Virus record (IMG/VR): IMGVR_UViG_3300042261_002390 | Location: 182,150-246,149 of that record | Direction: 5' to 3' (one strand) | DNA: 64,000 nt | In this document: piece after piece, positions 1 to 64,000 of the stretch | Numbering within the stretch: the stretch's first letter is position 1 | How the letters are laid out: every line of letters begins with the position of its first letter | Program-made: the position numbers and the translations under genes | Notes under the pieces: model-generated | Databases searched by the model: none | What the model saw: only the letters and a program-made list of their open reading frames with translations | Told to the model about the DNA's origin: nothing

Positions 1-220
1 TAATTAATCTAAAAATCAGTCTGATTGGTAACTCAAATGCATTAGCTGTAATATATATGAATTTAACATATTTTGCATCAACATAATTTGGTATTTTTAA
101 GTCTGAAATTATTTCAATTTTGTTTTTGATTTCGTTATAGCTTTCGTCTTCAATTTGATTGTTTGGATATACAGTAATTGCAAACAACAATAAAATCATT
201 AGTACTGTTTTTTTCATCAT
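1..220 (-). CDS. 5' part of a secreted protein running off the window edge, possibly an SLT-like transglycosylase
   Basis: Manual translation MMKKTVLMILLLFAITVYPNN...IPNYVDAKYVKFIYITANAFELPIRLIFRLI is open to the edge; has a signal-peptide-like N-terminus. Confidence 0.45.
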   Translation of the reverse strand, partial: MMKKTVLMILLLFAITVYPNNQIEDESYNEIKNKIEIISDLKIPNYVDAKYVKFIYITANAFELPIRLIFRLI

Positions 221-428
221 ATTTTTTGATTTAAATTGTGATTATTTTTGACTACCAATTAGTTGGGTAGTTTAAAAAGAATAAAATGCCCGGAAAATTG
301 TGATTTCCCGGGTATTTTATAAAATTTATTTGAAGTATATTGTATATTTGTTAGTTTTCTTATATGATTCATTCTTTTGTCTGTATAAATACTATAAAAT
401 ATGGTTTTCTGTACAATGTACGTTTTTA

Positions 429-1199
429 TTAGTTTTCAATTCTTGGTATCTCATATTTACTTAGCAATCGATTTACTGTTTTAGTTGGGGAGAATTTAAA
501 TATATGTGTATCTCCGATTCTATTAAAACCGCATCTAGTCGCTACCGAAAATAATTTATATTCGTTAATTTCAGTATCGTCTTTTGTTTCAAAATCTTTG
601 AGCGAATAATAATCACTAGCTGTTATATTTTCAAAATTATTCGTATCTTTAACTGCACTTAACAGTTTAAGTAGCTTCTCTTCGTAATATTCTTTATCGT
701 TTCCGTTATTTTGATATGGCTTTACTAATGCTAAAATTGCGACCCCATCATCGTAATAATCCCTATATATCGATTCGATATATTCTTCAGTAACGAACAT
801 TTTACGGTAATCAGCATGAACTACTAAAGAATGTAGTAAAACTATCTTTTTATATTTCATCATGTCGAATAACCCTGAATCAACTATTGATTTCAATTCA
901 TCATAAGTATCTTCACTATGAAATTTTTTCAACAATTTATATAGGTCAAATTTTAACATATTAGCCAATTCGATATTCCAGATTGAAAAAGCATATTCAC
1001 CAATTATAAGCGGATGCTTTTTTTCCTTTAATCTGAGAACCGATATTGTTCCTTCACATTCGGTAATAATATTCTCATCTTGAGTGATGAAATCGTAATT
1101 TTTCCTATATGCTGTTGTTTTAAATGTTAATTTAGATAAAAATCTAATATCATTATACATCGTTTCATTAATTTTTGCAAAATTAGTTATTAATTCCAT
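429..1199 (-). CDS. hypothetical protein (weak GNAT-like motif LHSLVVHADYRK)
   Basis: 256-aa ORF in a tightly packed minus-strand run. Confidence 0.7.
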   Translation of the reverse strand: MELITNFAKINETMYNDIRFLSKLTFKTTAYRKNYDFITQDENIITECEGTISVLRLKEKKHPLIIGEYAFSIWNIELANMLKFDLYKLLKKFHSEDTYDELKSIVDSGLFDMMKYKKIVLLHSLVVHADYRKMFVTEEYIESIYRDYYDDGVAILALVKPYQNNGNDKEYYEEKLLKLLSAVKDTNNFENITASDYYSLKDFETKDDTEINEYKLFSVATRCGFNRIGDTHIFKFSPTKTVNRLLSKYEIPRIEN

Positions 1200-1214
1200 A
1201 TTAACAAGATAAAA

Positions 1215-1643
1215 TTATAACAATTCATGTGATTTATCCATTTTAGCTAGTAAATCGACGTAATATTGACGAATATTCTCATTGTTGAGGTATTCTTGTG
1301 GTTCAAAATTTTCGTCAATCCAATCGCCCCAATATAACTGAACATTGTACTTACACATGTCATTTATAAATTCATTGAGCGATTTAGGAAATGGTAGTGT
1401 TTGTTTTATCTTATTATATGGAAGTAGTATATTATATTCGTTTGAATAAAACTCCAATACGACATTATCGTCACTGGTATATCTATACCAAGTTCCCATG
1501 TCTTTCCCTCTCCAACCATCAAACAAAACAATAATATTGCTATCTGATTTTTGAAATAACATATTAATGTTAAATGGTTGTGTGAGAAACTTTTTATATT
1601 TCTCACACCCAATTGTTTCAATATATGACGATACCTTAATCAT
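1215..1643 (-). CDS. hypothetical protein
   Basis: 142-aa ORF, operon packing. Confidence 0.7.
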   Translation of the reverse strand: MIKVSSYIETIGCEKYKKFLTQPFNINMLFQKSDSNIIVLFDGWRGKDMGTWYRYTSDDNVVLEFYSNEYNILLPYNKIKQTLPFPKSLNEFINDMCKYNVQLYWGDWIDENFEPQEYLNNENIRQYYVDLLAKMDKSHELL

Positions 1644-1869
1644 CGGTCAAATTAAATTCACCAACAGCAATAACTAGTACTGATTTAGGTAATTCTTTGT
1701 TTTTCAACTCGTTTCGAATTATAGTGTTTGCAACATAATCACTGAAAATTTCTCCGACGTTCATGATGTTTCTATCTTTAATTTCGAACAATGTTTCATC
1801 AGTTTCATTATCGATAAATTTGACAGTGATTCTTGGCGTTTCTTTGATATATCTTTGATTATCGCTCAT
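1636..1869 (-). CDS. hypothetical protein
   Basis: ORF; internal ATG (MSDNQRY) chosen to limit overlap with the upstream gene. Confidence 0.6.
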   Translation of the reverse strand: MSDNQRYIKETPRITVKFIDNETDETLFEIKDRNIMNVGEIFSDYVANTIIRNELKNKELPKSVLVIAVGEFNLTDD

Positions 1870-2104
1870 CGTTATTCGTTTTATTTTTTTCTTTATCTGC
1901 ATCAATCATTGCAGCAAATTTGAATACATCAAAAAAGATAACTTTAATCATCCAAATAATCAGTACCCAATGAATATACAGTATTTCAAAGTTAAATTTG
2001 GGTGCGAAAAAGAACTTCCAAATCAAATTTATTGGAGTTGCTGATATGATTGACTCAATAAAGTAATATAACATTACTGGAATTATATAAAATAATTGCT
2101 TCAT
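1859..2104 (-). CDS. small membrane protein
   Basis: 81 aa with two hydrophobic segments. Confidence 0.65.
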   Translation of the reverse strand: MKQLFYIIPVMLYYFIESIISATPINLIWKFFFAPKFNFEILYIHWVLIIWMIKVIFFDVFKFAAMIDADKEKNKTNNDER

Positions 2105-2114
2105 ACGTTTTTAT

Positions 2115-2633
2115 TTATTTCGTGTTAATTTTTAATCCCATTTCTTTCATTCTGAGCAATGCTTCTGCATTGCCTTTAGCGTCATCTATAGGGTGATGAG
2201 TATGTTTTGTCGTTCTAAGATGTTTCCATTTAGCGAAAGTATCTTTAACCATTCCACAATATAGGTCACCAATCCGTCTTGAAGTCCAATTAAAAGGATT
2301 TGAGCCATAATAAACATGGAAATAGTAGTTTATCCATGAAGCATCAAATCCATTATTGTCTGCGAATAAAACAGGTTTTCCTTTAGAGTTTTCAATAACC
2401 CATTTAGCAAAATTAGCCATAACGATTGAAGGTTCATCGAATGTAAGATGCTCTTCCCTACTAATACCACTAATGGCAAGCGTTTCAGGGTCATATTTAT
2501 CTGAAATTGGCTTTATTTTACCGTAGAACATAGTATCGAGTTTTGGCGTTAGTTTTACAACGCCAAAACATACCATACTATTCATCCCAATAATTTGACC
2601 ATCAGTTTCAATATCGATTACAAAGTTACTCAT
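2115..2633 (-). CDS. DEDDh 3'-5' exonuclease (DnaQ-like)
   Basis: Motifs VIDIETDG, DNNGFDASW, HHPIDDA. Confidence 0.85.
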   Translation of the reverse strand: MSNFVIDIETDGQIIGMNSMVCFGVVKLTPKLDTMFYGKIKPISDKYDPETLAISGISREEHLTFDEPSIVMANFAKWVIENSKGKPVLFADNNGFDASWINYYFHVYYGSNPFNWTSRRIGDLYCGMVKDTFAKWKHLRTTKHTHHPIDDAKGNAEALLRMKEMGLKINTK

Positions 2634-2634
2634 C

Positions 2635-2883
2635 CTATACTTTCAGTGCTAATTTCTGTAGATTAGCTTTGAATGTTTTTCTTGCAAAGATAAATAAAAA
2701 TATTTCATACAAGGTATGCATTAAAGCAAAAATATAGTGAAATAATGAAACACATATTGCAACCAATAACCCAAATGTGAATTTATTGAGCCAACCTTCA
2801 AATTTTTCGAACATTGTGCCAATTCGTTTCCAGTGATTTACCTCTTTTTTCCAGAGGATATTTAATAATGTTACTTTTTTCAT
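2635..2883 (-). CDS. small membrane protein
   Basis: 82 aa with a hydrophobic segment; packed between neighbours. Confidence 0.6.
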   Translation of the reverse strand: MKKVTLLNILWKKEVNHWKRIGTMFEKFEGWLNKFTFGLLVAICVSLFHYIFALMHTLYEIFLFIFARKTFKANLQKLALKV

Positions 2884-2884
2884 G

Positions 2885-3511
2885 TTAATAAGGTGCTTTA
2901 TGAATTAATGAATCAGGTATAGCTGCATATAGACTAGGTGGGAGATAAATGATGTCAATTGTTGAAATGCTTGGCATACTTAAGTCAAATGTCCATCTAT
3001 TGTCTATCACATAGTCTAATTCCTTTTTACAATAATACGCAACGCTGTCGTTTAAACTGTTCTCAATATAAACATCATTTAAATATGATGTATATCTAGA
3101 ATCATCACTAACAAATCCTAGTTTTAGTTTATTATAATTACTTTTATCAATATAGATTATAAATTTAACTGGAATTTGATGTTTATCTTTTTTATTTAAC
3201 TTGAATTTATCTAATTTCCCATCAGTAAAATCAAAGTTTTTAATAATGTCGATATTTGGAAGTGAATCCGAGCCGTAGACATAATATTTAAGTGAATCTT
3301 GAATATAAAATGTCGAAAACTCAGATTTATCGTAAACAACTGTTTTAGTTAATTGTTTATTGCGTAAGCTGTAGTTAACGGTAAGGGTGGCAATTAATGC
3401 CACACCTGTCCCGGTAACCAATATCATGTAACGATATTCCCAAAATCTTTTTTTTACGAAACACATCCATATGAAAGAAACAAGAAGTATTGAAATTATA
3501 AAAGTATACAT
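2885..3511 (-). CDS. membrane-anchored hypothetical protein
   Basis: 208 aa, two N-terminal TM segments. Confidence 0.7.
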   Translation of the reverse strand: MYTFIISILLVSFIWMCFVKKRFWEYRYMILVTGTGVALIATLTVNYSLRNKQLTKTVVYDKSEFSTFYIQDSLKYYVYGSDSLPNIDIIKNFDFTDGKLDKFKLNKKDKHQIPVKFIIYIDKSNYNKLKLGFVSDDSRYTSYLNDVYIENSLNDSVAYYCKKELDYVIDNRWTFDLSMPSISTIDIIYLPPSLYAAIPDSLIHKAPY

Positions 3512-3540
3512 AGTTTTAAAGTCTTAAAAGTTAATAATAA

Positions 3541-4935
3541 TTATTTTTCGTCGTCAGTATCTGCCCATTCAAGACCCGGACAGTAATCGGTGTAACTAGC
3601 ACTAAAATATTCACCAAAAATACCTGTACTACCATAAATTCCACGACCGATTGCACACAATCCACGCCAAACAGCCAATGCCAATGGTACTATAATTTTC
3701 ATAGCAAACCAAATTGCAGGTTTAATCAAGATGTATAGGAAGCTGTATGCAATACCCAATGCAACATATTTTATTGGGTAATATAACCAAATTAATGGCT
3801 CAACATACCAAACCTTTTTACCTGTTTTATACTTATTTACAATTTTTTGCCCGAAACCAATAATAAAGAAACCGATTAGATATGCAATACCAACAATTGA
3901 TAATCCCGCTAAAACATAAACATACAATAACCAATTAGTTGCTGACCAGTCAATAACAATTGTTAATAGGTGTGCAATTAAATTCACTATAAAGAATGAG
4001 GCTGTGAGAAAAAATAACGTAATCAATCCACCAACGAACTGTTTAGTTCTTCTGATGATGTTCTTCCAATCTAAATCAAATGTGAATGCATCAACAAAAA
4101 AATCAATTAGTTTATTCAATGCATTATTAATTGGTTTCATTCTAGCATCCCATTTTTCTTTCTTGATTGCTTCTTTACGTTCAATTTCTCGTTGTTTAAG
4201 AAGACGTTTTTGGTAATCTTCTCGTTTTTTCGCATTAATTTGCGTACTCCATGCGTTCCACTTTAATTCAAGTTCTTTTCTTTTTCCCAAGTATTCTTTT
4301 TGATTAGTACCATATTCTAAGCCATACTTTTCAAGCAGAAAATAATTTAGAATATCGGTGTCTTTGTTTTTTAAATAAAACTTGGCTGTTGTAGGCAATT
4401 TTAAATTACCCCTGTAATAGTACTCGTAGACTTCTTCTTCTTCAATACTTAACAACCAGCTATTAATGAATTTTTCCAGTGACCAGATTAAAATTCTTGG
4501 GAAAAGCATGATTAGCGAATATATAACTTCCCCAATCACTTTAAATGGAACAACTAAAACTGAAAAAATCAGCAACCAAAAGTACGGACAGCCATTTTGC
4601 ATAGTTTTAGGTGTCGGAGCATTTGAGCCAAGCACGTATTTCACCAAACGATAGTGCCATGATTTCATGCTTACACGCATCAATTTAGGCTTTTCTGCCT
4701 GAACAATGTACGCATCATCGCCAGTTTGAAGGTAAATTTTACTGTTTAATGATAACGAACCAACAATAGTTTCAACTACTTTAATATAGTAGCCTTCATA
4801 GTCTTTGTAAAGGAAGCCTTTACAATACAAGATGTTAGGTTTGTTGAATTCAACAACCTTATTCATCAATAACTCTAATTTTTCAAGTTTGTCGGTAATG
4901 TTTCCGACAACAGCTTTTTTAGTTATTTTTCCCAT
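3541..4935 (-). CDS. multi-pass membrane protein with central coiled coil
   Basis: 464 aa; several TM stretches and a charged K/E/R-rich helix. Confidence 0.75.
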   Translation of the reverse strand: MGKITKKAVVGNITDKLEKLELLMNKVVEFNKPNILYCKGFLYKDYEGYYIKVVETIVGSLSLNSKIYLQTGDDAYIVQAEKPKLMRVSMKSWHYRLVKYVLGSNAPTPKTMQNGCPYFWLLIFSVLVVPFKVIGEVIYSLIMLFPRILIWSLEKFINSWLLSIEEEEVYEYYYRGNLKLPTTAKFYLKNKDTDILNYFLLEKYGLEYGTNQKEYLGKRKELELKWNAWSTQINAKKREDYQKRLLKQREIERKEAIKKEKWDARMKPINNALNKLIDFFVDAFTFDLDWKNIIRRTKQFVGGLITLFFLTASFFIVNLIAHLLTIVIDWSATNWLLYVYVLAGLSIVGIAYLIGFFIIGFGQKIVNKYKTGKKVWYVEPLIWLYYPIKYVALGIAYSFLYILIKPAIWFAMKIIVPLALAVWRGLCAIGRGIYGSTGIFGEYFSASYTDYCPGLEWADTDDEK

Positions 4936-5440
4936 TTTGAAATTGATTTAATTTATTAATAATTTTATCTTTAATTCCTGTTTGTTTAATACCTTCAAGA
5001 GCACGTGGTGTTCTGACAAAATTCTCATCCGGGAGAAAATTCGATAGATTTAAATCATCGACAGCCACATAATGTTGAACATTGTTCGTTTTAACATATT
5101 CAAGTATTTCACTTGCACGACAATTTTCTAATTCACTCAAACTTTTGAACAATGTACCCCAATGATTGGGTGTGATGTCTGATATTGTACAATTAATGTT
5201 ATTAACTGCAAATATCTGATTCAACATGTTCAAATCATATTCATTTTTCCAATCACTACTTAAAACAACAATAGGATTGGTTGCTTCAATAATTTCGTTA
5301 AAAACTTTAACACATTTCGCATCAAACAAGTATGAATTGTACAATGGACACCACTTCTTAGGGTTCACGTTAAATTGAATCAATGTGGCTAAAACACCAT
5401 CGATGTCGAGCATGAGGTATGGTTTATTCATCGAGTTCAT
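4919..5440 (-). CDS. HAD-family phosphatase (RNA-repair HAD_SAK-like)
   Basis: LDIDGVL, VLSSDW and AVDD motifs. Confidence 0.8.
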   Translation of the reverse strand: MNSMNKPYLMLDIDGVLATLIQFNVNPKKWCPLYNSYLFDAKCVKVFNEIIEATNPIVVLSSDWKNEYDLNMLNQIFAVNNINCTISDITPNHWGTLFKSLSELENCRASEILEYVKTNNVQHYVAVDDLNLSNFLPDENFVRTPRALEGIKQTGIKDKIINKLNQFQNGKNN

Positions 5441-6215
5441 TTAATAATTTTCTTACATTGTCCAGATGTTTATTATCCATCGGCTTACCGCAAGTGTTCA
5501 ATTTAATGAAGGTTTCGTAAATGTCTTTTTTCGACGGATTTCTTAATGTTCCATATACGATTCCGTGTTCTTCAAATTTATGTCTATCTCTGAAAGATAA
5601 TTCAGAAAACTTATAACCTTTGTATTTGAATCGGTCTTCATAGAACTCACAAATTGCGGTAAGTCGTTGTTTACCGTCGATAATTTCAAATGCTTCGGCA
5701 CGTTTATCGGAATATGGTCGCTCAACGAAAACAAATTTACCAATATCAACATTGTTGAAAATGCTATCGATTAACGCAATCTTATCGCTGAGTTCCCAAA
5801 CATGTTCACGCTGATACTCAACGTCAAAATCAACACCATTAAAATGTACCATGTGAATAAGTGAACGTATGCCTGAATTAGATTGATTGATGCGACAAGT
5901 TTCTTCTTTCCTAAATGTTGTTGGTTTTGCCGTATCATATGGAAACAACTCATACCATTCAACAATTTGTATTGGCTGTGACTGCGATTTAACATTAAAG
6001 TTTTCAACCTTATAGAACAATCCATTTTCATAGATTTCACGAATATAGGTTTCATCATGTGCCCCATAGAATACACGGTCACCTATATTGAAAAATCTTG
6101 TTGGATTTTGTGATAATATTCCGTCTGCGATTTTTTTGCGCAAATCACGAATATCATTCTCCAACAAGATTTTCTGATGTTCTTCAGGTGAAATTGTATT
6201 TTTTTTCTTAGCCAT
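5424..6215 (-). CDS. DUF262 (ParB-like/GmrS-type) domain protein
   Basis: YQREHVW, IIDGKQRLTAI, FIKLNTCGKP motifs. Confidence 0.8.
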   Translation of the reverse strand: MAKKKNTISPEEHQKILLENDIRDLRKKIADGILSQNPTRFFNIGDRVFYGAHDETYIREIYENGLFYKVENFNVKSQSQPIQIVEWYELFPYDTAKPTTFRKEETCRINQSNSGIRSLIHMVHFNGVDFDVEYQREHVWELSDKIALIDSIFNNVDIGKFVFVERPYSDKRAEAFEIIDGKQRLTAICEFYEDRFKYKGYKFSELSFRDRHKFEEHGIVYGTLRNPSKKDIYETFIKLNTCGKPMDNKHLDNVRKLLNELDE

Positions 6216-6236
6216 AACAAAAGTTTTTGCTTATTG

Positions 6237-6263
6237 TACGTTAAGCCTGAAGAAAATGTTACA
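6237..6263 (-). promoter_or_regulatory. ECF-type phage promoter TGTAAC-N17-CGTA
   Basis: Reverse-strand copy of the recurrent motif, 22 nt upstream of the 6215 start. Confidence 0.7.
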
Positions 6264-6267
6264 AATA

Positions 6268-6624
6268 TTATTCGTTATTTGCAACAAAAATTTCAGCAAT
6301 TGCTTTTTTTATTTGTTCTTTAGGTAATACACCCACTGCTAATTGTGGTTCAGCACCGATTGGGATGAACAACATTGAGGGAACATTTCTGATTCCGAAT
6401 GTCATAGCTAATTCACTTTCAGCATCGGTATCGATTTTATATACATCGATTTCCGGATGTTCTGCAGCGACTTCTTCCAAAATAGGTGCAAGCACTTTAC
6501 ATGGTTGACACCATTCTGCTTCGAACTTTAATATTGTTGGCTTAGTACCTTTGAATGACCACTCATCGCCATTGGTGTAGTCAAATACTTTTTCTTTAAA
6601 ACTTTCAACAGTTAAATTTTCCAT
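6268..6624 (-). CDS. trxA: thioredoxin
   Basis: WCQPCK active site; IRNVP cis-Pro motif. Confidence 0.9.
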   Translation of the reverse strand: MENLTVESFKEKVFDYTNGDEWSFKGTKPTILKFEAEWCQPCKVLAPILEEVAAEHPEIDVYKIDTDAESELAMTFGIRNVPSMLFIPIGAEPQLAVGVLPKEQIKKAIAEIFVANNE

Positions 6625-6650
6625 TTTCTAATTTTTATTTAAGATTATTA

Positions 6651-7226
6651 TTATTTTAATTCTGGATGTAATTTATTCCAGATTTTTGTACAATAGTTTA
6701 TTTGAAACCTACAATCATCTAAAGGATGGTGTTCAGTACCTATGTTAGGTTCATTAGCTTTAATCTCCGGCGAGAAGAATTCGAATGTTCTGACATCAAG
6801 TTCTTTTCTAAAATCCCAAGGTATTGCTTCATAATTCCATAAAACATATGCATCCTTAAGTATTCCGCAGTCAAATCTAGGACTTCTGCCGTAAACATAT
6901 ATATCCTTACCGCCTATTTCGCCCATGTATGACTTGAATTTTTCCAGAACATTTTTTATGTTATCAGAAGGTTTGCACATTTCTTTACGTGCTTCTTCAT
7001 TTTGTTGAAGCCACCAATAGATTGTACTACCGTTAATTTTCATACCAGAGTTTAAACATGATTGAATATCAATTCTTTCATAGAAAGTTCTACCATATTC
7101 GCCAGTATTTAAATCAAATTCGACAGCACCTATTGATGTAATGACAGAATAGCTATCATTACCCATAGTTTCAAGGTCGAGCATTACGTGACCTAAATTT
7201 TTTTGAGGAAATCTTTTACTTACCAT
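6651..7226 (-). CDS. 3'-5' exoribonuclease (DEDD, Rv2179c-like)
   Basis: MLDLETMG, FDCGIL, HHPLDDC. Confidence 0.85.
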   Translation of the reverse strand: MVSKRFPQKNLGHVMLDLETMGNDSYSVITSIGAVEFDLNTGEYGRTFYERIDIQSCLNSGMKINGSTIYWWLQQNEEARKEMCKPSDNIKNVLEKFKSYMGEIGGKDIYVYGRSPRFDCGILKDAYVLWNYEAIPWDFRKELDVRTFEFFSPEIKANEPNIGTEHHPLDDCRFQINYCTKIWNKLHPELK

Positions 7227-7795
7227 TTATAATCAGGATTATGAATGTTATCAAGTTCTTCCCACATCGACGCTAATATATTCTGATTGAGTTCAGCAGC
7301 ATATGATTCTAAGGCAATCTGAAATATTGGCTTGCGATATCGATATTCTTTCACATATTTTTTGTACATTGAATCACCGTTAAGCTTCGAGTACAATGCA
7401 TTAGCGTGAATATCGCACATCTTTAGAATAATTGCACGATGGTCTTTAATGGTTTTAGGCATTGTTAATAAATGTCTAAGCAATCTGGTTTCGGCTGGAA
7501 CATCAGTTACTGCTAATATTACATCAGCAATATCTTTATTAGATTTTTCTTTGATGTTGTTGTAGGTTTGCTTAGCATCTTCAATCAAATCATGTCCATT
7601 GGCTGCTGCTTTGGTAGCAAGGAAATCTTCTTGGTATTTAAAAACATTTCTGAACTTATGAACAGTACTAACTACCATCAATACGTGTGTATCGTAATAA
7701 TTTTTACCGTCATATTCACAATTAGCATTGTTATGACTCTCACGAGCGTAACTAGCAAAACTCTCAATATTAATCTTAGTCATAGATTTATGCAT
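7220..7795 (-). CDS. HD-domain phosphohydrolase, SpoT/Mesh1-like
   Basis: HDLIED, AVTD and LKMCDIHAN motifs typical of (p)ppGpp-hydrolase-like HD proteins. Confidence 0.75.
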   Translation of the reverse strand: MHKSMTKINIESFASYARESHNNANCEYDGKNYYDTHVLMVVSTVHKFRNVFKYQEDFLATKAAANGHDLIEDAKQTYNNIKEKSNKDIADVILAVTDVPAETRLLRHLLTMPKTIKDHRAIILKMCDIHANALYSKLNGDSMYKKYVKEYRYRKPIFQIALESYAAELNQNILASMWEELDNIHNPDYKW

Positions 7796-7806
7796 TAAAA
7801 TTTCGA

Positions 7807-7883
7807 CAAATATAACACTATAAAATTAATATCCAAAAATATTTAAAAATTATTTGCATTGTAATGAATTTTATTTAATTTTG
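7807..7883. promoter_or_regulatory. divergent Bacteroidota sigma70-type -7 boxes (TAnnTTTG) at the strand switch
   Basis: TATATTTG on the minus strand at 7807-7814 and TAATTTTG on the plus strand at 7876-7883, between divergent genes. Confidence 0.55.
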
Positions 7884-7903
7884 CTGCATATAAAATTCAA
7901 AAT

Positions 7904-8374
7904 ATGAAAACAGGCAAACGAATTCCAATTACTGCAGCTAAACAAATTGCAGATACATATGGATATACACAAGTAATCATTCATGCATATGACGGAGAAC
8001 AATCCGGGGTACAATGTGTTGCAACATACGGCAAAACAGTCGATGATTGTAATAATGCAGCCAATGGTGGTAATCACATCAAGAAATTATTAGGCTGGTC
8101 GCCTCATCTATGCAATACACTTCCACGTAGAAGAAAAAAAGAAGAAGTTGACAATAGCTTAGATAAACCAGAAACATTAATGAAACAAGGGTTTGAAAGT
8201 CTAAGTGCAACTCGTAGCTACTTTAAAAATGCCGTTGTTGAGTATCAAAAAAGAAACTCAAGTGCTAAAGCTGACCCAGAAAATGCTAAGAATGTCCAAG
8301 AAGCAATCAATTTATTAAACAAAGCCTATGATGAAATTTCCGCTATTTGGGAAAATGATATCATGGATTCTTAA
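7904..8374 (+). CDS. hypothetical protein
   Basis: 156-aa ORF, first plus-strand gene. Confidence 0.7.
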   Translation: MKTGKRIPITAAKQIADTYGYTQVIIHAYDGEQSGVQCVATYGKTVDDCNNAANGGNHIKKLLGWSPHLCNTLPRRRKKEEVDNSLDKPETLMKQGFESLSATRSYFKNAVVEYQKRNSSAKADPENAKNVQEAINLLNKAYDEISAIWENDIMDS

Positions 8375-8383
8375 TTAAAAAGC

Positions 8384-8644
8384 ATGCCGAAATATTATAT
8401 TACACAAGAACAATTCGAAGAGATTCAACATTATAAAAGAATGTTCGAATATGATGCTGAAGAAATTAAGGATTTATGTGGTTCTGAAAAGGATGACATT
8501 GTTTATGGATTTAGGCTCGGTGAGCTACATACACATTTACGGCAATGTTTTATGGATATGATGGAACTTGAAAGTAGTATCCGGGAGCAAGAAATACATC
8601 AAACTGAAAAAATAGTACATCAGGATGAAAAACAAACTAATTAA
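8384..8644 (+). CDS. hypothetical protein
   Basis: 86-aa ORF. Confidence 0.65.
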   Translation: MPKYYITQEQFEEIQHYKRMFEYDAEEIKDLCGSEKDDIVYGFRLGELHTHLRQCFMDMMELESSIREQEIHQTEKIVHQDEKQTN

Positions 8645-8981
8645 ATCCATATTTAAGTTCTTTAACATTAATCCCGGGAAACTGGAATATGTCGTTACCG
8701 TTGTAAATGTTAGCGGGGAAGTTAAGAAATATACATTTAAAAATATTAAAGACGTTAATGGATTTGTTACCGACGTTAACAGTGAAACGTATTGGAATAT
8801 TCAAAGTATAGAGAAAATTAAACGATATGAGTTTACTTATAATCGTGAAGTAATTCACTCACCATTATTTTTCACAATGGAAAATGTGACTGAGAAACAA
8901 TATGTTGACGACCACGACTATAGCTTTTTAATTAAAAACAGTAGTTTGAAAAATATAAGACGAGTGACGTTGAAAGATTAA
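8625..8981 (+). CDS. hypothetical protein
   Basis: 118-aa ORF. Confidence 0.65.
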   Translation: MKNKLIKSIFKFFNINPGKLEYVVTVVNVSGEVKKYTFKNIKDVNGFVTDVNSETYWNIQSIEKIKRYEFTYNREVIHSPLFFTMENVTEKQYVDDHDYSFLIKNSSLKNIRRVTLKD

Positions 8982-8988
8982 TATTTTT

Positions 8989-9014
8989 TGTAACATTTCT
9001 AAATTGTAAACGTA
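8989..9014 (+). promoter_or_regulatory. ECF-type promoter TGTAAC-N16-CGTA
   Basis: Recurrent intergenic motif. Confidence 0.7.
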
Positions 9015-9037
9015 TTATTCGCCGAAAAATTAACCGA

Positions 9038-9229
9038 ATGAAAAATAAAATTAATATACTTGAACCACCAAAACCGCCTCTAGGTAGGGCGTTACGAGAA
9101 GGTGTTGGGCATTTTTGTAATAATTGTGGCTCGACTGTATCTAAAAACGGCTTTCTTGGATTATTTGGTGAAATGTTATGCTATAATCAAGAATGCCCGA
9201 ACAGTAAATCAAAAAAATATGGATTATAA
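9038..9229 (+). CDS. small Cys-rich (zinc-ribbon-like) protein
   Basis: CNNCG and CYNQEC motifs. Confidence 0.6.
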   Translation: MKNKINILEPPKPPLGRALREGVGHFCNNCGSTVSKNGFLGLFGEMLCYNQECPNSKSKKYGL

Positions 9230-9443
9230 AAAGCTAAGTACTGATGAACTTTGTGACATTATTGTAACTAAGATTGGCGTACCGTTACCAACATATAGTT
9301 ATGACTATAGGAAATATGTTTCTGTAGTACCTCAAAATATTAGTTTTGGTGATGGTGTTAAGGGAATTGAAAATGCTGATTTACACAATACATTTAGAGA
9401 GGCATGTATGCGTATAATATTTTGGGATTTGGATAAAACGTAA
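9219..9443 (+). CDS. hypothetical protein
   Basis: Internal ATG (MDYKKLST) of the 9102-9443 ORF, coupled to the upstream stop. Confidence 0.6.
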   Translation: MDYKKLSTDELCDIIVTKIGVPLPTYSYDYRKYVSVVPQNISFGDGVKGIENADLHNTFREACMRIIFWDLDKT

Positions 9444-9484
9444 ATAGTTAAAATTCTTTACTATTTATATATAAAAAAATTTCT

Positions 9485-10000
9485 ATGAGTAATGAAATAC
9501 GAGAAATGATTGATAGAGTTAAAAATTTTAAACAATTCATAAACGAACAATCAGAACAAAAAAACAATGTGATATATCATTTTGTTGATGAAAAGAAATT
9601 GGTTAATATCTTAATTAAAAATGAATTAAAGCCAAGGTGGAAACATTATATAGAAAGTGAAGATAGAATTGTTGTTGGGACATCTTTTACTTGGGATTTA
9701 AAACATAGCACAATTTCTAATATGGAATATCCAATAAAACTGATATTTAATAGAAATAAATTAGAAACTGATTATAATTCATTTTTAATTAATAGCAATA
9801 GAGTACATCTACAAACAATGGCACAATTGAAGCCTAATTTATATGACCCAACAGCATATAAATATGAAGATGAAACACCAAATGAGTTGTTTGTAGAAGG
9901 AATAATTAAACCATTGAGTACATATATGATAGATATTGAAATATTAAAACCAATTTCAAAAGAAACTGAACAACTCATTCTTAATTTTAAGCGTGGGTAA
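9485..10000 (+). CDS. hypothetical protein with N-terminal MSNEIREMIDRVKNFKQFINE leader; possible ADP-ribosyltransferase-like fold
   Basis: Spacing of YHF...TSFT...NELF resembles the H-S-E ART triad; TATTTATA box at 9462. Confidence 0.6.
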   Translation: MSNEIREMIDRVKNFKQFINEQSEQKNNVIYHFVDEKKLVNILIKNELKPRWKHYIESEDRIVVGTSFTWDLKHSTISNMEYPIKLIFNRNKLETDYNSFLINSNRVHLQTMAQLKPNLYDPTAYKYEDETPNELFVEGIIKPLSTYMIDIEILKPISKETEQLILNFKRG

Positions 10001-10015
10001 ACTTTTTAAAGTTTT

Positions 10016-10041
10016 TGTAACAAAACGTTAATTAGAACGTA
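10016..10041 (+). promoter_or_regulatory. ECF-type promoter TGTAAC-N16-CGTA
   Basis: Recurrent intergenic motif. Confidence 0.7.
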
Positions 10042-10091
10042 TAATACAATATTCTTATTCACTTAATATTTAAAGACATGAAGAAATTATT

Positions 10092-10259
10092 ATGTATAAA
10101 GAAAATGTAAAATATAAGCTAATCGGATACCAACCAGCAGGAATTGACTATAATGTGCCAAGAACAGAAATTGCTGAATGGAAAAATGGTTATTGGTATC
10201 CATATGGATGTGGGAAAAGAATAGTCAATTTCGTAATTGAAGAAGTAGTAGAACTTTAA
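10092..10259 (+). CDS. small hypothetical protein (55 aa)
   Basis: Manual translation MYKENVKYKLIGYQPAG...VVEL*; the stop lies just before the first attC-like site. Confidence 0.55.
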   Translation: MYKENVKYKLIGYQPAGIDYNVPRTEIAEWKNGYWYPYGCGKRIVNFVIEEVVEL

Positions 10260-10264
10260 ATGTT

Positions 10265-10399
10265 TTATAACATGATGTAGCTAACCGAAGTTGGCGATTA
10301 CGAAGCACAAACTTTCAAACTAAAAAAATGTTTAATCGAAGCACAACAGTTCATATCAGCACTATACCGCCAATTTTGGTTAGCTGCATCACGTTATGT
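10265..10399 (+). mobile_element. attC-like palindromic site 1
   Basis: TTATAAC...GTTATGT ends; arms 10267-10286 and 10378-10397 are complementary at 18/20 positions. Confidence 0.7.
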
Positions 10400-10420
10400 G
10401 CCGTTTTTAAATAAATTATT

Positions 10421-11047
10421 ATGGCTGGAATTGATAAAACTTACACAGACTCTTATAAAGATTATAAAGAGTTTAAAACTTGGGCTGATAACCAAAAATT
10501 AACGTTTTTTGACGGATTAACTGTATGTATTGGTGATTGGGTTTGGCAATATGAAAAGGACGATTTTACAAATGGTGAAATTCCTATTATGAATACTCCA
10601 ACTTGGTTGGATATTTACTTAATTCAAAATTGTAAAACTTGGTTTGTTTTAGATAGAATGAAGTCTGTTTATGGTGAAGAATCATATAAAGAATTTCAAA
10701 ATATTGATTTAACAGCAAAACCACCATCCGACTTTAAGCAGAATAGAAAAATTACAATAAAGCCGAATAAAAATTGCAAGTTTCCATTTAAGAAAAGAAT
10801 GTTTAGCAAGCCAATTGGAGGTAAAACTAAATGGTGGCTGCAATGTGAAAATGATTTTTGGTATAATAATGAAACTAAAAGATGGGTGAGTTATGAAACA
10901 CAATATCCACATAACACTAATACTGCTCATATTACTTCTACTAAAGCATTAGTAAGACATCTACGAAATCAATATTTACCTAAAGGGGTTGTATTTACAA
11001 TTTCGGGTAGATATGTTGGAGAAGAATACATTGCGGTAGTGTCTTAA
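10421..11047 (+). CDS. hypothetical cassette-borne protein
   Basis: 208 aa; bounded by GTTATGTGCC (10393) and its exact reverse complement GGCACATAAC (11050). Confidence 0.75.
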   Translation: MAGIDKTYTDSYKDYKEFKTWADNQKLTFFDGLTVCIGDWVWQYEKDDFTNGEIPIMNTPTWLDIYLIQNCKTWFVLDRMKSVYGEESYKEFQNIDLTAKPPSDFKQNRKITIKPNKNCKFPFKKRMFSKPIGGKTKWWLQCENDFWYNNETKRWVSYETQYPHNTNTAHITSTKALVRHLRNQYLPKGVVFTISGRYVGEEYIAVVS

Positions 11048-11052
11048 ATGGC

Positions 11053-11185
11053 ACATAACGTGTTGCAGCTATGCGCTGAATGGGGATTGTACCCACGAAA
11101 CTTAAAACGAATAACAAAACTATGAATACTAACAATTTATCCAACGAGAGCGAAAACCCCATTTTGCGTATAGGTGCGGTTAGCT
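11053..11185 (+). mobile_element. attC-like palindromic site 2
   Basis: ACATAAC...GTTAGCT ends; internal imperfect inverted repeat CTATGCGCTGAATGGGG / CCCCATTTTGCGTATAG. Confidence 0.7.
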
Positions 11186-11694
11186 GCTGCCGTTTTATTT
11201 TTCTCGATATTGACGGGGTGATAGCTACACCAAAAACGGTAGAGCATGGAATGTGGGCTTTAACACCTGAAAAACAAGATTTACTTGGAATGATAATAGA
11301 AAAAACAGGTGCAAAGATTGTGCTTAGTAGTAGCTGGCGAAAACATACAATTGAAGATACTATTGAACACATGAAAGAACATGGGTTTAGATTCTGTGAT
11401 GAAATTGTAGGCATAACAATTAGAGCTTATCAATATTTACAAAAAGGCGTTCATTTATCAATTCCGAGAGGTGTAGAGATTAAGCAATGGATTGATACGA
11501 ATATTCATTCAAATAATGGTAAAGATTGGAACAGAAAGGAATTAGGCAAAGATTGGAATTATGTGATTTTGGATGATGATTCCGATATGCTTTTAGAACA
11601 CAAAGATAATTTTATATGTTGCGATTCAATGGAAGGTTTAACTCTCGAACAAGCAAACAAAGCTATCGAGGTGCTTTCTTACGGTTGCAGCTAA
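11122..11694 (+). CDS. HAD-family phosphatase (HAD_SAK-like); start lies inside the attC-like site
   Basis: FLDIDGV, LSSSWR and ILDDD motifs; the N-terminus MNTNNLSNESENPILRIGAVSCC is encoded by the palindrome. Confidence 0.8.
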   Translation: MNTNNLSNESENPILRIGAVSCCRFIFLDIDGVIATPKTVEHGMWALTPEKQDLLGMIIEKTGAKIVLSSSWRKHTIEDTIEHMKEHGFRFCDEIVGITIRAYQYLQKGVHLSIPRGVEIKQWIDTNIHSNNGKDWNRKELGKDWNYVILDDDSDMLLEHKDNFICCDSMEGLTLEQANKAIEVLSYGCS

Positions 11695-11976
11695 CGGTTG
11701 GCGGTATGGCATAGTTATTTTTTCTATCACAAAACTAAATTAAAAGATATGGCTTATGATATTTATGGACAAAACTTAGCGAGCGGACACTGTGAGGTGC
11801 ATCCGTGGGTGGGAGAAAGTTACCCTTGCTCTTTGTGTTACGCAGAAAGCAAGCCTAAGCACGACCCAAGACAAAAAGAGTATGAACGTGCGGAGGCAGA
11901 ATACTACGCTGAAATGGAGCGAGCGCACTACGAAGAACTGGCAAGAAAAAATAATTTGCTATACCGCATGTTATGC
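11689..11976 (+). mobile_element. attC-like site 3 with an unusually long, gene-containing loop
   Basis: AGCTAAC...GTTATGC ends; arms GCGGTATGGCATAGTTATTTTTT (11701) and AAAAAATAATTTGCTATACCGC (11946-11967). Confidence 0.6.
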
Positions 11977-12066
11977 TATGTGGCACTTGCAGTAAGCAAA
12001 TTAAATGAGCGAGTTCAGAAATACAAGGAAAAAATGTTAAGCAGAGTGGTGCAAAAGCGCCATTGA
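11749..12066 (+). CDS. hypothetical protein spanning attC-like site 3
   Basis: MAYDIYGQ start with CEVH/CSLC Cys-His motifs; reads through the right arm. Confidence 0.6.
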   Translation: MAYDIYGQNLASGHCEVHPWVGESYPCSLCYAESKPKHDPRQKEYERAEAEYYAEMERAHYEELARKNNLLYRMLCYVALAVSKLNERVQKYKEKMLSRVVQKRH

Positions 12067-12095
12067 GCATAACTCCCAAATATACGCAATATTAC
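12066..12095 (+). mobile_element. orphan attC-like left half-site
   Basis: AGCATAAC is the exact reverse complement of GTTATGCT at 11970; followed by an L-box-like ATATACGCAAT with no partner found nearby. Confidence 0.45.
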
Positions 12096-12110
12096 CAAAG
12101 ATTAATTATC

Positions 12111-12335
12111 ATGAAATCAATTACATATACCATTGAAATTAAATGGATAATTATTGGATATGATAATTATGGATTTGGTAGTGATAAGATTCTTTATAAT
12201 TTGAAAACTAATAGAAGATTAAAACAATCATATAATTCAGGAAGTATTGGTTATTGGTTTGGGAAACGATTTATTCCATTATCGAAACTAAGAAATTTAT
12301 TAAAAAAACCAACAATAGAATTTTGTCCTTTTTAA
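12111..12335 (+). CDS. hypothetical protein
   Basis: Internal ATG MKSITYTIE of the 12063 ORF. Confidence 0.6.
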   Translation: MKSITYTIEIKWIIIGYDNYGFGSDKILYNLKTNRRLKQSYNSGSIGYWFGKRFIPLSKLRNLLKKPTIEFCPF

Positions 12336-12336
12336 T

Positions 12337-12362
12337 TGTAACCTTTTTGATTGTGATTCGTA
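12337..12362 (+). promoter_or_regulatory. ECF-type promoter TGTAAC-N16-CGTA
   Basis: Recurrent intergenic motif. Confidence 0.7.
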
Positions 12363-12386
12363 TAAGTAGGAAACCATTAAAAATAA

Positions 12387-12728
12387 ATGATGAAAAAGAT
12401 TTTATTATCGATACTAATTGTGGTGGCATTTACTTCATGTGAAGAAATGAAAAAGACCAAAGAATTTTATGCCGACGAGCAAAAAAAATTAAGTCCTGCA
12501 AGTACTGAATATACTAAAATCAGGCTCGTAGAATTAAAAGACTTCGAAGGTTATAATCAAAATGTTGGTGGCTTTGATTTTGTGAGAGATAGTTGTGAAT
12601 ATACCTATCTTTGGACAGGTGCTGGAAATGGTGGCGGTACAATTTTCCATAAAGGCAATTGTAAGTATTGTCAAGAACGCAATAAAAAAATGATTGAAAA
12701 CCTTTTAAAGAAATATTACCATGAATAA
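12387..12728 (+). CDS. putative lipoprotein
   Basis: Signal peptide ending AFTSC (lipobox-like). Confidence 0.7.
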   Translation: MMKKILLSILIVVAFTSCEEMKKTKEFYADEQKKLSPASTEYTKIRLVELKDFEGYNQNVGGFDFVRDSCEYTYLWTGAGNGGGTIFHKGNCKYCQERNKKMIENLLKKYYHE

Positions 12729-12987
12729 TTTATCATATCCGAAAGATTTCGGAAAAACCGTTGAGAGTGTTGAAATAATCAGTAATGAAGTTAACGATGA
12801 TAGAGTTATCATTAGCATTGAAAATGATGGCAATTTTGGTCACTTCTTAGCGTCAGAAGGTAAACCATTTGTATTTGCCAATGAAGAAGCTGCTGAAGAA
12901 TTTGCTAAAGAACACGCACTTGAAAACTACAATATTGAACCATTTGTTGATTATGATTTTTCCGGCATAGAACTAATCGAACTATAA
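12721..12987 (+). CDS. hypothetical acidic protein
   Basis: 88-aa ORF, overlaps the upstream stop. Confidence 0.65.
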   Translation: MNNLSYPKDFGKTVESVEIISNEVNDDRVIISIENDGNFGHFLASEGKPFVFANEEAAEEFAKEHALENYNIEPFVDYDFSGIELIEL

Positions 12988-13001
12988 TCTCATGAAAGAA
13001 T

Positions 13002-13310
13002 ATGAAGTTAAGTGCAAATGCAAAATTTTGGTCGAGTATTGGTGCAATAATGGTTATACTCATCATATTGCTATTTCTACTGAAAAAAGGAATTGATAGC
13101 CAATTAGACAAGGAAGCTAAGGAAAGTTATCAAGCAATCGAAGCAGCATCTGCTGAATCATATGAACGTGGATTGTGGGATGGTTTTAATCTCACCGTTA
13201 AGTATCTAAACGATAAAAAGTATCTGAAAGACAACGATACTATAAAAATCGAGATTACTGAATTAATTGATGTATTACACTCAAAAAATAATCAAAATGC
13301 CAAGAATTAA
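13002..13310 (+). CDS. membrane-anchored hypothetical protein
   Basis: N-terminal TM helix. Confidence 0.65.
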   Translation: MKLSANAKFWSSIGAIMVILIILLFLLKKGIDSQLDKEAKESYQAIEAASAESYERGLWDGFNLTVKYLNDKKYLKDNDTIKIEITELIDVLHSKNNQNAKN

Positions 13311-13485
13311 AAGTGTTGTTAAGAATGAAGAGGTTTATGTACGTCTAAGTGATATAATGTTATCACTACGAGAAGATTTAGATAATGTTAAGTCTGATGA
13401 GGTGAAAGAATATATCCGGGATGACATTAAAGTGTGGAAAAAATATGAAAAAGATATTTTAGAACAAGCAGGTATAAAATTTTAA
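13297..13485 (+). CDS. hypothetical protein
   Basis: Internal ATG MPRIKSVV. Confidence 0.6.
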   Translation: MPRIKSVVKNEEVYVRLSDIMLSLREDLDNVKSDEVKEYIRDDIKVWKKYEKDILEQAGIKF

Positions 13486-13494
13486 TTAAAAACT

Positions 13495-14382
13495 ATGACA
13501 GATATTGAATTAATCGAAAAAATATTGGCATCTAAAAAGCCATCAGATATCTTTCCGGATGATTGGAAAAAAGACTATCTTCGCTACAGTAAAATGATTT
13601 ATCCTGATTTTTGTAAGCATCCTAAAGCGAGTGATGCTATGGCAAAAATTAATCATTATAAAGATTTGATTGAGAACGGTACAATATATACTGATGAAGC
13701 CGGAGAATTTCGAGTCTTTGAGAAGAAAATTGAATATCAAATAACTGATACTAATCGTACTATTCTAAGATGGTCATACGAAAATTATCGTAAACTCAAA
13801 TCTAAAACTGATGAAGCATCGTTGAAATTTCATCGATATTTGCCGGAAGATATGATTATGAATAACGATAAGTTAACTATTGTATTAAAAGACCGGGCAG
13901 TTCCATTATCAAATAATCAGCTTGAACAAATTCATGTAAATTGGATATTTAGCCGAATGTTTGAGTTTAGTATGTGGATGCAACAGATTGGTATGGTTCA
14001 TATGGGTTTAAACCCTACGACTGTATTTGTTGTTCCTGAAACACATGGAATTATTGTCGTTTCTTTTTATCATATGTGCCCGATTGGGAAGAAAGCTGAA
14101 ACTATTTCAGCTAAGTACAAAACATGGTATCCAACAACGTTGTTTAGTAAAAAGATTGCAACATCTGATATTGATTTAGAATTGTGTAAGAAAATTGCCA
14201 TATATTTATTGGGCGATAGGTCAGCAGCAGGTACTAAATTAAAAATGGATAAAAAAAATATAAATCAGGATGTTTTGACATTCTTGTTAACTAAACATGA
14301 AAATAGTATTGAGATATATAAAAAATATCGTGATTTGTTGGCAAAACACTTTGAAAGAAAATTTTATCCATTTTCTTTGTAG
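13495..14382 (+). CDS. J-domain-like N-terminus plus protein-kinase-like domain
   Basis: YSKMIYPD (HPD-like) helix; MVHMGLNPTTVFVVPETHG resembles a degenerate kinase catalytic loop. Confidence 0.6.
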   Translation: MTDIELIEKILASKKPSDIFPDDWKKDYLRYSKMIYPDFCKHPKASDAMAKINHYKDLIENGTIYTDEAGEFRVFEKKIEYQITDTNRTILRWSYENYRKLKSKTDEASLKFHRYLPEDMIMNNDKLTIVLKDRAVPLSNNQLEQIHVNWIFSRMFEFSMWMQQIGMVHMGLNPTTVFVVPETHGIIVVSFYHMCPIGKKAETISAKYKTWYPTTLFSKKIATSDIDLELCKKIAIYLLGDRSAAGTKLKMDKKNINQDVLTFLLTKHENSIEIYKKYRDLLAKHFERKFYPFSL

Positions 14383-14386
14383 AAAA

Positions 14387-14412
14387 TGTAACCTTTTTAA
14401 GTTCTAAACGTA
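14387..14412 (+). promoter_or_regulatory. ECF-type promoter TGTAAC-N16-CGTA
   Basis: Recurrent intergenic motif. Confidence 0.7.
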
Positions 14413-14468
14413 TAAGAGGTATTGGATTTAAAAATCATATTAGTATTAACAATTAAAAATTAAAAAAC

Positions 14469-14594
14469 ATGGGATTTCCAAATCATTCAAACGATGTAAA
14501 CACTGCAAAGTCATTCGAAGAAATGGCTGCAATGGAAGAAGCTGCTGAAGCAGAAGTAAATAACGCTCCGGAAACCGAGGCTAAACCTGAGTAA
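14469..14594 (+). CDS. small acidic protein (41 aa)
   Basis: Manual translation MGFPNHSNDVNTAKSFEEMAAMEEAAEAEVNNAPETEAKPE*; 2 nt before the vWA gene. Confidence 0.55.
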   Translation: MGFPNHSNDVNTAKSFEEMAAMEEAAEAEVNNAPETEAKPE

Positions 14595-14596
14595 TC

Positions 14597-15514
14597 ATGG
14601 GGTATAGTAATTGGTCGGATGATGCATATACTAATATTAGCAATAGTAAAAGTTATGCATCAAAATCTGCTGACGATATTTTCAGTAGCACACCTAAAAG
14701 CGATATGCTTCCGAACAAAATTGTTGTTCGTGAATCTCGTGATAGTGTTGCACACCCAAATTCGTTAGCAGTTATGTTCTTTCTTGATGATACCGGAAGT
14801 ATGGGAAGAATCCCGGAAGATATCATCAAAAATGAACTTCCTACTTTGATGAACACCATCATCGACAATGGTATCCAAGACCCTCAGATTCTTTTTGGTA
14901 CGATTAACGACCATAAGTGTATCGATACACCGATTCAGGTTGGTCAGTTTGAATCTGGAACTGAAGAACTTGATAAATGGTTGTCCGGAATGGCAATTCA
15001 AAGTGGTGGCGGCGGTCAAGATAGAGAAAGTTATCTTTTGGCTTGGTATGTTGCAGGTCGTCACACTTCAATTGATTGCTTCGAAAAACGAAATCAAAAA
15101 GGATTTTTGATTACTGTTGGCGATGAAGCTAGTTGGGATACTCTTAGCGGTGATACTTTGAAAAAAGTATTTGGTGCTAATAGCGATGAAAGTGTTACCG
15201 ATAAACAGCTTCTTGAAGAAGCACAAAGACTTTATCACGTATATCACATTCACGTCAATGAAGCAAGCTATAAAGACGACCCTGATGTATTAGGGTATTG
15301 GGAAAAAATGCTTGGTGAAAGACTTATTGTGTTGAATGATTATCATGCAATTTGTGCAACAGTTGCAACATTGATTGCAGTACAACATGGCGTTGACATG
15401 GCGAAAGTCGTGAGCAGATTCGATGCAAGAACAGCAGGTATGGTTACAACTGCACTTGCAAAAGTCACAACCACATTGGTTGTAACACCGGACGAAGGCA
15501 TCATGAAGCTTTAA
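14597..15514 (+). CDS. von Willebrand factor A (vWA) domain protein
   Basis: MIDAS motif DDTGSMG; GGGGQDRESY; TVGDE. Confidence 0.85.
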   Translation: MGYSNWSDDAYTNISNSKSYASKSADDIFSSTPKSDMLPNKIVVRESRDSVAHPNSLAVMFFLDDTGSMGRIPEDIIKNELPTLMNTIIDNGIQDPQILFGTINDHKCIDTPIQVGQFESGTEELDKWLSGMAIQSGGGGQDRESYLLAWYVAGRHTSIDCFEKRNQKGFLITVGDEASWDTLSGDTLKKVFGANSDESVTDKQLLEEAQRLYHVYHIHVNEASYKDDPDVLGYWEKMLGERLIVLNDYHAICATVATLIAVQHGVDMAKVVSRFDARTAGMVTTALAKVTTTLVVTPDEGIMKL

Positions 15515-15533
15515 ACGCTACTACGAGACTATT

Positions 15534-15568
15534 AAAAGGGGATATATGTAAATATATCCCTTTTTTTT
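15534..15568 (+). terminator. intrinsic terminator
   Basis: GGGATATAT-GTAA-ATATATCCC hairpin followed by a T8 run. Confidence 0.8.
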
Positions 15569-15594
15569 GTAACATTTTATTAGAATATAACGTA
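15568..15594 (+). promoter_or_regulatory. ECF-type promoter TGTAAC-N17-CGTA
   Basis: Recurrent intergenic motif. Confidence 0.7.
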
Positions 15595-15666
15595 TAATAA
15601 TGAAAAATCAATATCTTTTGTGTTAGGTTTTAATTTTCGTGGTATTTATATTAAAATACAAATATT

Positions 15667-16407
15667 ATGGAAATTTATAAAATTACGAACACGATAACAA
15701 ACGATTTTTATATTGGTTCTGCTGTGAACTTTAAAAATAGAAGGTGGGGTCACATTAGTTCTTTGAGAAAAAATAAGCATAAGAATCGATTTATTCAAAA
15801 TTCTTGGAATAAATATGGTGAAAATGCATTTATTTTTGAAATTATTGAAATTGTTGATGCTAAAGAAAATTTGATTGATAGAGAGCAATATTGGATTGAT
15901 ATCTTATCACCAACATTTAATTTGGCTAAGAAGGCAGGTAGTCCTTTAGGTGTTAAACATTCTGAAAAATCAAGAAAGAATATGTCATTAGCACATAAAG
16001 GATTGTCTAAAGAACAACGAGGACATAAAGAAAATTGTAATTGTTGTATTTGTAATCGTAAAAATGGTAATAATAGTCCACGATATATACAACGTGAAGA
16101 AAGAACATGCATTTGTGGATGTGGTACTAAATTTACTTGTAGAATTAATAGTAATAGAAAATTTATTTCAGGTCACAATAAATCACAATTAGGTAAGAAA
16201 AAAAGTTATGAAGCTATCGAAAAACAAAGAAACAAAATATTAACCCCAATATTACAATTTGATATTAATGGCAATTTAATTAAGGAATGGAAGGGCGTTA
16301 TTATTGCAGCAAATGAATTAAATATTGATAATACTGCAATTTCTGCCTGTTTAAGGGGAAAATCAAAAACATCTGGTGGATATATTTGGAAATATAAATT
16401 TAAATAA
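15667..16407 (+). CDS. free-standing GIY-YIG homing endonuclease with NUMOD3/NUMOD1-like DNA-binding modules
   Basis: EIYKITN...FYIGSA, R..H..L, FEIIE; KHSEKSRKNMS; C-terminal ILQFD...AISACLRGK...GGYIWKYK. Confidence 0.9.
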   Translation: MEIYKITNTITNDFYIGSAVNFKNRRWGHISSLRKNKHKNRFIQNSWNKYGENAFIFEIIEIVDAKENLIDREQYWIDILSPTFNLAKKAGSPLGVKHSEKSRKNMSLAHKGLSKEQRGHKENCNCCICNRKNGNNSPRYIQREERTCICGCGTKFTCRINSNRKFISGHNKSQLGKKKSYEAIEKQRNKILTPILQFDINGNLIKEWKGVIIAANELNIDNTAISACLRGKSKTSGGYIWKYKFK

Positions 16408-16414
16408 TTTAATT

Positions 16415-17566
16415 ATGAAGATAAGTATAATTCTTGGCGCATGTTTCGGAGACGAGGGTAAAGGTGCTTTCGTCAATTATCTGTGTAATAAAACAGACAA
16501 ACCATTGGTTGTTAGGTTTAACGGTGGTCAGCAATGTGGACATACTGTAGTATATAATGGAAACAGACACGTATTTTCAAATTTCGGTTCTGGAAGCCTT
16601 CGAGGTGTTCCGACATATTGGTCAGAGTATTGTACCTTAGACCCGATTGGTTTTAAAAATGAATTAGCATCGTTGAACCAAATTGGTATTATGCCAAAAA
16701 TAGTTTATAATGCTAATGCAATGGTGACTACACCTTTTGATAAATATCAGAACCATAAGCTCAATGCAATAAACAAACACGGTAGTGTTGGAGTTGGTTT
16801 TGGAACAACTATTCAACGAAACGAAGACCATTATCACTTATATGTGAGGGACTTACTGTATCCTAAAATCAGGGATGCTAAACTCGAAAATATTTGGAAG
16901 CAGTATTATAAGATATCTGAAATGTCAGGGGATTGGGAAGTTATAATGAATAAGTTTATCGAAGCATGTGATGTTTTTATTAACTATGCGCATTGCGGTA
17001 TAGTAAATTCAATTGATGAGATTTTATACTACGACCATTTAATTTTCGAAGGTGGTCAGGGCATATTACTTGACCAAAATTATGGATTCTTCCCAAATGT
17101 CACACGTAGCAATACAACATCAAAAAATGCAATTGAAATCATCAATAAATTGCCATTGTTTGAAGGCGATAAAGTAATTGATACATATTATATCACCAGA
17201 GCATATCAAACAAGGCATGGCAATGGTTATATGACGAATCAAGATTTAGATATCTCATATATTAAAGAAAATCCTAATGAAACCAATGTGATGGGTTTTC
17301 AGGGTGAATTCAGGAAATCTGTTCTTGATTTAGATTTGTTGAAATATGCTGTTCAATGTGACAAATATCACAATCCTAAGTCAAGGAAGAATCTCGTAAT
17401 TACGTGCCTAGACCAAATTCCAAGTAAGAATGCCGTACCACTTACTTTTGAAGGTAAATTAACACACATGAAACCTAAACAAATAAGTGAATTCTTGCTT
17501 GGAAACAGTATGGAAAGATGTTATCCAACATATTCAGATACCGGATATTCGGATGTACTTCCATAA
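16415..17566 (+). CDS. purA: adenylosuccinate synthetase-like protein (divergent PurA family)
   Basis: GACFGDEGKG, RFNGGQQCGHT, FEGGQGILLD, TRAYQTRHGNG; start moved to MKISIILG. Confidence 0.85.
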   Translation: MKISIILGACFGDEGKGAFVNYLCNKTDKPLVVRFNGGQQCGHTVVYNGNRHVFSNFGSGSLRGVPTYWSEYCTLDPIGFKNELASLNQIGIMPKIVYNANAMVTTPFDKYQNHKLNAINKHGSVGVGFGTTIQRNEDHYHLYVRDLLYPKIRDAKLENIWKQYYKISEMSGDWEVIMNKFIEACDVFINYAHCGIVNSIDEILYYDHLIFEGGQGILLDQNYGFFPNVTRSNTTSKNAIEIINKLPLFEGDKVIDTYYITRAYQTRHGNGYMTNQDLDISYIKENPNETNVMGFQGEFRKSVLDLDLLKYAVQCDKYHNPKSRKNLVITCLDQIPSKNAVPLTFEGKLTHMKPKQISEFLLGNSMERCYPTYSDTGYSDVLP

Positions 17567-17596
17567 TATTTTACTATATTTGCAAAAAAGATTGAT

Positions 17597-18358
17597 ATGA
17601 AATTCTTAATACAAAAAATAAACGGTCAGATTAAACATGATTTTGCATTCACGTTATTACAGTCAATTGATTTTAAAAATTGGTTGAATCGTGGTAATTC
17701 AAAAGATAAGATTATTGTGAAATATGCTAATACTGAAGAAGGTAAGCCAATTGGAATGAATTTTAAATTGATTCATGCCGATTATGTACCTGTCGGAAGT
17801 GTTGAATTTGTATCATCGTTTTGTGATATTTATCATCATGTTATTCCAAAACCAATTAACGTGCCAGAAGATTTATTCGTTGGCACATTTCAACATACTC
17901 GCCGGGAAATCTTTAACGGTACTGAGAAAGACTTGAAAAGATTGGACTCAGGTAAATGGTTTGTGAAAAGTAACGACAAGATTAAGGGGTTTAGTGACAT
18001 TTTTAAAATTGATAATAACCATGTTTGGGATATACCAAAGGGTAATTATCAGTTTTCGAGATTTATCAGCATTGATAGTGAATGGCGTGCTTTTGTTTAT
18101 AAAGGAAAATTGGTCGGTTTACAAAACTACGCAGGTGAATTCACCAAATTTCCAAAGGTCGATAGAATTGAATCAATGATTCTCGCATATAAATCAGCAC
18201 CAGTTGCATATACACTTGATGTTGGTGTGAATGATTACGATACATTTGTTATTGAATGTCATGACATGTTCTCCTGCGGATTATATGGTTTTGCTGACCA
18301 CTCAATATATCCGAATATGCTTAATGGTTGGTTTAGAGAATATTTAAGAAAGCAATAA
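17597..18358 (+). CDS. ATP-grasp domain protein (R2K/DUF4343-like)
   Basis: WFVKS, SEWRAFVY, YTLDVG, VIECHD...GLYG. Confidence 0.75.
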   Translation: MKFLIQKINGQIKHDFAFTLLQSIDFKNWLNRGNSKDKIIVKYANTEEGKPIGMNFKLIHADYVPVGSVEFVSSFCDIYHHVIPKPINVPEDLFVGTFQHTRREIFNGTEKDLKRLDSGKWFVKSNDKIKGFSDIFKIDNNHVWDIPKGNYQFSRFISIDSEWRAFVYKGKLVGLQNYAGEFTKFPKVDRIESMILAYKSAPVAYTLDVGVNDYDTFVIECHDMFSCGLYGFADHSIYPNMLNGWFREYLRKQ

Positions 18359-18359
18359 G

Positions 18360-18734
18360 ATGAGTTGGAAATGTATTAACGATATCTACAACGAAAAAGA
18401 TGTAATATTATTTTTTGAGAATGTGTCCTATGAAGAACAGGATGATAGGGGCGAGTCTGATGATATTGCGATTTGCCTTTGTGATGAGCTTGGCATTAAA
18501 CAGTATTTGGTTGACCAATTTGTTAGGAATAATTTTATCGAAGAACTGGATGAAGAACCAGATGTGGTTGAATTACTGAAGAAAAACATTCATGATGTAA
18601 TGATTGCAAACGGACGAAGTGAAAAATACTTTAGTATTTATTGGGCAATCTGGTGGTCAAAGGTGAGCATCGAATGTAAAATTGGTTTGTTTAAAACATT
18701 TGAACAAATAAAAAATAAAAACGATGACAATTAA
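18360..18734 (+). CDS. hypothetical acidic protein
   Basis: 124-aa ORF. Confidence 0.65.
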   Translation: MSWKCINDIYNEKDVILFFENVSYEEQDDRGESDDIAICLCDELGIKQYLVDQFVRNNFIEELDEEPDVVELLKKNIHDVMIANGRSEKYFSIYWAIWWSKVSIECKIGLFKTFEQIKNKNDDN

Positions 18735-20100
18735 ACGAATATTAGACGAAATTGCTAACGAATCCAGTACTTTAAAGAAAACGGAAATCGTTACTAAGTA
18801 TAAGGACAACGAATTGTTTAAACGTGTATTGTACTTGGCTAACTCGAAAAGGGTTAAGTTCTATATCAAACAAATCCCTGAGTATGATAAAACAAAGGGT
18901 AAATCTGATAATTTGTTGATTGGTTTAGAACAATTATTGGTGCTGAGTAACAGGGAGCTAACAGGTGCAAATGCAATTCATCATCTAAAACAGATATTGG
19001 AATTTCTTACACCTGATAATGCATACGTTATCGAACGTGTCATTGAAAAAGATTGTAAGATTAATTTCGGTACTCGAATGATTAACAAAGTCTTCCCGGA
19101 TTTGATTGAACGTACTGGTTATATGGGATGCAAACCATATTCTAAAGATTTGGTGTTAAAGCTATTGGCAAAGGGTAGCGTTTACAGTCAGGAAAAAATG
19201 GATGGTAGATATATGAATTCTATTATTCAAGGTGGCGAAATTTTAAACGAATCACGTCAAGGTGAGCCGACAATACTTGAAAATCCGTATTTTTTCACTG
19301 AATTATCACAATTAAAAGATTGTGTATTAAATGGTGAGTTGACGATGAATGGCGTAAATCGCTACGAATCAAATGGTATTATTTCATCGTTAATAACCAT
19401 TGCAACCAAAAAGAGCGAAGGAAAAGACGCATCTAAAGACATTGCAAAACTTGAAAAAAAACATATGCCTTATCAACAGGCACTGGATTTGGTTCGATTC
19501 ACAGCATGGGATATCTTGACAATTGATGAATATTTTACACGAAAATGTAAAAGACCATACAGTGAAAGGCTTGAAGATTTGAATGAAACATTAAAGGATT
19601 GTAAAATGCTTTCAGTTGTTGAAACACGTGAAGTATCAACCATTGAAGAAGTAATGCAACATTTCAATGAAATTCTTGAACAGGGTGGTGAAGGTACTGT
19701 TGTTAAATCAAAAGATGGTGTTTGGGCAGATTCAAAACCAGCCTATCAAATTAAGGTAAAAAAAGAAATGAATCTGGACTTACGTATTATCGGTTTTAAT
19801 TACGGCACTAAGGGCACTAAAAACGAAAACGTGATTTCTTCACTGGTTTGCCAATCTGAAGATGGATTATTAGTAACGTCTCCCGGTGGTATGGATGAAG
19901 ATACAATGGATTACGTCACTGAAAATATGGATAAACTATTTGGAACAATAGAAGAAATGAAATGTTCAGGTCTATCCAAAGACAATGAAGGTAATTATTC
20001 AACATTACATCCTAGACATTCTAAGTTTAGAGATGATAAGAATATTGCAAATACTTTGGCTGAATGTATTGAAATTGATAAATCTTGTTCATTGTTATAG
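18724..20100 (+). CDS. lig: ATP-dependent DNA ligase (T4 gp30-like)
   Basis: EKMDGRY (KxDG), LNGEL, EGTVVK, KVKKE and a C-terminal OB-fold with HPR..FRDDK. Confidence 0.92.
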   Translation: MTIKRILDEIANESSTLKKTEIVTKYKDNELFKRVLYLANSKRVKFYIKQIPEYDKTKGKSDNLLIGLEQLLVLSNRELTGANAIHHLKQILEFLTPDNAYVIERVIEKDCKINFGTRMINKVFPDLIERTGYMGCKPYSKDLVLKLLAKGSVYSQEKMDGRYMNSIIQGGEILNESRQGEPTILENPYFFTELSQLKDCVLNGELTMNGVNRYESNGIISSLITIATKKSEGKDASKDIAKLEKKHMPYQQALDLVRFTAWDILTIDEYFTRKCKRPYSERLEDLNETLKDCKMLSVVETREVSTIEEVMQHFNEILEQGGEGTVVKSKDGVWADSKPAYQIKVKKEMNLDLRIIGFNYGTKGTKNENVISSLVCQSEDGLLVTSPGGMDEDTMDYVTENMDKLFGTIEEMKCSGLSKDNEGNYSTLHPRHSKFRDDKNIANTLAECIEIDKSCSLL

Positions 20101-20101
20101 C

Positions 20102-20485
20102 ATGAAATTCAAAGCATTAAGACGAAAAGACACCAAAGAATTTGTTATATTTCGAAGATACAACAATGTCGATATGTTGTTCACAGCAGAATTTCCAACA
20201 TTGTTGGCTGAGACTGCCGATATTGAATATTTAAAGAAGAAAAATGAATTTATTGATTTCGAACAATTTGAATTGGTTGAAATTGATGTGTTTGTAAAAG
20301 GTGACGATGACTCAATCGGTGCAGATATCAGGAATAAACTAACACCGATTAAGAATTTATTAGCATTACTTACGGCATATGATAAAGAACCAACTGAAAG
20401 TAAAAAATATCTACTTAAAATATACATATATTCTGAAATGAAAAATTGTAAAAATTCATTAAAATATTTGCAGGACTTATTGTAA
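20102..20485 (+). CDS. hypothetical protein
   Basis: Internal ATG MKFKALRR directly after the ligase stop. Confidence 0.65.
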   Translation: MKFKALRRKDTKEFVIFRRYNNVDMLFTAEFPTLLAETADIEYLKKKNEFIDFEQFELVEIDVFVKGDDDSIGADIRNKLTPIKNLLALLTAYDKEPTESKKYLLKIYIYSEMKNCKNSLKYLQDLL

Positions 20486-20524
20486 TATTTTATATATTTG
20501 CAACGTAATATAAATAAATGTATT

Positions 20525-20812
20525 ATGAAAAGCTTATTTTTATCTTACTGTACAGAATATGAAGCAGGTTGGGGTTCAAAACCTGATGGATTTATTCTTG
20601 CCGATAATCTTGAAGCCTGTGAAGCTGAGATTAAACGTGTTGAAGATATCGGTTCACATGAAATGTATTGGCGTTATAGTAAACCAGAAGAAGTGTTTTG
20701 TGAAGATGAAACATATGCCAAATATGAATCATTAAAACCTGAAGGAAATCAATATGTTGGTTTCAACAGTAACAAAAGTATAAAAGATTTTGTGTTGTAT
20801 AGGAGAATATGA
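20525..20812 (+). CDS. hypothetical protein
   Basis: MKSLFLSY start; TATATTTG box at 20493-20500. Confidence 0.65.
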   Translation: MKSLFLSYCTEYEAGWGSKPDGFILADNLEACEAEIKRVEDIGSHEMYWRYSKPEEVFCEDETYAKYESLKPEGNQYVGFNSNKSIKDFVLYRRI

Positions 20813-20969
20813 GCGTAGATGACGGAATTGGTAGACGTAAGATGGCGTGGCACAAAAGTGTACATCTAGTATTAAATAGGACACGAGGGAAAGTTGGTAG
20901 TGTAATCTATGACGATAGATAAGAGAATCCAATCGTTTAATACTGCAGGTTCGAGTCCTGCTCTACGCA
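20813..20969 (+). ncRNA. tRNA-like RNA (Leu/Ser-type D and T arms) with an 18-nt anticodon loop and a 77-nt variable arm
   Basis: Acceptor GCGTAGA/TCTACGC, D arm ACG-GAATTGGTAGA-CGT, AGATG/CATCT stem, AGTATTAAA/TTTAATACT stem, T arm GCAGG-TTCGAGT-CCTGC; no CCA. Confidence 0.75.
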
Positions 20970-21139
20970 CGATTACTAACATTGGTGGCTGCATGTTGAA
21001 ATTGTCGGATAACGTGCCATGATAGTTTAAAGACTGTAAAAAAGGAAGCACCGACTGAAAGGAAAGTTCACAACTAAACCTAAGTTTTAGTTGGGTTTGA
21101 TAAATTAAACCTGACAAATTTTAATTAAAAACAGATTGT

Positions 21140-22012
21140 ATGGCTTATCTAAACATTGACAATTTATATTTAGCACAGGAAATTCTTTTATTTAAGGAAG
21201 CTTATGCGTTGGAAAAAATTCATGGAACATGCACACACATTGGATGGAATGCTGAAAATAAGCAAGTTCATTACTTTAGTGGTGGTGAAGAACACACAGC
21301 ATTTGTCGAATTATTTGATACAGTAAATATAAGGGCAAAATTCGAAGAATTGTTTCCGGATAAGAAAGTTGTAATCTATGGCGAATGCTATGGTGGAAAG
21401 CAGCAGGGCATGTCACATGTCTATGGAAAACAATTAAAGTTCATTGCTTTTGATGTGAAGGTTGATGGCGTGTGGTTAAACGTACCAAATGCTGAAGACG
21501 TTGCAAGTAAATTCGGACTTGAATTTGTTCATTATGACCGGATTGATGTTACATTAGAAAACCTTAAAGCTTATATGGAAGCACCTTCTGTTCAAGCTAT
21601 TCGTAATGGTATGGGTGACAATAAGCCACGTGAGGGTGTTGTATTGCGACCATTGATTGAATTGAAAATGAACAATGGCGAAAGGGTTATTGCTAAATAT
21701 AAGCCTGAAAAGAACATGGAAACAAAAACCAAGCGTGAAGTCAGTCCGGAACAATTAAAGATATTAACTGATGCTAAGGATATTGCAGAGGAATGGGTTG
21801 TTCCAAACAGGTTAGACCATGTATTGCAAAAATTTCCTGTCGATGTTAGCATGGAATCAATGGGCGATATTGTTAAAGCAATGATTGCCGACGTTTATCG
21901 TGAAGGTAGAAACGAGATTGTTGAATCTCAAGCTGTTTCCAAAGCGATTGGCAAAGAAACTGTTATATTGTTTAAACGAAGGCTTGAAGCAAAATTGAAA
22001 AACAATTTTTAA
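21140..22012 (+). CDS. RNA ligase, Rnl2 family
   Basis: EKIHGT (motif I), IYGE, FIAFDV, EGVVLRP, IAKYK. Confidence 0.85.
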   Translation: MAYLNIDNLYLAQEILLFKEAYALEKIHGTCTHIGWNAENKQVHYFSGGEEHTAFVELFDTVNIRAKFEELFPDKKVVIYGECYGGKQQGMSHVYGKQLKFIAFDVKVDGVWLNVPNAEDVASKFGLEFVHYDRIDVTLENLKAYMEAPSVQAIRNGMGDNKPREGVVLRPLIELKMNNGERVIAKYKPEKNMETKTKREVSPEQLKILTDAKDIAEEWVVPNRLDHVLQKFPVDVSMESMGDIVKAMIADVYREGRNEIVESQAVSKAIGKETVILFKRRLEAKLKNNF

Positions 22013-22122
22013 TTAAAAATGTAAACGAATATTATGAAAATAACTATCATGTATCATGATTCAACAACATATTTAGATAGAAAATATTGTAAATATTGTG
22101 ATATTGTAAAAACAAATAAATC

Positions 22123-22371
22123 ATGGAACAAGAATTATTAAAATACATTAAGCTTGGAATAAGCATATCAGGAAATCCTGTTGATGGTTATGAAGTGTTT
22201 ACAGTGCCAACACAACATTTTAAAGTTGCATCGTTGGATGATTTGACCCCGGAAAGGTTCGAACAAGAAACTCAAAGACAAAAAGACTTAAGTGATTTTG
22301 AAATAATTTCGGCAATTATTCCTGTTGAAAATAAAACTATTCCTTATCCGATTTTCAGAGAATTTCATTGA
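22123..22371 (+). CDS. hypothetical protein
   Basis: 82-aa ORF. Confidence 0.6.
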   Translation: MEQELLKYIKLGISISGNPVDGYEVFTVPTQHFKVASLDDLTPERFEQETQRQKDLSDFEIISAIIPVENKTIPYPIFREFH

Positions 22372-22377
22372 AATATA

Positions 22378-22428
22378 AGGTTGTAGCCTAATAAACAACA
22401 ATTATTAGGTTATAGCCTTATTTTTTTG
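22378..22428 (+). terminator. intrinsic terminator
   Basis: AGGTTGTAGCCTAATAA / TTATTAGGTTATAGCCT hairpin followed by a T7 run. Confidence 0.65.
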
Positions 22429-22436
22429 TAAAAATA

Positions 22437-22462
22437 TGTAACAAATTCAATTTAATTACGTA
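22437..22462 (+). promoter_or_regulatory. ECF-type promoter TGTAAC-N16-CGTA
   Basis: Recurrent intergenic motif. Confidence 0.65.
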
Positions 22463-22481
22463 ATATTGTAAAAACATTCAC

Positions 22482-22916
22482 ATGGAATTATATTTAGTTA
22501 GAAATAAAGAAGGCAAGTACTTAAGAGCCAAAGGTTATAATGGTTATGGTGATTCTTGGGTTGAAGATATCAATAAGGCAAAAATATATCCCCGAAAAGG
22601 CACAGCATTATCACAAATTACTTGGTGGGGTAGAAAATATCCTGAATATGGTGTTCCTGACTTAATTCCACTTATTTGCACAGCAGGTGAACCTATTGAC
22701 CAGACTAAAAGGGTTAGTGATTCCATTAGAAAGAAAGCAATCAATGAAGCTAAACGTAAATTGAAATGGGCAAAGTATCAATTAGATTTAGCTGCTATTG
22801 ATTTAAAGCATAAAGGTGCTAATTATTACCAAAGCAAATATGATACTGCAAATGCAACATATAATAATGCAGTTAAAGTATTAGAAAATCTAGATGTTAA
22901 ACATAAAAATATTTAA
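22482..22916 (+). CDS. hypothetical protein
   Basis: 144-aa ORF. Confidence 0.7.
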   Translation: MELYLVRNKEGKYLRAKGYNGYGDSWVEDINKAKIYPRKGTALSQITWWGRKYPEYGVPDLIPLICTAGEPIDQTKRVSDSIRKKAINEAKRKLKWAKYQLDLAAIDLKHKGANYYQSKYDTANATYNNAVKVLENLDVKHKNI

Positions 22917-22917
22917 A

Positions 22918-23853
22918 ATGAGAAGAGCGTATAATGATTTCGGATTAATTGAAGTTGAAGATAAATTCATTGGTGTTTCATTGGGTTATGACCATTGTGC
23001 TGAACACGAATGGGGCGTTCGTGAACTTAAAGATATGTTTGGCGTTCCCGAAGCAAATAAGGAAAATATGGGCGTAAAATCACGTACTATAACAAAATGC
23101 CCCACACTTGTTTTCAGAACTGGTAAGCATAAAGGCGTTAATCACGCACTATTGTATACTGGCGTAAGTTGGCGTAGTGATGAAGAAAATGCTAAATATA
23201 CTCCACGTGATTTCGAAAAATATCCAGAACAAATATTGGATAACATCAAATGGGTGGTTGAAGACAATAAAAAGCCACGCAATGCAGGTTGTCAAAGAGA
23301 AATGCCAGAACCTGTGATTACTGCATGGTCTAGTAGTGATTTTGGTGTTGCGGTTTACGGAGATAAGGAAACTGAACAGCTTAAAGAACTATATGAAGCA
23401 TTTAGGGCAAATAATGTGACTATTGCCGTATCAAATTTAAAAGCAAAAAATCCATTTGCTGGTTCATCATTGTGCTTGTTGATTACTGATAGAATCCCGA
23501 AAGAAACTCTTGACCTAATGTATGCAGGCGATAAAGAATATTTCGACCGTGAAGATTATGAGGAAGAAATTGGCATGAAGAAAATCATCGAAAAGTACGG
23601 AAATAAAAACGGTTATCATGGTTTGCATTATTTTATGGCATGTTCACCTAAATGGATTAGTTATAGTGATACTGAAGCACGTGAAGTACAAAGAGCTAAA
23701 TATGGTACTCAATATGATATTATGTATTGGGTTAACTACAGCGATGATGAACATAATTATGGTTGGTTTACTGTTGAGGAAATCCGTGAATGGTTAACTG
23801 GCACGAAAAAATTAAGTAAAATTAAAGAAGAACGTAAGTCAAAAAAAAACTAG
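22918..23853 (+). CDS. hypothetical protein
   Basis: 311 aa from MRRAYNDF. Confidence 0.75.
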   Translation: MRRAYNDFGLIEVEDKFIGVSLGYDHCAEHEWGVRELKDMFGVPEANKENMGVKSRTITKCPTLVFRTGKHKGVNHALLYTGVSWRSDEENAKYTPRDFEKYPEQILDNIKWVVEDNKKPRNAGCQREMPEPVITAWSSSDFGVAVYGDKETEQLKELYEAFRANNVTIAVSNLKAKNPFAGSSLCLLITDRIPKETLDLMYAGDKEYFDREDYEEEIGMKKIIEKYGNKNGYHGLHYFMACSPKWISYSDTEAREVQRAKYGTQYDIMYWVNYSDDEHNYGWFTVEEIREWLTGTKKLSKIKEERKSKKN

Positions 23854-23855
23854 CA

Positions 23856-24050
23856 ATGAAAAATAGGAGAAAAACTTGTTGGTATGAAATGTGCCCGGGA
23901 TATGTTTTTAAAGCAGTATCACTAGGTATTGTGAGAAAAAGATGGTTTAGCCGTCCAGAACACTTAGTACTTTATCGTGCTAAATTCGGCAAAAATCACT
24001 ATTGTGTGATTGATTGGGTTAACGAAAAATATTTGGTAGAAAGGAGTTAA
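23856..24050 (+). CDS. small basic hypothetical protein
   Basis: 64 aa, packed between genes. Confidence 0.55.
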   Translation: MKNRRKTCWYEMCPGYVFKAVSLGIVRKRWFSRPEHLVLYRAKFGKNHYCVIDWVNEKYLVERS

Positions 24051-24051
24051 G

Positions 24052-24603
24052 ATGGAAGAAAAAGAATTAAAATTAAGAATGTATTTTTTCACAGTATCGT
24101 CACTTCAAGGCATATCTCAAGGTATAATGTGTGGTCATGCAGCTTTAAGATACGCAAGATTATTTTCTGAAAAAGACCCACAAGTGTGGCAATTCGTGGA
24201 CAACCATGAAACTTGGGTGATTTTAAACGGTGGGACAACAAATTCTGAATATGATTTTGATGGTACGCCTAAAGGTAGCCTCAATCAAATCGCTGAGTCA
24301 CTGCATGAAAACGACATACAGTTCTCATATTTCGTTGAACCTGACTTAAACAATGCATTAAGTGCAGTTTGTTTTATTACGGACGAGCGAGTATTTAATA
24401 GGAAAGATTATCCCGAATTTCAGGATTATTTGGTCGATGTTAAGAACCTCTATGATGCCGAACAGAAATTTCGCATATATAGAACACCAATTGATGTTTT
24501 AAAAGAAAAGCATCCTGATGAATATAAGGAATGGGTACGTCTTATTGGTGGTGTGAAGAATGTTTTTCTTCGTGAATTATTAAGAGATAAGAAAAAAGCA
24601 TAA
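24052..24603 (+). CDS. peptidyl-tRNA hydrolase type 2 (Pth2)-like protein
   Basis: MYFFT...GIMCGHAAL, VILNGG, FVEPDLNNALSAVCF pattern. Confidence 0.65.
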   Translation: MEEKELKLRMYFFTVSSLQGISQGIMCGHAALRYARLFSEKDPQVWQFVDNHETWVILNGGTTNSEYDFDGTPKGSLNQIAESLHENDIQFSYFVEPDLNNALSAVCFITDERVFNRKDYPEFQDYLVDVKNLYDAEQKFRIYRTPIDVLKEKHPDEYKEWVRLIGGVKNVFLRELLRDKKKA

Positions 24604-24612
24604 AAAAATAAA

Positions 24613-25191
24613 ATGAACTTACGTAAATTTTTCAATTATCCTGATACTAAACAAAAATCATTAATTTCTAATGATATTAATACTATCATGAAGAAATGTG
24701 GCGATATTGCATATGCCGAGCAACGTGAACAACGTGACTTAAAGATAAGACACGATAGTAAATGCCAAAACGGAAAATGTAAGAGCAATGATATTGTTAA
24801 TAAAATAAGGGATGTACAGGGTAGGGGAAATGTTTCCGGTACATTTTATTTAGGCTTTGGTGATGTTTCTGGTAATTTAATGGTTGATACGTTAGAAGTA
24901 AATCATTGTAACGTGTGCGGTCATGAATGGAGAAAATTTAAAGAAAAATCAATTAGCAGTGAGCAGATTTTGGTTGTAGCGTTAAATTATTTGGCTGATA
25001 TTTTAACTAAGCCAATTGAAAAGGAAGATTTTCCTTGGAAAGCTGATGCTATAAAAGTGTTTGATGATTGTTGTGCAGAATCAATATATAGCTTAGTGAT
25101 AAAAAACAAATCTAATATTTTTATCAATACTGCATCTAAATTGAATCGTAATCAGTTGAGAAAGCACTATAAATCTGTTTTTGATAATTAG
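24613..25191 (+). CDS. hypothetical protein with a zinc-ribbon-like motif
   Basis: CQNGKC and CNVCGHEW. Confidence 0.65.
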   Translation: MNLRKFFNYPDTKQKSLISNDINTIMKKCGDIAYAEQREQRDLKIRHDSKCQNGKCKSNDIVNKIRDVQGRGNVSGTFYLGFGDVSGNLMVDTLEVNHCNVCGHEWRKFKEKSISSEQILVVALNYLADILTKPIEKEDFPWKADAIKVFDDCCAESIYSLVIKNKSNIFINTASKLNRNQLRKHYKSVFDN

Positions 25192-25237
25192 TATAAAGAA
25201 TCTATTATTATTTTATTAACTTCACAGTTTTAATCAA

Positions 25238-25756
25238 ATGAAAAATTTTAAAATTATTGCCATAGCTGCAGTTAGTGTAGATGGCGTTATTGGTATTGGT
25301 GATAAAATACCTTGGCATATCTCTGAAGACTTCAAACATTTTAGAGATACCACAATGGGAAGTACGTTGATTATCGGGTATAATACGTATTTAACACTTC
25401 CTGAAAAAGCGTTTGAAGGCAGAAATTATTTTGTGTTGAATGGCGGTGTGAAATTTGAACATAATCGCAGAAATGTATTCCAATTTGATTCGTTAGATTC
25501 ATTGATAGCTGCACTTCCGGATAATGCCGATTTGTTTAAAAATAACGTCTATGTTGCGGGTGGCGCAATGGTTTATGAGTCTGCAATTGATTATTGCGAT
25601 GAAGCAATAATTACTTGGGTTAATAAAATCTATCCGGATGGGACTAAGTACTTTCCTATCGAAAAATTATTCAATAATTTTGAAATTTACGATGACCAAG
25701 ACTGGCAAAAAAGTCAATCTGGACTATCATACAAAATAACTAAATATAAAAAATAG
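25238..25756 (+). CDS. folA: dihydrofolate reductase
   Basis: VIGIGDKIPWHISEDFKHFR, IIGYNTY, VAGGAMVY. Confidence 0.92.
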   Translation: MKNFKIIAIAAVSVDGVIGIGDKIPWHISEDFKHFRDTTMGSTLIIGYNTYLTLPEKAFEGRNYFVLNGGVKFEHNRRNVFQFDSLDSLIAALPDNADLFKNNVYVAGGAMVYESAIDYCDEAIITWVNKIYPDGTKYFPIEKLFNNFEIYDDQDWQKSQSGLSYKITKYKK

Positions 25757-25760
25757 TATT

Positions 25761-26042
25761 ATGAGCAAAGAATTGTCAGTTATTATTTTAGGCGGTGCAA
25801 ATTCTGGAAAGTCTGCGATGATGCTGCAGATTGAAAAACTGCTTAAAGAAAATGGTTTCAATGTTGAATTGTCATTCGAAGGTCATCCCGACTATTCTGG
25901 AAATAACACCGTTCATTTTCACGAAAGAGAAGGTAAAAATTTTGAGAATAAAATTGAGGCAATCAAGAAAAAAACAAAAATTATTTTAAAAGAAGCACAA
26001 TTAAAACATGTCCCCGTCTACCATCTCCAACCAGAAGACTAA
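25761..26042 (+). CDS. small protein with a P-loop-like motif
   Basis: GGANSGKS near the N-terminus. Confidence 0.6.
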   Translation: MSKELSVIILGGANSGKSAMMLQIEKLLKENGFNVELSFEGHPDYSGNNTVHFHEREGKNFENKIEAIKKKTKIILKEAQLKHVPVYHLQPED

Positions 26043-26523
26043 ACCAATTAGTACTCAAGAAATGGAAGTAGCGATAGCTACGATGTTTGGCATTAGAACA
26101 CACGTTATAGTGCCAAACATCTCTTGGGGATTGCCGGGAATGCATGAATGTGATTTATTTGTGATTCCTAAGTCTGGTTGTGCTAAAGAAGTTGAAATTA
26201 AAAGAAGCAAGTCAGATTTTTTAGCTGATTTTAAAAAGGGGCATAATCATGTGGATAGACAAAAAAGGATAAGTGAGTTCTATTATGCCTTTCCTGCTGA
26301 TTTAGTTGATAAATGCATTGATTTAGTTCCTGAAAACGCAGGTATTATTGTATGTGAACGTTATAAAAATTATCGTGGTATCGAATCAGTTAGAGCTAGT
26401 ATTAAACGTAAAGCGAAATGGATTAAAGATTCGAGAAAGCTAACACTTGAAGAACAATTTAAAATCGCACGCTTAGGTTGCATGAGGATTTGGGGTCTTA
26501 AACAAAAATTAAATAAAAAATGA
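26008..26523 (+). CDS. MmcB-like PD-(D/E)XK nuclease
   Basis: ECDLFVI...EVEIKRSKSDFLADFKK, YYAFP. Confidence 0.7.
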   Translation: MSPSTISNQKTKPISTQEMEVAIATMFGIRTHVIVPNISWGLPGMHECDLFVIPKSGCAKEVEIKRSKSDFLADFKKGHNHVDRQKRISEFYYAFPADLVDKCIDLVPENAGIIVCERYKNYRGIESVRASIKRKAKWIKDSRKLTLEEQFKIARLGCMRIWGLKQKLNKK

Positions 26524-26807
26524 GAAAGATTTTAGCCGTAATATGTTTGTTGGTTTTGGCTTCTTGCATGGGTAAACCAAAAGATAAATCCACACCTACT
26601 ACAGATTTTTGGGAAATGAAGAAAGACAGTAAATATGAAATTTTCATTTCTGGTGGGGAAGATATAATATATGTTAAGTCATATGAGTTTATGGATAATG
26701 GTTGCTGTAAAGCAGAATATTTAAGGAAAAAAGGTTCTGGTGGAGCAAGATGGGACACCACAATTATTTGCGGTTCGTTTGCAATAAGAACATATGAAAA
26801 ACGATAA
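26520..26807 (+). CDS. putative lipoprotein
   Basis: Signal peptide ending VLASC. Confidence 0.65.
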   Translation: MRKILAVICLLVLASCMGKPKDKSTPTTDFWEMKKDSKYEIFISGGEDIIYVKSYEFMDNGCCKAEYLRKKGSGGARWDTTIICGSFAIRTYEKR

Positions 26808-27426
26808 GAAACTTTTAAATAAAAAACAAATGACAATTCCAAAATTCAATAACGTTCCTAACGAACGAATTCAATTAAGATACACCACTAATTCAGGTAA
26901 ACAAGTTGATTTAGATTATTTTATTTCAAGGTCGGTTGCAGTCGTTGGTGTTGTGATTGCCAGTACATTAAATGGTATGTATGTGCTGATAGCACAAAGG
27001 TCAAAAAATATGCGTGATGAAGCACTTAAGTTTGGTGTGCCTTGTGGTTACCTTGACTGGAATGAAAATGCACATGAAGCAATGGTTAGGGAAATTTGTG
27101 AAGAAACTTCATTACATTTGCCGGATTTCGAAAAATATATTATCTTTGACAACAATAAGCAGCCATACTGTGTAAAGTCGAGTCCTAGTGAGAATCATCA
27201 AAATGTATCGTTGTTATTTGTGACTGTTGTGGATTTATATGCCGAAATGCAATTATTTCCATACGATATTGAGAAATTTACTTGTCATGAAACCTCTATG
27301 GTTAAATGGATGCCTTTTGTTGAATTCATAACCAATCGTAAAAACATTGAATGGGCGTTTAATCATGATGAAACAATTATGGGTGCGTTAAAACATTTCA
27401 ACGAGAATTATAAAGCAAATGGATGA
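26794..27426 (+). CDS. NUDIX hydrolase
   Basis: Nudix box CGYLDWNENAHEAMVREICEETSL. Confidence 0.85.
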   Translation: MKNDKKLLNKKQMTIPKFNNVPNERIQLRYTTNSGKQVDLDYFISRSVAVVGVVIASTLNGMYVLIAQRSKNMRDEALKFGVPCGYLDWNENAHEAMVREICEETSLHLPDFEKYIIFDNNKQPYCVKSSPSENHQNVSLLFVTVVDLYAEMQLFPYDIEKFTCHETSMVKWMPFVEFITNRKNIEWAFNHDETIMGALKHFNENYKANG

Positions 27427-28837
27427 TAATAAACTATTACTTCCATCTGGAAAACTCATTACATTTAATGATGAGCAATATGATGGGATTAATAACATAC
27501 GGAATTGGTTAAAAATAAGGAAGAATAATAATTATTTCACTCTTGCAGGTTATGCAGGTACAGGTAAATCAACGATAATCAAGAAGATTCTTGACCAGTT
27601 TCGTGGTGGAGTTGTTGTATCAGCACCAACACATAAAGCTAAAAAGGTTGTTATGAATACAACCAATAGAGATGGTCAGACCTTACATGGATTGTTGGGT
27701 TTAAGACCTGATTTGGATTTAGATAATTTTAATCCAAATGACCCTAAATTTAATCCGATTGCTTTACCAAAAATTAATGATTATAATCTTGTGATTATTG
27801 ATGAAGCATCTATGATTAATAAAGAGTTATATGATTTAATTTTAGAACAAACTGAAGATGGTTGGACAAAAATATTGTTTGTTGGTGACCCGGCGCAAAT
27901 TCCACCTGTTGGTGAAAAAGAAAGTGCTGTTTTTAGTGCAAAAACCAATTTATTTCATCAATTAACTAAAATCGAAAGGCAGAATGATACCAATCCTCTG
28001 GCATATATTTATGATGCATTGAGAAACAATTTAACCACCGTTGATGGCGGTTTTAAGCGCATTAGTAACATTAATGAACATGGTGAAGGAATTCGGTTCA
28101 CTTTGAAAAAACGTGAGTTTAGAACGGCTGTTCTCGATAAGTTTTCATCTGAAGAATTTAAAAAGGATACTGACTATGCAAAAGTAATTGCATGGAAAAA
28201 TGATACTGTTATTAGCTCAAATCATGTGATTCGAAATGCGTTGTTAAATAACACATCTGAAATGATTGAAGTCAATGACATATTAATGGGATATCGTAGC
28301 GTTAGCGATGATAAGGGAAGATACAATATTATCGAAAATTCTGCTGATTATCGTGTTGTTGATAAATTGAAGAGAGAAACTAATGCTTATGGCATTCAAG
28401 GCTATCAAGTTAAATTGAGAGAAGATTTAGCTAAGGGCGAGTTTAAATTTATTGATGTTTTTATCATCGACACTAATGATAATGATAACTTACATTTATA
28501 TGCTGAAATGCACGATTTTTTGCGTGACATGGGTAAGGCAAATAAAGGTATGTGGAAAAAGTATTATGAGTTTAGACGTTGTAATTTATTGATGAAAACA
28601 ATCAATGTATATAGAAACGGATTGCTTCGTAGTTCTGGCGATATTATTGTTAAGGATTTGGACTATGGTTATGCAATCACCGGGCATAAATCACAGGGTA
28701 GTACATACAGTCATGTATTTGTGATGGAGAATGATATTAATAATAATTGGGTGCTTAAAGAAAGAAATCAAATAAAATATGTTGCATTAACCAGACCTAG
28801 TTTAACTGCAACAGTGTTAACAACTAAATTAGATTAA
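27419..28837 (+). CDS. dda: SF1B helicase, T4 Dda/RecD-like
   Basis: GYAGTGKS, IIDEASM, GDPAQIPPV, YAITGHKSQGST, YVALTR. Confidence 0.88.
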   Translation: MDDNKLLLPSGKLITFNDEQYDGINNIRNWLKIRKNNNYFTLAGYAGTGKSTIIKKILDQFRGGVVVSAPTHKAKKVVMNTTNRDGQTLHGLLGLRPDLDLDNFNPNDPKFNPIALPKINDYNLVIIDEASMINKELYDLILEQTEDGWTKILFVGDPAQIPPVGEKESAVFSAKTNLFHQLTKIERQNDTNPLAYIYDALRNNLTTVDGGFKRISNINEHGEGIRFTLKKREFRTAVLDKFSSEEFKKDTDYAKVIAWKNDTVISSNHVIRNALLNNTSEMIEVNDILMGYRSVSDDKGRYNIIENSADYRVVDKLKRETNAYGIQGYQVKLREDLAKGEFKFIDVFIIDTNDNDNLHLYAEMHDFLRDMGKANKGMWKKYYEFRRCNLLMKTINVYRNGLLRSSGDIIVKDLDYGYAITGHKSQGSTYSHVFVMENDINNNWVLKERNQIKYVALTRPSLTATVLTTKLD

Positions 28838-29094
28838 TGATGGAAAAATTTACACACGGAATTATGGTAGTTAATCCTAAAATAACGGATGAGAATGGTG
28901 ATGTTAATGTTCTTCATTTTGCTGGATATTGGGAACAACCTACATCAGAAGATGTACTCTCGTTAATGGATGAACTTGAAACCGATGAAACTTTTGGCTT
29001 AACAGAAATGGCACAAGCAGGTGAACTTGAATACTACCCGGCAAGTCCTGAAATTCTTGACCACTTCAATGGTTTAAACTTTGAAGAAGAATAG
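28837..29094 (+). CDS. hypothetical acidic protein
   Basis: 85 aa, stop/start overlap. Confidence 0.65.
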   Translation: MMEKFTHGIMVVNPKITDENGDVNVLHFAGYWEQPTSEDVLSLMDELETDETFGLTEMAQAGELEYYPASPEILDHFNGLNFEEE

Positions 29095-29096
29095 CC

Positions 29097-29354
29097 GTGA
29101 AAGACTTTCTTAAATCAATTAATTGGAGATATCTGATTAAATATGAGCTAATTGTAATAGTGACAATTGGCTCATTGTATACTGTATCGAAGAATAAGTT
29201 TCCTGAAAAGATTGGATATGCCTTATTGTTGTTTGTATTGTGGACGCTATTGGTGTTTATTTCAGCATTTTCCAATTATATTCTGAAGAAAAATGTAACA
29301 AATCGGAAAGATTCAACGTATAAGAGCAAAAAAGAAAATAATGAACATCGATAA
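29097..29354 (+). CDS. small membrane protein
   Basis: Two TM segments; GTG start. Confidence 0.55.
   Translation: MKDFLKSINWRYLIKYELIVIVTIGSLYTVSKNKFPEKIGYALLLFVLWTLLVFISAFSNYILKKNVTNRKDSTYKSKKENNEHR
29294..29320 (+). promoter_or_regulatory. ECF-type promoter TGTAAC-N17-CGTA
   Basis: Recurrent motif, here inside the end of the upstream ORF. Confidence 0.6.
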
Positions 29355-29589
29355 TAATATATTAGGTTTTAAGAAAGCATATGGTGAAGAAATTTACCGT
29401 GAAAAAGAACAACTGTCTTTCTGTACATCTAATGTTCAGTTAAAATCAAATTCTGAGTTTATTGGTGTCGTTAAATGTTTATGGCTGCCATCCAATGAGA
29501 ACCGTAACAGAAAAAATGATTTATGGTGGGTTGAATGGAATAATGGTAAGTTTGGGATTGTTGAAGAAAAAGACGTTATTATAATATAA
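29341..29589 (+). CDS. hypothetical protein
   Basis: 82-aa ORF. Confidence 0.6.
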   Translation: MNIDNNILGFKKAYGEEIYREKEQLSFCTSNVQLKSNSEFIGVVKCLWLPSNENRNRKNDLWWVEWNNGKFGIVEEKDVIII

Positions 29590-29598
29590 ATAAACATC

Positions 29599-29952
29599 AT
29601 GGAAAATGCAGACAATATAAAAGTATTGGATAAAATTGATGAATTACTTTCTTTGAGAGAATCTAAGAAATTATCATTACTTCATTTGAATAGGGTAATA
29701 CGTGAAGGTATTGCCACTTCCAGAAGACTGCCTAGACGTTGGTATGTTAAGAATCCCAATGATGATATTATTGAATATCTCGGCAAAAAATATAACCGAG
29801 ATTTAAGTCAATACTCGAACTATATGCTTCCTATCGGATTAGGTGAAATTCATGGCGAATTTGCGTTAATTCCTCATGATATCGATTATTCGTGGGAAAT
29901 CACTCATGAAGAATTTGATTTAGCAATTAAATTACAGAACAATGGAGAATAA
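29599..29952 (+). CDS. hypothetical protein
   Basis: 117-aa ORF. Confidence 0.65.
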   Translation: MENADNIKVLDKIDELLSLRESKKLSLLHLNRVIREGIATSRRLPRRWYVKNPNDDIIEYLGKKYNRDLSQYSNYMLPIGLGEIHGEFALIPHDIDYSWEITHEEFDLAIKLQNNGE

Positions 29953-30631
29953 ATTAGATAATCTGATTAAGGATATTGCCCGGGTTAATCAAATAGATAA
30001 TAAATCTATTCCGGAAAGAGTTATGAAATTCAACGAAGAGTTTGGTGAATACATAACTGAAACTATTAAGCTAATGGGTTTTACATATAAACCTTTTGAC
30101 CGTGAGCATTTTATTGAAGAAGGTGCTGATTCACTTCAAACATTATTGTCGATTCAACTAGCTGCATGTGAAAAAGCAGGTGTTGATTTTCAGGAAGTGC
30201 TTGATAGAATGCCGGAGAAGAATCGTAAATGGGAAGATAAATCAAGGCAATATACTAGGAATGCTAATGAACCTAAAATTATTCGTATTGCATTCTATAA
30301 ACAATATTCTGCAGATGGAAAATTATTTAGCTGGTATGTTGATTTGCCAGATTATCCCGGAAATCAAGGCGATTTGCAAATGGTAATGGGTGCTGATACA
30401 TTATTAACTATGCTATCAGATGGTAAGCCATTCGTTTTGTTAAATGTTTCCTTAGACTATTTCGAAGGAAGTAATTGTCTTGAATTTATGGCTGACGATA
30501 TGATTTCGGGTGCTGATTATTTTATTCATCAATTGAATGGCATTCAAATCAGTTTAAACGTTTGGCTTTGTGAGGTTGTTAAAAAAGTATTTACTGACTA
30601 TCCAAAACTGATTTATTTTAAGAAAGCATAA
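29942..30631 (+). CDS. MazG-like nucleotide pyrophosphohydrolase fused to a C-terminal domain of unknown function
   Basis: KFNEEFGE...EEGAD MazG signature; second domain WYVDLPDY...LQMVMGAD. Confidence 0.65.
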   Translation: MENKLDNLIKDIARVNQIDNKSIPERVMKFNEEFGEYITETIKLMGFTYKPFDREHFIEEGADSLQTLLSIQLAACEKAGVDFQEVLDRMPEKNRKWEDKSRQYTRNANEPKIIRIAFYKQYSADGKLFSWYVDLPDYPGNQGDLQMVMGADTLLTMLSDGKPFVLLNVSLDYFEGSNCLEFMADDMISGADYFIHQLNGIQISLNVWLCEVVKKVFTDYPKLIYFKKA

Positions 30632-31179
30632 TGAGCAAATTAATTGAAGATATTGTTAAACCAATTTCAGACCTTGAGCGAAGAATAATAGCTGACCCTG
30701 ATTTTATCGAGGGTGCTCAATATGGACGACCAAGGCGTGGACACCCTGAAGGTGAAGTCATCTATCACATCAAGGAAGTTCTTGAAAATATTGATAAGTA
30801 TTATGGAGATGATACTTACTATGATGAATTACGCATAATAGCATTGGTTCATGATACGTTTAAGCATAAGGTTGACAGGAACTTGCCAAAAGCTGGTGAA
30901 AATCATCATGGGATGATTGCCAGACGATTTGCTGAAAAGTTTCAAATGTATGGCTCTGTCTATACTGTTATCGAAATGCATGATGATGCATATAATGCAT
31001 GGTCTAAGGGCAATAGAAACAATGATTGGTATGGTGCTAAGAAAAAGGCAACCAATTTAATTAACGGATTATTAATTGAAAATGCATTGGATTTGTTTGT
31101 TAAGTTCTACAAATGTGATAACTTTACAGGCGATAAATCTAATGATGATTATTTTTGGTTTACTAAATTAATAAAATAA
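30631..31179 (+). CDS. HD-domain phosphohydrolase
   Basis: GHPEG...YHI, ALVHDTFK, NHHG, MHDD. Confidence 0.8.
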   Translation: MSKLIEDIVKPISDLERRIIADPDFIEGAQYGRPRRGHPEGEVIYHIKEVLENIDKYYGDDTYYDELRIIALVHDTFKHKVDRNLPKAGENHHGMIARRFAEKFQMYGSVYTVIEMHDDAYNAWSKGNRNNDWYGAKKKATNLINGLLIENALDLFVKFYKCDNFTGDKSNDDYFWFTKLIK

Positions 31180-31665
31180 ATGTTTGGATTAGAATTTACA
31201 TCGAAATTTCCTTTTATTCGTATAACAGGTATTGTTAAATACGTTAATCAGCATGCAAATGCTGAAATTAATTCGTATCAGAAGAATCTAATTAATCTTA
31301 ACAGAAATTTACTGTTATTTAATCAAGTGCCGATAAATAAGATTCGTTTTGTTTTTCAACCAACATTCATTTATGAAGTCGATGCAGACAGGGTGAATCC
31401 AGAATATGATGTTTTGACCCCGACAAATAGAATTACCGGGAATGTTATAAGTAGTTTGCCTAAAATCGAAATGAATAAGCCGTTGAATATAATTTATATC
31501 ACCGTTAACACATATCGTACTATCAATAATTATGACTTGTTGAAACAATTATTGAAAAAGAGTAAAAGAGGGGTGGTAATATATATCTCTGATGTTGAGA
31601 GTGTTAATAATGATATGATTAGATTCATCAATTTAGATGAAGAAATAATTAACCGTAATATTTAA
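31180..31665 (+). CDS. hypothetical protein
   Basis: 161-aa ORF. Confidence 0.65.
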   Translation: MFGLEFTSKFPFIRITGIVKYVNQHANAEINSYQKNLINLNRNLLLFNQVPINKIRFVFQPTFIYEVDADRVNPEYDVLTPTNRITGNVISSLPKIEMNKPLNIIYITVNTYRTINNYDLLKQLLKKSKRGVVIYISDVESVNNDMIRFINLDEEIINRNI

Positions 31666-31670
31666 AAAAT

Positions 31671-32003
31671 ATGGCACAGAAATTTATAATTAATGACGGT
31701 GTTTTAATTTTGGGTAACGTAGAATTGCATGAGCAATTATTACGAGGTGGTCTTGAACGCAATAAAACAGTTGGTGGTGGCTATTGGTTAAAAGACCATA
31801 GAACAAACACACTATATTTTTACAGCAAATCACATGACTTTGGGCGTGTAACTGAAGAACAGTTTAATAATGCTATAAAATCGCCATTTGTACAAGCAGC
31901 TTCGAAAATTGTCTTTAGTTTAGAAGATAGTTTAGATGCGGTATTATCTGCAGAATCAGCAAAAGAAGAACAACTTTTAAATAAAAAAGATGGGAACGAT
32001 TAA
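31671..32003 (+). CDS. hypothetical protein
   Basis: 110-aa ORF. Confidence 0.65.
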   Translation: MAQKFIINDGVLILGNVELHEQLLRGGLERNKTVGGGYWLKDHRTNTLYFYSKSHDFGRVTEEQFNNAIKSPFVQAASKIVFSLEDSLDAVLSAESAKEEQLLNKKDGND

Positions 32004-32472
32004 TAAAAAAGCGTATTGTGATTTAATTGAACAGGATTTAGCTGCATTGAAGAAATATATGCCGGAATGCTCTCTTGAAAGACAGCACATATCAAATATT
32101 TTGGAGTGGAGCATTAAACAACTATTTCCCGAATCAGAAAAACCTATTGTAGGTATTTTTCTGCTTGGTGAAAAATATTCGCTTGATTTAGGTTCGTCTG
32201 CACCTGTTGAAGTTAAACCTCTCAGATATACTGAAAAAGGTGTGGTTTGTAGATATTTATGTTCGTCTGCGGGTAGGGTTGAAACAATCTCATATGGTTT
32301 ATTAAAATCCAATGGTTTTGGAAAAACAAAAGTTAGAGTTGAATGGTTTACTGGCGATGTTACAATTGAACATCTTTTTGGTGAATTTGGTGATAACTAT
32401 TACTTCAATCCTAGCGAGAATCAAAGCTTTATTGCCCCTAAAGAATGGTGTGAAATAATTGATGGTGAGTAA
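31990..32472 (+). CDS. hypothetical protein
   Basis: 160-aa ORF. Confidence 0.65.
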   Translation: MGTINKKAYCDLIEQDLAALKKYMPECSLERQHISNILEWSIKQLFPESEKPIVGIFLLGEKYSLDLGSSAPVEVKPLRYTEKGVVCRYLCSSAGRVETISYGLLKSNGFGKTKVRVEWFTGDVTIEHLFGEFGDNYYFNPSENQSFIAPKEWCEIIDGE

Positions 32473-32475
32473 GAT

Positions 32476-32673
32476 ATGCAAAAATTTCAAGGCAATATCA
32501 AAACTAAATTTATTTGGATTATTCCGTTATTGATTGGCGTAAGCAAAAACAATATAGATAATAAGGCAAATGTATATGCAGTTCACATTACACCTTTTTT
32601 AGAAATTGGTTTTAATTGGAAAGGTACTAGGAATGGATATGAAAAAATCAAACAGAGTGATAATCACGAATAG
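32476..32673 (+). CDS. small hypothetical protein
   Basis: 65-aa ORF. Confidence 0.5.
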   Translation: MQKFQGNIKTKFIWIIPLLIGVSKNNIDNKANVYAVHITPFLEIGFNWKGTRNGYEKIKQSDNHE

Positions 32674-32815
32674 AAAAGTAATTTTTGATGATTTTGAAAC
32701 CAGACTCGATAAAATATTTGAAGAAGGTAATCCAACAAAGGCACAGATTTTTGATGCATTGCATAAGTCATTGAATGTGTATGAAACCACCCAAACCGTC
32801 AAAAAAAGAAGTTGA
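32633..32815 (+). CDS. small hypothetical protein
   Basis: Internal ATG MDMKKSNR; fills the gap up to the promoter. Confidence 0.5.
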   Translation: MDMKKSNRVIITNRKVIFDDFETRLDKIFEEGNPTKAQIFDALHKSLNVYETTQTVKKRS

Positions 32816-32828
32816 TTTAACGGTAAAT

Positions 32829-32855
32829 TGTAACCTTTTTATTAGTTGTAACGTA
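32829..32855 (+). promoter_or_regulatory. ECF-type promoter TGTAAC-N17-CGTA
   Basis: Recurrent intergenic motif. Confidence 0.7.
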
Positions 32856-32879
32856 TAATCAATAGTAAAAATAATAATC

Positions 32880-33383
32880 ATGAATAGAATTGACGAAATT
32901 TTCAAAAAGCATACTCCATCAACTGAGATGGATGCTGATGAGGCTAAGGTATTTATGAACATTTTATTCTCAAAAGACCCAGTAATGGAGACCGATATAG
33001 ATGATTTAGATAAAGAATCTGAATTATATAAACATTTCAAACCATTATTTGAAGCACCACAAATTAAAGTATTTTTAATTAAAATCAAATATCTGACAAG
33101 CTTAAAAATTAGCATGGGTGCATTTATGATATTCTCAATGTGCATTGAGAATTTCGGTCAAGCTACCATGCATGCATATTATTTACACTCTAAGCTTCCA
33201 GCAAATACTTTAGTCACACTTAAACATATTGGTGAGTCATTATTCCCAATGGGATTCTTTTCAGAATCACAGTTGAAGCAAATTTGGGATGAACAAAAAA
33301 CCAACAGGAAAGAAGCTGCGGGTTTAACATGCATTGGTGCATTTGATAATTTATTGGACTATAAAGAAATGTGGGAGAAATAA
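32880..33383 (+). CDS. hypothetical protein
   Basis: 167-aa ORF. Confidence 0.7.
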   Translation: MNRIDEIFKKHTPSTEMDADEAKVFMNILFSKDPVMETDIDDLDKESELYKHFKPLFEAPQIKVFLIKIKYLTSLKISMGAFMIFSMCIENFGQATMHAYYLHSKLPANTLVTLKHIGESLFPMGFFSESQLKQIWDEQKTNRKEAAGLTCIGAFDNLLDYKEMWEK

Positions 33384-33385
33384 TC

Positions 33386-33796
33386 ATGGGACGTATTAGC
33401 ATAAATTACGACGAAGGTAATAAGGAAAACTTAGGATATGAATCGGTCGAAATTAAGTTTAGGAATGAGAAATACAACAAAAGCTTTTCATCAGGTGATT
33501 TTATTAAAGACTGGTATGATATGCGTAAATACATGATTAATGATGTTGATATGTCTGATGATGAACCTTATTTTATACATTCATCATCAGTTGACCATTT
33601 CATCATGGATGGTGCTCCATATGATAGTGCATATCTGCATATTGTTGATGATAAGCCAGTTTTGAAATATTTCGACAGAACTGACCCTAATTGGTTTTTA
33701 CAAGGTGTTGATGAAGGTGGTATTGAATTTTTCGTGCCGGAAAATACCCAACCAACATGGGAAGAATTTCGTGATAAATATAAAGACGAAGAGTAA
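33386..33796 (+). CDS. hypothetical acidic protein
   Basis: From MGRISINY. Confidence 0.65.
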   Translation: MGRISINYDEGNKENLGYESVEIKFRNEKYNKSFSSGDFIKDWYDMRKYMINDVDMSDDEPYFIHSSSVDHFIMDGAPYDSAYLHIVDDKPVLKYFDRTDPNWFLQGVDEGGIEFFVPENTQPTWEEFRDKYKDEE

Positions 33797-33797
33797 T

Positions 33798-34094
33798 ATG
33801 AGCAAAAAATATTTCATGTATGGAACTAAGCTTCCGGTAAGTTTATTGGAAAACGAAGCATTTGTGAATAAGATTAAAGAATTAAAGTATGGGATAACCA
33901 ATAAAATTCGTAATAATTTAGAAGGTTCATTCATAATTGTTGGAAGGAAAATGTATTGTTCTGAGGATATGGTTGTTCCTGAAATACATGGCTCAATTAA
34001 AATCCTCACTGAATTTCAAATCGATACTATATTGGCTGAGTTTAATATCGAAAAAACTGATAGGTATAATTACTATTTCATAATCGAAGAATAA
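33798..34094 (+). CDS. hypothetical protein
   Basis: From MSKKYFMY, 1 nt after the upstream stop. Confidence 0.65.
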   Translation: MSKKYFMYGTKLPVSLLENEAFVNKIKELKYGITNKIRNNLEGSFIIVGRKMYCSEDMVVPEIHGSIKILTEFQIDTILAEFNIEKTDRYNYYFIIEE

Positions 34095-34390
34095 TGTCAG
34101 TAGCTAAAACAAAAATAGGTAAACTTGAGTTTACATTCGTATATCGTTATCGTTACGAAAAATATAAAGACAATAGTGAAAGATTATTCAAACATCACAC
34201 TATGTGGCGTGAATGGCAGCTTGGTTTATTCTTTAGACGCAATAAAATTGTTGGAAAAAAGAATTTCAATAAGCCTAAAGAATGGGGAAATAACCTAGTG
34301 ACACAATATATGGTAGGTATTGACCTGCTTATTTGGAAATTGTGGTTCACCGTACATAAAGGTGGAATGAGTTTCAAATTAAATGAATAA
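34094..34390 (+). CDS. hypothetical protein
   Basis: 98 aa, stop/start overlap. Confidence 0.65.
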   Translation: MSVAKTKIGKLEFTFVYRYRYEKYKDNSERLFKHHTMWREWQLGLFFRRNKIVGKKNFNKPKEWGNNLVTQYMVGIDLLIWKLWFTVHKGGMSFKLNE

Positions 34391-34392
34391 TT

Positions 34393-34418
34393 TGTAACAT
34401 TTTAAATTCACCAACGTA
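34393..34418 (+). promoter_or_regulatory. ECF-type promoter TGTAAC-N16-CGTA
   Basis: Recurrent intergenic motif. Confidence 0.7.
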
Positions 34419-34440
34419 TAAGCAAGAAAAATTACTTATT

Positions 34441-34791
34441 ATGAGAATGTGGTGTATTAATCCAGAGTTATTGTGCAAGAATCACTTACTTGGTGAGCAT
34501 GGAGAAATTCATAAACACAGACACAATTTTGTGAAGAAGCATAAAATAACTAATCGTATCACGCCAGTGGTTCAAATTGAACCGGAAAGCATGGAAAAAA
34601 GACATGACGAATTGGTAGCTGAAATGATTAAACGTGGATATAATCACGCATCCCCATATGAACAGCCTGACATTTCTTATTTAAAAAAAGAAGAAAGATA
34701 TGCTAAGGTTGATTTAAGTATTTCTTTAAGCGATTTAATATGTCGCTGTCCTGAGTGTGCTGAAAAAATTAATAACATTAAAACCTTTTAA
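34441..34791 (+). CDS. pyrimidine-dimer DNA glycosylase family (DenV/Pyr_excise-like)
   Basis: MRMW...LCKNHLLGEHGEIH...RHDELVAEMIKRGYNHASP. Confidence 0.75.
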   Translation: MRMWCINPELLCKNHLLGEHGEIHKHRHNFVKKHKITNRITPVVQIEPESMEKRHDELVAEMIKRGYNHASPYEQPDISYLKKEERYAKVDLSISLSDLICRCPECAEKINNIKTF

Positions 34792-34793
34792 AA

Positions 34794-35363
34794 ATGGATA
34801 CTTCAAAATTTCTTTCAGTTGGTGATGTAATCGTATTAAACGATGGAATGAAAGTTTATGGCAAAATACCTGAAAAATTTGTTCATGTTAATTGCGCATT
34901 AAACAATAAAATGGTTGGTGCTGAAATTACTGTTGGGAGACGGTATCGTTCATTAAATTCGTCTGAAATTTTAAATGACAAACAGCAACTTGCACTCGAA
35001 ATTGCAAATAAATTTGAAAGTCATTTAGGCATCAGACCGAAATTGAACGATGCATTGAAATATGTTGAGTCTGTCATTGCTAATGTTTATGGTGATGTTA
35101 AAGAAGAAACATTTGTGTTTAATTCCGGTGATGAGTTTGTTGTAGTGAAAACTGCAATTGAGGGTGGTAGTACCGGATATGATGCTTATCCTGATGGTTA
35201 CAATGTTTATTGCAAAAAATTGAATGCTGACGGTACTTACAATCCGGATGGTGCTGAGATTCAATTTTATCAATCTGGTTGCTTTACAATTGTGATTACT
35301 CCCGATAAAATCAAACCAGTGAGAAAAATGAAAATGGTTATGACACCACCAACATTTGTATAA
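34794..35363 (+). CDS. hypothetical protein
   Basis: 189-aa ORF. Confidence 0.7.
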   Translation: MDTSKFLSVGDVIVLNDGMKVYGKIPEKFVHVNCALNNKMVGAEITVGRRYRSLNSSEILNDKQQLALEIANKFESHLGIRPKLNDALKYVESVIANVYGDVKEETFVFNSGDEFVVVKTAIEGGSTGYDAYPDGYNVYCKKLNADGTYNPDGAEIQFYQSGCFTIVITPDKIKPVRKMKMVMTPPTFV

Positions 35364-35364
35364 G

Positions 35365-35670
35365 ATGAAAAATAGAATCAAAACAATTCTTATTCTTAGT
35401 GCTGTGTTTGTATATGTGTGGGCAATTACACATGTATTAACGGATTTCGAAACCAAAAAAAAGACAGAAAATCTGGGAAAATTTTCCACATCAATTAAGG
35501 TCTTGATGGAAACAGCATATGCCGAAGGACAAAAGGATGCACTTAAAGGTAATATTAAAATTAAAAGCATCAATTTTGGTAGATATGTTTGGACTAAATC
35601 ACCTTGGGTAGATGGTAGCAAAACAATTACTGACACATTAAAAGTTAACGAAGATGGGCATTTTAGATAA
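35365..35670 (+). CDS. membrane-anchored hypothetical protein
   Basis: N-terminal TM helix; AYAEGQKDAL...YVWTKSPW. Confidence 0.65.
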   Translation: MKNRIKTILILSAVFVYVWAITHVLTDFETKKKTENLGKFSTSIKVLMETAYAEGQKDALKGNIKIKSINFGRYVWTKSPWVDGSKTITDTLKVNEDGHFR

Positions 35671-35899
35671 GTTATTAAATAAAAATCACAGTAACATGGA
35701 ATTAGTAAAAATTTATTCTCCGGTGGAAGATAAAAACATTCGTGAAAACCTTAATGATTCACCAATTTGGAAAAAGGCATATCACGAAGAAGATTTGCCG
35801 AAATTAAAAGCAAGTCATCAGGTGATATTTGAATATGGTATTAAGTTCGATGGACTTAAACCAGTTCAGGTAACTGGTGTAAAAAAGATTAAGAATTAA
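35654..35899 (+). CDS. hypothetical protein
   Basis: 81-aa ORF. Confidence 0.6.
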   Translation: MGILDKLLNKNHSNMELVKIYSPVEDKNIRENLNDSPIWKKAYHEEDLPKLKASHQVIFEYGIKFDGLKPVQVTGVKKIKN

Positions 35900-35948
35900 T
35901 TATTGTGACAGTGGGGATTGCTCATTGTCACATTTTTATTTAAAATTT

Positions 35949-36332
35949 ATGAAGTTAAGGGAAGGTGATGAAATATTCCTTGAAGGAGGCATTGGTGTCG
36001 TTTGTTTAGATTGTAACGACCGGGTATATTTTAGATGGGAAAATGGTGACTTATGTTGGGTATATCGTAGAAATATATTACGGCACAGACGAAAATTCTC
36101 TATTAACAAAAAAGATGTGTCTGAAATACAACTTGATATAACTGAATGGGCAAAAGAAATTCGTAAACAGAAAATTCTTGAACTTAAAGCACTCATAGCT
36201 GAAAAGCAAGCGGAATACGATAATTTATCGTTAGCCAAATTATTAAACGAAAATAAGATAGTTGAAAAATGCGTATTAGCGATTAAGCTTATTAATTTAA
36301 AGGAAAAGTTAAATTTCTTATTAAATTTGTAA
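35949..36332 (+). CDS. hypothetical protein
   Basis: From MKLREGDE. Confidence 0.6.
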   Translation: MKLREGDEIFLEGGIGVVCLDCNDRVYFRWENGDLCWVYRRNILRHRRKFSINKKDVSEIQLDITEWAKEIRKQKILELKALIAEKQAEYDNLSLAKLLNENKIVEKCVLAIKLINLKEKLNFLLNL

Positions 36333-36353
36333 CCTTATTAATGCTATAACGTA
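36328..36353 (+). promoter_or_regulatory. ECF-type promoter TGTAAC-N16-CGTA
   Basis: Recurrent motif overlapping the upstream stop. Confidence 0.7.
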
Positions 36354-36383
36354 TAAGAAGTACAAACCTTAAAATTTACGACT

Positions 36384-36863
36384 ATGTTTGCTGAAATTGA
36401 AAAATTTAAAGATGTAATGAAAGAAGGCATGATTAAGAACTTCGAAGCCGATGGTTGTTTAATGCCTGTCTTATTTTTCATTGACAATGGCGAATTAGTA
36501 ATATCGCAAATTCCTAATTTTATTTTTATGACAGAAGCAGGAAAAGATAGCCTTGCAAATCTAATTAAAGATAAATGTGTTAACCCAAGTATACAGGCTG
36601 CAGGTATGGTTATTGAAGCATGGGGTGCTAAAATCGATGCCAAAAGTGATGCAGCTAAAGCATTACTAAATAACGAAATTTCTGTTAGCGAGTTAGATGA
36701 AAAACAAGATATCATTATGTTGATTTTCAGTACCCCGACAAAATCAGAAACCATCGCATATGTTGTTGATGCCGACAATAAAAAAATAATCAAAGAATTT
36801 GGTGAAGGAATCGACCTCATTAGCGGTAGATTCGCAAACTTTTTTCAATGGTCACAAAATTAA
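36384..36863 (+). CDS. hypothetical protein
   Basis: 159-aa ORF. Confidence 0.7.
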   Translation: MFAEIEKFKDVMKEGMIKNFEADGCLMPVLFFIDNGELVISQIPNFIFMTEAGKDSLANLIKDKCVNPSIQAAGMVIEAWGAKIDAKSDAAKALLNNEISVSELDEKQDIIMLIFSTPTKSETIAYVVDADNKKIIKEFGEGIDLISGRFANFFQWSQN

Positions 36864-36867
36864 AAAT

Positions 36868-37206
36868 ATGGAAAAAATTCAGCCAATAAAACCGAGTGAA
36901 ATTGTTGAGAAAAAAATCAAAACAATTCCAAATGATATGATTAAAGCAGTTAATGATTTGATTGTTAAAAATTGGAATGGTAAGTCTTCGACAGTAAAAC
37001 AAGATGCTATTATTAATGCGTATTTGGATAATTTAACACTGTCTGAACACCCGAATGAAATAAATCAAAGTGCTGAACGTGATAAAATATTTGAAAATCA
37101 TTTTCTTGATTTCGAAGACATTTATCGTAAAGCCGGATGGAAAGTCGAATACGATAAACCCGGGTTTAATGAATCCTATGAACCATTTTTTGTTTTCAAA
37201 AAATAA
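36868..37206 (+). CDS. hypothetical protein
   Basis: From MEKIQP; YRKAGWKVEYDKPG motif. Confidence 0.7.
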   Translation: MEKIQPIKPSEIVEKKIKTIPNDMIKAVNDLIVKNWNGKSSTVKQDAIINAYLDNLTLSEHPNEINQSAERDKIFENHFLDFEDIYRKAGWKVEYDKPGFNESYEPFFVFKK

Positions 37207-37242
37207 AAAAAGTATTGCAGATTAAAAAAATTCATCTATTTT

Positions 37243-37268
37243 TGTAACAAATTCAAATCATAAACGTA
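37243..37268 (+). promoter_or_regulatory. ECF-type promoter TGTAAC-N16-CGTA
   Basis: Recurrent intergenic motif. Confidence 0.7.
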
Positions 37269-37291
37269 TAACAAATAAAAACATTATAACT

Positions 37292-38227
37292 ATGAGAAAA
37301 AACGCATTAACCGTCAACGATGGTTTAAGTCTGTCACAGGCACAATCAATTTCAAACCTTTGTAACCAAAGAGCAAGAGAAATTGACACAACACTTGAAG
37401 GTATTAATAACTGTTCAAAATCAGTTGCAGTCGATGGAAATTCGCTGAATATTATGGTGGGTAAAAAAATTCCATCAAATGTATTGGAACTTCTTCTTGA
37501 AAAGTCCGAGTTGCATGGATGTCAGGCATTTTTGATGGAAAACATTAAGGCTAAAGACCTTATGATTAAGGAAATGCAAAAATCGAAAGCTGACATTTCT
37601 TCTGTTGAAATTCCTGAAAAACCTGTTGTGTTAAATGCAGCACCAGTTCTTCTTCGTGAAGTTAGTGAAGAATGGGGTTGGGAACAACTCACATCTGCAG
37701 ACCTTGCTAAGTATTACGAAGCAGAAGCATATGCTGCCCATATTGGTCAGTTTATTCATGCGGGGTCAACTTTGGATAATTTGAGAAAAGAATTACCACG
37801 TATTGTTCCTGTTGAGTGGATGACTATTGTGGAAGGAAAGAAAAGTCCTGTTAAAGTAACAGTACACCACACTTCAGCAGAATTGCTTGAAATTCACGAA
37901 AAACTCGCTGCCGAACACCGTAAATACGAACAGGTAGTGAATTACTACAAGGCAAAGGTTAAAAACCTTGTTACCGAAGAAAATGCACGTATTGCCAAAT
38001 TGAATGCCGATGTTCAGCATAACATTCAAAAGCAAAACAATGACAATCAGCTTGTCTACGAAACCGGAGTAAAAGCTGCTAACGAAAAAATCAGAACCAT
38101 TCAGTTGGATTACGAAAAACTCCGTCAGGATGAAATCAAAAAGATTGCTTCAATGCGTATATCGGTTGACGCTAGGTTTCAAAAGGTTGTTGATATTTTT
38201 CTCGAAAAATTAGAGCCTGAGAAATAA
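37292..38227 (+). CDS. coiled-coil-rich hypothetical protein
   Basis: 311-aa ORF with strongly biased codon usage. Confidence 0.8.
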   Translation: MRKNALTVNDGLSLSQAQSISNLCNQRAREIDTTLEGINNCSKSVAVDGNSLNIMVGKKIPSNVLELLLEKSELHGCQAFLMENIKAKDLMIKEMQKSKADISSVEIPEKPVVLNAAPVLLREVSEEWGWEQLTSADLAKYYEAEAYAAHIGQFIHAGSTLDNLRKELPRIVPVEWMTIVEGKKSPVKVTVHHTSAELLEIHEKLAAEHRKYEQVVNYYKAKVKNLVTEENARIAKLNADVQHNIQKQNNDNQLVYETGVKAANEKIRTIQLDYEKLRQDEIKKIASMRISVDARFQKVVDIFLEKLEPEK

Positions 38228-38234
38228 GATATTA

Positions 38235-38580
38235 AGGTGGTAGGTAAATAGAGCACAAGCCGAGTTTACCTATCTTTATGTCTGGTGATGGGTTTATAAC
38301 TTTTCTATTCATGACCCGAAAGGACATGAACAGAAGTCGTTATGGAAAAGATTAAGTTATAAATTTAATTAATTTAAAAATCGCCTTTCTGCAAAAAACC
38401 AATGTTTTATGGCGTTCATAAAAAACGACCAGTGAGTATAACAGGTTACCGCACCTCGGTTTAGTAGGTCGGATAATTGGTATACAAAACAGACTTGGTA
38501 TTTGTCTTTGTCCTTGATGCAGAAAGGGTCTGTGACATTGATTTTGATTTTGACATTATCTATACAACCCATTCATCAGG
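38235..38580 (+). ncRNA. candidate large structured ncRNA
   Basis: ORF-free; stems GGTAGGTAAA/TTTACCTATC, TTATAACTT/AAGTTATAA, TTCATG/CATGAA, CCTTTCTGCA/TGCAGAAAGG and closing GATGGGTT/AACCCATT. Confidence 0.55.
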
Positions 38581-38610
38581 CAACTTTTTTTATTTAAAAA
38601 CCAATTAGTC

Positions 38611-38799
38611 ATGACAGAACAAGAAGAACTAAACATGTACTTGGATGAAATGATGATTCAAGAACTACGTGAAGAAAAACGAAGGGAAGAAGAACTGGCA
38701 CAAATTGAGTACTTGGAAGAAATGAAAAAGGGTTTTGAATTATTATCAACTGATATGGAAAATCACATATACGATATTACCGAAAACTATGAATATTAA
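38611..38799 (+). CDS. small acidic protein
   Basis: 62 aa, E-rich. Confidence 0.6.
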   Translation: MTEQEELNMYLDEMMIQELREEKRREEELAQIEYLEEMKKGFELLSTDMENHIYDITENYEY

Positions 38800-39079
38800 T
38801 TGGAAGCTTGATAAGCTTCAAAAGGGTGAATCGTTTACGACCAGTGAAAAAGGTAATTCGATGATTCCGTTAATAAAATCCGGACAAGAACATGTTTTAG
38901 CACCAGTTAAGCTTGAAGATGTCAAATGTGATGATATTGTTTACTGCAAAGTTAAGGGCAAATTTTATACACATTTGGTGAAAGCAGTTGGCGAACGTGG
39001 TGTTCTTATTGGGAACAATCGTGGCGGTATTAATGGATGGACTAAACAAGTTTACGGCAAAGTAATACAAATACTATAA
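38789..39079 (+). CDS. S24/S26 peptidase-like domain protein
   Basis: KGNSMIPLIKSGQ (Ser) and FYTHLVK; internal ATG MNINWK. Confidence 0.65.
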   Translation: MNINWKLDKLQKGESFTTSEKGNSMIPLIKSGQEHVLAPVKLEDVKCDDIVYCKVKGKFYTHLVKAVGERGVLIGNNRGGINGWTKQVYGKVIQIL

Positions 39080-39083
39080 GATT

Positions 39084-39266
39084 ATGAATATTGATTTAAC
39101 AGAAAAGGAACGTGAAGCCTTCGATAAATTTATCGAAAACTTACCTCAGAAATATAAATATGAGAAGGTTAAATTAATTTTTACTTATAGTAGCGGTATT
39201 GGTCGTGGAGTTAGTGTCAAAGTGAAGAAATTGAAAAAAGATATTACCGATTACGATTCGTGGTAA
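39084..39266 (+). CDS. small hypothetical protein
   Basis: 60 aa; YSSGIGRGV...KDITDYDSW. Confidence 0.6.
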   Translation: MNIDLTEKEREAFDKFIENLPQKYKYEKVKLIFTYSSGIGRGVSVKVKKLKKDITDYDSW

Positions 39267-39277
39267 TCTAAAAATAT

Positions 39278-39462
39278 ATAACAAATCCGCAGCAGTAGTT
39301 TATTTGTTCTATGAAATGTTCGTGATGGATGTTAGGTGAAAGCTGACTGAGACATTCGGATAAAAAGTCAGAAATGATGAAGCAACCGACAGTAGCATTG
39401 AAGCGCAAAATGTGTGTAGTAAAGTAAGAGAGCATTTAAATTATCCCAAACGGATTTGTTAT
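39278..39462 (+). ncRNA. candidate structured ncRNA
   Basis: ORF-free 185 nt closed by a perfect 12-bp ATAACAAATCCG/CGGATTTGTTAT stem. Confidence 0.5.
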
Positions 39463-39475
39463 TTTTTATGAAATT

Positions 39476-39501
39476 TGTAACCTTTTTATAACTGAAACGT
39501 A
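39476..39501 (+). promoter_or_regulatory. ECF-type promoter TGTAAC-N16-CGTA
   Basis: Recurrent intergenic motif. Confidence 0.7.
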
Positions 39502-39536
39502 TAAGAGAAAAAATATAACAATTAAAACTTTTTGAA

Positions 39537-40115
39537 ATGAAAAAATTACTGATTTTACTTTTGACTTTAATGGTAACATTTATCACAGTAAATGCTCAAA
39601 CAACAGCAGCACAGCCTGTTGAGCAAATTTTAGTTAATGCTACCGACCTCACTCCTGCACAATTACAGAAAATTAAAACAGATGCCGAACTTTCCGATTT
39701 GAAAAAGAAAGTTGAAACCTATGGAAATTGGGTTGGCGTTGGTAAAGAAGTTGGCATTGCTATCAAAGAAGGTTTGCTTGCCGTAGTTGACGTATCCGAA
39801 AAATTTGGAAACACTAAGGTTGGCACATTTACAATGGTAATGGTCGCATATAAAATCATTGGTCGTGATATGATTCGAATTGCTATTGGAATATTGTTCT
39901 TATTAGTTTTTATTCCTTTCCTGTGGCGATATTACAGAACTACATTTATGACTCACCGGGTTAAACAATCTGATAATGGGTGGAAATTCTGGCTTCCTAA
40001 TAAATATACTTTAGTCGAACCTGATACATATGATGGCTACGAGTTTGTGAAATTCTTAACTGTTGTAGCATTAGCGGGTGGATTCGGTATTGCTTATATG
40101 ATTATGTTCGCATAA
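39537..40115 (+). CDS. secreted/membrane protein
   Basis: Signal peptide (VNAQ) and C-terminal TM helices. Confidence 0.75.
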   Translation: MKKLLILLLTLMVTFITVNAQTTAAQPVEQILVNATDLTPAQLQKIKTDAELSDLKKKVETYGNWVGVGKEVGIAIKEGLLAVVDVSEKFGNTKVGTFTMVMVAYKIIGRDMIRIAIGILFLLVFIPFLWRYYRTTFMTHRVKQSDNGWKFWLPNKYTLVEPDTYDGYEFVKFLTVVALAGGFGIAYMIMFA

Positions 40116-40136
40116 AACATTAAAAATCAAAAAATT

Positions 40137-40331
40137 ATGAAATACTTTTTAATAGTTCTTGCATTCATTTTAGGCTTATTTGCTTCACATTACATTTTCA
40201 ACGATGTAAATGTATGGTTGGGATGGATTGCTTACATCGCAACAATCGGATTAACATTACGGTACGTCATTAAGAAGCTAATATCCTTAGCTAAGGGCGA
40301 CCAAACCAAAGTTGACTCAAAAAAGAATTAA
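40137..40331 (+). CDS. small membrane protein
   Basis: Two TM segments. Confidence 0.65.
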   Translation: MKYFLIVLAFILGLFASHYIFNDVNVWLGWIAYIATIGLTLRYVIKKLISLAKGDQTKVDSKKN

Positions 40332-40364
40332 TTAATATTATTAACATTTAAAAAATCAATTAAA

Positions 40365-41174
40365 ATGAGAAATTTGTTTATTTTACTTACAGTATTTGCT
40401 CTTGCAGTATTAACCTCTTGTGAGAGGGTTGCTCCTAACTATCAGGGTGTCTTGATGGAAAATTACGGAAAAAACGGTAAATCCGACTTTAAATTAGAAA
40501 AGGGACGTGTTAACACAATGATGCCGGGAACAGAATTGTTTCAAGTACCTCTATGGGAACAGCGTGGTGTATTTCAAAACGAAGATGGTAGCGACCGGGT
40601 TTTACATTTGAAAGCAGCCGATAATACCGATTTTACTTCTCGCCCGATGTACAGCTATAAAGTAATTGAAAGTTCTGCCGTTGATGTAGTTTTCGATAAT
40701 AAACAGCTTGGTGCAGGTGAGGATTTCATGGCATCGTTGGAGAATAACGTGTTAGAGCCACATATCTATGATTTAATGAAAGAAGAAAGCCGGAAATTTA
40801 AGACCGATGAACTTATGGCTGATGGCGGGTCATTAAAATTTGAAACTGCATTGCAGGAAGTAGTTCAAAATGATTTCAAAAAACGTGGATTGGAATTGTT
40901 GACATTCTCGGCACAGCTTGAATTTACCGATAAGGTTAAAGAGCGTATTGATACCCGAAATGAAGTAAATACCAATATTAGCGTAATTGACCAACAGATT
41001 GAAGAACAGAAGAAAAAGAATGAACTTGCTGCATTGAAAGCACAAGAAAATCTTATCCTGTCAAAAGGTCTTACCCAAGAAATTCTGTTACAGCAGTTTA
41101 TCGCTAAGTGGGATGGTGCAACACCGATTTACACCAATACACCAATAAGTGCTTTGGTTAGCGGAAAGAAATAA
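40365..41174 (+). CDS. SPFH/Band 7 domain lipoprotein
   Basis: LTSCERV lipobox, GVLMENYGK, C-terminal coiled coil ending QFIAKWDG. Confidence 0.85.
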   Translation: MRNLFILLTVFALAVLTSCERVAPNYQGVLMENYGKNGKSDFKLEKGRVNTMMPGTELFQVPLWEQRGVFQNEDGSDRVLHLKAADNTDFTSRPMYSYKVIESSAVDVVFDNKQLGAGEDFMASLENNVLEPHIYDLMKEESRKFKTDELMADGGSLKFETALQEVVQNDFKKRGLELLTFSAQLEFTDKVKERIDTRNEVNTNISVIDQQIEEQKKKNELAALKAQENLILSKGLTQEILLQQFIAKWDGATPIYTNTPISALVSGKK

Positions 41175-41197
41175 GAAAAGAAAAAGATTAGATTATG

Positions 41198-41231
41198 AAA
41201 CCACACTAGTGAAAATTAGTGTGGTTTTTTT
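41198..41231 (+). terminator. intrinsic terminator
   Basis: AAACCACACTA / TAGTGTGGTTT hairpin plus a T run. Confidence 0.75.
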
Positions 41232-41257
41232 GTAACATTTATTATCTTTGTGACGTA
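41231..41257 (+). promoter_or_regulatory. ECF-type promoter TGTAAC-N17-CGTA
   Basis: Recurrent intergenic motif. Confidence 0.7.
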
Positions 41258-41278
41258 TAAGTAGCAAATAATTAAATC

Positions 41279-42094
41279 ATGATTAAGAGCATTACAATTA
41301 AAAGAACTGGCGCACATAATTTTACAAATAAGTTATATCATAATAAAAATAAGGATGTTACTTATGAGTTTACTGATGGCGTTAATATAGTTACCGGAAG
41401 AAATGGTAGTGGTAAATCAGTTTTATTAAACCTGATTAAGACTAGTTGCGGAGGAACTAAAGACGTTTCTTACCCAACTATGCCTAATCCATTTGATGCA
41501 CACCCAATTGGTAGTAATATTTGGCATACCATGCCTGAAATCATAAAAAAAAGGTTGAAAAATCGAGATTATCCCAATACTGACATTAGTTGGGATGGAA
41601 CTATGTTTCATCATTTAACTGCTGATTTTTTCAATCCAAAAGCAGCATGGGATAGATTAGATAACCCGATGCAGGTAATTAAAAATGAACTTTTTAGTGG
41701 TGGTGAGTCTTTATCGTTAATGATGAGTAATAATTCAAAAGGTGAATCTGCAATTGGATTATTGATTAAATTATATGATTTGGGTAGCGATTTTGAACGC
41801 AGACTGACTAAACGTGATGCCAATGATGTATGGGTTAAATCTAGCGATGTTTTTCACGATTGGCTTGAATCATTCACAAGTGAGAAAGGCAAACCTACAC
41901 TATTGATTGATGAACTTGATACTCATTTGGATTTAGATAATCAAAAAGTTTATTGGGATTACATTAATCATTTGACAAAAAAATGGCAAGTAATTGTCGT
42001 TAGTCATTCAATATTTGCATTTCATGTTAAAGATGCAAATTACATCAACTTGAATCCGGAATACTACAACAAAGTAAAAAAAATCATATTATGA
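41279..42094 (+). CDS. ABC/SMC-type AAA ATPase
   Basis: Walker A GRNGSGKS, Walker B LLIDE, H-loop VVSHS. Confidence 0.85.
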   Translation: MIKSITIKRTGAHNFTNKLYHNKNKDVTYEFTDGVNIVTGRNGSGKSVLLNLIKTSCGGTKDVSYPTMPNPFDAHPIGSNIWHTMPEIIKKRLKNRDYPNTDISWDGTMFHHLTADFFNPKAAWDRLDNPMQVIKNELFSGGESLSLMMSNNSKGESAIGLLIKLYDLGSDFERRLTKRDANDVWVKSSDVFHDWLESFTSEKGKPTLLIDELDTHLDLDNQKVYWDYINHLTKKWQVIVVSHSIFAFHVKDANYINLNPEYYNKVKKIIL

Positions 42095-43035
42095 GTTGGA
42101 AAACATTGAATATTGAATTAGCACCGTTAAAATATAAGCCTGAGATTGGGGATTTTATTTTATCAAAAATAGTTGAGCCTATTGAGTTTGGCGATTATTA
42201 TAGTGCAGGAATTAAGATTTGCGAACCATATAATTGTAAAACAATAAACTATGGTGTATATATTTTGTCTGATGAGCCATATAAAAAAGGTGAACCTATT
42301 TTCTCATATATTCATAATGAAGCATCGTATGCATTTAGTGCTTCATCAGGTAACTCAACAGTAAATAAGAAGATTATTGCTACTAACGATAAATCGTTAA
42401 AAGTAATAAGAGGTTATGAAGATATTTCTCACATGCCGATATATTCAGCGTTACCTAAAATACATGCCAATTGGTTCGAAGTATATGTTTCGAGATTGAA
42501 TTTTGACGAAAAAATCACTAAGGTTAATGTTGAATATGTTGAGAAACATTCATATCGTAAAAGTGGTAAATTTGATATTAATGGTGTTGAAATTATCGAA
42601 GGAAGTATAATCAATGGCGATGGTTATAAATCAGACTTGAATGAGCACTATTTTCATTGCGTTGAATATTGTGATGGTATATTCGGAAGCGATATTTATT
42701 CGGATTTCGAAGCCTTGTCAACATATAAAAAGATTGAAGTTATTGGTCATATAAGCGATTATCCCGAAATTGTTAATAATTATGTTCCCGAAGATTGGTC
42801 TGGAAACTTAGGTGCATGTTTATATGGTAGTGATGTGAGCGACGTACTAGCATTAGATTCAAATAATTGCGTTAAATTAATGATTCCTTCGGACTCAAAT
42901 GCATTACCAATAGATGCTATCAAAAATATTATTGGGTATGTTGACACACCCATTGGGAGAAGAAAATATCCTCAAGAAGTTGTCGAATCAGTACAAGAGT
43001 TGAAGAAATGGATTGAAAACAATAAATTAAATTAA
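42091..43035 (+). CDS. hypothetical protein with an inserted YopX-like segment; paralog of 58279-58920
   Basis: DINGVEIIEGSII...IEVIGHISDYPE; shares YILSDE..KKG, KKIIAT.D.SL and KV.VEY with the 58279 gene. Confidence 0.65.
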   Translation: MSWKTLNIELAPLKYKPEIGDFILSKIVEPIEFGDYYSAGIKICEPYNCKTINYGVYILSDEPYKKGEPIFSYIHNEASYAFSASSGNSTVNKKIIATNDKSLKVIRGYEDISHMPIYSALPKIHANWFEVYVSRLNFDEKITKVNVEYVEKHSYRKSGKFDINGVEIIEGSIINGDGYKSDLNEHYFHCVEYCDGIFGSDIYSDFEALSTYKKIEVIGHISDYPEIVNNYVPEDWSGNLGACLYGSDVSDVLALDSNNCVKLMIPSDSNALPIDAIKNIIGYVDTPIGRRKYPQEVVESVQELKKWIENNKLN

Positions 43036-43037
43036 TC

Positions 43038-43220
43038 ATGATTACAAAAATTTTATTTGCTGCAGCATGTGTGCTTGCATTTTTAGGGAATTTCGATTTT
43101 ATCACCTACACATTAAAGAGTGCACCAAAAATTTCAATATTTCCGAGATGGTTTTGGTTTTTGAGTTTTGTTTCTGATGCGGTTTTGGCGTATTGGTATC
43201 TTAACGGAATGAAGTTTTAA
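43038..43220 (+). CDS. small membrane protein
   Basis: 60 aa, hydrophobic. Confidence 0.6.
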   Translation: MITKILFAAACVLAFLGNFDFITYTLKSAPKISIFPRWFWFLSFVSDAVLAYWYLNGMKF

Positions 43221-43230
43221 ATTAAAAACA

Positions 43231-44253
43231 ATGCAGCCGATATTATTAACACGTGATGATTTCCGGAATGGCGTTTTTGAGCGTGATTCTCATAAATGCG
43301 TTATCTGCAAGAAACCTGCAGTTGACGCACATCACATTATTGAGCGCAGACTATTTTCAAATGGTGGATACTACATCGAGAATGGCGCATCGCTTTGCGC
43401 TGAACACCATGTTGAAGCAGAGCAAACCACATTATCTTGTGATGTGATTCGTGAAAAATGTGGCATTGAAACTATCGTATTGCCTGACCATTTTTATGAT
43501 GATAATGAATACGATAAGTGGGGAAATATCATATTGCCGAATGGTAACAGGGTTAAAGGCGAATTATTCTATGATGAAAGCGTTCAGAAGATACTGAAAC
43601 AAGGTGGCGTGTTGGATTTATTTGTTAAGTATGTAAAGTACCAAAGAACTTTCCATTTACCGTGGAGTAATCTGTTGAAAGACGATAGAATTCTTGAAAA
43701 CGATAATCATTTTCACGGTAAACGTGTCGTCGTGACACTTAAAATGGATGGTGAAAATACTACTATGTATAACGACCATATTCATGCACGTTCATTAGAA
43801 TCAGCTAGTCATGAAACACGTAATTGGGCTAAGGGTTTATGGTCTAGGATTTCATATTTACTTGATGATAACATGCGCATTTGTGGTGAAAACCTATATG
43901 CAGTTCATTCTGTTAAGTATGAGGAATTACCAACGTATTTTATGATGTTTTCAATCTGGATTGATAACAAATGCTTGTCTTGGGATGAAACCCAAGAATA
44001 TGCCAAAATTCTTGGATTAGAGACAGTCCCGGTCTTCTATGATGGAATTTACGATAAAGACAAAATAATCGCCGAATTCGAGAAATACAGGCTTAAAAAC
44101 GAAGGATATGTTATTCGTTTAGCTGATGAATTTTATTATCAGGATTTCCGCAAATCTATTGCAAAATACGTGCGTCCAGAGTTTAGACAAATCGTCAATA
44201 ACTCACATGGACACTGGATTTCGAAAAAAGTTGAACCAAATAAATTAAAATAA
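43231..44253 (+). CDS. HNH domain fused to an ATP-dependent RNA ligase domain
   Basis: CVIC...DAHHII...NGASLCAEHH; TLKMDGENTT, ICGEN, FSIW, EGYVIR, AKYVR. Confidence 0.85.
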   Translation: MQPILLTRDDFRNGVFERDSHKCVICKKPAVDAHHIIERRLFSNGGYYIENGASLCAEHHVEAEQTTLSCDVIREKCGIETIVLPDHFYDDNEYDKWGNIILPNGNRVKGELFYDESVQKILKQGGVLDLFVKYVKYQRTFHLPWSNLLKDDRILENDNHFHGKRVVVTLKMDGENTTMYNDHIHARSLESASHETRNWAKGLWSRISYLLDDNMRICGENLYAVHSVKYEELPTYFMMFSIWIDNKCLSWDETQEYAKILGLETVPVFYDGIYDKDKIIAEFEKYRLKNEGYVIRLADEFYYQDFRKSIAKYVRPEFRQIVNNSHGHWISKKVEPNKLK

Positions 44254-44801
44254 TGAAGGAGCAGAAATATAAATTAGTTGAAAAAGCATATTGTATTGAT
44301 TTAATTCGTATTAAACATGGATATGAATATTCTCTAGTAGTTTGTCACGCAAAAAACCTGAACGCAGCTAAATCGATTATCTATAAATTGATTAAAAACG
44401 AGGGAATGGAAAACTGCTATGATGAACCAATATCACTCGCAAATATTCCGGTTATTAGATATGAAAATTCAGACCACTATTTTTTCGAAAATAAGATTAT
44501 GACTCTTAGGGAAATTAATGGTACTGTTAAAGAAAGACTAAGGATAGCTAAACTCGAACGATTGTTGAATGATGAATCAATTAAATTCTGCCACATTTGT
44601 AAACATGGTTCGTATTATCGCCCAAATTCTGCCGGATATACCGATTATCTTTCTCGTGCAGGTGTATATGAAAAAAAGGAAGCGATTGAGCATGCCAGAC
44701 GTTGCGATGAACTATCGCTAATCCCTATCAATATTGAAACCCACAACAAATTAATATACGATGAAATTAAAGATTTGCAGTTATTATTAATTTCTGAATA
44801 A
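44253..44801 (+). CDS. hypothetical protein
   Basis: 182 aa; YYRPNSAGYT motif. Confidence 0.7.
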   Translation: MKEQKYKLVEKAYCIDLIRIKHGYEYSLVVCHAKNLNAAKSIIYKLIKNEGMENCYDEPISLANIPVIRYENSDHYFFENKIMTLREINGTVKERLRIAKLERLLNDESIKFCHICKHGSYYRPNSAGYTDYLSRAGVYEKKEAIEHARRCDELSLIPINIETHNKLIYDEIKDLQLLLISE

Positions 44802-44805
44802 TAAT

Positions 44806-44832
44806 TGTAACATTTAATACATTTCATACGTA
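44806..44832 (+). promoter_or_regulatory. ECF-type promoter TGTAAC-N17-CGTA
   Basis: Recurrent intergenic motif. Confidence 0.65.
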
Positions 44833-44857
44833 GAAGAGAAAAACAAATTAAAATTAT

Positions 44858-45292
44858 ATGTCATTCAATCCAGAAGAAATTAAACAAGGTAATGAAATCA
44901 TCGCCAAAGCATTGGGGTGGTTTCAGGAAGAAGGTCAGGATGGTACGTGGTTTAAAATATTCGGAAATCGCATAGTAGTCGCATACTCAATTCATAACAA
45001 TTATCCGCATAAAGACCTTCCATTTCATCGTGATTGGAATGCATTGTATGAAATAATCGAAGTCATTGAGTCATTAGACCAAGGTGAGGCATATGATTGC
45101 GGATTATCACATATGTACACTATTGAAACTACTCGTAATGGCAGCACAGCATACAGAAACTATAGAACTCGTGAACATAACGGCATTATCTGCCGGAGAA
45201 ACACCAGAGATAATCGTATTGAAAACACATGGTACGTTGTAGTTGAGTTTATTAAATGGTATCAGAAAGAAAATAATATAAGCAATGGATAG
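44858..45292 (+). CDS. hypothetical protein
   Basis: 144 aa; FHRDWNALYEIIEVIE motif. Confidence 0.7.
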   Translation: MSFNPEEIKQGNEIIAKALGWFQEEGQDGTWFKIFGNRIVVAYSIHNNYPHKDLPFHRDWNALYEIIEVIESLDQGEAYDCGLSHMYTIETTRNGSTAYRNYRTREHNGIICRRNTRDNRIENTWYVVVEFIKWYQKENNISNG

Positions 45293-45521
45293 TCTATTAA
45301 GCGGTTATTTATCATTTGGCTTGACGATGTTGAGCGATATGAAAAGACAAAACAAAGCGTGGAAAGATAGGATTCGTAAACAGTGGAAAGAATCTCAAAA
45401 TCTTCCTAGAAAGAAGAAGAAAAGTGTCCGTAAAAATCTGCTGCTTGAATGGCAAATTGCTAATTATGACCCAATGGGGTTGTATGACAATGATTTTGAT
45501 GAAATTCTTACCTTTTTGTAA
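45285..45521 (+). CDS. hypothetical protein
   Basis: 78-aa ORF. Confidence 0.6.
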   Translation: MDSLLSGYLSFGLTMLSDMKRQNKAWKDRIRKQWKESQNLPRKKKKSVRKNLLLEWQIANYDPMGLYDNDFDEILTFL

Positions 45522-45542
45522 CAAAATTTAATTCAAAACGTA
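45517..45542 (+). promoter_or_regulatory. ECF-type promoter TGTAAC-N16-CGTA
   Basis: Recurrent motif overlapping the upstream stop. Confidence 0.65.
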
Positions 45543-45551
45543 TAGGTTATT

Positions 45552-45845
45552 ATGGATAAATGGATTACATATGACGGAAGAGTTGTTGATATGAATGAAA
45601 TGTCGCATCAGCACATGAGTAACATTTATTGGTTCATAAATGTATTATTTCCCGAATCATATAATGTTTATATTCGGCATAATATCAGAACTTGGTTGAA
45701 TCTAAGATTTAAGGGTGAAGTATTACCTTACTCTCCCAAACCTGAATTTGTTGCAGAATTAAATTACTTGCGAATGAAAGGTTATCTTAAAGAAAATAAT
45801 AAAATTGTAATTGACGGTCAAGAAATTGGCAAATATAAACTTTAA
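45552..45845 (+). CDS. hypothetical protein
   Basis: 97-aa ORF. Confidence 0.65.
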   Translation: MDKWITYDGRVVDMNEMSHQHMSNIYWFINVLFPESYNVYIRHNIRTWLNLRFKGEVLPYSPKPEFVAELNYLRMKGYLKENNKIVIDGQEIGKYKL

Positions 45846-45859
45846 AAAATTTAAGTGTT

Positions 45860-46225
45860 ATGAGAAACGGTATTAAAACATTTTTTGTATTAATCATTGC
45901 GTTGGTTATTGTTGGTTCAGTATCTAAACTTTATTTTACAACAATGACTGAAGTGGTTAATAATTGCAAAGTAGAACGTTTAGTTCAGCAGCAAATTATC
46001 TCCAATGGCGATAATGGCAGTATTTCAACAGGTTACAGATATTTGGTAATAACCAATAAAGAAACCTTCATTTGTGAGAGTTCGCTATTGAATGGCAAAT
46101 TCAACAATTCAGACATTTTTTTCAGATTGAAAGAAGGCGAGACTTATAACTTTAAGGTTGCGGGTTACGGCAAAACGTTTTTCACAGACTATCGTAATCT
46201 ACTTGACATAGAACCGAAACAGTAA
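45860..46225 (+). CDS. membrane-anchored OB-fold-like protein
   Basis: N-terminal TM; YRYLVITNKETF...LKEGETYNFKVAG. Confidence 0.7.
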   Translation: MRNGIKTFFVLIIALVIVGSVSKLYFTTMTEVVNNCKVERLVQQQIISNGDNGSISTGYRYLVITNKETFICESSLLNGKFNNSDIFFRLKEGETYNFKVAGYGKTFFTDYRNLLDIEPKQ

Positions 46226-46605
46226 TGAACTACTACAAAGAAATATTATCGATTATTGAAGTATTCAGTAAAAATACTACCTTAGTTAAATCATCAGAAT
46301 ACTCAATGCTCACGCATCTGATTAAGTTATTGGGTGAGGACAGATTCAATATGATATTCAAAAGAGATTTTATTGAATCTGAAGATGATTTCGGAACTAA
46401 ATTCTGTAAATTTCATAAATCAATGCGTCAGGTTGATTTCTATAATATTTCTGATTTTGAGGGTAATGGACACTTAGATATGTTATTTTGGAATTTTATA
46501 TACATATCCAACATTCCGGAAATTATATTCAAAGCATTGTTGGAGTATATTAGCGATTGGGAATATGAACACCCGGATAATGTTGTAAGGGATTTTGCCA
46601 AATAA
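46225..46605 (+). CDS. hypothetical protein
   Basis: 126 aa, stop/start overlap. Confidence 0.65.
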   Translation: MNYYKEILSIIEVFSKNTTLVKSSEYSMLTHLIKLLGEDRFNMIFKRDFIESEDDFGTKFCKFHKSMRQVDFYNISDFEGNGHLDMLFWNFIYISNIPEIIFKALLEYISDWEYEHPDNVVRDFAK

Positions 46606-46607
46606 TT

Positions 46608-46633
46608 TGTAACTTTTTTTAATTAATTTCGTA
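46608..46633 (+). promoter_or_regulatory. ECF-type promoter TGTAAC-N16-CGTA
   Basis: Recurrent intergenic motif. Confidence 0.65.
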
Positions 46634-46654
46634 TAACAAGAAAAAAAGATTAGT

Positions 46655-47095
46655 ATGGCGTTAAGTTATAAATTTGCTAAAATTGCTGCTAGAATTCGTA
46701 GACGTTTCAGAACGAAAACGAAACGTAGCAGAGAAAAGGTAGCATTCAAATCATTATCTGCTGAACAGCTTAAAGTTTTTAATATTGTTAAAGATTTAGC
46801 TATGCAGAATAATGATGCAATTAAGTTCGACCCTAAATCAAGCGAGTCGTTAATTGTTATTCCCGATAAATTATTGGTGACTATGAAGAACGAACAGGTG
46901 CGTATTGATAATTCTAGAGGGTTTATGTCAATTCAAATGCCTAGTGAAGCATTTGATATGTTGATTGAAATTGTTGAAGCAGAAGCACATAAAGACCGGA
47001 GAAAAATAAAACAAGATGTGAAGCTTAGACTCCATTCTTTCTTGGACGATATTATTGAAAACGAAATAAAAAACACCGAAAATGAGCATAGGTAA
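46655..47095 (+). CDS. basic hypothetical protein
   Basis: 146-aa ORF. Confidence 0.7.
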   Translation: MALSYKFAKIAARIRRRFRTKTKRSREKVAFKSLSAEQLKVFNIVKDLAMQNNDAIKFDPKSSESLIVIPDKLLVTMKNEQVRIDNSRGFMSIQMPSEAFDMLIEIVEAEAHKDRRKIKQDVKLRLHSFLDDIIENEIKNTENEHR

Positions 47096-47498
47096 TACTG
47101 AAATGTACCGCAAGGTAAGTGAATTTTATCGTGAGTTAAAAGAAGATGGTGCGTATTATTCTTCTTTCGAAGCACTTGAATATATGTATCAAGCTGCTCT
47201 CGAAAAAATGGAAAATCAATCAAAAGTTATTGGCGAAATTGATAACGATTACGTTGCTGATATACTTACTAAAAGTTTTAGCAATTATGGTATTAAGTTC
47301 GTTAAACCCGAAGACAATAGGGTATTACCAACCATTAGAATTATTGTTACCGGAAACAAGTATCTTAAAGAAGATTCGTCAATAAGCCTTAGCGACGATT
47401 TTTATCGTGAACTGAGAACCATATTGGTAAGATTGAAAATAAATGATATTCAGTGGAACAACAACAGAACATCGTTTTGGTGGAATCCAAAAAAATAA
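47082..47498 (+). CDS. hypothetical protein
   Basis: 138-aa ORF. Confidence 0.65.
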   Translation: MSIGNTEMYRKVSEFYRELKEDGAYYSSFEALEYMYQAALEKMENQSKVIGEIDNDYVADILTKSFSNYGIKFVKPEDNRVLPTIRIIVTGNKYLKEDSSISLSDDFYRELRTILVRLKINDIQWNNNRTSFWWNPKK

Positions 47499-47500
47499 TT

Positions 47501-47764
47501 ATGAAACACGTAGCAGTTATATGTAGTTCGGTTGAAGACTTTAATAATTGGAAGAAAGAACAAAAACATACTTCTTTAATTAGTTCAGCCTTAAAATATG
47601 TGTTTGATGGGACGATGTATATCCGTATATCGAAAAAATATCAAATGTGTGGATATAGTTTTGATGAAATTGTTGAAACCCGGGATGCTGCAAATAATCC
47701 TGAATACCATCAGATTATGGATAACATTAAGACATGCATTAAATCAAAGGCTGATGTAAAATAG
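47501..47764 (+). CDS. hypothetical protein
   Basis: From MKHVAVIC. Confidence 0.6.
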   Translation: MKHVAVICSSVEDFNNWKKEQKHTSLISSALKYVFDGTMYIRISKKYQMCGYSFDEIVETRDAANNPEYHQIMDNIKTCIKSKADVK

Positions 47765-47775
47765 TTGCAAATAAT

Positions 47776-47802
47776 TGTAACCTTTTCATTAATACAAACG
47801 TA
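47776..47802 (+). promoter_or_regulatory. ECF-type promoter TGTAAC-N17-CGTA, upstream of the CRISPR locus
   Basis: Recurrent motif, 10 nt upstream of scaffold 1. Confidence 0.7.
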
Positions 47803-47812
47803 TAAGAAAAAA

Positions 47813-47982
47813 GTTCATTGAAAATATTAAGTATTTGCATATTTTATTATGCAAAGTGCGTGTTGTGACGCACATAGTGATTCTCGAAGAGACGAGAATG
47901 AGTTTAAACTCAGGGAAATTTCCACTCACTAACAACCAACAAATTTGTATGTTGTTATTTGTCAACACGTTATAGATAATAT
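47813..47982 (+). ncRNA. tracrRNA-like scaffold 1 (also serves as array leader)
   Basis: Near-duplicate of 49604-49776; hairpin loop GTTGTG (47862-47867) complements repeat end CACAAC; TGTCAAC (47960-47966) complements repeat GTTGACA. Confidence 0.8.
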
Positions 47983-48243
47983 GGTGTAACTAATCACAAT
48001 TTGAGAGGTTGACACAACGCTAGTCCGTAAACCCACCCCCCCAAAGGCGGTGTAACTAATCACAATTTGAGAGGTTGACACAACGCAAGCTATCAACACT
48101 AAAAAAATAATATGGTGTAACTAATCACAATTTGAGAGGTTGACACAACCAGACAGAATTACTTAAAGGTGTAACTAATCACAATTTGAGAGGTTGACAC
48201 AACTTCGGATGACCTTTAGGTGGTGTAACTAATCACAATTTGA
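47983..48243 (+). CRISPR. CRISPR array 1: 4 full 36-nt repeats plus one truncated; spacers 30, 29, 18, 18 nt
   Basis: Repeat GGTGTAACTAATCACAATTTGAGAGGTTGACACAAC at 47983, 48049, 48114, 48168; first 22 nt only at 48222. Confidence 0.93.
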
Positions 48244-48261
48244 TTAAAAACAAAAAAAAAA

Positions 48262-49602
48262 ATGGAAAATTATTGTATTAAAACAAGAAAGATTACGATA
48301 ATTCCTTCAGGGGATAATCGGAATGATGTTTATTCGTATATTCGAAAAATGGCATCAGATTTAGCAAGAATTGGTAATGGCGTGATTAGGCTTCACTTTA
48401 ACAATCAATACGATATTGATGAAATATCGAAGTCACGTAATATTACTAAGTCGGATGCAAAGAAATTTGTTGAAGAAAAGCTTGGTACGTCAATTCGTAA
48501 TTCTGGTTATCAATCATTGACTGAGTTGATTGACATATCTTCAAATATTCGCACATCGTTTAATTCATTGATTTTTAAAACAACACAAAATAATTTCTTT
48601 GATGTTTTAACGGGGAAAATGAGTATTCCTTCATTCAGGAAGACCAACATCAATATTCCGTTTCAATTTAAGGGAGATGCTCCGTTTAGTCTGGATGAAA
48701 AAGAATACTATTATTTCAATTTACCCTCAACCAAACACACTAAAGAAACAATCGGTGAACTGAAATTATCGTTGTTCTTTGGAAAAGATAGAAGCAATAA
48801 TCGTATTATTGTCGAACGCATTCTTAGTGGCGAATATGAAATATGCGATAGCTCAATTCAAGTAAAGGATAAAGATTTGTTTTTGTTGCTAACATATAAA
48901 CAGCCAATAAGCGAAAAGCTATTAAAACCTGAAAAAGTAATGGGTATTGATATCGGCATTAATCGTCCGGTAAGTTTTTACATCAGTGATGAAAAACATC
49001 AGCCAAGACAGTTTAATCTTAACGAGCATATACAGCATGAGAGGCTTAAATTGTTGAAACAAAGAAAATCGCTTCAACAATCATTAAAATTTTCTGTTGG
49101 TGGTCATGGTAGAAATCGAAAATTAGTGGCACTGAATGTATTAAAAGAAAAAGAATTACGTTGGGCAAAAAATAAGAATCATCAAATCACTAAAGCAATT
49201 ATTGATATTGCGCTACAGTATGGTGTTGGGGTGATTAAAATGGAAGATTTGACTGGTATTACTCAAGATACTAAAAATTATTTCTTGAAGTCTTGGGCAT
49301 ATTATCAACTGCAAAGCTTCTTGGAATATAAAGCCAAATCCTATGGTATTAAAATCTTATGGGTTGACCCAAAAAATACGTCTAGAACATGTCCTGTTTG
49401 TGGTAATGTCGATAAAGAAAACAGACATAGCACAGTCTTTAAATGTGTAAATGAATCATGTCCAGACCACGATGTTGAAAAAGATGCCGATATTGTCGCA
49501 GCTTTGAATATATCAAAATCAATTGGTTCTGATGTGAAACCTAAATCGAAAAAGGGAATTATCAGTGCTAAGACAAAACAAAAAGATATTGTTGAAGCAT
49601 AA
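48262..49602 (+). CDS. cas12f: compact type V effector, Cas12f-like (TnpB-derived RuvC nuclease)
   Basis: RuvC D230 (GIDIG), E328 (MEDL), D410 (DAD..AALNI); Zn finger CPVC/CVNESC; GGHGRNRKL and ERILSGEY segments typical of Cas12f1; flanked by two arrays. Confidence 0.88.
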   Translation: MENYCIKTRKITIIPSGDNRNDVYSYIRKMASDLARIGNGVIRLHFNNQYDIDEISKSRNITKSDAKKFVEEKLGTSIRNSGYQSLTELIDISSNIRTSFNSLIFKTTQNNFFDVLTGKMSIPSFRKTNINIPFQFKGDAPFSLDEKEYYYFNLPSTKHTKETIGELKLSLFFGKDRSNNRIIVERILSGEYEICDSSIQVKDKDLFLLLTYKQPISEKLLKPEKVMGIDIGINRPVSFYISDEKHQPRQFNLNEHIQHERLKLLKQRKSLQQSLKFSVGGHGRNRKLVALNVLKEKELRWAKNKNHQITKAIIDIALQYGVGVIKMEDLTGITQDTKNYFLKSWAYYQLQSFLEYKAKSYGIKILWVDPKNTSRTCPVCGNVDKENRHSTVFKCVNESCPDHDVEKDADIVAALNISKSIGSDVKPKSKKGIISAKTKQKDIVEA

Positions 49603-49603
49603 C

Positions 49604-49776
49604 GTTCATTGAAAATATTAAGTATTTGCATATTAATTATGCAAAGTGCGTGTTGTGACGCACATAGTGACTTGTGAATAAACACAAGGGTTAATAAATA
49701 ACCGGAAGCTATGCTTCACTCACTAACAACCAACAAAATTGTATGTTGTTTTATGTCAACACGTTATTGGTAATAG
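49604..49776 (+). ncRNA. tracrRNA-like scaffold 2 (also serves as array leader)
   Basis: Starts 2 nt after the cas12f stop; same hairpins as scaffold 1 with compensatory changes; GTTGTG loop 49652-49657, TGTCAAC 49754-49760. Confidence 0.8.
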
Positions 49777-50241
49777 GTTGTGACAAGACACAATTTTTGG
49801 GGTTGACACAACACTACCGAGTTTGAGCAACGATGTGAAGAAGTTGTGACAAGACACAATTTTTGGGGTTGACACAACAACTGTTCAGTAGCTATTGTAG
49901 ATGAACTAGTTGTGACAAGACACAATTTTTGGGGTTGACACAACTAGTGCTTTATAGCTGCCGAAGTGATTTCAGTTGTGACAAGACACAATTTTTGGGG
50001 TTGACACAACACAAGGATGACTGGTTTTTTCTTTGCTGGTTGTGACAAGACACAATTTTTGGGGTTGACACAACAGCATGATGACAGGCAAAACAGTCGA
50101 TTTTGTTGTGACAAGACACAATTTTTGGGGTTGACACAACAGATTAACAACGAAGAATGGATTACGAGCAGTTGTGACAAGACACAATTTTTGGGGTTGA
50201 CACAACTATAAGGGCAATATCGTTCTGATAAGACACAATTT
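49777..50241 (+). CRISPR. CRISPR array 2: 7 full 36-nt repeats plus a degenerate terminal repeat; spacers 30, 30, 30, 28, 30, 30, 15 nt
   Basis: Repeat GTTGTGACAAGACACAATTTTTGGGGTTGACACAAC at 49777, 49843, 49909, 49975, 50039, 50105, 50171; partial copy at 50222. Confidence 0.96.
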
Positions 50242-50299
50242 CGAATATGTTTTGTATTTATAAACAACACAGTTTGAATAGTTGATACAACATACAATC

Positions 50300-50461
50300 A
50301 TGAAAAAGAACATGCTCGATATTATTAATGAAGAGATTGAGGCAGATAGTAATCAAGATGTCTTGAATGAAATCCTTGATAATCTTGAAGGTCTTGATGA
50401 TTCAAGTCCAAATCTTCCTTTATATGGTGACCATTTAAAAAGTATTAGCGAAGCTGATTAA
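50300..50461 (+). CDS. small very acidic protein (53 aa)
   Basis: Manual translation MKKNMLDIINEEIEADSNQDVLNEILDNLEGLDDSSPNLPLYGDHLKSISEAD*. Confidence 0.55.
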   Translation: MKKNMLDIINEEIEADSNQDVLNEILDNLEGLDDSSPNLPLYGDHLKSISEAD

Positions 50462-50464
50462 TTT

Positions 50465-50491
50465 TGTAACCTTTCTTTATTGTCTAACGTA
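50465..50491 (+). promoter_or_regulatory. ECF-type promoter TGTAAC-N17-CGTA
   Basis: Recurrent intergenic motif. Confidence 0.7.
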
Positions 50492-50510
50492 TAATTTAGA
50501 AAAAATTATC

Positions 50511-50813
50511 ATGAAAAAGACAGGCATAACATTAAATTTAATTATTCGTAAAGAATATCCGGTTATTGTCAAGGAGATAAGAGTTGATGAGTTGGATAGA
50601 GCTAAATGCAGCAATAAATTTTTGAAACACATCGACAATATGCTTCAAAGCAATCCCGAAGTAAAGGTTTATGTTAAAGTATCGAACAACGGTGATGTTG
50701 ATTATCGTAAAAAAAGTGGCGATAAATTAGAGTATCGTATTTTCGATATTAGTAAGCATGAAGCTATCAGTCATTCGTTTTTCCTGCCGGAAGGTAAAAA
50801 AATTATATTCTAA
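50511..50813 (+). CDS. hypothetical protein
   Basis: 100-aa ORF. Confidence 0.65.
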   Translation: MKKTGITLNLIIRKEYPVIVKEIRVDELDRAKCSNKFLKHIDNMLQSNPEVKVYVKVSNNGDVDYRKKSGDKLEYRIFDISKHEAISHSFFLPEGKKIIF

Positions 50814-51055
50814 TGAAAAAAATCACACACACTACACAGTATTGGTTATTCAAAGAAATACCAAGTGAGTATGAAAAAAAATATTACTACGTAAGATGTA
50901 TGGTACGTGGTTTAACTGCTGTTTGGTTCATGGGATATGAAAACCACATGAATCTAGTATCAAGAATTGGGGGTGATTTAAGCGAAGAACTTGCCAATAA
51001 ACTTGAAGCAGAATTTCAGGAGTACATCAAAAATAATCCCGAAGAACAAGTTTAA
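50813..51055 (+). CDS. hypothetical protein
   Basis: 80 aa, stop/start overlap. Confidence 0.6.
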   Translation: MKKITHTTQYWLFKEIPSEYEKKYYYVRCMVRGLTAVWFMGYENHMNLVSRIGGDLSEELANKLEAEFQEYIKNNPEEQV

Positions 51056-51064
51056 TTAAAAGTT

Positions 51065-51091
51065 TGTAACCTTTTATCAACACTAAACGTA
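51065..51091 (+). promoter_or_regulatory. ECF-type promoter TGTAAC-N17-CGTA
   Basis: Recurrent intergenic motif. Confidence 0.65.
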
Positions 51092-51133
51092 CAAGTAGTT
51101 GATAAAAATATTGTAGAACTAAAAATTATTGCC

Positions 51134-51694
51134 ATGTTTTATAAATTTGACAAGAATGAATTGAAATACATTAAGGTAAAGTGGACGACAATTGGATTGA
51201 ATACCTTAGCTGTATTATCAATCATTGTTTTTATTTTTGGTTGGACGTTTAAGCGTGAAAACAAACAGTCATACAATGAAGAAGAAGTATTGATATTCAC
51301 TGCAAAGCAAAATGCCTTTACCAACGAAAAATTTATTGACGAAATCAAGCACATGAATTTTAAATTTCCACACATCGTTTATGCACAAGCATTACTTGAG
51401 ACCGGACGATTTAAAAAGCCAATTTTCGTCGAAAATAACAATCTCTTCGGAATGAAAGAAGCTATAATTAGAGTTAATACTTCTTTAGGTACTGAGAACG
51501 GTCATGCTACATATAAAAATTGGAGAGAGTCATTAATCGATTATGCACTATACTATGCAACGTATTTGAGCCGGATTGATAATGAAGATGATTATATTTC
51601 GTATCTCTCTCAAAAATATGCTGAAGACCCTAATTATGCAAATAAATTACGTGAGTTAATTAAAACCGAAAATCTTAAACAAAAATTAAATTAG
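51134..51694 (+). CDS. membrane-anchored glucosaminidase (GH73-like peptidoglycan hydrolase)
   Basis: AQALLETG, NNLFGMK, YAEDPNY motifs; N-terminal TM helix. Confidence 0.85.
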   Translation: MFYKFDKNELKYIKVKWTTIGLNTLAVLSIIVFIFGWTFKRENKQSYNEEEVLIFTAKQNAFTNEKFIDEIKHMNFKFPHIVYAQALLETGRFKKPIFVENNNLFGMKEAIIRVNTSLGTENGHATYKNWRESLIDYALYYATYLSRIDNEDDYISYLSQKYAEDPNYANKLRELIKTENLKQKLN

Positions 51695-51696
51695 TC

Positions 51697-52005
51697 ATGG
51701 GAGAAAATAACAATAAGCCAATTATTCATGTTAAGACATTTACAAATGAAGAACTTGACTCAATGTATGGTAAGAGAAAAATTGAAGTTGGTAAATGTTT
51801 TAAATCAGAATCCGGTCATTTATATAAGCAATTATCAAACAGTGTGTTGCATTTGAATATTCAGTCTGAAACCGAATTTTTAGCCAATACGCTACATGTT
51901 GGGTTTTTAAATGATAGGAGTTATTATCACTTTATCGAAATCGATGGGAATGAGTTTAATAATAAATTGGTTGATATTATTTTAAAATTATCATCGATGG
52001 CGTAA
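51697..52005 (+). CDS. hypothetical protein
   Basis: 102-aa ORF. Confidence 0.6.
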   Translation: MGENNNKPIIHVKTFTNEELDSMYGKRKIEVGKCFKSESGHLYKQLSNSVLHLNIQSETEFLANTLHVGFLNDRSYYHFIEIDGNEFNNKLVDIILKLSSMA

Positions 52006-52020
52006 ATAACATCAATATTT

Positions 52021-52047
52021 TGTAACATTTCAATAGGTTTATTCGTA
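52021..52047 (+). promoter_or_regulatory. ECF-type promoter TGTAAC-N17-CGTA
   Basis: Recurrent intergenic motif. Confidence 0.65.
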
Positions 52048-52086
52048 TTATATAAAAACGAATAAACCTTTTTAACATTTTTGACT

Positions 52087-52647
52087 ATGAAAAACTTTAT
52101 AAAAAAAATCAGTGTTTTGATTGCTGTTATGATGATTCCTATTGCTTATTTAACAGGTGTGCTTATTCTATATTGGAATTATGGGTATACTAATAGACCA
52201 TTCGTGGAATATTTATTGAATACCAATATCGTTATAATATTAAGTTATTTTTGTGTTGGTATTTTAGCTTGGGCATTTATCTTATATTTTGCTTACATGA
52301 TTAATTTCTTCATCAACGAGTTATTAGGCAAACCGACAAAACCTGCGCCTAAGTTTGATGTCACCAAGCATGGAGATTTTCGTAGGTATTACGATAGGAC
52401 TAGAAAAAGAAACTATTGGGTTTTAGGCTATTTTGGTGGTGGTAGTGTCAATGTTGTTGACGCATATGAAGTAGCTAAACAATTTAGCATCGCTGTTAAT
52501 GTACCGATTAATACAGTACATATTGATGAGATATTTAAATCTAGAAGATTTAAAGGTTTCAAATACGTATATTCAAATGTTGAAAATCAAATACCTGAAA
52601 AAAATTCTGATGTCATGAATGATGTTTGGAATTGGTTAGGTGATTAA
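52087..52647 (+). CDS. membrane protein with a soluble C-terminal domain
   Basis: Two TM segments followed by GYFGGGSV...SRRFKGFK. Confidence 0.7.
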   Translation: MKNFIKKISVLIAVMMIPIAYLTGVLILYWNYGYTNRPFVEYLLNTNIVIILSYFCVGILAWAFILYFAYMINFFINELLGKPTKPAPKFDVTKHGDFRRYYDRTRKRNYWVLGYFGGGSVNVVDAYEVAKQFSIAVNVPINTVHIDEIFKSRRFKGFKYVYSNVENQIPEKNSDVMNDVWNWLGD

Positions 52648-52680
52648 AAATAATGTTAAGATTTTAAAACTATATTCACT

Positions 52681-52980
52681 ATGGAATTAAATTTAATTAT
52701 TTATCTGTTGGGAGTAATGTTTATGTTCTCATTCCTATTGATTGGTTGGGGATTAAATGTTGCAAACATACAACAATTTCTATCGGTTGAAAAGTTTAGT
52801 ATTATAGGCGTTGTTGGTTCATTATTTTTATGTGCATTAGTATTTCCATTCACAATTGCCATATCAGTTGTTTTTTTACTGTTCATGCTTTGTTGTGGGA
52901 AATCTATAAAAAAACAAGAGAATATAAAAAATACTCATCACAAGAAAAATATTAAGCATGAAACAAGAAAAAAAACTTAG
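52681..52980 (+). CDS. small membrane protein
   Basis: Two TM segments and a basic tail. Confidence 0.6.
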   Translation: MELNLIIYLLGVMFMFSFLLIGWGLNVANIQQFLSVEKFSIIGVVGSLFLCALVFPFTIAISVVFLLFMLCCGKSIKKQENIKNTHHKKNIKHETRKKT

Positions 52981-53407
52981 AAGACTTAAGCATCTTGTTC
53001 ACAAATATGATATGATGCTTGCCATATATTTTCGTTCGTATGAGAAAGGTAAGCTAAACTATGACCTTATTGCATATTTTGACGAAAGAATAGAATCGTA
53101 TTCTGATTTTGGTGACTCTCGTTCAGTAGAATGGTTTAAGGCATTTAGTGAGATTAAAGCATTGGTTCTGGACTTATCACTAACCAAAGAAGAGTATTTT
53201 AAAATATGTACTGAGGAAAGAAAAAAAATAAACGATGCCCAAGACTTACTGCGTGTAAATAATCTCAAGGAAACACGTGATAATAAGGGTGTTTATGTAG
53301 GAAGTGGTGGGTCTAATAAGAACAGAATTCGATATCCGAAGAAAGCAAGGTCTAAACGAGTTTGGAGAATATTTTATGAAATGTTCCCTAATTTAGTGAA
53401 AAAATAA
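52958..53407 (+). CDS. hypothetical protein
   Basis: 149-aa ORF. Confidence 0.65.
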   Translation: MKQEKKLRRLKHLVHKYDMMLAIYFRSYEKGKLNYDLIAYFDERIESYSDFGDSRSVEWFKAFSEIKALVLDLSLTKEEYFKICTEERKKINDAQDLLRVNNLKETRDNKGVYVGSGGSNKNRIRYPKKARSKRVWRIFYEMFPNLVKK

Positions 53408-53422
53408 TCAAATCGTAAATAA

Positions 53423-53791
53423 ATGGAAAGAATATATAAAGCAGTTGATGGAACTGAATTTAAGTCGAAACTTGATTGTAAAAATCATGAGGCTAAACTC
53501 AACGAATTAAAAAACGTAGTGTTAAATGCTTTAAATTCGGGAGTATTTGGCGTTATGAAAAGTCCGGAACGTAAAGATGTGCCCTTGCTGGATTCACGCA
53601 ATAAGCCTAGTGATTATAGATATAATTGTGGCGATGGATTCTCCGGTTTTAAAATCTATGACAGATATGGTTATAAAATCCATATTGTTTTTAAACTAAG
53701 AGGTAGAAGATTAAAAATTCTTAGGTATGCTTATGATGAATGTGAAACATGGGTTAAATATTGTGGTAGTGTATATCTTAAAAAGCTATAA
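53423..53791 (+). CDS. hypothetical protein
   Basis: YKAVDGTEFKSKLDCKNHE N-terminal motif. Confidence 0.65.
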   Translation: MERIYKAVDGTEFKSKLDCKNHEAKLNELKNVVLNALNSGVFGVMKSPERKDVPLLDSRNKPSDYRYNCGDGFSGFKIYDRYGYKIHIVFKLRGRRLKILRYAYDECETWVKYCGSVYLKKL

Positions 53792-53793
53792 TT

Positions 53794-54186
53794 ATGTGGG
53801 ATGATATTATAATTGGAAGCGGGACTAAGTATTGTAGTTCATTTATTTTTTATCGGAGCGTAAAAACTGACATCAGTATTTCACAAAATAAATCATCATA
53901 TTGGGTTAGTCATTGTATCTTCGATAAGGGCATTACCATCTATAAAGACTGTAGGGAAGGGGAAAAGCTCACTAAATTGCTTGAACTTCCTGAAGACAAA
54001 GACCAAACTGTTTTTACGCCAAAAAAATCGAAAGACAGCCAGATTGTTGAGTTTTTAAATAAGCTCGTCATAAAACATTTGTCTTACGAAGCAATGATTA
54101 CTTCAATCGAAGAAATTCGAAAAAAAGCTTTTGATGAAGGTCAAAATGCTAAAGCTGAGGAAATTCGTAATGCATTATTTCTTTAA
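53794..54186 (+). CDS. hypothetical protein
   Basis: 130-aa ORF. Confidence 0.65.
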   Translation: MWDDIIIGSGTKYCSSFIFYRSVKTDISISQNKSSYWVSHCIFDKGITIYKDCREGEKLTKLLELPEDKDQTVFTPKKSKDSQIVEFLNKLVIKHLSYEAMITSIEEIRKKAFDEGQNAKAEEIRNALFL

Positions 54187-54228
54187 AAAACAATTTATTT
54201 ATTTATATACTTTATTTTTTTTATTATT

Positions 54229-55029
54229 ATGGAAAAAGAATCGTTAGATTATGTTAATGTTTTAAATGATTTTCCTAAATTATCTAAAACATTGGATGTT
54301 ACTTCTCTTGGCACGAAATATAATTTTCATGCTGCTACTGTTAAGAATCATGAAAGAGCTTTCGGTGAGCTTGAATTTAAGTTGAAAGGCAACAAAACAG
54401 CCTTCAAGAATATTCTAAAATGTTTAGATTACAATGGAAAGCAAACACGTATTGCAACAAAACATCACATCAGTACTTCTATGTCGGGTGATTTTTTAGA
54501 ATATTTAGGTATTATTAAGAAAATCGAAAATTCCGATGACTATACATGGAATGATTGCAATAGGAGTCCCGAAGAAATCACCTTGTATTACCTTACTGCA
54601 TTGAAAAATGTAAGTGAATTCCAAAAAGCAAGAAAAGCCGTCGATAAAAGTAGTGAAACTACTGTAATAATGCGGAACGGGTCAATATCTGAATCGGTTC
54701 AGTCTGAAATTAATTTTCCTGAGCAAGCTGATAATCAAGTGGAAACAATTGACACTTTCACTATTGATGATGAAGTGATTGAAAACCAGAGTGACGAATC
54801 AGTATCAGAACTTGAAATGATGGATATGATAATCAGTGCATTAACTAGTCAGTCAAAAGAGAATAGTGTGTTGATTGCAAATGCCATTAGTAATTTAGCA
54901 TCAGCGATTAATGGTAATACTGAGGCTATTAAAAAATATGGCGAAAAAATTGAAGGAAACACTGTCGCTACATATAAATTAGCTAAAACCATTAAGGAGA
55001 TTAAAGAATTAGCAGAAACAGGTAAATAA
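54229..55029 (+). CDS. hypothetical protein with acidic linker and C-terminal coiled coil
   Basis: 266-aa ORF; TATTTATA box at about 54200. Confidence 0.7.
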   Translation: MEKESLDYVNVLNDFPKLSKTLDVTSLGTKYNFHAATVKNHERAFGELEFKLKGNKTAFKNILKCLDYNGKQTRIATKHHISTSMSGDFLEYLGIIKKIENSDDYTWNDCNRSPEEITLYYLTALKNVSEFQKARKAVDKSSETTVIMRNGSISESVQSEINFPEQADNQVETIDTFTIDDEVIENQSDESVSELEMMDMIISALTSQSKENSVLIANAISNLASAINGNTEAIKKYGEKIEGNTVATYKLAKTIKEIKELAETGK

Positions 55030-55046
55030 TATTTTATTGCTCAACT

Positions 55047-55078
55047 AAAAACCCTTGCAATATTGTAAGGGTTTTTTT
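55047..55078 (+). terminator. intrinsic terminator
   Basis: AAACCCTTGCAA-TA-TTGTAAGGGTTT hairpin plus a T run. Confidence 0.7.
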
Positions 55079-55112
55079 ATATTTGTGCTATAAATTTAAA
55101 ACATAAAATATT

Positions 55113-55529
55113 ATGAGTAGAAATCATGAAGCAACAAGTGAAAGAAATGATGTTGGTGGCGAAAGAGATGAAAGAATAACAAGAAATTTGGTTGAAGCTG
55201 AAGCCGAAGATGGCAACGGCAGAATGATTGTGAATGGTCATATCACCAATGCTGGTGAATGTGACAATAGTGGCAATGTTTTTATCGGCGGTAGTGAGCC
55301 TGCACCAGTTATTACGTCTGGAAGACCGGAAAAAATAAGGAATATCAGTATTAGTGGTCTTAATTTCGGTTATGTAGTTGAAATTGGTTGTCAGAGTTTT
55401 GCTGTTGAAACACCCGAAAAACTTTGTGCTAAGTTACTTGAATACATGAAAAATCCTCAAACCGTTGAAAGAGAATGGTTTAATGGGGGATTTAAATTGA
55501 ACGATGAAGCCAAAACTAGCGAACAGTAA
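55113..55529 (+). CDS. hypothetical protein
   Basis: 138 aa; GYVVEIGCQSFAVE motif; TATATTTG box at 55078. Confidence 0.7.
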   Translation: MSRNHEATSERNDVGGERDERITRNLVEAEAEDGNGRMIVNGHITNAGECDNSGNVFIGGSEPAPVITSGRPEKIRNISISGLNFGYVVEIGCQSFAVETPEKLCAKLLEYMKNPQTVEREWFNGGFKLNDEAKTSEQ

Positions 55530-55530
55530 A

Positions 55531-55617
55531 TATTGGTATTATTCTGAGGTATCTTATTGTGTATTGTGCGGGAGAGAAGATAAACATCGAACTCGCCAAT
55601 ACACAAAAAAACCAATA
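55531..55617 (+). ncRNA. candidate structured intergenic RNA
   Basis: Nested stems TATTGGT/ACCAATA and TTGTGTATTG/CAATACACAA. Confidence 0.35.
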
Positions 55618-55702
55618 AATCCTTCCGAAAGAACTACGTGGAGGGAAACTGCATGTCATAGTCATTTTTTTTAACCTTATCGTCGAAATATTATCGAAAA
55701 TT

Positions 55703-55728
55703 TGTAACCTTTAGATATATTCAACGTA
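55703..55728 (+). promoter_or_regulatory. ECF-type promoter TGTAAC-N16-CGTA
   Basis: Recurrent intergenic motif. Confidence 0.7.
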
Positions 55729-55748
55729 TAAGTAAGAAACGTCATTTT

Positions 55749-56162
55749 ATGAAAAAGTTACTTGATGATTTATTTGTGCCACTTGATATCTCTATAAAGT
55801 TAAGTGAAATTGGATTCAATGAACCTTGTATGGCACATAGAATTAAGGAAAATGGAATATTATTAGACTTATTTCCCGGCAGTTTATACTACAAACAATC
55901 GCCAAGCAGTGAAAATGTTGACCCTGAATATTCTATAAACACACCAACATTTCAACAAGTGAGTGAATGGTTTTTAACTAAAAACATACATGTCACATAT
56001 ACTCCAATTTTTGTCAATATGGCATTTGGATTTACTACAATAGATTCATACGTTCCTCATTGTAACACTGATAATTATTTTGTTGAATATAAAACTCCAA
56101 GAGAAGCATATATTGCAGCGATTAATGAAGCAATTGATAGTATCAAATCAACAAACACATAA
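55749..56162 (+). CDS. hypothetical protein, paralog family A
   Basis: VPLDISIKLSEIGFNEPC...PTFQQVSEW shared with the 57953 and 58902 genes. Confidence 0.7.
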   Translation: MKKLLDDLFVPLDISIKLSEIGFNEPCMAHRIKENGILLDLFPGSLYYKQSPSSENVDPEYSINTPTFQQVSEWFLTKNIHVTYTPIFVNMAFGFTTIDSYVPHCNTDNYFVEYKTPREAYIAAINEAIDSIKSTNT

Positions 56163-56314
56163 AAAATATAGAACATCATGAAATATGTAATGATACCCAT
56201 ACTAGAATTATTTCGTCGATAAGGCAAATGACGAAAGCTTTGAAATAAACAAAGAAGTTGAAGTCTTAATTAAAACAAAGACCCCAAGTAAAAATCAATC
56301 ATTAATTTAGAAAT

Positions 56315-57532
56315 ATGAAAAGATATAAACACATCAGAACAGATATGGTTGTTATTCTTGATGAAAGGGAAGATATATATCGTATTGTCGATAAAACATA
56401 TTCTTTCCTCACCATACCTGTATGTCTTGTTGAAAATTCTAATGACTGGAAACTAATACCTGAAAGAGAATGGGAAGTAATTGCATTTAAATCTAGTAAA
56501 CCTGAATTTAAAGTTGATTACTCACCAGAATATCTTCAAAGCATTGGTGCTAGTATTACAAAATTGAAACGAATTTCAGATGGAATGGAATTTGGTATTG
56601 GCGATTTAATTAGTTGGGATGATATAAATGGTACTACTTATCATGACTCATGCACTGGATTGAAATATATTTGTATTGATAAATTCGTATATGAAAATTC
56701 GACTGAAGATATGATTATTAACTACAAATATTCTCTTAATAGTATATTAGCCAGAAATCCTAAACGTTTTGATGAAACACCTGATTTTGAGATATTGAAA
56801 TTTAAGGATATTCATAATGAATATTTTAAGAAAGAAAACGGTAAATTTACAATTAATCTTCAATATGAATATACTGTTGAGAACTTATTGGGAATAGCTA
56901 AAATTAGTTCAGTTAAACGCATTAGAGATAATGAAGTCTTTTCTATTGGTGACATAACCAATTTTGGTACTATTACCGGATTCTCCTTTGATAATAAAAT
57001 ACCAGAGCCTGTAAGAATGGAGGTTAAATTTAAAGGGTTTAGACCTCAACCAGATAAAAATATTGAAATAACAACTGTTCAATATTTGACAAATGTGACA
57101 AAACTCAAACCAATTTTCACCACCGAAGATGATGTCGATATATATCAAGGCGACGAATGTTGGTACGCATTACCTAGAAATAGTTTTGAAGGTAAATATA
57201 CGCTGAAAAGAAGAAAATGTAATGGTAAGGCAGTCAATGGCAAATACTTCTATCATAAAGAAAATGCTGAAAAATACATCTTTACCAATACAGATGCTTT
57301 TTATGTTGTCGATAGAATTAATTGGGTTGCATTGAAAAGTACTGATTTGGAGGATTTTAAAAATGTGGCTACTATGCCTAAGTTTAATACCAAAGAAGAA
57401 GCAGAAAAATATATTGCTGAAAATGAGCCTAAGTACAGTGCAAACGATATTAAGAAGTTCATCAACACTCATGTTAGTGAGGTTTTTGCCGATGTATTGT
57501 ATGCTAAATTTTTAGAAACAACAAAGAAATGA
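56315..57532 (+). CDS. modular hypothetical protein with an internal duplication
   Basis: 405 aa; EVIAFK...KRISDGMEFGIGD and EILKFK...KRIRDNEVFSIGD repeats. Confidence 0.75.
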   Translation: MKRYKHIRTDMVVILDEREDIYRIVDKTYSFLTIPVCLVENSNDWKLIPEREWEVIAFKSSKPEFKVDYSPEYLQSIGASITKLKRISDGMEFGIGDLISWDDINGTTYHDSCTGLKYICIDKFVYENSTEDMIINYKYSLNSILARNPKRFDETPDFEILKFKDIHNEYFKKENGKFTINLQYEYTVENLLGIAKISSVKRIRDNEVFSIGDITNFGTITGFSFDNKIPEPVRMEVKFKGFRPQPDKNIEITTVQYLTNVTKLKPIFTTEDDVDIYQGDECWYALPRNSFEGKYTLKRRKCNGKAVNGKYFYHKENAEKYIFTNTDAFYVVDRINWVALKSTDLEDFKNVATMPKFNTKEEAEKYIAENEPKYSANDIKKFINTHVSEVFADVLYAKFLETTKK

Positions 57533-57948
57533 AAATAATAACACTAGGTAATATTAAATTTAGAGTCATCCCAATCATAATTAACGACGGCATATACATC
57601 ATTAACGAAAACGATGATTTGACTAATGAAGAGATGTCGTCAGATACTGTTTATTTGTTTAACGACATGACCGATGAAGAAGCTAAATTGTTTGTTGAGA
57701 AGGTTGAAGTATCTTTAGATAACACAGCATTTAAAAGCTATGGAGTAAATACTTCATTATATTTTATGAATGCAAAAGAAAGCCTGAAATCGTTGTTAAT
57801 CGACAACAGCATTAATATTAAAGCTTGGATTAAGGATAAATATTATCCTTCGCAACAAGAATCTGAACAGACACACGGACATGCTGATGAATCATATGCT
57901 GATATGTTACAGAAAGCATCTGATGATTTATTGTTAATTAAATATTGA
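57529..57948 (+). CDS. hypothetical protein
   Basis: 139-aa ORF. Confidence 0.65.
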   Translation: MKIITLGNIKFRVIPIIINDGIYIINENDDLTNEEMSSDTVYLFNDMTDEEAKLFVEKVEVSLDNTAFKSYGVNTSLYFMNAKESLKSLLIDNSINIKAWIKDKYYPSQQESEQTHGHADESYADMLQKASDDLLLIKY

Positions 57949-57952
57949 TAAT

Positions 57953-58294
57953 ATGAAAGAGCAGTTTGTTACATACGATATTAGCTTGAAGCTCAAAGAG
58001 TTAGGTTTTGATGAGCCATGTTTTGGATATTTTAACATATCAACAAAATCTTTTTATTTTGCAGATAATGGTGAATATATGCTATCAAAAAATCTGCCGT
58101 CAATAATTGTCTCTGCTCCGTTGTGGCAGCAAGTAATCGACTGGCTTAAAAGAGAATATAGTATTTGTGTAACTCAAACACCCTCAATTGTTGTAGATAG
58201 TTGGATTGTTGTTACATCAGATTCTAAAACTATTTTTAGTGGTTCAAAAGAACAAGCAATTTTAAATGCAATCGGATTATGCAAGAAGAATTAA
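57953..58294 (+). CDS. hypothetical protein, paralog family A
   Basis: FVTYDISLKLKELGFDEPC...APLWQQVIDWL. Confidence 0.7.
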   Translation: MKEQFVTYDISLKLKELGFDEPCFGYFNISTKSFYFADNGEYMLSKNLPSIIVSAPLWQQVIDWLKREYSICVTQTPSIVVDSWIVVTSDSKTIFSGSKEQAILNAIGLCKKN

Positions 58295-58920
58295 AAGTGG
58301 TAATTCTATCATCCGATAATAAAAGCGACATTATTACTTGGGGAAAACATTTAAAAAAATCATCAGGGAAAATTAAAGATGATTATGATATTGCTTTTGC
58401 TATATGTGCAAAATACCAACAGCTTTATTTTATATCTGATGAAGAAATAAAAAAAGGTGATTGGGCAGTCATATTAACAGATGAAAAACCTATAATTGTA
58501 AATGTTAAAACAATAGGAAAAGAAGTTACTGCCCAAAAACAAGAGGGAGGATATATTGTTACCCATACTAATTTCCTTAAGAAAATCATTGCTACTACAG
58601 ATACTTCACTTAAAAGAATCTGTCCATCTTGTAATGGTAGAGGGCAATTTGATAATGATGGATATAATCAATGTAAAAGATGTAAAACATCTGGTGAAAT
58701 TAATCTTCCTCGACCATCTGAAAAGTGGATTGAGTATTTCATTACTGAATGGAACAAGAGCAATCAAATTGAAAAAGTAATGGTTGAATATCATGGAACA
58801 CATATTTCAGGTGCATATGATATTGAAGATATGTTTGAATTTGGTGGATATGATATTGAGAAACTAATAATAAATTCAGATAATACAATTAATATTGAAT
58901 TATGCAAGAAGAAAGAATAA
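58279..58920 (+). CDS. hypothetical protein with a DnaJ-type zinc finger; paralog of 42091-43035
   Basis: CPSCNGRG...CKRCKTSG; YFISDEEIKKGD, KKIIATTD, EKVMVEY. Confidence 0.7.
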   Translation: MQEELKVVILSSDNKSDIITWGKHLKKSSGKIKDDYDIAFAICAKYQQLYFISDEEIKKGDWAVILTDEKPIIVNVKTIGKEVTAQKQEGGYIVTHTNFLKKIIATTDTSLKRICPSCNGRGQFDNDGYNQCKRCKTSGEINLPRPSEKWIEYFITEWNKSNQIEKVMVEYHGTHISGAYDIEDMFEFGGYDIEKLIINSDNTINIELCKKKE

Positions 58921-59318
58921 CGTTTGAAACAGCTAAAATTGCTAAAGAAAAGGGTTTTGATATCGATACAAATGGATTCTTCTATCCATTGAGGGAAGAA
59001 ACAAAAAATATCGACGGATTAGCTAAGGTCGGTAAATTAAGATACTCGTTAGTTGATTCTGCAGGTGTCGAATTCAAAAAAGATAATAATTACGCATTAG
59101 CACCAACTCAAAGTGAATTGCAGAAATGGCTCAGGGAAGTACATGGTGAAGATGTGTTTGTTATTAAGAGTGTTGATAGATATTACCCGGTAAATAATAG
59201 TGCGGGATTAAGCATTAATGATATTGCTCATTTAATGAAGGCATTAAATTGGAAATCTTATTCAACATACGAAGAAGCTTTGGAAAAAGTTTTATTCGAA
59301 ACTTTGAAACAAATTTAG
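58902..59318 (+). CDS. hypothetical protein, paralog family A
   Basis: ITFETAKIAKEKGFD...APTQSELQKWLRE...TYEEAL. Confidence 0.7.
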   Translation: MQEERITFETAKIAKEKGFDIDTNGFFYPLREETKNIDGLAKVGKLRYSLVDSAGVEFKKDNNYALAPTQSELQKWLREVHGEDVFVIKSVDRYYPVNNSAGLSINDIAHLMKALNWKSYSTYEEALEKVLFETLKQI

Positions 59319-59330
59319 TTGAAAAACGTA
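59305..59330 (+). promoter_or_regulatory. ECF-type promoter variant TGAAAC-N16-CGTA
   Basis: Single-base variant of the recurrent motif, at the end of the upstream gene. Confidence 0.55.
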
Positions 59331-59344
59331 TAAGAACTAAAAAC

Positions 59345-59773
59345 ATGAATATGTCATTCGAAATTAATGAAAAAGAAAAAACAGTTATAGTTAAAAAAGA
59401 CTGTAAACGATGTTCACATCTTAAAGTTTGTAAGTTTCATTCTAAAATGTCTGAACTCTGTAAATCAAACGAATTTTACGGGATGAACGAATATCTTGAA
59501 TCGAATAATACTCTGGAAGTGTTTGAATTACATGCCAGATGCGGTCAGTATAAAGTTAAATTTAACACCGCAAAGAATTCACCTGTTGGACTCGATACCG
59601 AGCGCAATATTTTGGAAAAGATTGCGTATGCTGAGTTTAAAGCTAGGATTAAAGATGGAGTTTCTTCATACAGCATTGACGAAAAAAACGACACTTGTTT
59701 TTGTAATCCAAGAAACGGTGAAAAACAAACATTTAAACTATCGGAATTAATTTCTGAGTATAAATTTGGCTAA
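59345..59773 (+). CDS. Cys-rich hypothetical protein
   Basis: From MNMSFEIN; CKRCSHLKVC. Confidence 0.65.
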   Translation: MNMSFEINEKEKTVIVKKDCKRCSHLKVCKFHSKMSELCKSNEFYGMNEYLESNNTLEVFELHARCGQYKVKFNTAKNSPVGLDTERNILEKIAYAEFKARIKDGVSSYSIDEKNDTCFCNPRNGEKQTFKLSELISEYKFG

Positions 59774-60017
59774 AATGAGAATTGACGAATTAGAAGAATA
59801 TGCTAAAGAACATGGTTTCGACTCGTTAGAGTTCGAGTTTACAAACCTTAAAGGCGAAGTAAAGAAATGTAAATGGTTGGATGCCTACATGGGTTTGTTT
59901 GTAATTGAAGGTAGCGGTGGCTTTATTAAAACTAGCGACTGGAAACAATATACCGGGGATGTGTTTGAATTTCGAATTTGTGACGAGCAAAACACTTTTG
60001 ATTTCAATAAAGTGTAA
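59766..60017 (+). CDS. hypothetical protein
   Basis: 83-aa ORF. Confidence 0.6.
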   Translation: MAKMRIDELEEYAKEHGFDSLEFEFTNLKGEVKKCKWLDAYMGLFVIEGSGGFIKTSDWKQYTGDVFEFRICDEQNTFDFNKV

Positions 60018-60038
60018 CCTTTTAGAAAAGTAAACGTA
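60013..60038 (+). promoter_or_regulatory. ECF-type promoter TGTAAC-N16-CGTA
   Basis: Recurrent motif overlapping the upstream stop. Confidence 0.7.
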
Positions 60039-60061
60039 TAATATATTAAAACTACAATATC

Positions 60062-60562
60062 ATGAAAAAATTATTCTTTTTGTTAATTATTTTGTTGTCA
60101 ATTATTTTGTTGTCAATGGATTGTTTTTCACAAACAACCAAAGCACAACGTTACGAAATCTATAAAGCAAAGTGCAACATTATCGATACGTTGACAATTG
60201 AAAACTCGGGGTATCTCAAAATCGATACACTGATACTATCAACACTTCCAACGAAAGATACTTATTATGGAAAGGTCATTATAAGTTCAATAAAAGTATC
60301 ATCAACAAAATCATTAATTGTTGTAGTTGATACTGTTTGGACTGTATCGCCTAAGCCACTGTCATATATGTTTGGAAATGTGCCGAAAACCGTAACATCA
60401 AACTATGATACAGATTATAGACGTTGGGTTTATAAGAATGTGAAGGTGGCAGTTAAACGTTGTAAACCAGTCACATATACTGTTTGGACGAAAAATGAAA
60501 ATTATTATGTGACGCTATTAGACAGTATTGAAAAATATATTAACGATTATTATAAAAAGTAG
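60062..60562 (+). CDS. secreted hypothetical protein
   Basis: Signal peptide ending CFSQ. Confidence 0.7.
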   Translation: MKKLFFLLIILLSIILLSMDCFSQTTKAQRYEIYKAKCNIIDTLTIENSGYLKIDTLILSTLPTKDTYYGKVIISSIKVSSTKSLIVVVDTVWTVSPKPLSYMFGNVPKTVTSNYDTDYRRWVYKNVKVAVKRCKPVTYTVWTKNENYYVTLLDSIEKYINDYYKK

Positions 60563-60795
60563 TATCTATACACACCCAATTCATAACTGAACAAATGGTA
60601 AATACATAAACCCTATGTTAGAGTGTATGGGTTCTAACTATCATTAGTCCTCAGTCAAAGGTTGTTTGGTTTGAATAATATGAAAAGCAAGGATGTGGAA
60701 ACACATTGCGATAACTTCAGAGGATATGCTTGGATTATTCCACGATGACAAGTGGTGGGTTTGTTTTTAATTAAAACAGTTAATGAAATAAATAC

Positions 60796-61005
60796 ATGTG
60801 CGATTTAAGTGCTGATGATTATAGAGAAAAATTAGACCTCCCATTCATATATCGTGATGAATATGAGAAGCTAAGTAATTCTAAAAGAAATCGGCTTGAA
60901 TACTCCAATCCTTGTTCAACAAACGACCCAAATGTTTTAAGGGTTGGTCAGGTGTTTGATGGTGATTTAGGACGTTGGAGAGGTGCTTATAAATCTGATT
61001 TTTAA
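60796..61005 (+). CDS. small hypothetical protein
   Basis: 69-aa ORF. Confidence 0.55.
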   Translation: MCDLSADDYREKLDLPFIYRDEYEKLSNSKRNRLEYSNPCSTNDPNVLRVGQVFDGDLGRWRGAYKSDF

Positions 61006-61224
61006 AGATATTGACATAAACAAATTGCTGTAATCAAGTTTTCTAATACAAGTAAGTGGTAGCTGCATGGTAGGTGTGGAGTTCGAATCTCCATTTGTAT
61101 ATATTCCAATTTGATTGAGGAATAAGAAAATATTGGTTGGTATTGACAAGAAATAAAAATAAGCATAGCAGACGCATTCTGCCGTTGTAATATCTATCAA
61201 ACAGTAATTTGTTTTTAAAAATAT

Positions 61225-61330
61225 TTGAGTTGTATTGCTGTAAAGCGGGTGCTACCCCGGTGTAGAGAGTATAAACAAGTAGTATTTAAGTGCACGCATA
61301 CTCTAAAATATCACAGCAATTACAACTCAA
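61225..61330 (+). ncRNA. candidate structured RNA (long closing stem)
   Basis: TTGAGTTGTA(-)TTGCTGT / ACAGCAATTACAACTCAA 17-bp stem with internal AGAGTAT/ATACTCT and GGGT/ACCC hairpins. Confidence 0.45.
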
Positions 61331-61335
61331 TGTTT

Positions 61336-61470
61336 GAAACAGGGTTTATTAAAAATTGCGGGTAGTAGTCGAAGGTCGTGCTGCAGTCCAAATGCTAATA
61401 GACCCCTCTTCAGGATAGGAATATACCTCAGAGCAATATGAAGTATCGATTATAAAACAAATCTTGTTTC
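61336..61470 (+). ncRNA. candidate structured RNA
   Basis: GAAACAGGGTTT/AAATCTTGTTTC closing stem; internal ATTGC/GCAAT, GGGT/ACCC and a GGAA-capped hairpin. Confidence 0.35.
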
Positions 61471-61784
61471 TTTTGTAACCTTTTTAAACTTGAAACGTAT
61501 AGTAAGTAAATAAAACATACTACTTATGAAACAGTGGAAAAGATTATAATTAAAAATGATATTGAGTTTGTTTGTTTTGTGACTGAAATATAGTAACTAT
61601 GTATTGCATTATTTAGCTCAGAGCAGAGCGATATCTTTATGGGGTATAGGTCGATGATGCGAACATCAATAATGAAACATAGTGTGGAAGAAGTACAATT
61701 CTTACAGGTAATCAATCCTGTCAAAACAACAAACTCATTTTTTTGTAACCTTTTTAAGCTTGAAACGTATAGTAAGTAAATAAA
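61471..61784 (+). repeat. 44-bp direct repeat of a promoter module (61471-61514 and 61741-61784)
   Basis: TTTTGTAACCTTTTTAA(A/G)CTTGAAACGTATAGTAAGTAAATAAA, 1 mismatch, 270 bp apart; each copy contains TGTAAC-N16-CGTA. Confidence 0.85.
61607..61675 (+). tRNA. degenerate tRNA-like cloverleaf (apparent anticodon UAU) inside a larger hairpin
   Basis: Acceptor CATTATT/AATAATG, TA, D arm GCTC-AGAGCA-GAGC, anticodon arm ATATC-TTTATGG-GGTAT, non-canonical T arm GATG-ATGCGAA-CATC. Confidence 0.45.
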
Positions 61785-61790
61785 TATATC

Positions 61791-62750
61791 ATGGGAAGTT
61801 GGAACGGTACATGTATGATTAGTAACTTACCTATTTTATCAGGTGAAGAAGTCAAATTAGTGTTTTTACACAGACCATATAGCAGTGGGCAATTACATAA
61901 ACCTGCCTATTGTTATCCGAATGGAATTTTTCACCCGGCAGCATTTGCATTAAATGGCAAATATGATGATTATGGTAGCGTGGAAGATATTGAAGAAGAC
62001 TTTAATTATAATCTAGTTAATCTGTTTTTCAAACTCACATTTAAAGCAATTGAAGTCGAGGGTAAAATACTTGAAGATTTTAATTTATATAATATCTTGG
62101 AGGGTATTGAAAGAGGTTCATTAAAAGTTCTTGCTGAAGGTGATGCTGAAAGGAAAAAAATTGCGGAAGGAGCAATTGAAGCATATTCAAAACACGGTTT
62201 TTCATCAAAGAAAGTCGAAGAAGAATGGAGAAAATTAGCTGATGAAGATGTTAGTGAAATTTGGCGTGAATCGACACTGAATTTCGTTATGATTAGGAAA
62301 GATGTTTGGGATGGCATTATCGCTGGACATAAAACCGAATATTGGATTGAAGACGAAAAAGATAGAAAAGAGCCGAACGTTTGCTATCAGACCGCACAGG
62401 AATGGGTTGAAAAAAGATTTAAAAAATTTAAGAATATTGAGAATTCTTTATTTAAGAGATTTTTAAATCCAATATCGACTGCAGGATATGCGGGTGGCAC
62501 TAAAATGCTACTCGATAATTATTATCAAGAAGCACTTCTTCATGGAACTGATGAACAAATTGATATCTTTCAGAAATTATTTACTGAAATGACAATCATT
62601 GAGTCATTTCTATCTGCAACAAGAAAAGGATGGATGATTACTTGTGGTAGCGGTTCACAATCCAATGAATGGAGCGAATATCAGTTGTTAAATAAAATCG
62701 TTAACGATATTTGTGTTAAAGAATTACAGGAATATGATGAAGAATCGTAA
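61791..62750 (+). CDS. hypothetical protein
   Basis: 319 aa; MGSWNGTCMISNLPI...GKYDDYG motif. Confidence 0.8.
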   Translation: MGSWNGTCMISNLPILSGEEVKLVFLHRPYSSGQLHKPAYCYPNGIFHPAAFALNGKYDDYGSVEDIEEDFNYNLVNLFFKLTFKAIEVEGKILEDFNLYNILEGIERGSLKVLAEGDAERKKIAEGAIEAYSKHGFSSKKVEEEWRKLADEDVSEIWRESTLNFVMIRKDVWDGIIAGHKTEYWIEDEKDRKEPNVCYQTAQEWVEKRFKKFKNIENSLFKRFLNPISTAGYAGGTKMLLDNYYQEALLHGTDEQIDIFQKLFTEMTIIESFLSATRKGWMITCGSGSQSNEWSEYQLLNKIVNDICVKELQEYDEES

Positions 62751-62771
62751 CCTTTTTAAATTACAAACGTA
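62746..62771 (+). promoter_or_regulatory. ECF-type promoter variant CGTAAC-N16-CGTA
   Basis: Variant of the recurrent motif overlapping the upstream stop. Confidence 0.6.
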
Positions 62772-62788
62772 TAAGACATTGAAGCAAA

Positions 62789-62894
62789 TGTTTCGATAAT
62801 GTGAATTAAAAGGATGTTAGATGAAATAAGAAAGTAGTGCCAAGCAGTGAATAAGACTCACCTACATCGAAACAGATTGGCGTTAATTCACATT
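62789..62894 (+). ncRNA. candidate pseudoknotted leader RNA
   Basis: Crossing perfect stems TGTTTCGAT/ATCGAAACA (9 bp) and AATGTGAATTAA/TTAATTCACATT (12 bp). Confidence 0.45.
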
Positions 62895-62943
62895 TATTGA
62901 TAAACGATAAATTTTTATTATTAAACAATAAAATTAAAACAAA

Positions 62944-63690
62944 ATGGTTGAAGTATTAATTCATTATTCAGTCAACAATTCACAGCTAACAATTGATGTG
63001 AATAAACAATCGTTCAAAAATTCAACGAACGAAAATGTTGCCAAATATTTAAAGGGTGTGTATCGTAACGATGATGAGTTTAAAACCTTCATCGAAAAGG
63101 TAAGTAAAATTCGTGAAGAACACAAAGAATTTGACGTGAGGGACTTCGTAAAGGAATTTGAAACACTTTACAATGAAGCTAAACCCTTCACATATAAAGA
63201 AGCTTTTGCTATCGAAGATAATGCGTTCAAAGCATTGGTATTTGGTAGTATCGATGTTGGTGAAATGATTCAAAATTTAGGTGCTACTCGTCTCAAAACC
63301 GATGGTAAAGAATCTGTTCAGAAATTATTCGATAAACAAGGTAATTTCTTGGGTACAACAAACATTACCAACGTCTATGAAGTCTACGAAGTCAATGGCG
63401 AACAACTTGGCGTTACCGAAAAGCTTTATGCTTTAAAATGTTGGTGTACTTCAACAAGCAACGAACACTGGTTGTGGATTGAAGAAAATTACAAAGACCA
63501 ACCATTGGAAGCCGTAGCATCTACCTTCCGTATTCATTCCGACTTGATTGATAAAATCAAAGAAATTAAACGTCAGGGTGATGTTTTATTGGTCGAAATC
63601 AAAGAAGAATTCAAGGATTATGAACCTACTGGCGAAATCGTGCCGTTAACTGCTGACCAATACTTTGGATTGCTTACTACTCAAGCATAA
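62944..63690 (+). CDS. hypothetical protein (C-terminus DUF6745-like)
   Basis: 248 aa; LYALKCWCTSTSNEHWLWI motif. Confidence 0.75.
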   Translation: MVEVLIHYSVNNSQLTIDVNKQSFKNSTNENVAKYLKGVYRNDDEFKTFIEKVSKIREEHKEFDVRDFVKEFETLYNEAKPFTYKEAFAIEDNAFKALVFGSIDVGEMIQNLGATRLKTDGKESVQKLFDKQGNFLGTTNITNVYEVYEVNGEQLGVTEKLYALKCWCTSTSNEHWLWIEENYKDQPLEAVASTFRIHSDLIDKIKEIKRQGDVLLVEIKEEFKDYEPTGEIVPLTADQYFGLLTTQA

Positions 63691-63769
63691 TAGTGAAAAC
63701 AAAAATATTTTATTTTTGTAGGTATTATAAAAACATTTATTATATTTGTAGCAAATTAATTTCATAACT

Positions 63770-64000
63770 ATGGAAAAAGTTATCTTAGAAAAATCGACCA
63801 ACACACATGTTCTCGAATCTGAAACAAGTGTAGATGTAAAAAATCTTGACGAATCAACACTCTTGTTAAAAGTTAAAGGTAAAGGTGTCGTTACTCATGG
63901 TCAACATGGTACAGTTGTTACTGAATCTCCTACTGTTATCAAATACGTACAGAAGGAATTGAATCCGGTGACAAGGATGATGCAAAATGCATACGACTAA
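63770..64000 (+). CDS. small beta-rich hypothetical protein
   Basis: 76 aa; HVL...VTHGQHG...QKELNPV; TATATTTG box at 63741. Confidence 0.7.
   Translation: MEKVILEKSTNTHVLESETSVDVKNLDESTLLLKVKGKGVVTHGQHGTVVTESPTVIKYVQKELNPVTRMMQNAYD

Follow-up and report, generated by a model that had tools for sequence, protein, structure and literature searches.

The stretch analysed here (hereafter the window) is 64,000 nucleotides of the genome of a jumbo phage (record IMGVR_UViG_3300042261_002390, positions 182,150 to 246,149). Between positions 10268 and 12090 of the window, three genes are separated by three strand-specific hairpin sites, A, B and C, and the region ends in a TAAC followed by a junction motif (Table 1). 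The first gene encodes a 208-aa protein for which profile searches returned no informative family; relatives of this protein at 65–72% amino-acid identity, on four contigs (L123–L126; L numbers designate the related loci retrieved in this work), share no synteny beyond that gene and lack the hairpins. The second encodes a HAD_SAK_2 phosphatase (PF18143, E 4.7e-21, domain from residue 26). The third encodes a 105-aa protein with a CxxH...CxxC motif followed by a helical tail, and is GC-rich (47–51%) compared to about 30% for the phage.

Table 1. Coordinates, in the window, of the features of the array and of the complementary segments; all features of the array are on the + strand.
Feature	Coordinates	Description
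Site A	10268–10396	129-nt hairpin; TAAC 10268–10271; stem arms 10276–10296 and 10368–10388; GTTA 10393–10396; loop with the family motifs ATTACGAAGCAC and CTTTCAAACTA
Complementary arms of A	10267–10296 / 10368–10397	30 nt, 87%
Body of unit 1	10397–11059	5' end TGTGCCGTTTTT; 3' end AAATGGCACATAAC, complementary to the 5' end
208-aa gene	10421–11047	unknown function
Flanks of segment 1	10381–10406 / 11046–11071	26 nt, 92% complementary
Site B	11056–11182	127-nt hairpin; TAAC at 11056; loop with the ATG (11122) of the next gene and a 26-codon ORF (11048–11125)
HAD_SAK_2 phosphatase gene	11122–11694	cargo of unit 2
Body of unit 2	11179–11695	from GTTAGCTGCTGCCGT to ACGGTTGCAGCTAAC
Flanks of segment 2	11179–11193 / 11681–11695	15 nt, 87% complementary (13/15)
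Site C	11692–11973	282-nt long-loop hairpin; TAAC 11692–11695; arms about 11701–11724 and 11943–11967; GTTA 11970–11973; loop encoding the first 73 residues of gene 3
Gene 3 (105 aa)	11749–12066	cargo of unit 3
Flanks of segment 3	11970–11988 / 12055–12073	19 nt, 79% complementary
End of the array	12066–12090	last cassette end AGCATAAC (half-site); terminal TAAC plus junction motif TCCCAAATATACGCAAT, 12070–12090
Stop codon before A	10257–10259	9 nt before the TAAC
Stop codon before B	11045–11047	9 nt before the TAAC
Stop codon at C	11692–11694	inside the TAAC
Stop codon at the end of the array	12064–12066	4 nt before the TAAC at 12070
IS605-type TnpB gene	48262–49602	36 kb away

The original prediction, made from the sequence alone, had described a chain of palindromes with TAAC and GTT ends, in which the start of each intervening segment is complementary to its own end and stop codons fall at or just before the TAAC ends. 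This observation is confirmed: all the palindromes and complementarities are located where they had been placed, the flanks of segments 1 and 3 containing the reported 10/10 and 8/8 pairings and those of segment 2 corresponding to the reported 13/15. These features are more than chance. The motif GCAGCTAAC, with up to one mismatch, has 16 matches in the window against 4.9 expected, and all three exact matches plus one 1-mismatch match lie within 10277–11695. Sites A and B match a covariance model built here from relatives (model R1) at 82.7 and 79.1 bits (E about 1e-16) on the + strand, against 15.8 bits on the − strand. Folding predictions gave a z score of −3.2 on the + strand and −2.0 on the − strand for site A. 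Site B folds only on the + strand (−21.2 kcal/mol, z −2.35; − strand z +0.44), through two G.T wobbles. Site C is a long-loop member: its arms fit the family, but its 240-nt loop holds the first 73 codons of gene 3 and the model matches only its ends. The region also contains many weak inverted repeats (43 pairs in 3.5 kb), including a 16-nt repeat around ORF 10092–10259 that was judged to be within chance.

To determine whether these sites belong to a wider family, related sequences were collected. A megablast search of positions 9000–13500 against deposited phage genomes found nothing. Rfam searches, at gathering thresholds or at permissive E-values, returned no family in the window or in two site-rich loci, and no tRNA was found. 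A first 17-nt pattern derived from the left arms gave mostly single matches, consistent with our estimate of chance hits, and was replaced by a structure-aware pattern. With the latter, the family was found in at least 120 viral and at least 120 Bacteroidota/FCB genome loci, both sets being drawn with a pattern derived from phage copies. Model R1 gave 188 hits in 80 bacterial loci and 241 hits in 80 viral loci that had been fetched through the recombinase protein alone (see below). In an alignment of 16 sites, 16 of the 20 stem pairs show compensatory changes, and G.U is kept in 14/16 and 15/16 sequences at two positions. Strand specificity was tested with a finder blind to strand: non-Watson-Crick stem positions are G.T 542 times against A.C 49 times, and the 5' spacer is the longer one in 232 of 261 sites. 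One alternative, that the palindromes are ordinary terminators, REP-like repeats or chance matches in an AT-rich phage, could draw on the T-runs that follow the outer arms and on the abundance of weak inverted repeats. It is however contradicted by the covariance-model E-values, by the hundreds of homologous copies with compensatory changes, and by the cassette-end complementarity and near-identical units in unrelated flanks described below, and we give it almost no weight.

We next examined the organisation of the units. Each consists of a hairpin of about 125 nt (short forms of about 57 nt and long-loop forms also exist), which reads TAAC, a 3–6 nt spacer, a 20-bp stem with two conserved G.T wobbles, a loop of about 70 nt with conserved motifs, the return arm, a 2–3 nt spacer and GTTA; this is followed by 10–14 nt, the cargo gene, and 10–14 nt complementary to that start and ending in TAAC. 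Across the family, the 12 nt after GTTA pair with the 12 nt before the next TAAC at 7.1–7.9 of 12 positions, whereas the figure is 4.0 across the same hairpin and 3.6 at random (Mann-Whitney p 2e-71). T at −7 (92–95%) and G at +7 (80%) are conserved in both the viral and the bacterial sets. The outer stem, which carries a third conserved T.G wobble, is complete only when the two ends of a unit are brought together, as in a circle. Segment 3 had been presented as a separate intervening segment; it is instead the 3' part of a gene that starts inside hairpin C.

The absence, in related genomes, of variation with breakpoints at the GTT, together with palindromes behaving as ordinary terminators or repeats, had been specified in advance as the outcome that would refute a cassette array. 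The comparison came out in favour of the array: related contigs carry the same units in unrelated contexts, with breakpoints on the TAAC and GTTA boxes. The gene-3 unit is 93–95% identical in four unrelated contexts and is bounded by TAAC at both ends; in L130, L131 and L132 the whole unit is conserved, starting exactly at TAAC. The phosphatase unit occurs in five contexts, in all of which the start codon lies in the hairpin loop; homology in L135 and L137 starts exactly at 11179, and in L135, L136, L137 and L138 it ends within 14 nt of the TAAC at 11695. A 1057-nt cassette is 100% identical in two MAGs that represent different species, being internal to the array in one and first next to the recombinase in the other. 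In a scan of homology segments of at least 150 nt, 88 5' ends fall on TAAC, 21 of 49 long blocks end immediately after TAAC, and none ends just after a downstream hairpin. A minority of blocks start at GTTA with a different hairpin upstream (L402/L422 and L008/L126), which a single crossover point per site does not predict. No closely related genome with an empty site at this exact locus was found, including among L123–L126, and gain or loss in this particular phage is therefore not shown. These data indicate that the unit runs from the end of one TAAC to the end of the next, with the hairpin at the 5' end of its gene, so that the site travels with the downstream gene and not with the upstream one.

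We then sought the recombinase. As the original prediction had stated for integrases, none lies in the window: Pfam searches of 84 ORFs, a catalytic-motif expression, tblastn, and a profile of 42 viral recombinases run against all six-frame ORFs found none, and weak tblastn matches in ORF 13495–14382 were rejected after inspection of the protein. The contig was absent from the best 80 of at least 140 viral loci encoding the recombinase, which leaves its presence elsewhere in the genome undecided, as the other 182 kb of the contig were not read. In other arrays a tyrosine recombinase is associated: Phage_integrase plus Phage_int_SAM_4 is the commonest family beside the bacterial arrays. Its best NCBIfam match is NF040815 (XerA/integron integrase); TIGR02249 matches only outside model positions 180–237, and about 40 residues of the IntI-specific domain are missing against VchIntIA (PDB 2a3v; residues 184–242). 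The closest structures are those of XerA (4a8e, 5hxy). At least 140 viral contigs encode this recombinase themselves, and in the 80 examined the gene directly follows a co-oriented array. Array-linked recombinases are encoded, for example, in the phage loci L456 and L348 and in the bacterium Flavobacterium cheonanense JCM 17069 (L323). A host integrase, which had been proposed initially, is therefore not required.

These platforms share an attI-like junction between array and recombinase gene, conserved in 19 of 19 platforms inspected and also in bacterial platforms (TAAC followed by TATTATATATAA or by TCCCTTATATGTACG). In the window, the motif that follows the terminal TAAC, TCCCAAATATACGCAAT, resembles the bacterial junction in L256 and a junction repeated in one viral contig; this 12-mer is unique in the window and recurs after TAAC in another viral contig. 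However, no recombinase gene follows it, the phage consensus TATTATATATAA is not matched, and that consensus is not over-represented in the window, so that this comparison does not settle whether the end of the array is a junction of this type.

The orientation of the genes relative to the sites differs between hosts and phages. Genes beside the sites lie on the strand opposite to the fold in bacteria (169∶9) and on the same strand in phages (225∶5). This bears on the principal alternative, in which the hairpins are RNA elements of phage early or accessory transcripts (processing or stabilising stems, weak terminators or translation-start display) and genes are shuffled simply by homologous recombination between these conserved repeats, as proposed for the PeSL motifs of T4-type phages (PMC2839356, PMC4122927). 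In its favour, the fold in phages is on the sense strand with G.U wobbles, a T-run follows the outer arm, the phosphatase and gene-3 start codons lie in hairpin loops, and PeSL provides a precedent for repeat-mediated modular shuffling in phage hyperplastic regions. However, in bacteria the same fold, with the same three wobbles and flanks, is conserved on the antisense strand, and a role at the mRNA level therefore cannot explain its conservation there. In addition, cassette ends co-vary with each other and not across the hairpin, breakpoints pile up on TAAC rather than spreading over the conserved stem, arrays abut a tyrosine recombinase through a conserved junction, no classical terminator is predicted at the sites and no Rfam family matches. 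A possible Bacteroidota −7 promoter in the loop was checked by eye and does not fit. We consider this alternative unlikely, although an additional or alternative RNA role in phages is not excluded.

A second alternative is mobilisation by a single-strand HUH (Y1) transposase, as in IS200/IS605 or REP/RAYT systems, with insertion 3' of TAAC and a short guide pairing (GTTA) positioning the cleavage sites next to a subterminal hairpin. The TAAC boundaries, the single 5' hairpin with the 3' end pairing next to its foot, the strand-specific fold and the presence of a TnpB gene in the window would fit. However, no Y1 or HUH family appeared among the Pfam families listed for array neighbours (the 25 commonest), the recurrent neighbour is a tyrosine recombinase in a fixed array-recombinase architecture, no hairpins of this family flank the TnpB gene, and ordered, co-oriented arrays with a conserved terminal junction are typical of integron-like platforms and not of IS200/IS605 copies. 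This alternative appears very unlikely.

Taken together, these results are best explained by a short, recombinase-less array of three gene cassettes belonging to an integron-like system shared by Bacteroidota/FCB bacteria and their phages, a reading to which we assign a probability of about 0.78. The anatomy of the units is established by the sequence comparisons, whereas the mechanism is inferred: recombination was not observed directly, and circles, cleavage position and strand use are all deduced from sequence. In this view, the strand with the wobbles folds as single-stranded DNA, a XerA-like tyrosine recombinase cuts between TAA and C on the 5' arm, and units are excised as circles and re-inserted after a TAAC, preferentially at the attI-like junction (TAAC followed by TATTATATATAA) beside the recombinase gene. 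The cassettes of the window would have to be moved in trans, by an enzyme encoded elsewhere in the 246-kb genome, by a co-infecting phage, or by the host. The original interpretation, a cassette array captured by or exchanged with an integron-like tyrosine recombinase, is supported in its core, with the corrections that the sites are not canonical attC sites, that each hairpin travels with the downstream gene, and that the likely enzyme is of a phage type.

The cargo fits an accessory-gene bank: in phages it includes six DNA methyltransferases, Tad6 and Lar, and in bacteria AbiJ, caspase and nucleotidyltransferases. A broader hypothesis, which we regard as slightly more likely than not, is that phages of Bacteroidota carry their own platforms (a XerA-like recombinase without the IntI domain, an attI-like junction and upstream arrays whose folded sites lie on the coding strand), mirroring host-phylum arrays that use the same site family on the antisense strand. 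The phage arrays would be exchangeable banks of counter-defence and other accessory genes, including the phosphatase described here, and the bacterial arrays banks of defence genes; the phage sites, being transcribed in sense, may also serve as RNA structures that set off each cistron, and the window would be an orphan array serviced in trans. Integrons are the textbook device by which bacteria collect and shuffle single genes, and are considered rare in Bacteroidota and marginal in phages. If the family works as inferred, a major bacterial phylum and its phages have a parallel cassette system that standard detectors largely miss, phages themselves encode the recombinase, and the hypervariable accessory regions of many large phages would have a defined, testable mechanism of gene gain and loss. 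It would also offer a natural comparison of how a Xer-type enzyme without the IntI domain reads a folded strand, and of why gene orientation relative to that strand is opposite in phage and host. For the window, it explains why three unrelated small genes, one of them GC-rich and 94% identical to copies in other phages, sit side by side.

The closest described system is the integron. Shared characters are (i) arrays of small co-oriented genes separated by imperfect palindromes whose only invariant letters are AAC and GTT, (ii) pairing of the start of each cassette with the start of its own site, the signature of a circular intermediate, (iii) a strand-specific fold with unequal 5' and 3' arms, (iv) a platform with a Xer-related tyrosine recombinase and a primary junction next to it, (v) in bacteria, a folding strand that is the bottom strand relative to the genes, and (vi) accessory and defence cargo. 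TAAC and GTTA bound A, B and C and are invariant in the family, but the RRRY and RYYY positions of the integron cores are not conserved as purines or pyrimidines. In contrast to integrons, where the site lies at the 3' end of its gene and the crossover is at G/TT of the right-hand core, homology blocks in the window and the viral set start at the TAAC before the upstream hairpin and end at the TAAC before the downstream one; read from the folding strand the phasing is the same as in integrons, but the genes are on that strand. In the window the coding strand folds, and the asymmetry comes from conserved G.T wobbles and a longer 5' spacer, with a conserved loop, instead of canonical extrahelical G/T and a variable loop. 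The array-linked recombinases of relatives lack the IntI-specific additional domain near patch III, of about 35–40 residues, and are closest to archaeal XerA; in bacteria the recombinase gene is co-oriented with the cassettes, and in phages the array lies upstream of it. IntegronFinder surveys reported almost no integrons in Bacteroidetes (PMC9024848).

Clusters of attC sites lacking an integrase (CALINs) have been reported in phages by Qi et al. 2023 (PMC9892861), between accessory genes, notably DNA methyltransferases, in virulent phages with no integrase nearby. The locus described here fits the CALIN definition of at least two co-oriented sites within a few kb and no integrase nearby, with three sites within 1.7 kb, all on the + strand, and no tyrosine recombinase in the 64 kb. 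That study found only 17 CALINs in 10,705 phage genomes and treated them as classical attC sites usable by IntI1. One of its cases, P12002L_attC1 of Polaribacter phage P12002L (NC_028924 30015–30046), looks by eye like a short-form member of the family; model R1 did not report it but found three further copies on the sense strand of that genome. Polaribacter phages P12002L and P12002S carry sites but no annotated recombinase. P12002L_attC1, the only member tested in the literature, was detected by HattCI and not by Infernal, and was not recombined by IntI1 in E. coli; the sites of the window were not run through the IntegronFinder attC model or HattCI. The family, its phage-type recombinase, its attI-like junction and its opposite gene orientation in phages and bacteria are not described in that paper, and the family is apparently undescribed.

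PeSL (promoter-early stem-loop) cassettes of T4-type phages (PMC2839356, PMC4122927) likewise involve conserved stem-loops that flank small accessory genes in hyperplastic regions of large phages and mark the boundaries of insertions, deletions and replacements. However, PeSLs are composite promoter-terminator motifs of about 70 bp, thought to act through homologous recombination without a dedicated recombinase, whereas no sigma-70 promoter-like or terminator-like site coincides with A, B or C, apart from a trivial 5-bp stem in the right arm of B, the strand-specific fold is also conserved in bacteria on the antisense strand, breaks are precise at TAAC and a recombinase is linked to the arrays. 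IS200/IS605 and REP/RAYT single-strand transposition shares a hairpin on one strand, insertion 3' of a fixed tetranucleotide and a short pairing that positions the cleavage site, but no HUH transposase appeared among the 25 commonest Pfam families listed for array neighbours, each unit has a single 5' hairpin rather than hairpins at both ends, and the sites form ordered arrays with a tyrosine recombinase and a terminal junction. Finally, in Xer recombination of folded single-stranded phage DNA (CTX-type IMEX) and archaeal XerA/dif, a Xer-family enzyme without the IntI domain acts, or could act, on a folded single strand that mimics a duplex core site; those systems integrate whole replicons, or resolve dimers, at a single dif site and do not build arrays of gene cassettes.

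The 3' terminal 64 kb of the 246-kb viral contig IMGVR_UViG_3300042261_002390 have a G+C content of about 30%, and small genes run on the + strand from about 7.9 kb onward. The original prediction described a chain of palindromes bounded by TAAC and GTT between 10.2 and 12.1 kb, and all of them are present. The start of each intervening segment is complementary to its own end (26 nt at 92%, 15 nt at 87% and 19 nt at 79%), and stop codons lie at or just before each TAAC. The observation on which the prediction rested is therefore confirmed. Searches of the sequence revealed no tRNA and no match to an Rfam family. The third gene of the array (gene 3) is 94–97% identical at the protein level to copies in three other viral contigs, one of them of 218 kb; together with its G+C content, this suggests recent acquisition. 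The coordinates of these and of the other features are collected in the following table.

Positions of the array features and of other features noted in the window and in related viral contigs
Feature	Sequence	Position	Strand	Remarks
Site A, arms	window	10267-10296 and 10368-10397	+	folding strand
Site B	window	11046-11195	+	folding strand
Site C	window	11681-11976		
Half-site	window	12066-12073		
208-aa gene	window	10421-11047		unknown function
HAD_SAK_2 phosphatase gene	window	11122-11694		PF18143, E 4.7e-21
Gene 3	window	11749-12066		105 aa
G+C content of gene 3	window	11750-11960		47-51% G+C
Unit 1	window	10272-11059		A plus the 208-aa gene
Unit 2	window	11060-11695		B plus HAD
Unit 3	window	11696-12073		C plus gene 3
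26-codon ORF in hairpin B	window	11048-11125		
TAAC...GTTA pair without hairpin	window	10018-10030		TAACAAAACGTTA
ORF downstream of this pair	window	10092-10259		
TnpB-like protein	window	48262-49602	+	Cas12f1-like TNB domain, E 1e-18; OrfB_IS605, E 3e-5
RNA repair and nucleotide-metabolism genes	window	1-47500		several ORFs
RNA ligase family ORF	window	43231-44253		one of three
Very short cassette	L137 (viral contig)	3898-3950		
Very short cassette	L138 (viral contig)	2566-2677		
Direct copies flanking the homologue of the 208-aa gene	L126 (121-kb viral contig)	5486-5620 and 6676-6810		about 135 bp each
IS30-like transposase fragment and end of a HAD cassette	L126	9100-9450		
End of a relative of the 208-aa gene	L123 (93-kb viral contig)	6595-6625		compared with window 11040-11060
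tRNA-like sequence	L123	about 8110-8190		

To address whether the palindromes belong to a wider family, we examined relatives of the HAD gene and of gene 3 in other viral contigs. These are flanked by hairpins that differ in sequence but share one architecture: TAAC, a spacer of 3–6 nt, a stem of about 20 bp, a loop of about 70 nt with conserved motifs, the return arm, a spacer of 2–3 nt and GTTA. An alignment of 16 copies gave 20 consensus pairs, of which 16 have compensatory changes and two are nearly invariant G.U pairs (14/16 and 15/16). A covariance model built from this alignment scored A at 82.7 bits and B at 79.1 bits on the + strand, whereas A scored only 15.8 bits on the − strand; B folds only on the + strand, and C has the family arms but a loop of 240 nt. 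The model matched only the two ends of a further TAAC...GTTA pair, TAACAAAACGTTA, which has no hairpin between its boxes; this may be a vestigial or empty site upstream of a small ORF whose 3' end has the cassette-type AAAT-G...TAAC flank. A structure-aware pattern identified at least 120 loci in viral contigs and at least 120 in bacterial genomes, the latter almost all Bacteroidota or other FCB-group bacteria and including complete chromosomes. In 80 of the bacterial loci the model found 188 copies, in co-oriented arrays of up to nine or more per 8 kb.

We then asked whether the sites carry the signature of gene cassettes. Across 218 consecutive site pairs, the 12 nt after GTTA were compared with the 12 nt before the next TAAC. 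Within the same cassette, 7.1 of 12 positions pair in the viral set and 7.9 in the bacterial set, compared to 4.0 across the same hairpin and 3.6 in random pairs (Mann-Whitney p 2e-71). The outer stem of each site is therefore complete only if the two ends of one unit are joined, a property also shown by integron cassettes. The flanks are conserved as well, and identically in the viral and bacterial sets: T at −7 (92–95%) faces G at +7 (80%), which gives a third wobble, and an A-run at −8 to −11 faces a T-run at +8 onward. Relatives of the 208-aa gene that lack hairpins, such as that of the viral contig L123, still end in TCTTAAAATGGCA, the sequence that forms the left outer arm in the window, which may bear on how a resident gene becomes a cassette. 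In the viral contigs L137 and L138, very short "cassettes" have complementary ends that are almost adjacent (for example GTTGTAAAA...TTTTACAAC); they have no room for a gene and look like empty or decayed units.

The original prediction had staked the cassette reading on breakpoints at the GTT boxes in related genomes, and we examined where homology between contigs starts and ends. The gene-3 unit is 93–95% identical in the window and in three other viral contigs whose flanks are unrelated; its homology begins exactly at TAAC and, in three of the four contexts, ends immediately after TAAC. The HAD unit occurs in five contexts, and its right boundary always lies immediately after GCAGCTAAC; its upstream hairpin is co-inherited but more diverged, and its start codon lies in the hairpin loop in every case. 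In the window, hairpin B also contains a 26-codon ORF that starts at the ATG directly after the upstream stop (TAAATG) and ends in an ATGA overlap with the HAD start codon, and the first 24 or so residues of the HAD protein, which precede the Pfam domain, are encoded by the loop and right arm of the hairpin and vary between contexts. In an all-against-all comparison, 88 5' ends of homology segments of at least 150 nt fall on TAAC, 21 of 49 long blocks end immediately after TAAC, and none ends just after a downstream hairpin. A 1057-nt cassette is 100% identical in two MAGs that represent different species, being internal to the array in one and in first position beside the recombinase in the other. 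A minority of blocks start immediately before GTTA, behind a different hairpin; both sides of the hairpin can therefore be breakpoints. The unit begins after a TAAC and comprises the hairpin, GTTA, the gene and a terminal TAAC, after which it ends. Read from the folding strand, this is exactly an integron cassette as seen from its bottom strand. In the viral contig L126, the homologue of the 208-aa gene sits between two direct copies of the 5' region of another gene and looks as if it was inserted with a duplication, with a fragment of an IS30-like transposase and the last 64 nt of a HAD cassette nearby. A tRNA-like sequence, seen by eye only, lies downstream of the hypervariable region in the related contig L123.

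Beside the bacterial arrays, the most common protein family is a tyrosine recombinase, and a search for the catalytic motif found candidates in 12 bacterial loci and in four viral loci. Of ten candidates scanned against NCBIfam, NF040815 (XerA/integron integrase) is the best match in nine and TIGR02249 narrowly in one, a 221-aa partial ORF (locus L325); TIGR02249 matches only outside model positions 180–237. Compared to VchIntIA (2a3v), about 40 residues of the IntI-specific domain are absent, and the closest solved structures are archaeal XerA. At least 140 viral contigs encode relatives. In 80 of them, all 241 model hits lie on the same strand as the recombinase gene, and almost all lie upstream of it, running up to it. 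In 19 of 19 viral platforms inspected, the last cassette ends in TAAC followed by TATTATATATAA or a close variant, a few tens of nt (up to about 100) before the recombinase start, and bacterial platforms have a similar junction next to the 3' end of the recombinase gene. Bacterial and viral recombinases are separated by one long branch (support 92/100), although sampling was limited and biased. In one viral contig (IMGVR_UViG_3300037067_012524, loci L360 and L422), TAAC followed by ATAAATATATACGCAAT replaces a hairpin at four cassette junctions, and may be a promoter or a duplicated attI-like junction inside an array.

We wondered whether the orientation of the genes relative to the sites is the same in bacteria and phages. 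Genes adjacent to the sites lie on the opposite strand in bacterial loci (169 against 9) and on the same strand in viral contigs (225 against 5). In a strand-blind test on loci fetched only through the protein, non-Watson-Crick stem positions are G.T 542 times and A.C 49 times, and the 5' spacer is the longer one in 232 of 261 sites. The same strand therefore folds in both settings. Because that strand is not the mRNA strand in bacteria, the conserved fold is best explained at the DNA level; in phages, however, the sites are also transcribed in sense, so that a second role at the RNA level is possible.

Of 139 phage cassette ORFs (mean about 125 aa), roughly 85% have no Pfam domain. The others include six DNA methyltransferases, the Thoeris inhibitor Tad6, Lar, ADP-ribosyltransferases and an Rv2179c-like exoribonuclease, whereas bacterial cassettes include AbiJ, caspase-like proteins and nucleotidyltransferases. 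The window is rich in RNA repair and nucleotide-metabolism genes: three ORFs match the RNA ligase family, and a second HAD_SAK_2, PNKP-ligase-like domains, two Rv2179c-like exoribonucleases, GmrSD_N, DHFR, adenylosuccinate synthetase, thioredoxin, and GIY-YIG and HNH homing endonucleases are also present. The TnpB-like protein, that is, an IS200/IS605-type element or its RNA-guided nuclease inside the jumbo phage, has no hairpins of this family next to it.

In the window, the final TAAC of the array is followed by TCCCAAATATACGCAAT, which resembles the junction of a bacterial locus (L256) and contains a 12-mer that is unique in the window and recurs four times after TAAC in another viral contig. 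No recombinase follows, and none was found anywhere in the 64 kb by four methods, as the original prediction had stated; the other 182 kb of the genome were not examined for the enzyme. The array is therefore CALIN-like. The proposal that these sites delimit a cassette array is supported in its core, with corrections that concern the position of the site relative to its gene, the folding strand, the extrahelical bases, the type of recombinase and the third segment, which is not a separate cassette but the 3' part of a gene that starts inside hairpin C, and we estimate at about 0.78 the probability that this is an integron-like cassette array. While the anatomy of the units and the comparisons between contigs come directly from the sequences, the mechanism (a folded single strand, a cut between TAA and C, circular intermediates and insertion at the junction) is inferred from them and has not been shown.

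Classical integrons share the logic of this system. However, several of their defining features were tested and were not found: (i) the IntI domain, (ii) the location of the site at the 3' end of its gene, (iii) folding of the bottom strand in this phage and (iv) canonical extrahelical bases. IntegronFinder surveys list only In0 elements and one complete integron in Bacteroidetes (PMC9024848). In full-text searches of a literature collection that was not exhaustive, so that prior description is not excluded, we found no account of this family, of its recombinase platform in phages or of the contrast in orientation. Qi et al. 2023 (PMC9892861) reported 17 CALINs in 10,705 phage genomes, including one in Polaribacter phage P12002L. 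Its site P12002L_attC1, which was found by HattCI only and was not recombined by IntI1, looks by eye like a short-form member of this family, and our model finds further sense-strand copies in that genome. Finally, the PeSL motifs of T4-type phages are a functional analogue without a recombinase.

Follow-up and report, generated by a model that had tools for sequence, protein, structure and literature searches.

Probable integron-type gene cassettes with predicted in-site gene starts in a large phage genome

Main finding

A stretch of 64,000 nucleotides from the IMG/VR virus record IMGVR_UViG_3300042261_002390 (positions 182,150 to 246,149, the last 64 kb of a 246,149-bp record; hereafter the window) harbours a short array of three palindromes that resemble the attC recombination sites of integrons. 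These palindromes belong to a large, conserved and apparently undescribed family of structured sites that is native to Bacteroidota. In bacterial chromosomes the family is arranged as in classical integrons, whereas in phages the layout is reversed: the site sits in front of the gene and, in 52% of the phage sites against 3% of the bacterial ones, an ATG in the loop of the palindrome opens the downstream reading frame. For the gene that prompted this investigation the site is predicted to supply the start codon and approximately the first 20 codons.

The original prediction, made from the sequence alone, was that a HAD gene starts at 11122 inside one palindrome and stops within the next, and that a further gene lies largely in the loop of a third; this observation is confirmed. 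The interpretation attached to it is only partly supported: the attC-like nature of the palindromes and the provision of translation starts by the sites stand up to scrutiny, but the proposals that cassette shuffling would create fusion proteins and that a separate 100-nt mini-cassette is present are not supported, and the suggestion that loops constitute a second cargo position is weak, as it rests on one long-loop site.

The cassette array in the window

The window has a G+C content of about 32% and its genes, read with genetic code table 11, lie almost all on one strand. They are phage-type replication and nucleotide-metabolism genes, including those for a PurZ-like enzyme, a DNA ligase, a Dda-like helicase and an RNA ligase. 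Between 10260 and 12075 lie the three imperfect palindromes, all on the + strand. When every AAC...GTT pair of the 246-kb genome was scored by the fold of its arms, site 1 ranked first and site 2 third among 3,797 candidates, and nothing else of this kind occurs in the record. An ungapped inverted-repeat scan seeded with 9-mers missed site 1, because G.T pairs interrupt the seeds.

The left end of the array is GTAGCTAAC at 10277–10285, in which half of the R box is contributed by the upstream DNA; the family consensus at this point is gc..cTAAC. Site 1 extends from AAC 10283 to GTT 10381 (99 nt), with 30-nt arms that are 87% complementary, and is detected by the covariance model described below at 85.1 bits (E = 6e-19). 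The DNA fold of its + strand has a z-score of −3.2. The site has an extra outer stem, 10267–10279 with 10385–10397, which forms a second ATAAC...GTTAT box 13 nt outside the TAAC...GTTA box. Site 1 is followed by the gene of cassette A, 10421–11047 (208 aa, no family match), which uses its own start codon: relatives of this gene in four other phages have no sites around them and keep the same ATG. The ATG in the loop of site 1 opens only a 28-codon upstream reading frame, 10329–10415, that stops 5 nt before the ATG of the gene. A 26-nt inverted repeat (10381–10406 with 11046–11071, 92% complementary) brackets gene 10421 and runs across the cassette boundary.

Site 2 runs from AAC 11057–11059 to GTT 11179–11181 (125 nt) and scores 96.2 bits (E = 7e-22). 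ATG 11122 lies in its loop and opens the gene of cassette B, 11122–11694, which encodes a HAD_SAK_2 phosphatase. The frame reads MNTNNLSNESENPILRIGAVSCC and then RFIFLDIDG, and the Pfam HAD_SAK_2 match starts at residue 26, so that a 25-residue leader precedes the domain; roughly the first 11 codons come from the loop and the next ~10 from the right arm. The stop TAA (11692–11694) lies inside GCTAAC 11690–11695.

Site 3 is an outlier. It runs from AAC 11693–11695 to GTT 11970–11972 (280 nt), with a stem formed by 11701–11711 and 11956–11966 and a loop of about 240 nt. The covariance model did not find it and its fold alone is not significant (z = −1.07); its status rests on the fit of both arms to the family consensus and on the recurrence of the whole 11696–12073 unit in three other contexts. 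The gene of cassette C, 11749–12066 (105 aa, no family match), starts in the loop, which holds its first ~69 codons, crosses the right arm at 11956–11972 and ends about 94 nt beyond it. The stretch past the right arm, envisaged as a 100-nt mini-cassette, is not a separate unit. The array ends with GCATAAC at 12067–12073, and no hairpin follows it in the window.

A conserved family of structured sites

Alignment of 11 sites showed 24 predicted pairs, 15 of which exhibit compensatory changes. A covariance model, R1, and a degenerate pattern were then used to search viral sequences: at least 119 viral contigs match, and R1 finds 249 sites in 85 sources, strictly co-oriented within each locus and spaced 300–1,500 nt apart. 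An earlier exact pattern, ACGTGWTGCAGCTAAC, had given 36 viral hits, about the number estimated to arise by chance alone, and only one of these was the near-twin of the window. Over 150 sites, 95.6% of cells are paired against 67% in shuffled alignments, and the covariation score is 0.65 against 0.13; none of 500 shuffles reached this value and slid controls gave at most 0.10. The alignment was fitted to the model, which favours such pair counts.

AAC is present in 150 of 150 sites and GTT in 149 of 150, whereas the G after AAC and the TGTTA are nearly invariant. Three G.T (G.U) pairs are kept in 118–143 of 149 sites on the + strand, which folds better than the − strand. The site consists of a conserved base TAACG...TGTTA, a small asymmetric 3x1 internal loop, a covarying stem of about 20 bp with three fixed G.T mismatches that favour folding of the + strand, and an A-rich loop. 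The family mode in length is 120–130 nt, and sites 1 and 2 fall within the range of about 55–140 nt characteristic of attC sites, while site 3 does not. The R boxes read GCTAAC/GTTAGC and the consensus is nnnTAAC/GTTAGCn, in which the triplets and the adjacent T/A fit the canonical RYYYAAC/GTTRRRY, but the third R of GTTRRRY is usually C, a departure at one position. An asymmetric internal loop follows the AAC/GTT box, and neither obvious single extrahelical bases nor a conserved single bulged G or T was seen. No Rfam family matches, either at the gathering threshold across the window or at E ≤ 0.1 across eight loci, and blastn of the region and of the best site against 50,697 isolate phage records returned no match.

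A pattern scan of species-representative genomes returned at least 120 loci, nearly all from Bacteroidota: Flavobacteriaceae, Bacteroidales, Marinilabiliales, Draconibacterium and their relatives, with a few from Ignavibacteria, Chlorobiota and Calditrichia. The viral and bacterial consensus sequences are the same, including the G.T positions. Arrays were also encountered in metagenome-assembled genomes (MAGs) outside this group, namely a Nitrosotalea MAG (locus L303, eight sites), a Shapirobacteria MAG (L241) and a Gammaproteobacteria MAG (L316), which may be binning errors, phage contigs or real transfers. Within the family there is a size class of about 190–200 nt, mainly in bacterial arrays, with about 65 extra bases in the loop (L253:7234–7434, L272:927–1115, L240:898–1097 and L256:1248–1448).

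Bacterial arrays and the linked recombinase

Whole-genome searches revealed very long co-oriented arrays of up to about 170 kb in Bacteroidota chromosomes. These include 1,277,404–1,399,374 in a Croceivirga chromosome (G006:C1), 1,952,745–2,119,382 and 561,378–630,264 in a Draconibacterium chromosome (G007:C1), and arrays at 2450–19943 and 482252–539933 in two further genomes (G008:C3 and G009:C14, respectively). Five arrays in four genomes end beside the genome's best match to the integron-integrase model, a Xer/IntI-like tyrosine recombinase gene that lies on the opposite strand with its 3' end facing the array. In G006, for instance, the sites occupy 1277404–1399374 (+) and the recombinase 1401383–1402174 (−). 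This is the 'inverted integrase' layout, and it makes the + strand of the model the attC bottom strand.

The recombinase itself is Xer-like. The integron-integrase model TIGR02249 scores 187–216 bits against a cut-off of 265, in two stretches, with model positions 180–238, corresponding to the IntI-specific insertion, unmatched. The best family is XerA/integron integrase NF040815, at 209–216 bits against a cut-off of 220, and the closest solved structures are a XerC-like protein, XerA and IntI4. Thus the protein does not satisfy the criteria for IntI and the system is best termed integron-like rather than a proven integron. IntegronFinder 2.0 reported almost no integrons in Bacteroidetes (PMC9024848), and literature searches found no description of these arrays.

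Reversed layout in phages

The orientation of genes relative to the sites differs sharply between the two settings. In bacteria the longest open frame lies on the − strand of the model in 156 of 175 cassettes, as in classical integrons where the gene precedes its non-coding attC on the top strand, whereas in viral contigs, as in the window, it lies on the + (folding) strand in 123 of 151 cassettes. A loop ATG opens an ORF extending at least 40 codons past the site in 78 of 150 viral sites, 59 of these in the frame that reads GTT as a codon, against 8 of 270 bacterial sites. Loops are 49% A in the viral set and 36% A in the bacterial set, and an in-frame loop ATG occurs in 60% and 14% of sites, respectively. 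The commonest position of the viral ATG is 57 nt before the GTT, exactly as in the window.

The N-terminal peptide pattern that the original prediction had proposed to search for on unrelated domains is found on many different downstream ORFs: in the viral set 106 leaders read M...(E/Q)(N/T)P.L.I..VS.S. In addition, the TAA of TAAC is the stop of a long upstream ORF in about 30% of viral sites, against 4% for the other two frames.

Cassette boundaries and mobility

The HAD gene behaves as a discrete mobile unit. Five viral contigs carry it at 78–100% identity over residues 1–190, whereas more than 70 more distant relatives match only from residue 24 onward. The distant relatives begin MKK(I/Y)IFLDIDG, three or four residues before the catalytic motif (MKKIIFLDIDG in HAD homologues outside cassettes), while the cassette version has lost that Met and reads ...VSCCRFIFLDIDG. 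The cassette copy has therefore lost its native start, and its N-terminus comes from the site, although translation from 11122 is inferred only. By tblastx, contigs L044–L047 share nothing with the 246-kb genome except HAD, with or without its upstream palindrome, and the HAD cassette occurs in five unrelated phage contexts. Each copy has an upstream palindrome with a different arm sequence but the same shape, an in-frame loop ATG, and a different palindrome and gene after GCAGCTAAC. The upstream sites are homologous but diverged, sharing an (E/Q)(N/T)P motif and carrying compensatory arm changes; a near-identical copy of site 2 stands before HAD in L047. The site therefore travels with HAD. 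By eye, the cassettes after HAD in other phages look like a DNA methyltransferase with a DPPY motif (L046:4625–5323) and a PP-loop ATPase with an SGGxxS motif (L047:4626–5000), the latter ORF being open from the loop ATG.

Homology boundaries fall at the 5' TAAC|G. The window and L047 share sequence exactly from TAAC|GT of site 2 through HAD to the next TAAC. Cassette C (11696–12073) recurs at 94–97% protein identity in three other contexts, the loci L371–L373: homology starts at TAAC|GG and ends at GCATAAC, where that with L371 and L372 stops, and in L372 a canonical site follows. Across contigs, alignments start at AAC or GTT and end at AAC, never at GTT, the starts at GTT reflecting faster divergence of the sites; this blastn survey comprised 78 alignments with few informative pairs, most ends being far from a detected site. 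Relatives of the flanking gene 9485–10000 gave no syntenic genome in which an empty site could be compared.

Metagenome data indicate polymorphism within one population. Logan contigs of the probable source run break at 11696 and 12069, and one contig joins these two points at depth 9.8, against 19.5 for the cassette path; the join is not the simple equal-position deletion, and the sequence between its two sides is unresolved. A further joint, 10419 to 11046, has only 25 letters on one side at 90% likeness and is given little weight. An independent lake sample has cassette C behind a different sequence from 11692, and wastewater samples have HAD followed by other sequences from 11699–11708, one of them the left arm of another site.

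A cassette is therefore a site plus its downstream ORF up to the next TAAC, and loop, right arm and ORF travel as one unit. Because start and stop lie inside the unit, reordering cassettes should not fuse proteins.

Interpretation and alternative explanations

The reading favoured here, to which a probability of about 0.7 is assigned, is that window positions 10277–12073 represent a short array of three integron-type cassettes inside a large phage genome without an integrase of its own, that is, a cluster of attC sites lacking integrase (CALIN): three sites lie in 1.8 kb and PF00589 is absent from the 246-kb record. In this view each palindrome is a folded-DNA recombination site of attC type with the crossover in the 5' TAAC|G. 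The phage version would be turned round relative to the bacterial one: the gene lies on the folding (bottom) strand, the site upstream of it, the loop supplies an A-rich initiation region and an ATG, the right arm is translated as about 10 codons (...I..VS.S), and the TAA of the next TAAC often serves as the stop, so that the cassette carries its own start and stop wherever it lands. The analysis establishes the structure, the family, the contrast in orientation, the boundaries and the polymorphism within one population. That a tyrosine recombinase, from the host or phage-borne as in some relatives, performs the exchange on folded single strands, and that translation starts at 11122, are inferences, as no recombination was observed directly.

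Against this reading stand the bacterial recombinase scores below the integron-integrase cut-off, the lack of obvious single extrahelical bases, the departure of the R boxes at one position, the 11696-to-12069 joint that is not the simple equal-position deletion, the outlying size of site 3 and the lack of a recombinase in most phage records. No tyrosine recombinase is found in the window's record, in five related records or in 11 of 16 further records with arrays, the 11 including five rated 100% complete by CheckV, one of them with direct terminal repeats; use of the host enzyme during infection is an inference. One 246,115-bp viral record (L366; G011:C1) has two tyrosine recombinase genes, at 76972–78120 and 233753–234813, each directly downstream of a site on the same strand, as if the recombinase were itself a cassette gene, and one of them is 40% identical over 213 aligned residues to the bacterial array-linked enzyme.

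An alternative is that the hairpins act only as RNA, as conserved mRNA leaders presenting the start codon in an open A-rich loop, or as processing or protein-binding sites, cassette exchange being a by-product of homologous recombination between such modules as with the PeSL elements of T4-type phages. The sense orientation of the folding strand in phages, an RNA fold of site 1 with z = −6.45, the conserved G.U pairs, the preferred in-frame distances of ATGs in A-rich loops and the scarcity of recombinases in phage records are all compatible with this idea. Nevertheless, it appears unlikely, as the same consensus and G.T positions occur in bacterial arrays, where genes lie on the other strand and an mRNA would carry C.A mismatches, those arrays end at a tyrosine recombinase, the boundaries fall on the invariant TAAC rather than being spread over the conserved stretch, and no Rfam family matches. 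An added RNA role in phages is not excluded.

Less likely still is a passive relic, in which the phage once picked up a piece of a bacterial integron array whose sites have no role in the phage. Only three sites occur in 246 kb, no integrase is present and CALINs of two or three sites have been reported in phages (PMC9892861), but this scenario sits uneasily with the reversed gene orientation and specialized loops, the recurrence of the HAD cassette in unrelated phages and the polymorphism of cassette C within one sample. Moreover, phage genomes rated 100% complete carry 5–17 sites, and one rated 92% complete carries 19, in one to a few clusters. That the sites are miniature inverted-repeat transposable elements, or ends of a transposon inserted between genes, is very improbable. 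The arms do resemble terminal inverted repeats, a 26-nt inverted repeat flanks gene 10421 and a 446-aa ORF at 48262–49602, far from the cassettes, matches phage 'transposase' families (phrog_506, E = 3e-37); yet the arms differ between copies and covary, so that structure rather than sequence is kept, copies are strictly co-oriented and spaced one per gene, the site is inherited with its downstream ORF and no target duplications were seen. A chance-palindrome reading was likewise rejected on covariation and co-orientation.

Relationship to known systems

With attC sites and CALINs, including those of phages (Qi et al. 2023, PMC9892861), the present sites share imperfect palindromes with AAC...GTT at the base, structure conserved more than sequence, one site per cassette in co-oriented arrays, better folding of one strand, a crossover placed in the conserved triplet and the occurrence of arrays without integrase, which in CALINs extends to virulent phages. 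They differ in that the gene of phage arrays lies on the folding strand with the site upstream, the loop carries the start codon and the right arm is predicted to be translated, and the asymmetry comes from fixed G.T mismatches and a 3x1 internal loop rather than from single extrahelical bases; the phage CALINs described so far have two or three sites in the usual orientation. CALINs in phages are thus already known, whereas the reversed, start-bearing layout and the Bacteroidota family appear to be new.

The bacterial relatives recall sedentary chromosomal integrons with an 'inverted' integrase (Treponema, Chlorobi and similar) and the ~125-nt Vibrio repeats: arrays comprise tens to more than a hundred cassettes, sites are about 126–130 nt, genes lie on the top strand and the recombinase gene points into the array. 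The recombinase, however, is closer to XerA/XerC and lacks a match to the IntI-specific insertion. The PeSL promoter–stem-loop cassettes of T4-type phages (PMC2839356, PMC4122927) similarly bracket small accessory genes with conserved regulatory stem-loops in variable regions and mark points of modular exchange, but they are conserved in sequence (a promoter plus a terminator-like stem) and are thought to act through homologous recombination, with no AAC/GTT box, no covarying long stem, no bacterial arrays, no linked recombinase and no start codon inside the loop. The sites under study have arms that vary and covary, no promoter-like conserved block was recognized in them, and the family also occurs in bacterial chromosomes. 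In class 1 integrons, ORF-11 in attI1 and N-terminal fusions of first cassettes also illustrate a recombination site contributing translation signals or N-terminal residues to a cassette gene; this is not known to extend beyond the single attI site and the first cassette, whereas here the cassette's own attC-type site would do so.

Integron cassettes are normally described as promoterless genes followed by a non-coding attC site, and how they arise and how they are expressed far from the array promoter are open questions. Here one site family appears in the classical layout in bacterial chromosomes and in a reversed layout in phages, where the site would provide the start of translation for its own gene and make the cassette a self-contained unit, in an organism group that lacks Shine-Dalgarno initiation. 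The HAD cassette, a gene whose native start codon was replaced by the site, is a concrete trace of cassette formation. The findings also point to a widespread array system with a Xer-like recombinase in a phylum where surveys reported almost no integrons, and provide a covariance model to find it. A bolder possibility, about as likely as not, is that phages of Bacteroidota keep their own pool of integron-type cassettes built inside out, in which the folding strand of the site is the coding strand, its loop the translation initiation region, its right arm a shared N-terminal leader and TAAC the stop, exchanged by a Xer-like recombinase that lacks the IntI insertion; the same family would then reveal very large arrays in Bacteroidota chromosomes that current integron surveys have missed.

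Other features of the window

Two further genes of the window deserve mention. The ORF at 16376–17566 matches phrog_1211, a PurZ-type adenylosuccinate synthetase homologue (E = 4e-49), which hints at a modified-base (2-aminoadenine) genome. The RNA ligase at 43231–44253 (phrog_24030) shows weak HNH-like matches at its N-terminus and, together with the HAD_SAK_2 cassette, suggests an RNA-repair theme.

Follow-up and report, generated by a model that had tools for sequence, protein, structure and literature searches.

According to the current view, phages use tRNA genes and RNA ligases to counter host defences which cut tRNAs. To our knowledge, it has not been established with which RNAs most phage RNA ligases naturally interact, nor what the species 1 RNA of phage T4 does. 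This species 1 RNA (rnaC, NC_000866 70908-71046, 139 nt) is the closest known analogue of the element described here, a tRNA mimic in the genome of a giant (jumbo) freshwater phage. Both RNAs are about 140-160 nt long and possess a canonical T arm (CCGGG-TTCGAAT-CCCGG in T4), a closing acceptor-like stem and a long structured interior without an anticodon loop; species 1 lies beside tRNA genes and its record assigns no function to it. However, the closing stem of species 1 is imperfect, a tRNA-Leu D arm is absent, and the gene is located at the end of a tRNA array, with neither a pseudoknot RNA nor an RNA ligase gene behind it. A blastn search with the mimic against GenBank phages, T4 included, gave no match, and by eye the generic T loop alone is common to both.

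With class II tRNA-Leu the mimic shares the D-arm word, the 3-bp D stem, U8, A14, G18 G19, T54-C56, A58, the pair G53-C61 and A73 as well as unpaired bases flanking the variable arm, whereas the 7-nt anticodon loop and U33 are missing and the variable arm comprises 77 nt instead of about 13-20 nt. The tRNA-like domain of tmRNA is likewise a non-decoding fold with acceptor and T arms. However, the mimic has no tag reading frame, carries G-C and not G-U at position 3:70 and reaches less than half the length of a tmRNA. ARAGORN and the Rfam model RF00023 were also negative, in line with an earlier note on this DNA which had considered the element too short and wrongly arranged for a tmRNA. YrlA is a tRNA-like non-coding RNA from an RNA-repair context, encoded together with Ro/Rsr and the RtcB ligase; the stem which binds Ro is made up of its two ends (5' and 3'), and its acceptor-like helix is closed by a loop. 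A Ro/TROVE protein with a tRNA-like partner is also mentioned in PMC7824862. In the mimic, by contrast, the ends form the acceptor stem, and a Y RNA or YrlA was rejected, as a search of the 246-kb record (about 75% complete) found neither a TROVE (Ro) domain nor an RtcB gene and Rfam gave no match. Plant mitochondrial t-elements and the tRNA-miRNA transcripts of the gammaherpesvirus MHV68 are non-decoding tRNA shapes at which RNase P and RNase Z define the ends of the neighbouring RNA. Their mechanism is the one that we propose for the mimic, which would play a corresponding role in a different kind of organism and without homology.

The window, i.e. the whole stretch of 64,000 nucleotides which was analysed, represents bases 182150-246149 of a 246-kb IMG/VR virus record. 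Near-identical DNA is present in freshwater and lake-water metagenomes from two studies, and a 97% relative in a wastewater metagenome. One metatranscriptome of a related study contained nothing of the phage, its sole match being the tRNA-Leu of another organism. The genes are arranged in the order adenylosuccinate synthetase, ATP-grasp protein, ATP-dependent DNA ligase, two small ORFs, mimic and RNA_ligase-family gene (Table 1). The earlier note had placed the mimic between the DNA ligase region and an Rnl2 RNA ligase. Both ligase neighbours are indeed there, but the name Rnl2 goes too far: the protein is assigned to PF09414 and phrog_548, and because a comparison with solved structures by sequence gave no match its Rnl2 identity is not established. 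Upstream of the closest cultured or GenBank relative of this ligase (LR745208.1, 52% identity), an RNA of this kind is absent. Elsewhere the phage genome encodes a PolyA_pol/CCA-adding-type nucleotidyltransferase (G000:C1:136175-136561, L061) in an open frame of 545 aa.

Table 1. Features of the mimic, the RNA behind it and the neighbouring genes; positions are those of the window.
Feature	Position	Strand	Remark
ATP-dependent DNA ligase gene	18724..20100	+	same order in L002, L016
Upstream ORF, 95 aa from ATG, phrog_11243 (function unknown)	20525..20812	+	TGA stop abuts mimic base 1
Acceptor stem, 5' strand GCGTAGA	20813..20819	+	same acceptor in L016, L028 mimics
Class II (tRNA-Leu-type) D arm ACGGAATTGGTAGACGT, G18 G19	20822..20838	+	identical word in genuine tRNA-Leu genes
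Anticodon-arm substitute AGATG/CATCT with inner GCAC-AAAA-GTGT hairpin	20840..20867	+	no 7-nt loop, no U33
Expanded variable arm: 9-10-bp stem, GTTGG/CCAAT helix, ATCTAT-GACG-ATAGAT hairpin	20868..20944	+	single copy in genome
T arm GCAGG-TTCGAGT-CCTGC	20945..20961	+	in minimum-energy fold
Acceptor stem, 3' strand TCTACGC, and discriminator A20969	20962..20969	+	no CCA encoded
Conserved double-pseudoknot RNA	20970..21057	+	starts right at discriminator end; covariation
P1 helix	20978-20984 with 20992-20997	+	AACAY/RTGTT
PKa	20986-20989 with 21016-21019	+	P1 loop GGC with downstream GCC
PKb	21004-21008 with 21051-21055	+	GTCGG/CCGAC in window
Variable hairpin	21022-21037	+	within double-pseudoknot RNA
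AAAGGAAAGTT-N4-ACTAAACCTAA motif with hairpins 21072-21092 and 21093-21112	21058..21115	+	conserved in relatives
RNA ligase family gene (PF09414, phrog_548)	21140..22012	+	downstream of mimic and pseudoknot RNA

The mimic (20813-20969) has a class II tRNA frame with U8, a 3-bp D stem, a tRNA-Leu D loop, A at position 26 and a TTCGAGT T loop. All seven of the seven acceptor pairs are Watson-Crick pairs; TG joins the 5' strand to the D arm, a single A separates the D arm from the anticodon-arm substitute, and the bases after the discriminator read CGA and not CCA. Instead of a decoding arm, the AGATG/CATCT stem closes an 18-nt loop with a hairpin of its own. In the variable arm, 77 nt in total, the stem AGTATTAAA(T)/(G)TTTAATACT closes an interior of 57-59 nt; with the outermost pairs left open, positions 44/45 and 47/48 would flank the arm as in tRNA-Leu. 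The minimum-energy structure calculated with RNAfold comprises all of these helices. Sequence and fold agree here with the earlier note, which had described 157 nt with perfect acceptor, D and T arms, intact stems and no CCA, and between these arms a non-decoding anticodon arm and a very long variable arm. The tRNA frame is far beyond chance. The stems specific to the insert are AU-rich, and compared with shuffled sequence the two arms have z-scores of -0.6 and -1.0 and the whole element one of -1.5. As this stability is unexceptional, support for them comes from conservation instead.

The ARAGORN and Rfam scans suggested by the same note left the mimic uncalled. ARAGORN reported neither a tRNA nor a tmRNA, and nothing in Rfam reached the gathering score, the T arm alone being matched by RF00005 (17.3 bits against a cut-off of 29, E = 0.93). 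Among the features of a canonical tRNA, the mimic possesses the 7-bp acceptor, the D arm with G18 G19 and a TTCRANY-type T loop, and lacks the 5-bp anticodon stem with 7-nt loop, U33 and a purine at position 37. Standard tRNA finders thus miss a whole class of tRNA-shaped jumbo-phage genes, which affects tRNA counts as well as the annotation of non-coding RNAs in viral metagenomes. tmRNA, Y RNA, known ribozymes, riboswitches, GOLLD and ROOL were rejected as candidates, Rfam being negative at gathering and at permissive E-values for the window and 14 related loci.

The 21-nt D-arm word GATGACGGAATTGGTAGACGT has exact copies in ordinary tRNA-Leu genes of phage tRNA arrays and metagenomes, and because of this identity we derive the mimic from a tRNA-Leu. 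An intron-containing tRNA was considered and rejected. An exhaustive single-deletion search yielded one weak solution where about two are expected by chance, with the anticodon CCA, two G-U pairs in the stem, an 82-nt 'intron' and a non-canonical site. Neither a bulge-helix-bulge motif nor a group I intron nor a known self-cleaving ribozyme was detected in the mimic. A genuine tRNA-Leu(UAA) interrupted within the anticodon by a long group I-type insertion (assigned by eye) is, in contrast, found in L050. Insertion of a repeated or mobile element was also rejected, as the insert is single-copy in the genome.

A search with the D-arm word led to two IMG/VR contigs, L012 and L013, which harbour tRNA-Leu-like units with aberrant middles, and L012 also has the window's sequence 3' of the discriminator. 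Two patterns made from this downstream sequence retrieved 27 further loci. When the window, L012 and L013 are added and duplicates removed, the set amounts to 19 distinct loci, the majority of them located on contigs of 30-360 kb. The conserved unit is longer than the earlier note saw, with the mimic as a 5' module and a pseudoknot RNA reaching to about position 21115.

This downstream RNA was examined in a covariation alignment of 15 sequences (the window from 20970 to about 21115 and 14 relatives) for the helices P1, PKa and PKb. Taken together, 94.3% of the cells of the three helices are paired, and both-sided changes occur in 7 of the 16 pairs (21 cells). In 500 shuffles the observed values for percentage paired, cells with both-sided changes and covariation score were never attained, and slid controls were 25-44% paired. 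PKb reads GACGG/CCGTC, GTAGG/CCTAC, GTGGG/CCCAC, AGCGG/CCGCT and ATCGG/CCGAT elsewhere, and the CGA after the discriminator is nearly invariant. A second subtype (L013, L016, L018, L028) has a different hairpin-loop pseudoknot, which covaries by inspection (GAGCAAA/TTTGCTC, TGGGCAA/TTGCCCA, AGGCA/TGCCT). Both subtypes end with AAAGGAAAGTT-N4-ACTAAACCTAA and a hairpin with the loop GATAAAT(G/T)AA. In the first locus set the invariance of this motif is given by construction, because the motif was the search pattern. In many relatives the last hairpin is followed by a T run and looks like a terminator, with a start codon 17-60 nt further on, and in the window it has no clear T run.

Other interpretations of the 3' part were rejected. 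As AAAGGAAAGTT-N4-ACTAAACCTAA occurs once in 246 kb, it is not a promoter-like repeat. A coding region is opposed by the lack of reading-frame conservation among relatives; in another relative the 3' hairpin region contains indels whose lengths are not divisible by three, which fits non-coding sequence. Positions 21061-21083 of the window and their equivalents in L033 and L036, GGAAAGT(T/C)C..AACTAAACCT(G)CTTA, look like CR-I and CR-V of RNase P RNA placed side by side. However, this likeness (GGAAAGT(C/T)C...ACTAAACCTGCTTA) is mentioned as a remark only, since the RNase P models gave no match and the sequence is unable to form a P4-like helix.

The pseudoknot RNA of the window and of related loci matched no Rfam family, and in GenBank phages it is absent, as is the mimic by blastn. 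Among 185,579 species genomes the sole match is a contig of 362,763 bp filed under a Paceibacterota MAG. This contig (L062, JBAZIW010000001.1, Candidatus Paceibacterota) has the same length and match position as the IMG/VR contig L017 (IMGVR_UViG_3300029288_000055), which carries the pseudoknot RNA together with a phage-type RNA ligase. L062 is therefore probably a jumbo-phage contig which ended up in a bacterial MAG during binning.

The downstream RNA begins precisely at the end of a tRNA-shaped gene (N73 followed by CGA) in 15 of the 19 loci. Twelve of these genes are anticodon-less mimics (98-164 nt) and three are ordinary tRNAs (L031, L033, L038; 47-67 bits). Three further loci retain the 3' remnant of a tRNA-shaped gene alone, and the L035/L037 lineage has none. 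Anticodon-less mimics were identified in the window and in L012, L013, L016, L018, L021, L022, L028, L029, L032, L034, L036 and L053. Their acceptor, D and T arms are kept, while the middles are hypervariable and without common sequence. The window mimic shows the family traits, namely the tRNA frame, a closed hairpin for the anticodon arm, a larger variable arm, and N73-CGA with the pseudoknot RNA behind it. These units make up a previously undescribed family of anticodon-less tRNA-Leu-like mimics, each located directly 5' of the conserved pseudoknot RNA and usually with an RNA ligase gene further downstream. Family members carry either A or U as discriminator, and this speaks against a conserved role directed at LeuRS. 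The homologue and covariation searches advised in the earlier note thus had a mixed outcome: mimic relatives were found and the downstream RNA covaries, but the window's own insert has no homologue in IMG/VR, JGI metagenomes or GenBank phages.

A short type of mimic (L016, L018, L021, L028, L029, L053) has acceptors near that of the window (GCGYRGR; identical in L016 and L028). By inspection, a 4-6-bp hairpin with a GAAA, GGGA or similar (GNRA-type) loop replaces the anticodon arm, and the stem of the variable arm compensates (GGCAG/CTGCC, GGCAA/TTGCC, GTATA/TATAC, GATAG/CTATC, GACGG/CCGTC). In a MAFFT alignment of the six short mimics the variable arm was not structurally consistent, and for this reason these compensatory changes are given by inspection only. 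The loop of the variable arm contains, again by inspection, a palindrome of 8-10 nt (GGTGCACC, AAGTGCACTT or CCGGCCGG). Such palindromes in the loops of a covarying stem could mediate loop-loop dimerisation. No exposed palindrome is found in the window mimic, where TGTACA lies within a stem and CTGCAG at the junction of variable arm and T stem. The window mimic is an expanded member of the short type which is devoid of the exposed palindrome.

The wastewater relative allows a comparison at short distance. Its contig covers 20815-21069 with seven substitutions and one deletion (about 3%), whereas the upstream ORF, compared on this or sister contigs, shows differences at 20 of 165 positions (12%) and the ligase gene at 9 of 107 (8%). 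Six of the differences fall into the mimic. Four of them are unpaired (one in the AAAA loop, two in the open interior, and one at G57 of the T loop, which is changed to A); the other two, a deletion of U65 and a change of G123 to A, affect the partners of the terminal U-G pair of the long stem. Under random placement such avoidance of stems has P of about 0.006, a value obtained from one low-depth contig. Within the limits of this single contig, the pattern indicates purifying selection on the mimic stems.

In 11 distinct loci the RNA unit is followed on its own strand by a gene for an RNA ligase (PF09414), and these ligases fall into three subfamilies: the type of the window (window, L012, L017, L018, L020, L032), an OB-fold (PHA02142) subfamily (L016, L019) and a third one (L013, L021, L029). 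Small ORFs or an endonuclease VII gene are sometimes inserted between RNA unit and ligase gene. L032 has a Thg1-like gene next door, and in L016 a DNA ligase is encoded upstream, as in the window. In five loci the pseudoknot RNA forms part of a tRNA array, and there the retrieved flanking sequence contains no ligase and the T run is missing. L002, by protein search the closest ligase-bearing contig (64% identity), has no mimic. The linkage to ligases belongs to the longer unit of mimic and pseudoknot RNA and not to the mimic alone. This covarying unit, tied to three RNA ligase subfamilies, is a concrete RNA to test with those enzymes. As a separate observation, the RNA ligase gene of L029 (L029:3510-5654, minus strand) is split by an intein with a LAGLIDADG homing endonuclease, and other loci have endonuclease VII, LAGLIDADG and GIY-YIG genes dispersed in the surroundings of the RNA unit.

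The reading that we prefer, to which we give a probability of roughly 0.45, is that the non-decoding mimic is excised by tRNA-processing enzymes and in this way punctuates the transcript and sets the 5' end of the downstream RNA, a role in trans being possible in addition. The mimic keeps those parts which such enzymes would read, i.e. the acceptor/T-arm minihelix, the D/T elbow and the class II core. It would be co-transcribed with the upstream gene, whose stop touches its first base. A cut by RNase P at G20813 would free the upstream mRNA, and an RNase Z-type cut after A20969 would release the mimic, which might then gain CCA from the phage's own CCA-adding enzyme. The latter cut would at the same time generate the 5' end (CGAUUACUAAC...) of the double-pseudoknot RNA, or ligase leader. 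The mimic would thus form the stable 5' part of a composite RNA within an island of nucleic-acid-repair genes, and once released it may also serve as a surrogate substrate or a decoy for RNA-repair or tRNA-end enzymes.

We favour punctuation because RNase P, RNase Z and CCA-adding enzymes read tRNA shape, and because the upstream stop touches base 1. Moreover, since the slot 5' of the pseudoknot RNA takes real tRNAs as well as unrelated-looking mimics, the shared requirement is the shape of a tRNA and not decoding. In at least one lineage the tRNA handle is dispensable, because the downstream RNA of L035/L037 has no tRNA in front. Pure punctuation leaves the structured, selected inserts and the GNRA-type hairpin and palindromes of the short type unaccounted for; these features suggest that the released RNA does something more.

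What this might be is addressed by an alternative which we regard as unlikely on the whole, namely that the mimic is a stable tRNA-shaped decoy or sponge which soaks up host proteins binding the body or the ends of tRNAs, such as defence tRNases directed at the acceptor end or the arms, tRNA-modifying toxins or a synthetase. Its intact elbow, acceptor stem and class II core could be bound by body-recognising proteins, and tRNA-mending enzymes are at hand, with RNA ligases and the Thg1-like protein of L032 encoded nearby in relatives and a CCA-adding enzyme in the window's own genome. Inserts that are selected yet free to differ between phages would also fit a decoy. Jumbo phages carry countermeasures of tRNA repair and tRNA supply (PMC7824862). 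However, in the absence of an anticodon loop classical anticodon nucleases cannot be baited, which makes a decoy for them unlikely; the A/U variation of the discriminator renders a conserved synthetase target improbable, and the phage has a single copy per genome.

Rather less probable in our view is a leader acting in cis as a damage sensor, in which the pseudoknot senses, the last hairpin terminates and the state of the tRNA bait sets read-through into the ligase gene. RNA-repair operons regulated by damaged tRNA are known, though there the regulation is via a protein. The layout is attenuator-like, with hairpin and T run 17-60 nt before the ligase start in L012, L016, L019, L020, L029 and L032, and the link holds over three ligase subfamilies. 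Yet the five loci in tRNA arrays have neither a ligase found downstream nor a T run, the last hairpin of the window itself lacks a clear one, other ORFs intervene between RNA and ligase gene in several loci, and by eye there is no conserved anti-terminator, one candidate pairing being restricted to the L019 group.

It is just as doubtful that phage RNA-repair systems have a novel RNA component which consists of mimic and pseudoknot RNA. They would then be either a tRNA-damage sensor in cis, which switches on the ligase when host tRNases strike, or a tRNA-shaped partner of ligase and end-healing enzymes, and the short relatives may self-associate via their palindromic loops.

That the mimic is itself a substrate or partner of the ligase is improbable. 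Here the inserts of an interrupted tRNA would be cut out and its halves sealed again, or the RNA would be circularised or joined to the downstream RNA. Cleavage by RNase P and RNase Z leaves 5'-phosphate and 3'-OH ends, as ATP-dependent ligases require, and the mimic adjoins RNA ligase genes. However, removal of the insert restores an anticodon arm at chance level only, the closed GNRA-type hairpin of the short relatives makes an anticodon loop impossible, and the search for a bulge-helix-bulge, a group I intron or a known self-cleaving ribozyme was negative. Splicing of the mimic by the ligase thus seems unlikely.

A functionless tRNA-Leu pseudogene in decay, or a tRNA gene disrupted by an insertion, is very improbable in spite of the tRNA-Leu ancestry, the thermodynamically unremarkable insert stems and the closest ligase-bearing relative (L002) without mimic, because of the family and the pattern of change: the helices of the tRNA frame are all perfect, many diverged phages have similar anticodon-less units with compensating stems at the homologous position, the rate of change of the element is 3-4 times lower than that of the flanking genes and its changes avoid stems, and the insert is neither a repeat nor a mobile element of the genome. 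The earlier note had already argued against decay from the intact stems, and the syntenic L012, L032, L016, L021 and others, which are also without anticodon loop, together with the stems kept in the 97% relative, bear it out.

Several other aberrant tRNA-like sequences came up in these phages. Two paralogous RNAs of 135 nt are located at L015:961-1095 and L015:2886-3020 (G000:C1:81460-81594 and 83385-83519). Both have a 7-bp acceptor stem and a T arm, no anticodon arm, and z of about -3; in the first, which has an encoded ACC behind it, a tmRNA model scores weakly (18.8 bits). Near these RNAs, GIY-YIG-like ORFs (judged from sequence) are found between tRNA genes. With introns allowed, ARAGORN predicts a 'tRNA-Pyl (cta)' with an insert of 1086 nt just upstream of the window (G000:C1:175088-176267) and a 'tRNA-Gly' with an insert of 44 nt at 83551-83687; both may be interrupted or aberrant tRNA genes, or artefacts. 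A conserved non-coding stretch of about 200-290 nt, absent from the window, lies 5' of the mimic in L012 (L012:2440-2679), L022, L029 and L018; it starts with AAGTTCTTTGAAAAT, ends with TTGGAA.GACAGAAAGA and has no Rfam match. Finally, a tmRNA-like match of 43 bits (cut-off 47) is situated at L035:1788-2144, in the tRNA array of a 326-kb phage contig which also carries the pseudoknot RNA.
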